Shown here in pieces: positions 1 to 32,000 of a stretch of 32,000 nt of DNA. A program made the translations under genes and the position numbers. Source of the stretch: Abditibacterium sp. (GTDB lineage Bacteria; Armatimonadota; Abditibacteriia; Abditibacteriales; Abditibacteriaceae). The notes under the pieces are model-generated. The model ran no database searches. It saw only the letters and a list, made by a program, of their open reading frames with translations, and was not told where the DNA came from. Where the stretch lies: positions 441,212 through 473,211 of the forward strand of contig CBDASK010000003.1 of assembly GCA_965199495.1 (NCBI GenBank), read 5' to 3'. Numbering within the stretch: position 1 is the stretch's first letter; each line of letters opens with the position of its first letter.

Positions 1-8006: not shown

Positions 8007-9095
8007 CTATCCTTTAAGATCACGGAGCAGACGCTCAAATTGCTGATCGTAAGTCTTCTTTTTCCGCCATTGGTTAAAATCTGGAATATGCAACGCTCTC
8101 ACATATCTCACCCAGTCTTCGCGCCATTCTCCGCTTTCCAACTTCTGATCTGCCAGTTGAAGTATTTCTTCGCCGAGTATGAAGTCGTCTAAACGCACTG
8201 GAAACAACTTTTGTGAGCCAGTCTCTCGCCCTCGCTCAATCGCGTCGAAGATTTCCGAGACGACGTTTGGCCGAAGCAGAGATTGATTCGAACACACAAG
8301 AATCAGCTTTTTGTGCTTGCTGATTTCCGTGCTGATTTGCGCTCTCCAGGGTTTCCCGCCTTTGAGATCGTGCTTGTAATGCCAGCAGTTGATGTTGTGA
8401 CTCAACAGATCTTCTCGCAGACGGTCAGCAAAGGCTCCATCCTTCTCGGCATGAGACAAAAAACAGGAATTATAAACGGCGGGGCCATGAATCCTACGAA
8501 GCTGGCGGAGTTCATCTTTTGAGTAGCCCATGCCCTCCAAAAACATATCGGGCAAACCATTTATGCTGTTGCGAAACGTAAATTGGTCTATGGAAGATAA
8601 GCCAGGATGAAGCAGCGAATCCAAGCCGTTGGCTTTGTGCAAATCACTACAAAGTTGAAACTGAGTCGCCAGCAGACGCACGCGATCCAAGTTTGCGCCC
8701 GATAGATAAACATTAAGTAGCTTGGCATCCTCCAGGTTGGCTGCGGTTAGATTCGCATCCGTGAAATTAGCGTTATCCAAAACAGTATGCGACAGGTCTG
8801 CGCCACTCCATTGGCTTGCCTGACACTGCGCCCCCGTTAGAACTGCACCTGCGGCGCGCACATTGGTAAAATCCGCCCTCTGTAACTCTGCATTATAGAA
8901 GTCGCATCCTTCTAAATTAGCACCAGCGAAGCTGGCTTCTCGTGCATCTGCCAAGATGAATTGTGCCCGGCGCAAATCCGCGCCTTGGAAATTGGCGAAT
9001 TGAAGATTCCTCCCCTCGAAGTTGGCGCCCTCCAACGAGGGCGCGTCGATTTCCATGAGCGCCTCTCCGGTGCTTCGATGACGAATAGAAATCAT
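8007..9095 (-). CDS. Pentapeptide-repeat / TIR-domain fusion protein
   Basis: Residues about 22-145 are an uninterrupted A(D/N)LxX run (ANFEGRNLQFANFQGADLRRAQF...ANFTDANLTAANLEDAKLLNVYLSGANLDRVRL). Residues about 207-335 are TIR-like (YNSCFLSHAEKDGAFADRLREDLLSHNINCWHY...KLILVCSNQSLLRPNVVSEIFDAIE). A better-supported start is ATG 9056 (MEIDAPS...), preceded by GGAGAGG. Confidence 0.9.
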   Translation of the reverse strand: MISIRHRSTGEALMEIDAPSLEGANFEGRNLQFANFQGADLRRAQFILADAREASFAGANLEGCDFYNAELQRADFTNVRAAGAVLTGAQCQASQWSGADLSHTVLDNANFTDANLTAANLEDAKLLNVYLSGANLDRVRLLATQFQLCSDLHKANGLDSLLHPGLSSIDQFTFRNSINGLPDMFLEGMGYSKDELRQLRRIHGPAVYNSCFLSHAEKDGAFADRLREDLLSHNINCWHYKHDLKGGKPWRAQISTEISKHKKLILVCSNQSLLRPNVVSEIFDAIERGRETGSQKLFPVRLDDFILGEEILQLADQKLESGEWREDWVRYVRALHIPDFNQWRKKKTYDQQFERLLRDLKG

Positions 9096-9178
9096 GAGGA
9101 ATCTGAGTAGCCACTGACTGTTGACACAACTCCTTTTTTTCTGCTACGGTGCGCTTACCTTGAAGGAGGTAACGCAAC

Positions 9179-9499
9179 ATGAAAGAAAGTCTTCCAGAAT
9201 ACAAAGCGAATCTTCAGTCTACAGAACGTTCAGCCCATGAGCAGGAGCGTTTATCAGCCGATTGGAGCGAAAGTCAACGCAAAGCTGTTGTCATTGCGTT
9301 GGCATTACACATGAGAAAAGCCGCTGAGGGTGGCGGCGATCCTTATTACACGCTTTCCGCTTCGTCAGAAGTTATCTTACAGGTTTTGACCGAGGACGCT
9401 GATTTCCTGCAATCGAACCGACAAGTTATTTTACAAGGACTGGACGAGTCCCAAATCCAACGATTCAGGGACGAACTCGAAGCATCGCCATCGGATTGA
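9179..9499 (+). CDS. Hypothetical protein (106 aa)
   Basis: A strong SD (GAAGGAGGT) lies about 8 nt before ATG 9179, and a clean terminator follows. No recognisable domain. Confidence 0.65.
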   Translation: MKESLPEYKANLQSTERSAHEQERLSADWSESQRKAVVIALALHMRKAAEGGGDPYYTLSASSEVILQVLTEDADFLQSNRQVILQGLDESQIQRFRDELEASPSD

Positions 9500-9532
9500 T
9501 TGCTCCGCCAGTAAACGCGATTGTCTGTCCTA

Positions 9533-9560
9533 AAGAGGAGTCTTTCTCCTCTTCTTTTTT
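9533..9560 (+). terminator. Rho-independent terminator
   Basis: aagaggag-tcttt-ctcctctt is a perfect 8-bp stem, followed by cttttttc. Confidence 0.7.
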
Positions 9561-9685
9561 CGTATAAATTTCGATGTTGTCTGCGCGCAACACAACGAGA
9601 TTTGAGCCTACTCATCTGTTACTTTGAGTGAGCAAAGAGAAGCCTGCACCGGCTAAATCACGCTCTTTGACAACAGGAGAAAGGA

Positions 9686-10870
9686 ATGTCTACACGAGCC
9701 GCACTCGCTCGACTCACCTGCGTCTCGCCCGTGAAATGGGCCGGACGCTACCACCATTGGGACGGCTATCCATCTGGATTAGGCGCGACCCTGTGGGAAA
9801 TGTATCACGGCCACTTCAAACACGACCTCGACCCGATGCTTAAGGTATTGCTCGATGATCATCCCGCCGGATGGTCGTCGCTCAATGCCGCCGACTTCGA
9901 TCAAGAACCTGGCTTTGCCGATTCACTGGATTCGAGCAACCAATCCGCCGACCAACCGCAATGTTACTGTCACGGCGACCGCCAAGAAACAGAATGGCTC
10001 GTCACTGATGAGAACGCTTCCGGCTCCGGTTGTGAATGGGCCTATGTCTTCACCTCGGCCAAGGCGAACGATGGCACTCAGCACAACACCATGCTCGTGC
10101 TGTCGTCTTACTCGCCCTATGGCAAGATGATCGGAATGTTTGGCATGGGCGATGACGAAGCTATCTGGCCCGTCGTCGCTGTTGTGAACTTGAAAGGTGA
10201 AGAGCCGAATTGGGAACAGATCGAAACGGCTACACCGCTCGATCCAATGTTCCCGCTCGATGATTACGCTCGCCGAGAATCCTCAAAATCTCTTCATATC
10301 TGTCGAGATTGGGGACGACGTGGCATCTATCAAGTGTGCTTCAAAGGAGAAGTGTTGCACTACGTTCACGTCAGCACAGACGAGGTCGGAAATCGACAAA
10401 TCTTCTGCACCTGTGCGACACCAGAAGACGCGGAGTCGCCCGACTGCGCTCACTCTCAAGCCGTTCTCGCACATTTGGAAACGCAACACGCGAAGGCCAA
10501 GTCGCGCCAAGAGCGCGGATTGGAATATAGCGGTTCGCGTGTCCAGACAGGCGAAGAGCAGACGCAGGTCATGGCCATCGTCTGGGAAGCGGGTCAGCCA
10601 CGGCTACTTGATCCCCGTCCCAGCCAACAACTGCACAACCATTCGCCTTCGGGATTTGAATGGGGTTATGACGGCAGCGGCCCAGCGCAACTCGCGCTGG
10701 CAATGCTGCTCGACTTCTCCGGCGATGAAGAACTCGCTTTGAATAACTATCAAGCGTTTAAATCCCAGTTCATCGCGTCACTCTCGCAAGAAGATACGCA
10801 GTGGACGATCACCGGCAGCGACATCGCTGCTTTTCTGCACCAGCGTTCGATTCGGCATTCGCCCGATTGA
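9686..10870 (+). CDS. SWIM zinc-finger protein of unknown function
   Basis: 394 aa with SD GGAGAAAGG upstream. FCTCATPEDAESPDCAHSQ fits the SWIM CxCxnCxH pattern. The N-terminal domain carries YHHWDGYPSGLG. The C-terminus carries SGFEWGYDGSGPAQLALAMLL, which I associate with a phage/plasmid domain of unknown function (low certainty). Confidence 0.8.
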   Translation: MSTRAALARLTCVSPVKWAGRYHHWDGYPSGLGATLWEMYHGHFKHDLDPMLKVLLDDHPAGWSSLNAADFDQEPGFADSLDSSNQSADQPQCYCHGDRQETEWLVTDENASGSGCEWAYVFTSAKANDGTQHNTMLVLSSYSPYGKMIGMFGMGDDEAIWPVVAVVNLKGEEPNWEQIETATPLDPMFPLDDYARRESSKSLHICRDWGRRGIYQVCFKGEVLHYVHVSTDEVGNRQIFCTCATPEDAESPDCAHSQAVLAHLETQHAKAKSRQERGLEYSGSRVQTGEEQTQVMAIVWEAGQPRLLDPRPSQQLHNHSPSGFEWGYDGSGPAQLALAMLLDFSGDEELALNNYQAFKSQFIASLSQEDTQWTITGSDIAAFLHQRSIRHSPD

Positions 10871-10882
10871 AACGCCTACTAT

Positions 10883-10916
10883 CCAGCCCACTCGTTATGC
10901 GAGTGGGCTGTTTTTT
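10883..10916 (+). terminator. Rho-independent terminator
   Basis: ccagcccactcg-ttatg-cgagtgggctg is followed by tttttt, 13 nt after the stop of the SWIM gene. Confidence 0.8.
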
Positions 10917-11125
10917 GGCAGTCAATTCCACCCCAGCTTCAACTTGTTTACTTCGTGTTTATGTTCCCTTGAAAAGAAACGATTTTTCCTTACTTGGTGG
11001 GCGGATAATTTCCGAGTTACACCTTCCGCAAACGCCGATGCCCCGCCGTTGCAGTGGAGAAAGCTGCAACTACGGGGCACCGTGCGCTAAATATATTCAG
11101 CGTTTTAACGCCAAGTCTTCGGACA

Positions 11126-11800
11126 TTACTTCAGCAACAGTGGCACGTCGAGCAACGACGTGATGCGTTCGATACCGTTTGGCGCGCGCATTATTCCAGT
11201 GCGGTCGAGCCACACGCCGCGCCATCCGACAGAGCGCGCGGCCAAGGCATCGTTTTCGATGTGATCGCCGATGTAAAGGCATTCGACCGCGCTCACGTTC
11301 GCCACCTTTTCGGCGAGGGCAAACGCCTGTGGCGACGGTTTGCGCGGGCCATTGGCGTCCAAACTCATGCGCACGGCAAAATATTCGTTCAGCCCCAAGC
11401 GTTCTAATTTGCGCTGCTGTTGATCGGCATCGCCGTTGGTCAGAACGCCCAGACGCTGACCGTGCAGCAGTTCCAACGCGGGTATAACGTCGGGAAAAAG
11501 TCGCCACTGTGCCTCGTAGAGCGGCAGATATAGCGCGAAGTATTCGTCGGCTTTGGCATCGGAGAGTTCGGGTTGCCCCAGAACTTCGCGGACGCGGCGG
11601 CGACGTTGCTCAGCGAAAGAAATCTCGCCGCGCTCGAACCGCTTCCAATGGCGTAGTGCGGCGGATTGCCAGATGCCAGGAAAATTGCTTTGATTCTGTG
11701 CCAACACGTCAGCGGCCAGAGTCACGCGCCAATCGAGCGCCGCCCGTTGCTGTGCGCCGCTATGATCGAGCAAGGTGTCGTCCAAGTCAAAGAAAATCAT
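11126..11800 (-). CDS. HAD-superfamily hydrolase
   Basis: MIFFDLDDTLLDH (motif I DxDxT), LGVLTNGD (motif II) and YIGDHIENDALAARSVGW (motif IV). The ORF extends to 11839, but MIFFDLDD at 11800 is the typical HAD start. Confidence 0.9.
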   Translation of the reverse strand: MIFFDLDDTLLDHSGAQQRAALDWRVTLAADVLAQNQSNFPGIWQSAALRHWKRFERGEISFAEQRRRRVREVLGQPELSDAKADEYFALYLPLYEAQWRLFPDVIPALELLHGQRLGVLTNGDADQQQRKLERLGLNEYFAVRMSLDANGPRKPSPQAFALAEKVANVSAVECLYIGDHIENDALAARSVGWRGVWLDRTGIMRAPNGIERITSLLDVPLLLK

Positions 11801-11847
11801 GAAAAATAGGCGGCGCCGAAATTGCTTTGGCACCGCCATTGAAGCGA

Positions 11848-12387
11848 TTAACTGAAGGTGCCGCTCGGATACAAACCTTTGATGGTGTCGAGCGTGTCGC
11901 TCAAACCGGCCTGATTATCCTGCGTCGCGCTCAGGTTATTGGAATCGCCCGCTTCGTCCAGCTTGCCCGCGAGTTGCTCGACGTTTTTGACTTGCGTATT
12001 CAGCGTCGCCATTTTGTCAGCGGGCAAACCGCTCGACTCGGCGGGCAAAGTTTTCACGATGTCGCGCACTTTAAAAGCGGCTTCGTGAACGGTTTTCAGG
12101 TTCTTGGAGGCGATGACTTTATCGAGGTCGGCTTTGGCCGCTTCGATTTTCGTCCAGGTCGCTTTGGCCGAGGTGAAATCGGCGTTGCTCGCCATAGCGT
12201 CCGGCGTGGCTGCATTACTCGACATTGCATCAGCGGGAGCCGCGTTAGCCATCGCGGGTGCGGCGGTGTCGGGCGCAGTCGTCGCGTCGGTCGCTTTGTT
12301 GGAGCCGCAGCCGACGAGGGCCACGCTCAGCAGAAAGGCGCTCAGGCCCAGGAGGGCGGCGCGCGGAGTGAAGATGTGGTGAATCAT
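11848..12387 (-). CDS. Lipoprotein, helical, unknown function (downstream partner of the RND pump)
   Basis: A signal peptide with lipobox (LLSVALVGC) is followed by a Met/Ala-rich linker (AMANAAPADAMSSNAATPDAMASNA) and a helical domain. No family recognised. Confidence 0.75.
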   Translation of the reverse strand: MIHHIFTPRAALLGLSAFLLSVALVGCGSNKATDATTAPDTAAPAMANAAPADAMSSNAATPDAMASNADFTSAKATWTKIEAAKADLDKVIASKNLKTVHEAAFKVRDIVKTLPAESSGLPADKMATLNTQVKNVEQLAGKLDEAGDSNNLSATQDNQAGLSDTLDTIKGLYPSGTFS

Positions 12388-12462
12388 GGTGTTAAAAGTG
12401 GGCGTTTCGAGAACGCCAAGTTAAAGGCGCGCGGAGTTTTTGCGCGCCGCGCGCGAGTTCGT

Positions 12463-15400
12463 TCAGTCGGAGTTTGGGGGCACCGTTTTGGTGGTCGGTG
12501 CTTCGGCGTGGCTGTTGATGCCGTCGCCATCGGTCGCCACTTCGTCAAGGGGCACGTGATCTATATCGTCGCTATCGCGCTTTTGCGCTTCGCTCGACTC
12601 GCCGTTTAGCGGCGCGCTGTCCAAATCCACGCCCGAAAGCAAGTCATCAAACAGATGGCGGTCGGGGTCTTCGGCGATTAAACCGCGCTCGACGGCGCGT
12701 TCATGCGCGTTGCGCTCGGCGATAATTTTGTCGCCAATCGGCTTGCCGAATCGCCAGAACAGCGCGGGCGTGACGACTTGATCCAAGAGCGTCGAAGTAA
12801 TCAGGCCGCCCAAAACGACGACGGCCAAGGGCTGCAAAATCTCTTTGCCGGGCGCGCCTTTGGCCAAAGCCAACGGCACCAAAGCCAAACCCGCCGTCAA
12901 TGCCGTCATCAAGACAGGAACCAATCGTTCGAGCGAGCCGCGCACGATCATCTGTTTCGTCCAGCCCTCGCCTTCCTCGCGCATCAGATGTTGGTAGTGC
13001 GAGATCATCATGATGCCGTTGCGACTGGTGATGCCGAACAGCGAAATGAAACCGACCAGCGAGGCGACCGACAAAACGCCGCCGGTGAGGTAAACCGCGA
13101 TGATGCCGCCGATGATGGCCAAGGGAATGTTGACCATCACCTGAAGCGCCGCGCGTGGATGGCCCAGCGCCATTTGCAAGGTCAGGTAAATCGCTACCAA
13201 AGAGAAGAGCGAGAGGAACAGAATCAGACGCGAAGCCGATTGCTGCGCCTCGAATTGGCCGCCGTATTCGACAAAGTAGCCGGGCGGCATTTGGACGCTC
13301 GCGCCGACTTTACTTTCCACGTCCTGCACTACCGAACCCAAATCGCGGCCCGCAACGTTGGCGCTAATCACGATGCGGCGCTGCACGTTCTCGCGCATAA
13401 TCGCGTTGGGGCCGAAACCTTCTTCGATGTCGGCCACGCTCGACAAGGGAATTTTGGCGCCGCCCGGAGTGTCAATAAGAACGCCTCGAATCGCGTCCAA
13501 ATTGCCCCGTGCGGCATCGTTGAAGCGCACCAGAACTTCGTAAGATCGCTGGCCTTCCAAAACGATTCCGGCGTTTTGGCCCAGCATCGCGGTTTCCAAT
13601 GCTTCGCTCACTTCACCACTCTGCAAGCCGTAGCGCGCCAGAGCGTCGCGCTTCATGCGAATCTGAACCTGGGGAATCTCGACTAACTTCTCAACCTTCA
13701 AATCCACGATGCCCGGAACGCCCAACATCGCTTGCCGAATCTCTTCGGCTTTGGCGCGCAGTGTCGGCAAATCCGGCCCGAAGACTTTAACCGCCAACTG
13801 CGAGTTGACGCCCGACAGCAAATGATCCAAACGGTGCGAAATCGGTTGGCCGATGTTGAGCGTCACGCCCGGCAAGGTGCCCAACTTCTGCCGCACATCG
13901 GCCAGAATAATTTCTTTGGGACGACCTGCTTTGAGTTCAACCTCGATCTCGCTGGAATGAACGCCCTCGGCGTGTTCGTCCAGTTCGGCGCGTCCCGTCC
14001 GGCGCCCTGTTTCGGTGACTTCGGGGATTTGCTTCAAGAGCAGTTCGGCGGCGGTGCCCAGACGATTACTCTCTTCCAGACTGGTGCCGGGTTGCGCCAA
14101 CATATTGATGGTCAGCGAACCTTCGTTGAAGCCGGGCAAAAATTCCTTGCCCATGAATGGCGTCGTCGCCATCGCCACAACGAACAGTAGACCGGCGCCA
14201 ATTAGAATCGGCATCGGACGGTTGAGCGTCCAGCCCAGCAAACGCGTGTCCACTTTCTTAAGCCAACGCACCAGGGCGCTGTCTTTTTCAACGTGCGTAA
14301 TCGCCTTAGATTTGGGCAACAGATACGACGCTAAAACCGGCGTCACCGTGAGCGACACAAACAATGAAGCGAGGAGCGAGACGATGTAGGCGATGCCCAA
14401 GGGCGCGAAGAGTTTGCCTTCCATACCCGACAGCGCAAATAACGGGATGAAGACCAGCGCCACGATAATTGTGGCGAACACAATCGAGTTGCGAACTTCG
14501 CGGCTCGCCTCGTAGATCACTTGAAGCGGCGGACGTGGCTGCTGTTCGCGGGCGTTCTCGCGCAGACGCCGAAAGACGTTTTCCACGTCCACAATCGCGT
14601 CGTCCACCAATTCGCCAATCGCGACCGCCAAACCGCCCAGCGTCATGGTGTTGACGCCGACGCCGAACTGCTTGAACACAATCGCCGTGACCAAAAACGA
14701 AAGCGGAATTGCAGTCAGGGTAATCGCCGTCGTGCGGAAGTTGAGCAGAAACAGGAACAAGACGATGGTGACCAGAATCGCCGCGTCGCGCAGAGCTTCC
14801 TCGACGTTGCCGACCGCCGATTCGATGAAGTTGGATTGTCGGAAAATCTGTTTGTTGATCTGCACATCGGCGGGCAAACTCTTTTGGATGTCGTCTAAGG
14901 CCGCGTCTACTTTACCGGTCAGTTCGAGCGTGTTGGCGCCCGGCTGTTTTTCTATGTTGAGAATCACGGCGGGCGCGGCGTTGGCCGAGCCGTCGCCACG
15001 CTTGAGCTGCGCGCCCGCTACAACCTGCGCGACTTGGCCGACCGTAATCGGCACGCCCGCGTTGCTTTCGATGGCGGTATCCGCGATGTCTTGCGGCGTT
15101 TGGACGCGGCCCAAATTGCGAACCAGATACTCTTTGCCGCCCCGATCAATCCAGCCGCCAGTCGTGTTGACGTTGCTCTTTTCGACGGCGGCAGTGACTT
15201 CGTTCAAGGTCACGCCAAACTGCTTGAGCTTGGCCGGATCGATCAGAACTTGAAGCTGCTTGCGCCCGCCACCGATGTTGATGACCTGTGCCACGCCCGG
15301 CACAGAAAGCAATCGCGGACGCACCACCCAATCGGCTAAGGTTCGCAACTGAAGCGGGTCGGTCTTACCGTCTTTGGACGACATCGAGATCAGCATGATG

Positions 15401-15813
15401 CTGCCCATGACCGACGAAATCGGCGCCAGTTGAGGAGCCACGTCGGGCGGCAACTGCTCGCGCGCCTGCGCCAGTTTCTCGTTGACGATCTGGCGGTCGG
15501 TGTAAATATCGGTGCCCCAGGCGAAATCGACGTAAACGATGGACAAACCCGGCGCGCTCGACGAGCGCACGCGTTCGACGCCACTCGCGCCGTTCATCGA
15601 AGTTTCGATGGGCAACGTGACCAGAGTTTCGACTTCTTCGGGCGCCAGACCGTTGGCCTCGGTCATGATGGTGACGACGGGCCGATTGAGATCGGGCAGC
15701 ACGTCAACTGGCAAGTTGGCTGTCACGATGCCGCCGTAGACCAGGATCATGGCGGCGAGCGCCATCACGATGGGCCGGTGCGCCAGCGACCAAGCGATGA
15801 TTTTGTTGAGCAT
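12463..15813 (-). CDS. CusA/CzcA-family heavy-metal efflux RND transporter with an acidic C-terminal extension of about 85 aa
   Basis: 1116 aa. The N-terminus (IIAWSLAHRPIVMALAAMILVYGG...LPVDVLPDLNRPVVTIMTEANGLAPEEVE) and the overall 12-TM, two-large-loop layout are typical of HME-RND pumps. The tail (...EDPDRHLFDDLLSGVDLDSAPLNGESSEAQKRDSDDIDHVPLDEVATDGDG...) extends beyond the usual end. Confidence 0.97.
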   Translation of the reverse strand: MLNKIIAWSLAHRPIVMALAAMILVYGGIVTANLPVDVLPDLNRPVVTIMTEANGLAPEEVETLVTLPIETSMNGASGVERVRSSSAPGLSIVYVDFAWGTDIYTDRQIVNEKLAQAREQLPPDVAPQLAPISSVMGSIMLISMSSKDGKTDPLQLRTLADWVVRPRLLSVPGVAQVINIGGGRKQLQVLIDPAKLKQFGVTLNEVTAAVEKSNVNTTGGWIDRGGKEYLVRNLGRVQTPQDIADTAIESNAGVPITVGQVAQVVAGAQLKRGDGSANAAPAVILNIEKQPGANTLELTGKVDAALDDIQKSLPADVQINKQIFRQSNFIESAVGNVEEALRDAAILVTIVLFLFLLNFRTTAITLTAIPLSFLVTAIVFKQFGVGVNTMTLGGLAVAIGELVDDAIVDVENVFRRLRENAREQQPRPPLQVIYEASREVRNSIVFATIIVALVFIPLFALSGMEGKLFAPLGIAYIVSLLASLFVSLTVTPVLASYLLPKSKAITHVEKDSALVRWLKKVDTRLLGWTLNRPMPILIGAGLLFVVAMATTPFMGKEFLPGFNEGSLTINMLAQPGTSLEESNRLGTAAELLLKQIPEVTETGRRTGRAELDEHAEGVHSSEIEVELKAGRPKEIILADVRQKLGTLPGVTLNIGQPISHRLDHLLSGVNSQLAVKVFGPDLPTLRAKAEEIRQAMLGVPGIVDLKVEKLVEIPQVQIRMKRDALARYGLQSGEVSEALETAMLGQNAGIVLEGQRSYEVLVRFNDAARGNLDAIRGVLIDTPGGAKIPLSSVADIEEGFGPNAIMRENVQRRIVISANVAGRDLGSVVQDVESKVGASVQMPPGYFVEYGGQFEAQQSASRLILFLSLFSLVAIYLTLQMALGHPRAALQVMVNIPLAIIGGIIAVYLTGGVLSVASLVGFISLFGITSRNGIMMISHYQHLMREEGEGWTKQMIVRGSLERLVPVLMTALTAGLALVPLALAKGAPGKEILQPLAVVVLGGLITSTLLDQVVTPALFWRFGKPIGDKIIAERNAHERAVERGLIAEDPDRHLFDDLLSGVDLDSAPLNGESSEAQKRDSDDIDHVPLDEVATDGDGINSHAEAPTTKTVPPNSD

Positions 15814-15993
15814 GAAAATTCTTGGTCACCCGTAATCTTAGTGCTATGGGCAACACTCTAACCGTTAAATCTGGCTGCGCAAAAACAGGCATTCGCCCAC
15901 GAAAAAGCGAATTTCGTAGCGCAGACGCAAGCCACATTCGAGATTGTTAATACCTATCCGGTCGTGAACCAATTCACGCGTTAAATGTGAACG

Positions 15994-16030
15994 CTGAATT
16001 CCGGCTCAAGGAGAGCCGGAATTCAGTTTT
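15994..16030. other. Perfect 14-bp hairpin between the cupredoxin and RND genes (attenuator, terminator or processing site)
   Basis: ctgaattccggctc-aagga-gagccggaattcag is followed by tttt on the plus strand. On the coding (minus) strand it is not followed by a T-tract. Confidence 0.4.
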
Positions 16031-16038
16031 GGGGCCGT

Positions 16039-16416
16039 TTACTTAGCGGTGATGGTGCCCTTGAACATCCTCATTTTACAGGCAAAGCCGATGATCTGGC
16101 CCTTTTTCGGGGTAAAGACGATCTCCTTTTTCTCGCCTTTTTTGAGGCTCACGTCCTGCTTGAGAGCTAGAATAGTGAAGCTATTGGCGCAACCTTCGCC
16201 TTTGGAAACGAAAGTCAAGCGGACTTCCTGTCCGGGCTTAACTTTGATGGCTGCCGGATGAAAGCCTTTGGCGTCAATCGAGACGGTGACTTTCTGGTCT
16301 TTGTGGGTTTTGGTGTGGTCTTCGCCACCGTGAGCCGAGGCGATTTGCGGCGCCATCGAAGCGCCGAGTAATCCGGCGCCCAGCGCCAGTCCCGCGAGAA
16401 TTTGTTTGCTGTTCAT
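16039..16416 (-). CDS. Secreted cupredoxin-fold protein
   Basis: A signal peptide ends ...APQIASA, followed by HGGEDHTKTH. FHPAAIKVKPGQEVRLTFVSKGEGCANSF...FACKMRMFKGTI is typical of small cupredoxin-like domains found beside copper exporters. Confidence 0.85.
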   Translation of the reverse strand: MNSKQILAGLALGAGLLGASMAPQIASAHGGEDHTKTHKDQKVTVSIDAKGFHPAAIKVKPGQEVRLTFVSKGEGCANSFTILALKQDVSLKKGEKKEIVFTPKKGQIIGFACKMRMFKGTITAK

Positions 16417-16488
16417 GTGTGTGTAACTCCTTGTGATTTTGTGTCCCGCGCCGTCGCATCGAAGTGCCTCGGCGCGGGACGGTCGGTG

Positions 16489-16740
16489 TTAGCCCAGAAA
16501 GCTGGTCATCATAGCGCGCAGTTCCACCGGATCAACGGCACAATCTTCCGTTGTCATCTGTTCGCTTATGTGTTCGAAGAGCAGATCAAAGAAAAGCGCG
16601 TTTAATTGCTCACGCAAATCGCACAAAACGGACAAGGCTACGGCGTTTTGCTGCGAATTCAACAGGGGTTGCAACTCGTTCAAGCGTGTTTCCAGTTGCC
16701 TCAATCGCTCTTTGGCCTCACTTCGCGTTAAGTCATTCAT
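16489..16740 (-). CDS. Small helical hypothetical protein (83 aa)
   Basis: The ORF sits in operon context, 20 nt after the upstream stop. It reads as a predicted coiled-coil-like sequence. No motif recognised. Confidence 0.5.
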   Translation of the reverse strand: MNDLTRSEAKERLRQLETRLNELQPLLNSQQNAVALSVLCDLREQLNALFFDLLFEHISEQMTTEDCAVDPVELRAMMTSFLG

Positions 16741-16760
16741 AATGTTCCCTGATTAGAAGC

Positions 16761-17909
16761 TCAGTGCGAGTGCGGCTTGGCCTCGTCCCCACCGTGCGGC
16801 GCCGCTTCGCCCTGCGCGCCCGTGGTCGCAGCCACGTCCACCACAAACGCCGCCGTGATGATGCGATTCTGATGCTGGAACTGGCCCCACACTTTGTAAA
16901 GCCCGGCCTTGGGGAAGTTGGTGTGAAACATCACGTCCGGCCCGCCGCTCATCGGTTTGTCGAGCTTAATCGCGCCAGTTTTGGCATCGGCACTTTTGGG
17001 CGCATCCATCTTCATATCGCCCATTTTGTCGTCGCCCATTTTCATGTCGCCCATCGAATGATCCATGCCCGCCATTTTGCCATCGGCTCCCATCGGGTGC
17101 GAGTGCAGATACAAATTGGTATCGTTGGACAGAATTACGCAATGGCCCATCGCGCCCAAATAGGGCTGCAAATCTTTGACGGGCACGCCTTTATCATTGC
17201 GAATCTGAAAATGTAGCATGGTGTCTTGGCCCGCGACAATCGGCGAGGGCATCGGCATCAGCGCGACTTCGTAAGGCTTGCCACCGGTCTCTTCCGGCTC
17301 GCCTTCGGGATGCGAGTTGAATTTGTTCACCAGCCACATTCCCTGCGGTTTGTCGGGCGTTAAAGTCACGTTGGCCGCTTTGACGGTTTCTCCGGCGGTG
17401 GCGAACTCGAACTGCGGAATTTCCTGTCCGATGCCCTTAACGGTATAATCGGCGTAGAGCTTGTAAGTGCCCGCAGTGGGCAACGCGGTCGTGACGACGA
17501 ATTTGCCGTCGCCTTTAAATTCGGGATGGATGTGGTTGAACCACGACAGATCGTTTTTGACCACGATGAGGTGCATCTTTTTGGTCATCTCGATCTCGAA
17601 ATCGTTGATGTTATCGCCGCTTTTGGCGTCGGTGATTTGCAGCGTCCAAGTCGCCGGTTTGCCGACCGGAATCGCGGCGGGCGCGCTGCTAAAAGCGAGT
17701 TTGGTGGCGTTGGTGGGCGGCTTCATTTCGCCCATCGCATCGTCACGACGCGCGCTGGCTTTAGCGTCGTCCGCAACGGCCACAACGTTCGCATCGCTGG
17801 TGTCAGCAACTTCGGTTGTCGTTGGTGCCGCGTTGTTGCAGCCCGCAATGAAGAGCGCGCCACTGAGAAGAGCAAGGCCCAGAACGGGCAGTTTGAGGTA
17901 AGTTTTCAT
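16761..17909 (-). CDS. Met/His-rich periplasmic lipoprotein, probable Cu(I)/Ag(I)-binding
   Basis: Lipobox LFIAGC. HSHPMGADGKMAGMDHSMGDMKMGDDKMGDMKMD resembles the MDHSxM / MxxM tracts of CopA/PcoA-type copper proteins. The C-terminus is PHGGDEAKPHSH. Confidence 0.85.
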   Translation of the reverse strand: MKTYLKLPVLGLALLSGALFIAGCNNAAPTTTEVADTSDANVVAVADDAKASARRDDAMGEMKPPTNATKLAFSSAPAAIPVGKPATWTLQITDAKSGDNINDFEIEMTKKMHLIVVKNDLSWFNHIHPEFKGDGKFVVTTALPTAGTYKLYADYTVKGIGQEIPQFEFATAGETVKAANVTLTPDKPQGMWLVNKFNSHPEGEPEETGGKPYEVALMPMPSPIVAGQDTMLHFQIRNDKGVPVKDLQPYLGAMGHCVILSNDTNLYLHSHPMGADGKMAGMDHSMGDMKMGDDKMGDMKMDAPKSADAKTGAIKLDKPMSGGPDVMFHTNFPKAGLYKVWGQFQHQNRIITAAFVVDVAATTGAQGEAAPHGGDEAKPHSH

Positions 17910-17949
17910 GTTGGTGTTTGGTTGGTTATTTTGGAGTTATGGAAGTGGT

Positions 17950-20649
17950 TTAGGCACCACGCGCCGCTTGAGCGCGCAACGCCGCCGCGCCCTCGGTCAC
18001 CACGACATCGCTTTGTCCGATGCCGCTTTTGATTTCAGTGCGCCCGGCACTGGTGTTGCCGGTTGTGACTTCGCGGCGCTCGTAACGAGAGCCTTTAACG
18101 ACGAACACGATTTTGGCGGCGCCGTCTTCCAGAACCGCGTCGGCAGGAACGGTCAGCGAGGGGTTGCCCACGCCGGTTTGGATTTGCCCGCGCACAAATA
18201 CGCCGGGGCGCAGAGAGCCGGGGTTATCAATGGTGGCGCGCGCCGTCAAAGCGCGGGTTTGCGGGTCAACCTGCGAACCGATATAAGAGAGACGGCCCTC
18301 GAACCGCTTGCCGGGCGCGGCATCGCTGGTTAAAGTCACACTGTCACCGATATTCACGCGCGCAGCGTCGGCCTCGAACAAAGCCGCTTCGAGCGCGACG
18401 CTATCGAGATTGACGACCGTCATCAAAGGCGCGTCGGCTTGCACCAGTTCGCCCAAAGCCACGTCACGCGATTGCACGATGCCCGCGATAGGCGCGCGAA
18501 CCGGCATGTCCACACTGGAACCGGGCGAACTTTGCAGCAGCTTGAGAGCATTGCGCGCGGCGTCGGCATCGGCCTGGGCGCTCACCAGAGCGGCGCGCGC
18601 GGCCTGAATTTGCGCGGTGTTGTTGAGGCCCGCGTTGTAAACCTTGCGTTCGCGCCCCAGCGTCGAGTTGGCGACCTCGAGAGCGCGTTGCGCTTTATAA
18701 AGTCCAGCCTGGGCGCTCTGCACTCCGGCGCGGGCGTTGCCCAACTGACTACGATTGGCGATGTTCGCGCTAAAAATCTTCGATTCCCGATCCAGTGCCG
18801 CCTTTGCCAAGCGCACGCCCGATTGAGCTTGCGCGACCTGCGCGGTGCGCGTGGCTGCATCGGCGCGCGCGCTCGCGAGGGCGCTTTGCGCCGCCGCGAC
18901 TTCGGCGGTTCCGTTGACGTTGCTGGCCGCGATTTGCTTCTGGCGCGAGAGTTCTTGCTGAGCGGTTTTCTCGTCGGCTTGCGCGGTTTGCAGACGCGCG
19001 GTCGCGGTGTCGAAGGCTTGCTGCGCGGCTTCCAAATCGCGGCCCGAAACCAAACCCTCGCCGATTAAAGATTGAGCGCGCGATAGATTGGCGCGTGTCG
19101 TTGCCACTTCGCTCTGCGCCGCCGCGCGCGCCGATTGCGCCGCAACGAGGGAACGTTGCGCTTCCTGCGCGGGCCGCGAAACGTAAGCGCCCGACTGCGC
19201 GAGTTGCTGGCGCCTTTTCAGTTCGGCTTGTGCGCCTTTCACGCTGGCGTTGGCGTTGTTCAGCGCCGCTTGCGCAGTTTTGAGCGCCTCGGTCGCTTGC
19301 GATGCTTGAGCGCGCGCCGCTTCGAGCGCGGGATTGGCGTAACCTCCGGCACCTGCGGTTCGCGTCGCGGTGTCGAGGGCAACGCGCGCACTTTGCAACG
19401 CGGCCTGTTGCACGCGCACATCTCCGGCGGCTTCGGCTTGCGCGCGCCGCGCGGCTTCCAGAGGAGCGCGCGAAAATACGCCCGCGTTGGCCTGAGCGTT
19501 GATAACTTTCAGATTGGACTGCGCGTTTTGCAAGCGCGCCTGAGCCTGAGTAAACGCCGATTGCGCTTCGCCGATGTCACGGCTTTCGACGACCGCGACG
19601 ACTTGGCCTTGTGTCACTTTGTCGCCCTGCTTCACGTTCAGGCTCGTGACCCGGCCCGGCACGAGCGACGACACGCGCACCGACGCACCTTGATCGGGCG
19701 CAATTTGTCCGTTGAAGGCAATGCCCGTTGCCAACTGTGCGACCTTAACCGGCGCGGTTTTGATGTTCAATAAACGCGCGGTTTCGTCAGGCAACTTGAC
19801 TTCGCCGGGCGCCAGAACATTGGGCGTTGCCGTCGTAGTGCGCGCAATCAAAGTGATGCGCACGTTGCCCGCTTTCTGGGTTGCGCTCGTCTGGCCGAGT
19901 TGAATGTTGGGCGTCGCCGCTACCGCCGAAGCGGCGGGCGCGGGTTTCTCATCGTCTTCGCCGCCGTGCGCCCACACCGCTTGCGCGCCCAGGCCCAACA
20001 GCGCGACGCATAATAAGGCGGCAGTCACGGTTTCGGGCGCGGGTTTTTCGACTTTGGTGAGGCTCACGTCCGCATCTAAATCATGACGAGGACGCGATTT
20101 GCGCCTCTTGATGAGCCACGCGATGACCGCCAACGCCAGAGCGCCCAGAAGCCACGGCAACGCGCGGCGCCACAGAGTCACAGCGACGACGGCTTTGGGC
20201 AAAACAAATGTCACGGTGGTGTCGAACGGCTCGCCGGTTTGAGGAGTAACGTGCAGTTCGAGCAGATAAGTTCCCGGCTCGGAAAACTGATAAACCGGCG
20301 CATCCTCGGCGAAACGGACGATGTAATAACCGGGCGTTTTCTCCGGCTCGGCGGTCACGCGCGAGAGCAAATCGCCGTCGTCGTGCTTCAAAAAGCCGCG
20401 CACTTTGGCGTTCGCCAAAGGCGCTGAAGTGCCCGCCGCGCTTTGATTCAAATCTTCGAGATGAATTTCCAGTTCGGTTTGGGTGGCGCCACTCGGAGCG
20501 GTCGCGGCGGCGGGTTCGGACGCGGCGGCGTGATCTTCGTCGCCGTGCGCGCCCGCGCGAAGCGGCGCAGAAAGTGCCGCGATTACCAAGCACAGCGCCG
20601 TCCATTTTGCGAGAGTTTTTAAATGTTTCATTTCGGTTGGCAAAACCAT
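17950..20649 (-). CDS. Efflux RND periplasmic adaptor (MFP, CusB/CzcB class) with a fused N-terminal module and an oversized helical insertion
   Basis: 899 aa. The lipoyl halves (VSSLVPGRVTSLNVKQGDKVTQGQVVAVVES ... VRAPIAGIVQSRDV), a beta-barrel and a membrane-proximal domain (RLSYIGSQVDPQTRALTARATIDNP...LRPGVFVRGQI) are canonical. Residues 1-226 form an extra module. Residues about 356-715 are Ala/Gln-rich helical repeats. An alternative start is ATG 20631. Confidence 0.9.
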   Translation of the reverse strand: MVLPTEMKHLKTLAKWTALCLVIAALSAPLRAGAHGDEDHAAASEPAAATAPSGATQTELEIHLEDLNQSAAGTSAPLANAKVRGFLKHDDGDLLSRVTAEPEKTPGYYIVRFAEDAPVYQFSEPGTYLLELHVTPQTGEPFDTTVTFVLPKAVVAVTLWRRALPWLLGALALAVIAWLIKRRKSRPRHDLDADVSLTKVEKPAPETVTAALLCVALLGLGAQAVWAHGGEDDEKPAPAASAVAATPNIQLGQTSATQKAGNVRITLIARTTTATPNVLAPGEVKLPDETARLLNIKTAPVKVAQLATGIAFNGQIAPDQGASVRVSSLVPGRVTSLNVKQGDKVTQGQVVAVVESRDIGEAQSAFTQAQARLQNAQSNLKVINAQANAGVFSRAPLEAARRAQAEAAGDVRVQQAALQSARVALDTATRTAGAGGYANPALEAARAQASQATEALKTAQAALNNANASVKGAQAELKRRQQLAQSGAYVSRPAQEAQRSLVAAQSARAAAQSEVATTRANLSRAQSLIGEGLVSGRDLEAAQQAFDTATARLQTAQADEKTAQQELSRQKQIAASNVNGTAEVAAAQSALASARADAATRTAQVAQAQSGVRLAKAALDRESKIFSANIANRSQLGNARAGVQSAQAGLYKAQRALEVANSTLGRERKVYNAGLNNTAQIQAARAALVSAQADADAARNALKLLQSSPGSSVDMPVRAPIAGIVQSRDVALGELVQADAPLMTVVNLDSVALEAALFEADAARVNIGDSVTLTSDAAPGKRFEGRLSYIGSQVDPQTRALTARATIDNPGSLRPGVFVRGQIQTGVGNPSLTVPADAVLEDGAAKIVFVVKGSRYERREVTTGNTSAGRTEIKSGIGQSDVVVTEGAAALRAQAARGA

Positions 20650-22365
20650 TTATGGAGTCGCGGGCAGAGTTCCCGGCCCAATGCCGGTCACGGGCAAATC
20701 GCTCGATGGCGGGTTAATCGGCGGCACGACGTTGGGCGGAATCGTGTCATCGGGAATCGTTCCGGGTGCAGCCACGCCGGGCGGCGCATCAGCGCCCGTT
20801 GGATTTGAAATCGGGCCAAATAACGTGGCGGGAGGCGCGGCACCTAACGCACTTTCGAGCGCCGCTTCGCCCGTGCGCGTGCCGACTAAAGCTTGCAAAT
20901 ACTCGGTTTGGACTTGGCGCAGAGTGCGTTGCGCGTCCAAAACTTCGAGATAAGTCGAGGCGCCCGCCGCATAACCGATTTGAGTTTTGCGCAGCAAATC
21001 GAGCGTTTGCGGCACGATCTCGGTGCGATACCGCTCGACGGTTTGCCGTTGCTGCTGCAAGCGAATCAACGCCTGTTCGACTTGCGTTGTCGCCTGTTGA
21101 CGCAGGGCTTCTAATTGCGCTTGTTGAGCACGCACTTCGGCCTGTGCCGCCTTTTTCTCGCGGCCAATGCTGCCAAAATCGAAAATCGGAAGCGTAACTA
21201 CCGCGCGCAGTGCCGTGCCGCTGGAACCGTCGAAAAAGCTGCCGCGCCGCGCTTGTAATTCGACTTCAGGCAATCGCTGGCGACTGATAGCATTGACCTG
21301 CGCCTGACGCGCTTCCAAAGTCGCCTGTGCGCTCACGATGTCGGGCCGCACCAACGCGCCCGGCAATAAAGCGTCGCGTTGCGCCACTAAATCCGAGCCG
21401 ACCTGCGACGAGGCCGGAAGCGGTGCGCCACCGTTTGTCGTGGCGTTCGCCGCACCAACTGGCGCTGGTGAAACTGACACGTTAGGTAACGCTGTGCGCG
21501 GCACGTTACCTTCGAGCGAGCCGCCCGCCGCAGGAGAATTGGCGTTCGTTGAGCCGCGAACGGTTGCCGTTGAATTTAACGGCAAAGTGGCAACAGGCAC
21601 TTGCAGCACCGACGCGAAATCGGTGGCGAGGGGTAGCGAAACGCGGAGCGGCGTCTGCGGCGCGCGTCCGACGAGTTGATTCAAAGCGGCGCGGCGCGCC
21701 AAACGTTCGGCGCGCGCGGCATCGAGTTCGTCTTCGACGCGCGCGAGTTCGAGAGCGGCGCGTTGCGCTTGAACGGCGGGCACATCGCCAACCGAAGCGC
21801 GGCGCGCGGCGGCCTCACGGAACAATTGCGCGACTTGAACTTGTGTTGCACCCAGATTTTCGGCTTCCTGCGCGGCGAACAAATCGGCGACCGCGTTTTT
21901 GACCTGAACCACCAGACTGCGCTCGGCCAAGGTGTTTTGCGCCTGCGCGCCGCGCACGTTGGCGGCGAAGACTTTAGCACTCGCGCGTCGTCTGCCGAAC
22001 AGATCGAGCGGCTGCGAAATAATGATTTCGGTGTCGGCGGCGCCTCGGTCGCCGATGATGCGCGGCACGGCTTGAATCGTCGGGTTGAGAACCACGCGCG
22101 CACCGGCGGCGCGTTCTTTCGCGGCGGTCAGATTTTCGCGGGCGATGGGCAACTGCGGGTTATTTTGCAGTGCCATCTGAATCAGTTCTTCGACGGAAAT
22201 TTCGGGTTCCGCCGCCAATTCGGGCGCAAATGCGACGACGGGCGGCGTGTTGGGCGCGGGCGGCAACTCAGTTTCTACGGACTGCGCGTGCGCGGCGGAA
22301 ACTAACGCCAGGGGCGCGATGACTAAACAAACTTTGGGGAAAACGGACACAAAAAACCTCCACAT
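20650..22365 (-). CDS. TolC-family outer-membrane efflux protein with a Pro-rich C-terminal extension
   Basis: Signal peptide MWRFFVSVFPKVCLVIAPLALVSAAHA (start 22365, GAGG upstream). The two OEP repeats include LIQMALQNNPQLPIARENLTAAKER, PLDLFGRRRA and TLPIFDFGSIGREKKAAQAEV. The stop TAA directly abuts the adaptor ATG. Confidence 0.9.
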   Translation of the reverse strand: MWRFFVSVFPKVCLVIAPLALVSAAHAQSVETELPPAPNTPPVVAFAPELAAEPEISVEELIQMALQNNPQLPIARENLTAAKERAAGARVVLNPTIQAVPRIIGDRGAADTEIIISQPLDLFGRRRASAKVFAANVRGAQAQNTLAERSLVVQVKNAVADLFAAQEAENLGATQVQVAQLFREAAARRASVGDVPAVQAQRAALELARVEDELDAARAERLARRAALNQLVGRAPQTPLRVSLPLATDFASVLQVPVATLPLNSTATVRGSTNANSPAAGGSLEGNVPRTALPNVSVSPAPVGAANATTNGGAPLPASSQVGSDLVAQRDALLPGALVRPDIVSAQATLEARQAQVNAISRQRLPEVELQARRGSFFDGSSGTALRAVVTLPIFDFGSIGREKKAAQAEVRAQQAQLEALRQQATTQVEQALIRLQQQRQTVERYRTEIVPQTLDLLRKTQIGYAAGASTYLEVLDAQRTLRQVQTEYLQALVGTRTGEAALESALGAAPPATLFGPISNPTGADAPPGVAAPGTIPDDTIPPNVVPPINPPSSDLPVTGIGPGTLPATP

Positions 22366-22441
22366 TTCGCTCTGAAACGGCTTTAGCAACGCGCCACAAG
22401 ACGCGCGAAAAGCGAGGTCAAACTTCGAGAGTCGACCTGAT

Positions 22442-22993
22442 TCAGAGGGAAACGGGAGGGGCACGCCCAATCAAGGACGCGAGCGAAAGCCGTTGAGGTT
22501 TGCCAATTGGTGGCCCGGCGCGCGAGTTCAAACCGCGCAACGCATCGAAGCGGTAAATCGGCAACGCGCTGGCGGCGGCATAAATAACCGCGTGCAAATC
22601 GGCTTTGTGTTGGTGCGGCGAACCGATGGCGACAACAGTCGCGTTGACCGGTTCGCTCGAACAGGAACAGCAGGTCGCCGGAGCCTGTAACGTCGCGGCT
22701 TTAACGGCAACTTGCGCGTGATCGTGATACTCGCTGGCGTCATCGGAGTGATGGGACGCGCCAGAATCTTCATCTGCGTGAGAGTGAGATTCGCTCACTT
22801 CGACGCCGTGCGAATGCCCGCCCGCTTCGAGCGAACAATCCATCGAAGCCGCGAAAGGAGTCGAAACGAAAAGCAAGAGCGCCATCAACAGCGGCCACGC
22901 CGGACGACGCACGCCGATGCGCCACAGAGCGACCAATCCGCCCCATAGCGCGGCGGAGATGTTTCCGCGTGCGTCGTTAGTTGGCTTTCTCAT
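22442..22993 (-). CDS. His-rich, Cys-cluster secreted or membrane protein (putative metal-binding or sensing)
   Basis: The start MRKPTND... is followed by a hydrophobic segment (WPLLMALLLFVSTPFAA), then GGHSHGVEVSESHSHADEDSGASHHSDDASEYHDH, ATCCSCSS and SPHQHKADLH. It is the first gene of the efflux string. No family recognised. Confidence 0.55.
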   Translation of the reverse strand: MRKPTNDARGNISAALWGGLVALWRIGVRRPAWPLLMALLLFVSTPFAASMDCSLEAGGHSHGVEVSESHSHADEDSGASHHSDDASEYHDHAQVAVKAATLQAPATCCSCSSEPVNATVVAIGSPHQHKADLHAVIYAAASALPIYRFDALRGLNSRAGPPIGKPQRLSLASLIGRAPPVSL

Positions 22994-23184
22994 TTCGATT
23001 TTTGCCGTTGCGATTCGACCTGAGCAAAATTTTACGACAGTTGGACGCGTCCTGCAATATACGCCAGATGGGTATAACGCAAACAACAGAACTGGGTTCC
23101 TGTTTAGTGGATTCCGACTCAGCTATGGCGCCCGCGAAATCATAACTTTGAAGACAATTTCAAACGTGCATCAACATCTTTGCA

Positions 23185-23214
23185 TTGACCAAGGCAGCGA
23201 TTTTCATTTATCAT
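23185..23214 (+). promoter_or_regulatory. Sigma70-like promoter for the DUF305 gene
   Basis: TTGACC (23185-23190), an 18-nt spacer, then TATCAT (23209-23214), about 27 nt before ATG 23241. Confidence 0.35.
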
Positions 23215-23240
23215 GGAGAAAATTTATAAGTTCATCTCAC

Positions 23241-23600
23241 ATGAAAAATATCCTGCCTTACACTCTTTCTTTCGCCCTGCTGGGAGCGGCATTGGGCGCC
23301 GGAAGCACTTACGCTTTAATCCGACAAAATGAGAAGCCGCTTTTGACGGTGGATCATAGCTCGATGCAAATGGCCTCTAATTCTATGGCAGACGGATTGA
23401 AAGGCAAAACCGGCGATGAGTTCGATAAAGCGTTTATTTCGCAGATGATCGAACACCACGAAGGCGCCGTCACAATGGCAGTGCAGGCGCACCAAAACGC
23501 GCGTCACGACGAAATCAAAGCGATGGCCGAAGATATTATCAGCGCGCAAACCCGCGAAATCGATCAGATGAGAAATTGGCAGAAGCAGTGGGGTTATTAA
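23241..23600 (+). CDS. DUF305-family protein (copper-island associated)
   Basis: A signal or anchor segment is followed by DEFDKAFISQMIEHHEGAVTMA and HDEIKAMAEDIISAQTREIDQMRNW, the duplicated DUF305 helices. Confidence 0.9.
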   Translation: MKNILPYTLSFALLGAALGAGSTYALIRQNEKPLLTVDHSSMQMASNSMADGLKGKTGDEFDKAFISQMIEHHEGAVTMAVQAHQNARHDEIKAMAEDIISAQTREIDQMRNWQKQWGY

Positions 23601-23690
23601 TCGGCATCTTGCCTTGATAATAGCAGTGAAGATTTGGCCGACGCGCAAATCGCCGGGCCGCGTGGTGATTTACGCGTTGCCGTGAAACCA

Positions 23691-23726
23691 AAAACACCCG
23701 TTCGGCTCTCGCGGAACGGGTGTTTT
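23691..23726. terminator. Bidirectional terminator between convergent DUF305 and multicopper-oxidase genes
   Basis: aaaacacccgttc-ggctctcgcg-gaacgggtgtttt: a 13-bp stem flanked by A and T tracts. Confidence 0.75.
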
Positions 23727-23741
23727 AATTGCGACTTTTCT

Positions 23742-24797
23742 CTACTGCACTACGTTGAACACGCGCGCCATGCCGACTGGCGAACCGTCGGGGCCGCTCA
23801 TCATCGAGTTGCTGGTGTGATGCGGGACGTGGCAGTGAAACAGCCATTTGCCCGGTTTGTCGGGCGTGAACTCGGCCTCGAAGAAGTTGCCCGGCCCTTC
23901 GTCTTCGGTCGTGACCTGGAACTGTGCGGCGGCGGGGACTTCGTGGCCGTTGTTGGAGACGACGGTCATGTCGAAGTCGTGCTGGTGCATCGAGTGGAAC
24001 TGGTTGCTGGCGTTGTAGATGCGAATGCGAACCTTTTCGCCCACGCGCGCGGGCAGTTCCGAAGCGGCGTCGCGTGTTTTGCCGTTGATGGTGTGGGTAT
24101 TGAAGTCGCCTGTGCCCGGTGGAAATGGCATCACCGGCTGGCCCTCGCCCGGAATGAAGAACTGCTGAAGCACCATCGCGTAGTCGCGGTCAACGTGTTT
24201 GCTGACCGATTCTTTACGCGGCAACACCAGCAGAAATCCGTCCAAACCTTTCAACTCCTGCACCGCGCTATCGAAGTGAGAATGGTAGGCAAAAGTGCCG
24301 GTGTGTTGGGGCGTGAATTCGTAGGTGTAGGTTTCGCCGGGCGCAATGGGATTTAACTGGCTGATGCCAGCCACGCCGTCGTCTTCGTTGGGCGCGTGCG
24401 CGCCGTGAAAGTGAACCGTCGTAGGTTCGGGCAGTTCGTTTTTGACCACGAAACGCAATTTTTCGCCCTCGTAGGCGATGGCAGTCGGCCCTGGCGTTGA
24501 ACCGTTGTAGCCCCACACTTCGGCGGTCTGATTAGGGAAAGTTTCGATCTTTTGCTTGAAGACCTGCGCGGTCAGATGAAACTCGCGCGCGCCATTGACC
24601 ATCGTCGAGGCCAAATCCGGCACATCGGGCGTGATCGGCATCGTGGGCGCAACCTGTTGGGACGATCCCGATCCGGTCGAACCCGTGTTGCTGGTGAGGC
24701 CGCTTCCGCCGCCGCCACATCCGCTCAGGGCGGCCAGAATCATCGAACCGACCAGCACAAACTTCAAAGACTTCTCGAAATAGAACAATACAATCAA
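23742..24797 (-). CDS. Multicopper oxidase, small (about 350 aa, probably two-domain) lipoprotein
   Basis: Lipobox LAALSGC. The copper ligand motifs occur in order: VHFHGAH, AYHSH, HSMHQHDF, FHCHVPHHTSNSMM. Confidence 0.93.
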   Translation of the reverse strand: MIVLFYFEKSLKFVLVGSMILAALSGCGGGGSGLTSNTGSTGSGSSQQVAPTMPITPDVPDLASTMVNGAREFHLTAQVFKQKIETFPNQTAEVWGYNGSTPGPTAIAYEGEKLRFVVKNELPEPTTVHFHGAHAPNEDDGVAGISQLNPIAPGETYTYEFTPQHTGTFAYHSHFDSAVQELKGLDGFLLVLPRKESVSKHVDRDYAMVLQQFFIPGEGQPVMPFPPGTGDFNTHTINGKTRDAASELPARVGEKVRIRIYNASNQFHSMHQHDFDMTVVSNNGHEVPAAAQFQVTTEDEGPGNFFEAEFTPDKPGKWLFHCHVPHHTSNSMMSGPDGSPVGMARVFNVVQ

Positions 24798-25141
24798 CTC
24801 CTCGCGTTTGGTAACGCACTGCGAAAAAGTCAGAGTTGGAGTCGAAAGAAGTCGGACAGCACCGCTATCGCCTCATACCCTGCGGACGTATTTTATAGAG
24901 AGAATGAAGGGCTGTCAAGGGAAATTTGAAGGTTATTTTTCAGGTGAACGCGCGGCCAACGGGAGTTGGCGCCCAGACTTGGAACAGCGATGAATTTTAA
25001 CTCGAAATCCACGCCGCGCGAACCTTTGCCGTAACCCTTGTGAAGCAGTAGGGTTTCCCCTCAATTGCTGTTTTTTACGATACCCTGGCATGGTATCCGC
25101 AATTATGCGTATATTACTCCAACCGGAGTAAAGGAAACACC

Positions 25142-25477
25142 ATGCAAACACTTTCTTCCGAGATGCAGACCTGCATCCAAAACTGCCTCGAATGTCATGC
25201 GACCTGCCTCAATATGCTTTCCAATCACTGTTTGGAAGCGGGCGGCAAGCACGTTGAGCCGAAGCACTTCAAGTTGATGATGGATTGCGCGCAAATCTGC
25301 ATCACCAGCGCCGACTTCATGTTGCGCCAATCGGATCATCACCCGCATATCTGCGCCGAGTGCGCCGAAATCTGCACGGCGTGTGCCGATTCGTGCGATG
25401 CCGTTGGCGATATGCAAGCGTGCGCCGACGCCTGTCGTAAGTGCGCCGCGAGTTGTGGCGCGATGGCCAAGAGCTAA
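25142..25477 (+). CDS. Cys-rich four-helix-bundle copper-binding protein (DUF326 / Csp-like)
   Basis: 111 aa with repeated CxxxC spacing on helices: CIQNCLECHATC, DCAQICITSADF, ICAECAEICTACADSC, ACADACRKCAASC. Confidence 0.9.
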   Translation: MQTLSSEMQTCIQNCLECHATCLNMLSNHCLEAGGKHVEPKHFKLMMDCAQICITSADFMLRQSDHHPHICAECAEICTACADSCDAVGDMQACADACRKCAASCGAMAKS

Positions 25478-25495
25478 CGCTCGCCGCCGATCCAA

Positions 25496-25533
25496 TGCGC
25501 CCGAAGCTCGCATCCGACTTCGGGCGCATTTTG
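25496..25533 (+). terminator. Rho-independent terminator or attenuator after the Csp-like gene
   Basis: tgcgcccgaag-ctcgcatccga-cttcgggcgca (11-bp stem) is followed by ttttg. Confidence 0.7.
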
Positions 25534-25559
25534 CCGCCTTCCTCTCGGATGCTCACACC

Positions 25560-27167
25560 ATGTCTCACACACTTCTGAAAAAGTCTTTGATCGCGCCCGC
25601 CTTCGGTCTGGGCGCCGCGCTCGTCCTCTCCGGCGCATCCGCACCCAACGCGGGGGCTGAACCGCGCGACGAAGTTTCGTATATGCGCGGGCCGCAAAAC
25701 GCGGGCGGTCGCGCTTTCTTTCAACGTATGCCGGAATCGGAAAGTTACTCGGCGGGCTTCCACTATCATCACGGCAAAGAACACGATGTGCTGGCCAGGA
25801 CGCCTTACGACGAGATGTCGAAAACCGATCACGACTTCAACGTTTCGGTGACCAACTTCATCTACGAGAAAAAGGCCAAGACCGGGCCTTCGATGGAGCT
25901 TTACGGGCCGTATACCGCGCGGCTGGCGTGGGATTTATTTCGCACCATCGACTGGACTCACGAACATCACGAACAGACCTACGATGTTATGGCCTCCAGG
26001 AGCGTGCCCTACGCTCAGAAAAAGGCGATGACCGATAAAGCCGTGCGCTACTATCTGGAGAAGAACCCCGACGTGGCTCGTTCGATTGCGCCGCTCGACA
26101 TTACCATGCGGCGCGCGGGCGTGATGATGAAGCCGTATTTCACCTTGTATCGCAACTACTCGCCCGAAAGCAATTCGGTGGCGTGGGTGGCGCACTGGTG
26201 GCATCCGGCGATTTACGAGGCGCAGATCATGGGCGGCAACGGCCCGCTTCAAGATCAGATGGTTGATCAGACCAACAAAACGATGTTCAACCAGTTCTTC
26301 GCGGTGCGGCCCGAACGCATGATTTTGTCGCGCGAACTGATGCCGCGCTATTCGCGCATGAGTCCCGAAACCGCCAACATTTTCGACAACCTGCATATGC
26401 TGCACGGCATCACCTACGACATCATGTTGTATAAGGGCTACACGCCGCAGCAAAAGCGCGACGAATTGTATCGCGTCATCAAGGCGATGGGTTATCAGCC
26501 GGGCGACGAGAAGTATGTCCGCAAATTCACCGAGCCGCATCCCGATGTTGACCCGCGCGTTTACGAGCCTTGGATGGGCACTTACGAGGGCGAGATGAGC
26601 CGCATCATGGGCGAAATGCTGGACGAGATGATGCCGATGATGATGCCGGGCATTTCGGACGAGGATAAGGCGCGCGTTATGGAACAGTTCAAGCTCAAGA
26701 ATATGCAGGGCATTCAGTCGGGCGAGAAACCCGGCAGCTTGATGGACGCTTTGAAAGCGGTCTATCCGCAGATGAAGATGAACCCGGAAACTATGAAAGC
26801 CGGAGTCGAGCCGACGATGATGGTGAACATGATGCTCAAGGGCTGGATGGAGAAATACGCCGATATGCCCGACATCCCCGCTTACGACATGAGCGTGGAG
26901 CCAGCCACGGCGCCGGTCTTACCAGTTGAGTATCAGAAGTTGATGGATTCGTGGCCCAAAATTGGTGAACCGCAATACGGTCTGATCGCGCGTCAGGCGA
27001 TGCCGACGGTCGAAAACACAACGCCCGAAGGCGTCGCCGCGCAGTTGGCGATGATCAACGCGCAGAACGGCGCCGCCGTCGCCGATACGCAAGGCAAAAC
27101 CGGCATCGCGCGCCCGCAGTTCGATCCCAAAACCGCGCCGATGATGATGGCCAAAGCCAGCAAATAA
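25560..27167 (+). CDS. Secreted Met-rich protein of unknown function
   Basis: 535 aa from ATG 25560, with signal peptide LIAPAFGLGAALVLSGASAPNAGA. His clusters: FHYHHGKEHD, DWTHEHHEQ. Met tracts: MLDEMMPMMMPG, PTMMVNMMLKGWMEKYADM, APMMMAKASK. No family recognised. Confidence 0.85.
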   Translation: MSHTLLKKSLIAPAFGLGAALVLSGASAPNAGAEPRDEVSYMRGPQNAGGRAFFQRMPESESYSAGFHYHHGKEHDVLARTPYDEMSKTDHDFNVSVTNFIYEKKAKTGPSMELYGPYTARLAWDLFRTIDWTHEHHEQTYDVMASRSVPYAQKKAMTDKAVRYYLEKNPDVARSIAPLDITMRRAGVMMKPYFTLYRNYSPESNSVAWVAHWWHPAIYEAQIMGGNGPLQDQMVDQTNKTMFNQFFAVRPERMILSRELMPRYSRMSPETANIFDNLHMLHGITYDIMLYKGYTPQQKRDELYRVIKAMGYQPGDEKYVRKFTEPHPDVDPRVYEPWMGTYEGEMSRIMGEMLDEMMPMMMPGISDEDKARVMEQFKLKNMQGIQSGEKPGSLMDALKAVYPQMKMNPETMKAGVEPTMMVNMMLKGWMEKYADMPDIPAYDMSVEPATAPVLPVEYQKLMDSWPKIGEPQYGLIARQAMPTVENTTPEGVAAQLAMINAQNGAAVADTQGKTGIARPQFDPKTAPMMMAKASK

Positions 27168-27232
27168 GTCTCGCGTGGGGCGGCTGATGTTCGAGCTAAC
27201 TCAGCCACCGCGCCACGAATCCCCCTTCTAAC

Positions 27233-27988
27233 ATGAACAAATCTCACATTCTCTTCGGCGTGGCTGCATCGGTTGTGCTGGCATCAACGGCGCACGCCGA
27301 CGATCACATTAACCTGGAGCCGGGTCTGCCGCTCGAAGTCGAAGACGCCTACGCGACCGGTTATCTCAACCGCGAGTTTCAATTGTCGGGCCGCTACGAG
27401 CGCACCGCCGAGGGCAAAAACCAATACACCGTTGATCCGCGTTTGGAATACGGTTTCGCGCGCAACTGGCAGGCGCGCATCCGCGTGCCGTTTATCTTGG
27501 GGAGCGGCGATAAGCGCGGTTCGGGCGACATCGGCGCCGAGGTTTTCTATAACTTCAACACCGAGAGTCTGAAACTTCCGGCATTCGCCGCTTCGGTCAA
27601 CTTAACCGCTCCAACGGGCCGCGACTCGTCGGGCATTGACACCGAGTTCAAACTGATCGCCACCAAAAGTCTGGGCTATGCCGAGAAGTTGCAGCGCGTT
27701 CACCTGAATTTGACTTACTTCAACAACGCCAGCGCGCGCGCCGACGAGCGTTCCAACGGTTACGCGGCGGTCGTGGGTTACAGTCAGCGCGTCGGGCCGC
27801 AAACGATTTTCCTCGCCGATTATGTGCGCCAACAGCAGAAGGAACGCAGTGTAACCTACGATCTCCTCGAAGTCGGCCTGCGCTATCAAAAGACGCCACT
27901 GACAACTCTATCCCTCGGTTTGGGCACTGGCGTCAGCAAAGACTCTCCCGATTTTCGCGCGACATTGGGTCTGCAACGCTCGTTCTAA
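27233..27988 (+). CDS. Putative outer-membrane beta-barrel protein
   Basis: A signal peptide (VAASVVLASTAHA) is followed by alternating amphipathic strands. The C-terminus ...TLGLQRSF has the terminal aromatic residue typical of OMPs. Confidence 0.75.
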   Translation: MNKSHILFGVAASVVLASTAHADDHINLEPGLPLEVEDAYATGYLNREFQLSGRYERTAEGKNQYTVDPRLEYGFARNWQARIRVPFILGSGDKRGSGDIGAEVFYNFNTESLKLPAFAASVNLTAPTGRDSSGIDTEFKLIATKSLGYAEKLQRVHLNLTYFNNASARADERSNGYAAVVGYSQRVGPQTIFLADYVRQQQKERSVTYDLLEVGLRYQKTPLTTLSLGLGTGVSKDSPDFRATLGLQRSF

Positions 27989-28055
27989 ATCGAACTCGTG
28001 ACATCAAAAATCTGGCGAATTATTCGCCGGGCTTTGGTGTTTGTGGGATTAGGAG

Positions 28056-28771
28056 TTAGTCGCTCATGCCGAGCAGCAAAAACAGCAGAAAGCCGCCGAA
28101 AAATGCGGCGGTCAGCCAAGGCAATTCGGGTTCTTCGTGGGCTTCGACCAACAACTCTTCGGTGACCAAAAACAAAAGCGCGGCCAGGCCAAACGATAAG
28201 ACCAGTTCGATCCATTCGTCGCTCAGGCTGGAAAGTAGCGTCGCGCCCGCTCCGGCGCCGACCAGAAACAGCAGTGCTAAACCCGAAACGGTGCCGAGAT
28301 TACGTGCGCGGCTCAAGCCCGCCTGTCCCAGCGCCGCCGCCGTTGCCAAGCCCAGTGATAACAGTTCGGTCGCCAGCGCCAGCGTCAGCAAAACGCCCTC
28401 TTTCTGGCCCGCCGCGAAACCGATGCCCAAAAGCAATCCGTCAACGGCGATGTCCACGCCCACGCCAAATAACAGCCCATTTGACGCGCCTCCGTCGTTT
28501 TCTTCGCCGCCCGCTTTGCGCTCGTTCCAAGCGCGCACTCCCAACGGCACAGCCACGCCCAGAGCGAAACCGATGGCGACTTCGAGCGGGCGATGGCGCG
28601 ACACTACATCGGGCAACAGTTCGACGGCCACGACCGAAAACACCACGCCCGCCGCGAAGTGCAGGATCGCGCTGCGCCATTTGGAGTTGGGCGGGCGCCA
28701 GACCGCGACCGCGCCGCCGATGATCATGGTGGTGACCGGCAGTAAAGCGAAAAGAAAAATTTGCCAGAAGT

Positions 28772-28775
<4 letters not shown>
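28056..28775 (-). CDS. Divergent ZIP-like metal transporter
   Basis: About 8 TM segments. IAVDGLLLGIGF and LALATELLSLGLA occupy the positions of the ZIP TM4/TM5 motifs (HxxxDG / HExPxE) but lack the histidines. There is an acidic VTEELLVEAHEEPE. The start ATG at 28775 overlaps the ATPase stop (ATGA). Confidence 0.7.
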
Positions 28776-30970
<2,195 letters not shown>

Positions 30971-30992
30971 GAGAAATTTGAATGTCGAGGGG

Positions 30993-31024
30993 TTGACCCT
31001 CAAGCAACTGGAGGCATTTATAAT
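30993..31024 (+). promoter_or_regulatory. MerR-type promoter/operator: -35 and -10 separated by a 20-bp spacer containing a dyad
   Basis: TTGACC (30993-30998), a 20-nt spacer, then TATAAT (31019-31024). The spacer holds CCTCAAG-caa-CTGGAGG, an imperfect inverted repeat matching 6 of 7. It lies in the 77-nt divergent region between the ATPase and MerR genes. Confidence 0.55.
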
Positions 31025-31047
31025 GCTTTTAGGAGGAAGGTTGAGCT

Positions 31048-31734
31048 ATGCAAATCGGAGAATTGGCCAGGCAAACGGGTAAAAGCGTGGCGGCGCTGCG
31101 CTACTACGAGCAGGTCGGCTTGCTTTTGCCATCGCAGCGCACCGAAGCGGGCTACCGGCGCTATGAGGCCGCAGCGGTGGAGCGCGTGCGCTTTATCGCC
31201 GAGGCCCAGGCGCGCGGCTTTTCGCTGCGGGAAATCAAGGCGCTGTTGTTCCTGAGTGACACAGGGCAGACACCTTGTCCAAGCGTCGCGCGAGCAGCTC
31301 GCAAAAAGGTCGAGCGTCTGGAACGACGCATCGAGCAGTTGCGCGAGCGGCGCGCTTTGCTGTTGGAAGCGGTTCGGCTGTGGGAGGCCGGATTGTTGCC
31401 CACCGCTCCGTTTTGCCCAATGCTCAACGTTCTCCCCAATTCCGATCAAAGGAGGTGTATAAGCATGAAACGATCAATAGAAGTGTTCATCGCGGGCTGC
31501 CCGTTGTGCGACGAGGCCGTAAAGCTGGTCAAGTCAACGGCGTGCCCCAGTTGCGAAGTCAAGGTCTACGACCTACGCGAAGGCTGCGCGACCGATGAGT
31601 GCCGCGAGTTGGCGGCGCGCTACGGCGTCAAAACGGTTCCGAGCGTGGTGGTGGACGGCCAGATGGCTGACTGCTGCCAATCCGGTGGCGTGACCGAGGC
31701 CGGACTGCGCGCGGCGGGCGTCGGTGCCGGATAA
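31048..31734 (+). CDS. MerR-family metal-responsive regulator, read in frame into a thioredoxin-fold domain (228-aa ORF)
   Basis: MQIGELARQTGKSVAALRYYEQVGLLLP...GYRRY...VERVRFIAEAQARGFSLREIKALL is a canonical MerR HTH plus dimerisation helix. Candidate metal-ligand Cys lie in TPCPS and APFCPML. AGGAGG is at 31031-31036. There is no stop codon before the downstream Trx-like part. Confidence 0.85.
   Translation: MQIGELARQTGKSVAALRYYEQVGLLLPSQRTEAGYRRYEAAAVERVRFIAEAQARGFSLREIKALLFLSDTGQTPCPSVARAARKKVERLERRIEQLRERRALLLEAVRLWEAGLLPTAPFCPMLNVLPNSDQRRCISMKRSIEVFIAGCPLCDEAVKLVKSTACPSCEVKVYDLREGCATDECRELAARYGVKTVPSVVVDGQMADCCQSGGVTEAGLRAAGVGAG
31465..31734 (+). CDS. Thioredoxin_3-like small redox protein, possibly an independent cistron inside the MerR ORF
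   Basis: AAAGGAGGTG lies 6-7 nt before ATG 31465. MKRSIEVFIAGCPLCDEAVKLVK...VKTVPSVVVDGQ has a CxxC thioredoxin-fold pattern. It is in the same frame as MerR. Confidence 0.6.
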   Translation: MKRSIEVFIAGCPLCDEAVKLVKSTACPSCEVKVYDLREGCATDECRELAARYGVKTVPSVVVDGQMADCCQSGGVTEAGLRAAGVGAG

Positions 31735-31741
31735 GGCACCG

Positions 31742-31778
31742 CGAAAAGTTGGGATGGGTTGCTCATCCCAACTTTTCG
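31742..31778. terminator. Strong hairpin terminator after the MerR/Trx gene
   Basis: cgaaaagttgggatg-ggttgct-catcccaacttttcg: a perfect 15-bp stem with A and T runs inside the arms. Confidence 0.7.
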
Positions 31779-31836
31779 TGCGCGCAACTCTTGGGCAGCG
31801 TCGCCGTCCATACGGCTCGACGCTTTCCATGCGCGC

Positions 31837-31908
31837 CAGCCGATTGCGGATAAGTTGCTCTTCGGTCGGGCAGTCCATGCCCGCGACATAAAAGGTGGAT
31901 TGTTTCAT
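31837..31908 (-). pseudogene. Truncated 5' fragment of a second CadA/ZntA-type ATPase gene (first 24 codons)
   Basis: It encodes MKQSTFYVAGMDCPTEEQLIRNRL, identical to the start of the ATPase at 30970. Similarity then decays, and the frame runs antisense through the Trx-like gene. Confidence 0.7.
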
Positions 31909-32000
31909 GGGATTTAAAGTGACTTTTAGGTTTGCTCTGACGAGGCGTCGCGCCACGAATCGAAACCCGAATAGAGTGCCACGCCCGCAATAGCCAACGC

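Follow-up and report, generated by a model that had tools for sequence, protein, structure and literature searches.

We describe here PRP-TIR, a 362-aa protein encoded in a 32,000-nucleotide stretch of DNA (the window), in which an uninterrupted pentapeptide-repeat helix is joined through a conserved linker to a C-terminal TIR domain of predicted NADase type. We propose, giving this reading about an even chance, that PRP-TIR is a self-contained single-protein abortive-infection defence, with the repeat helix as its sensor and the TIR domain as its NADase. The proposal is based on the NADase type of the TIR domain, the conservation of its catalytic Glu, its exclusive fusion to pentapeptide repeats and a genomic context that is mobile or defence-related and lacks a conserved partner gene, and it is from these features that we infer NADase activity, a ligand, activation by clustering and a defence phenotype. 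Against it stand an Asn in place of the Trp of the WxxxE motif, the neighbours of one related locus (L001) and the lack of a PADLOC model for the architecture.

Four parts, namely an N-terminal cap, the pentapeptide repeats, a three-helix linker and the TIR domain, account for all 362 aa of the protein (Table 1), with no match to a P-loop domain in Pfam, and the full-length AlphaFold2 model has a pLDDT of 95.3. The initial annotation had read the gene as a single ORF joining pentapeptide repeats to a TIR-like domain, and this holds by Pfam matches in both halves, by confident AlphaFold models and by Foldseek matches; both Pfam models score above their curated cut-offs (Pentapeptide, 3.8e-26; TIR_2, 1.8e-16 over aa 212-304). 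The database entry for the window protein (P0001) has 349 aa and begins at Met14. However, a start at position 9095 is supported by the N-terminal motif MIxI[KR]H[KR]xTGExL, which is conserved across close subfamily homologues, and by the pLDDT of 97 for residues 1-10 in the AlphaFold2 model. Met14 was rejected as the true start, the Shine-Dalgarno-like GGAGAGG upstream of it falling within the sequence that encodes the conserved TGEAL. The gene is monocistronic, with convergent and divergent genes at its flanks, and a promoter scan found no sigma-70-like site near it, a result that says little for a host that is probably non-proteobacterial.

Table 1. Features of the PRP-TIR gene and of its surroundings in the window.
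Feature	Position	Strand	Basis
Complete PRP-TIR gene	8007-9095	minus	ORF list; 362 aa plus stop codon 8007-8009; ATG start
N-terminal cap, aa 1-19	9039-9095	minus	beta-hairpin, strands aa 2-6 and 12-16 (AlphaFold2 model, pLDDT 97)
26 uninterrupted pentapeptide repeats, aa 20-149	8649-9038	minus	register read directly; Pfam; PDB sequence matches; Foldseek
C-cap and three-helix linker, aa 150-207	8475-8648	minus	conserved; helices aa 171-177, 183-188, 193-203 (model)
TIR domain and family-specific C-terminal extension, aa 208-362	8010-8474	minus	TIR_2, profile vs PDB, Foldseek
Predicted catalytic Glu E281, codon GAA	8253-8255	minus	aligned to Glu of AbTir WTNYE (profile vs PDB)
Low-GC accessory island with PRP-TIR gene	1-11000		GC 0.507 vs 0.591 for 11001-32000; Pfam, PADLOC, PHROGs
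E2-ThiF-JAB fusion gene	242-2518		Pfam/PADLOC/PHROGs context annotation
MBL gene	2515-3639		context annotation
HTH_3 gene	4768-5247		context annotation
Mrr_cat nuclease gene	5118-5921		PADLOC PDC-S02, 3.8e-26
YdjM gene	5918-6445		context annotation
DNA-binding protein and RepO-like protein (replication module)	6591-7992		context annotation
DUF6166 gene	9686-10870		context annotation

The repeat region is predicted to fold into a right-handed quadrilateral beta-helix of about 6.5 coils (pLDDT 97-99 over the region, AlphaFold2). An earlier estimate of about 25 repeats at aa 22-145 comes close to the 26 that are read directly, which carry Leu or Phe at the centre in 22 cases and Ala two positions earlier in 17, in line with tandem A(D/N)LXX pentapeptides. 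Pentapeptide_4 (2.3e-13) and Pentapeptide_3 (1.2e-12) also exceed their curated cut-offs in this region. By sequence, the repeat domain matches beta1, Np275/276, QnrB1 and MfpA in the PDB, and Foldseek returns synthetic beta1, Np275/276, QnrB1, MfpA and AlbG for the N-terminal half. PRP-TIR thus shares its repeat type and helix with MfpA, Qnr and AlbG. However, those proteins stand alone and protect topoisomerases, whereas the helix of PRP-TIR is fused to an enzyme domain, and Qnr needs loops that are absent from the 26 repeats. We propose that the repeat helix is a sensor or assembly domain.

The fold shared with the DNA-mimicking MfpA, QnrB1 and AlbG would also suit a decoy of the kind put forward in the initial annotation, in which the helix imitates B-DNA as MfpA and Qnr do, baits a phage DNA-binding enzyme and triggers the TIR domain upon its capture. 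The repeat domain is indeed mildly acidic on average, with a mean of -3.15 charges per 100 aa versus -0.61 for the TIR module, and is net negative in 83% of 199 family members; that of the window protein has a net charge of -7 over 149 aa. However, among the same 199 members the net charge runs from -19 to +11 (median -5), with 12% net positive, and the repeat domain can be as short as 60 aa or as long as about 400 aa. Judged by this wide variation in net charge and length, and by the absence of Qnr-type loops, the family probably does not share an acidic surface resembling B-DNA, and a variable protein-binding surface suits the helix better. Two further points count against the decoy: with about 6.5 coils, the helix of the window protein falls well short of the MfpA or Qnr dimer (reported by Hegde in 2005), and most pentapeptide-repeat proteins are not known to have a DNA-mimic role. 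Because the repeat domain varies so widely in charge and length, the decoy idea is not favoured here, and we regard it as improbable.

The C-terminal half, modelled separately over aa 150-362, adopts a TIR (flavodoxin-like) fold with a pLDDT of 90.8. Foldseek matches it in the PDB, each with a probability of 1.00, to SPARTA TIR-APAZ (1.9e-5), to AbTir (TM 0.83, a target-normalised score against the filament structure 7uxu) and to the TIR domain of SARM1 (TM 0.75). SPARTA TIR-APAZ is the best type of structural match (8i87_G, rmsd 3.4 A over 156 columns), while in the profile search against the PDB AbTir comes first (7uwg, 5e-10), with TIR-STING, SPARTA and Cat1 also found. The motifs LFP (297-299), IPDF (337-340), W343 and LLRDLK mark this part of the protein. 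The initial annotation had pointed to a Glu at the catalytic place of NADase-type TIR domains, and the alignment agrees: E281 falls on the catalytic Glu of AbTir, E208, for which E208A serves as the inactivated control (PMC10641520). The position is Glu in 223 of 225 relatives, and it is this near invariance that argues for catalysis. The predicted fold and the retained Glu thus support a TIR domain of NADase type, which would be expected to cleave NAD+.

Where WxxxE is expected, the window protein has N277-V-V-S-E281, with Asn replacing Trp. Across the family this position is Trp in 173 and Asn in 31 of the 225 sequences. [quoted passage not shown] The Asn concerns the product and leaves the assignment to the TIR fold untouched. 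In addition to this replacement, PRP-TIR is set apart from AbTir/TcpB-type proteins by its N-terminal part, which in those proteins, studied in pathogens, is a coiled coil or is lacking. In PADLOC, the TIR part of the window protein alone is matched, best by Aga_TIR-PNTD1-PNTD2 (3.3e-10), the models concerned including pAgo TIR, PDC-S66 (1.4e-5) and SAVED_TIR; the matches span profile positions 5-114 of 430, which is the TIR part. Membership of a named PADLOC system was rejected, as no model covers the repeat-TIR architecture. SPARTA TIR-APAZ, which gives the best structural and PADLOC matches, has a TIR NADase activated by oligomerisation. In contrast, PRP-TIR has no APAZ domain, no Argonaute gene lies near it in the window, and its proposed sensor is not nucleic-acid-guided.

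The segment between the two halves (aa 150-207) has no covering Pfam model, and yet it is conserved, with the motifs H163-x-G-[PL]-S167 and F185-L-x-G-x-G190, in which H163, S167, F185 and G190 are invariant or nearly so among relatives. When the linker profile was used to look for other effector domains behind the cap and linker, all that came back were fragments of 108 aa or less, flanked by Pentapeptide or TIR_2 matches and too short to bear on alternative effectors. With the linker-TIR half as query, almost only pentapeptide-TIR proteins of 300-450 aa were returned. An exhaustive search of 1.84 billion representatives gave 2,157 matches to the linker-TIR module at E<=1e-10, or about 2,100 clusters at 50% identity. 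Of the best 150 matches, 117 align with the query from its first eight residues, where the linker starts; in most of these 117 the module forms the C-terminal end of a protein of 300-500 aa. Since pentapeptide repeats accompany the linker-TIR module in nearly every protein that has it, the repeats and the TIR domain probably act as one unit. Members with a named source belong to Armatimonadota, Chloroflexota (Anaerolineales), Acidobacteriota and Verrucomicrobiota, and one is from an alphaproteobacterial plasmid. The architecture is thus far from rare, forming a large family that is already auto-labelled in databases. Our literature search found no paper that describes it, in keeping with the initial annotation, which was aware of no characterised system of this kind.

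The PRP-TIR gene lies in a low-GC island, the left end of which is outside the window; no tRNA was found. From the neighbouring genes (Table 1) we infer that the island was horizontally acquired and that the context of the gene is accessory or mobile, not housekeeping. A functional tie to the E2-E1-JAB/MBL operon was rejected, as this operon is 5.5 kb away, has opposite-strand genes in between and is absent from related loci. A search for related loci with 12 closer sequences gave 5 loci. In 8 of 11 independent loci the PRP-TIR gene is solitary, and no neighbouring gene is conserved among the 11. Relatives adjoin HEC-01, HD-CE with ORC/CDC6-like and CARF-like genes, Dcm/Vsr, HicAB, integrases and IS elements. 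Most loci have mobile or defence contexts, accessory and not housekeeping, but in L001 the neighbours look like housekeeping genes. Phage proteins resemble the repeat domain through generic pentapeptide similarity (35-44%), whereas the TIR module has no match in sequenced phages and a single one in plasmids, a Skermanella copy broken by two IS256 elements, and for this reason the mobility of the family is judged from neighbouring genes.

The neighbours of L001, together with the missing WxxxE Trp of the window protein, would also suit a protein without an immune role, in which the TIR domain serves as an interaction scaffold without catalysis, or as a regulated module that metabolises NAD or acts as a toxin, for example in mobile-element addiction, and the repeats are a rigid spacer or a dimerisation rod. 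The disruption of the Skermanella copy is likewise what would be expected of a costly or toxic cargo. However, the near invariance of the catalytic Glu does not suit a scaffold, most loci have mobile or defence contexts, and an antitoxin-like partner recurs nowhere in the loci examined. We consider a non-immune role decidedly unlikely. Even then, mobile elements in under-studied phyla would still carry PRP-TIR as a recurring cargo.

A different kind of partner would be required if PRP-TIR worked like Thoeris, as a ThsB-type sensor TIR that makes a cyclic-ADPR-type messenger for an effector encoded elsewhere in the genome. Like ThsB, PRP-TIR proteins can occur as several divergent copies side by side: three of the related loci (L006, L008 and L009) hold tandem arrays of 3-4 paralogues with a solo TIR, which would correspond to the multiple thsB genes of Thoeris loci. 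Many distant family members have precomputed matches to ThsB_TIR (PF08937), and most members retain the Trp of WxxxE, a residue linked to cyclase activity. In contrast, the window protein lacks this Trp and does not reach ThsB_TIR at E<=1 in Pfam. The genes flanking PRP-TIR contain no SIR2, SLOG or Macro domain by Pfam, which bears out the earlier remark that no ThsA-like partner is adjacent, and neither such a gene nor a recurrent effector gene adjoins it in the 32-kb window or in 10 related loci. We think it unlikely that PRP-TIR is a Thoeris-type sensor, although an effector gene may lie in the host genome beyond these 32 kb.

As a single-protein defence, PRP-TIR would at rest keep its TIR domains monomeric or apart. 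The beta-helix, the conserved cap and the linker would form a recognition or assembly module, and binding of the helix to a multimeric or repetitive phage-derived ligand, most likely a protein, would bring the TIR domains together. Once clustered, the TIR domains might form composite active sites in which E281 serves to cleave NAD+, and the infected cell would lose its NAD+, perhaps releasing ADPR or an isomer of cyclic ADPR, so that phage replication would stop. The same logic applies to SpbK of Bacillus subtilis, a TIR NADase encoded by one gene, which is active only in TIR assemblies and is turned on by a phage portal protein that draws the TIR domains of SpbK into clusters (PMC12847820). 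In each case a single chain combines a C-terminal TIR NADase (predicted here for PRP-TIR) with an N-terminal part of another kind, the gene is carried on a mobile element and there is no partner gene. However, PRP-TIR has a pentapeptide beta-helix as its N-terminal part, followed by a conserved linker of its own. SpbK does not appear by name among the PDB matches listed from the profile and Foldseek searches, and the likeness drawn here is one of architecture and proposed logic.

A sensing role for pentapeptide repeats has been predicted elsewhere. In NACHT/STAND and VMAP/TRADD-N conflict systems (Kaur et al. 2020, PMC7159879; Kibby et al. 2022 preprint), they serve as a variable superstructure predicted to sense invaders, with TIR as a common effector, and in bacterial NACHT proteins they are predicted sensor repeats (10.1101/2022.07.19.500537). 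Unlike the STAND/NLR-like proteins (bNACHT, Avs), PRP-TIR has no NTPase switch, and a dedicated linker of 58 aa leads directly from the repeats to the TIR domain. TIR-domain NADases are an immune tool common to bacteria, plants and animals, and how infection is sensed is, for most bacterial TIR proteins, a question on which this family bears: its TIR domain is attached straight to a rigid repeat helix of high variability, and neither an NTPase nor a partner gene intervenes. Should PRP-TIR prove to be a defence protein, it would offer a compact model for direct activation of a TIR domain by a ligand, and a branch of the pentapeptide-repeat superfamily would gain its first physiological role beyond topoisomerase protection.

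The variability of the helix is also evident in the tandem arrays, in which positional orthologues share 73% identity in the TIR module versus 33-40% in the repeat domain, the length of the repeats changing as well. A recognition domain undergoing diversification would be expected to diverge in this way beside a conserved TIR domain, although part of the lower identity could instead reflect relaxed constraint on a scaffold. A more daring version, to which we would give only a small chance, makes the helix a bait for pattern recognition that works directly and without an NTPase, in its boldest form as a nucleic-acid mimic that captures phage DNA-binding proteins; occupancy of the helix would be relayed through the cap and linker to the TIR domain. 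If so, tandem paralogues with divergent helices would form a germline repertoire of baits, and pentapeptide-repeat proteins, a very large class mostly without assigned function, would acquire a general role as immune receptors.

We show here that the gene at 8007-9095, which the initial annotation had described as a fusion of pentapeptide repeats to a TIR domain, does encode such a protein, with support far beyond chance. It is an intact, ATG-initiated, monocistronic open reading frame of 362 aa. Pfam places pentapeptide repeats at about aa 18-145 (PF00805, 3.8e-26, together with Pentapeptide_4 and Pentapeptide_3) and TIR_2 at aa 212-304 (1.8e-16), every one of these matches exceeding its curated cut-off. 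Where about 25 consecutive repeats had been counted, direct reading gives 26 without interruption at aa 20-149, having Leu or Phe at the centre in 22 and Ala two residues earlier in 17, and no inserted loops, Qnr-like or otherwise, were seen among them. A full-length AlphaFold2 model built on 44 homologues (mean pLDDT 95.3, pTM 0.70) starts with a hairpin cap, continues as a beta-helix that ends at about aa 149, and passes through three short helices (aa 171-203) into a C-terminal alpha/beta domain. The N-terminal half matches the pentapeptide beta-helices of synthetic beta1, Np275/276, QnrB1, MfpA and AlbG in the PDB. The C-terminal domain has a TIR fold: when aa 150-362 were modelled separately (pLDDT 90.8), the best PDB matches were TIR domains, namely those of SPARTA TIR-APAZ (8i87_G; 1.9e-5, rmsd 3.4 A over 156 columns), the AbTir filament (7uxu; TM 0.83, target-normalised) and SARM1 TIR (TM 0.75).

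A public database copy of the protein has only 349 aa, starting at Met14 of our reading. However, residues 1-13, MISIRHRSTGEAL, fit the motif MIxI[KR]H[KR]xTGExL that is conserved among homologues and form a confident beta-hairpin in the model, and the Shine-Dalgarno-like GGAGAGG 5' of Met14 falls inside the codons for the conserved TGEAL. The Met14 start is therefore disfavoured, and the true start most likely lies 13 codons upstream, at 9095.

The fusion belongs to a large family. A full-length search returned 1,249 proteins at E<=1e-5, and the best 120 of these are nearly all 320-470 aa long and carry Pentapeptide and TIR_2. With aa 152-362 as the query, almost exclusively pentapeptide-TIR proteins were recovered, together with a few solo TIRs. 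An exhaustive phmmer search with aa 150-362 against 1.84 billion 50%-identity representatives gave 2,157 matches at E<=1e-10 (49 at E<=1e-30). Among the best 150 of these, the alignment begins within the first eight residues of the query, the start of the linker, in 117, most of which carry the linker-TIR module at the C-terminus of a protein of 300-500 aa; the remainder consists of TIR modules, solo or truncated, and a small number of other architectures. Conserved features specific to the subtype occur in the cap and linker (H163, S167, F185-L-x-G-x-G190) and in a C-terminal extension (LFP 297-299, IPDF 337-340, W343 and LLRDLK). Given this near-exclusive fusion and these features of its own, the TIR subtype is one devoted to pentapeptide repeats. 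Members with a taxonomic name belong to Armatimonadota, Chthoniobacterales, Anaerolineales, Candidatus Sulfotelmatobacter, Bryobacteraceae and Blastocatellia metagenome bins, and one is on a Skermanella plasmid. They carry automatic labels as TIR or as pentapeptide proteins. The architecture is abundant in databases, yet our literature search found no paper describing it and PADLOC has no model for it, matching only the TIR part; the initial annotation, too, knew of no characterised system of this kind.

The profile of the TIR module matches AbTir (5e-10), a TIR-STING fusion, SPARTA TIR-APAZ and Cat1, and aligns E281, noted initially as standing where NADase-type TIRs have their catalytic Glu, with the Glu of AbTir WTNYE. 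The latter, E208, belongs to the WxxxE motif; E208A serves as the inactivated control (PMC10641520). Glu is kept at this position in 223 of 225 family members, and from this and the fold matches we infer NADase activity. The Trp position of the motif is occupied by Asn277 (Trp in 173 and Asn in 31 of the 225). Since this Trp reportedly bears on how AbTir produces cADPR and on its selectivity, the Asn-bearing subfamily may favour hydrolysis rather than cyclisation.

The protein is best filed as a sensor-TIR fusion of bacterial immunity, its hallmark being a beta-helix coupled directly to the TIR without an NTPase, and most likely provides abortive infection as a single-protein system. A phage component would be bound by the pentapeptide helix together with the conserved cap and linker; binding would promote TIR clustering, and the clustered TIRs would cleave NAD+ through E281. 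A sensor role has been proposed for pentapeptide repeats in the NACHT proteins of bacteria (10.1101/2022.07.19.500537) and in related systems. The closest working precedent is SpbK, a single-gene TIR NADase in which clustering of the TIR domains by the phage portal protein triggers activity (PMC12847820). The fusion is a compact, tractable candidate for studying how a repeat sensor switches on a TIR, and could provide one section of the pentapeptide-repeat superfamily with a function.

Divergence is concentrated in the repeats. Between positional orthologues of two tandem arrays (L006 and L008), the linker-TIR module is 73% identical and the repeat domain only 33-40%, a value near the minimum that the repeat consensus imposes; one pair differs in repeat length (116 versus 70 aa), and across 199 members the repeat domain spans 60 to about 400 aa. 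Such a pattern fits a recognition module that evolves fast while its effector stays constant; alternatively, constraint on a scaffold may be relaxed. The suggestion that the beta-helix is a DNA-mimic decoy agrees with its mildly acidic mean charge (-3.15 per 100 aa, versus -0.61 for the TIR module). However, net charge among the 199 repeat domains runs from -19 to +11, with 12% positive, and the loop-free helix of the present protein (net charge -7 over 149 aa) has only about 6.5 coils, so a conserved B-DNA-like surface does not appear to be a family property. Mimicry is thus weakly disfavoured as a general mechanism, though possible for individual members. Stand-alone pentapeptide-repeat proteins in 317 phage records share 35-44% identity with aa 1-150, and PHROG phrog_31265 matches aa 2-141, the N-terminal cap included. 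One phage pentapeptide protein was reported in a preprint to counter Sucellos defence (10.1101/2024.07.02.601686). Pentapeptide proteins of phages might mimic or antagonise sensors of this type.

The 15 related loci that were fetched represent 11 independent loci. The gene is single-copy in eight, the present one included, while three carry arrays of three or four paralogues and one solo TIR (159-176 aa, Glu kept), in an order conserved between L006 and L008. Neighbouring genes vary from locus to locus: none of SIR2, SLOG, Macro and SAVED was observed across the 11, nor did any other partner recur. The initial interpretation is supported in part, in its TIR-NADase and single-gene portions. A Thoeris-like signal generator whose effector is encoded elsewhere would fit the arrays and the ThsB_TIR matches of distant members, but not the lack of a recurrent effector at the loci examined. 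The HD-CE genes of L011 and L014, the latter group lying 5-9 kb upstream of the fusion gene, may belong to a recurrent neighbouring defence cassette. Most loci have an accessory context of mobile or defence genes, whereas the neighbours at L001 look like housekeeping genes. A further rival reading is a non-immune role, as scaffold or addiction toxin. On Skermanella rosea plasmid pSR-5 (NZ_CP086116.1), a pentapeptide-TIR gene looks to have been inactivated by insertion.

Features of the window and of related loci (L001-L015, fetched loci; L016, Skermanella plasmid locus)
Sequence	Position	Strand	Feature
Window	242-3639	-	Prok-E2_A/ThiF (E1)/JAB triple fusion, 758 aa; metallo-beta-lactamase-fold gene overlapping its start by 4 nt
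Window	3816-4532	-	238-aa predicted four-TM protein without family match, upstream of the preceding pair
Window	4768-6445	+	HTH_3 protein, Mrr_cat nuclease, YdjM-family membrane hydrolase; stop/start overlap
Window	6591-7992	+	Phage-type DNA-binding protein and RepO-like winged-helix initiator, 20-nt overlap
Window	7459-7992	+	Downstream neighbour of the fusion gene, convergent
Window	8007-9095	-	Pentapeptide-TIR gene
Window	8646-9095	-	Segment (aa 1-150) with similarity to phage pentapeptide-repeat proteins
Window	9054-9095	-	Segment at the favoured start
Window	9179-9499	+	Upstream neighbour of the fusion gene, divergent
Window	9686-10870	+	394-aa protein, C-terminal DUF6166 (1.8e-27), Cys/His-rich middle; divergent from the fusion gene
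Window	12463-24797	-	Copper-resistance cluster
L001			Housekeeping-looking neighbours
L003			HNH nuclease
L005			IS elements
L006	8990-12544		Tandem array with embedded solo TIR
L008	1914-5522		Tandem array with embedded solo TIR; HEC-01 (AAA_15 + DUF4276) immediately after
L009	8001-12701		Tandem array with embedded solo TIR
L006, L013			DUF4145
L006, L009, L014			Small HTH_17/AlpA-type genes
L011	2953-5519		HD-CE, then 551-aa protein without family match; <=3.5 kb upstream
L011			Integrases, patatin
L014	1236-5157		HD-CE, then ORC/CDC6-like, then CARF-like (PADLOC CARF6, 8.3e-76)
L014			Dcm, Vsr
L015			HicAB
L016	3853-7609		Pentapeptide fragment, two IS256 transposase genes, TIR gene

The first 11 kb of the window (1-11000) is an acquired island that combines a replication module with several conflict-type genes. 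GC content is 0.497 in the fusion gene, 0.507 in the island and 0.591 in the rest of the window. The E2-E1-JAB genes match the CBASS-type E1-E2 and JAB models of PADLOC, with no CD-NTase visible near them in the window, and together with the metallo-beta-lactamase-fold gene presumably resemble the E2-E1-JAB/MBL conflict operon type of Iyer, Burroughs and Aravind. The Mrr_cat nuclease matches PDC-S02 (PADLOC, 3.8e-26) and type IV methyl-directed restriction models, and its unit is likely a second defence unit of the island. The RepO-like pair resembles a mobile element's replication module. Neither a tRNA nor an integrase was seen in the window, and the left end of the island lies beyond it. 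Past 11 kb come a HAD hydrolase and the copper-resistance cluster, which encodes an RND pump (ACR_tran, 1.3e-273), a cupredoxin, a YtkA-like protein, an HlyD/CusB-type protein, an outer-membrane factor and a multicopper oxidase. At 899 aa, the HlyD/CusB-type protein is unusually long; it has an N-terminal extension and a long coiled coil, rich in Ala and Gln, that is encoded where the GC content of the window is highest (0.66).
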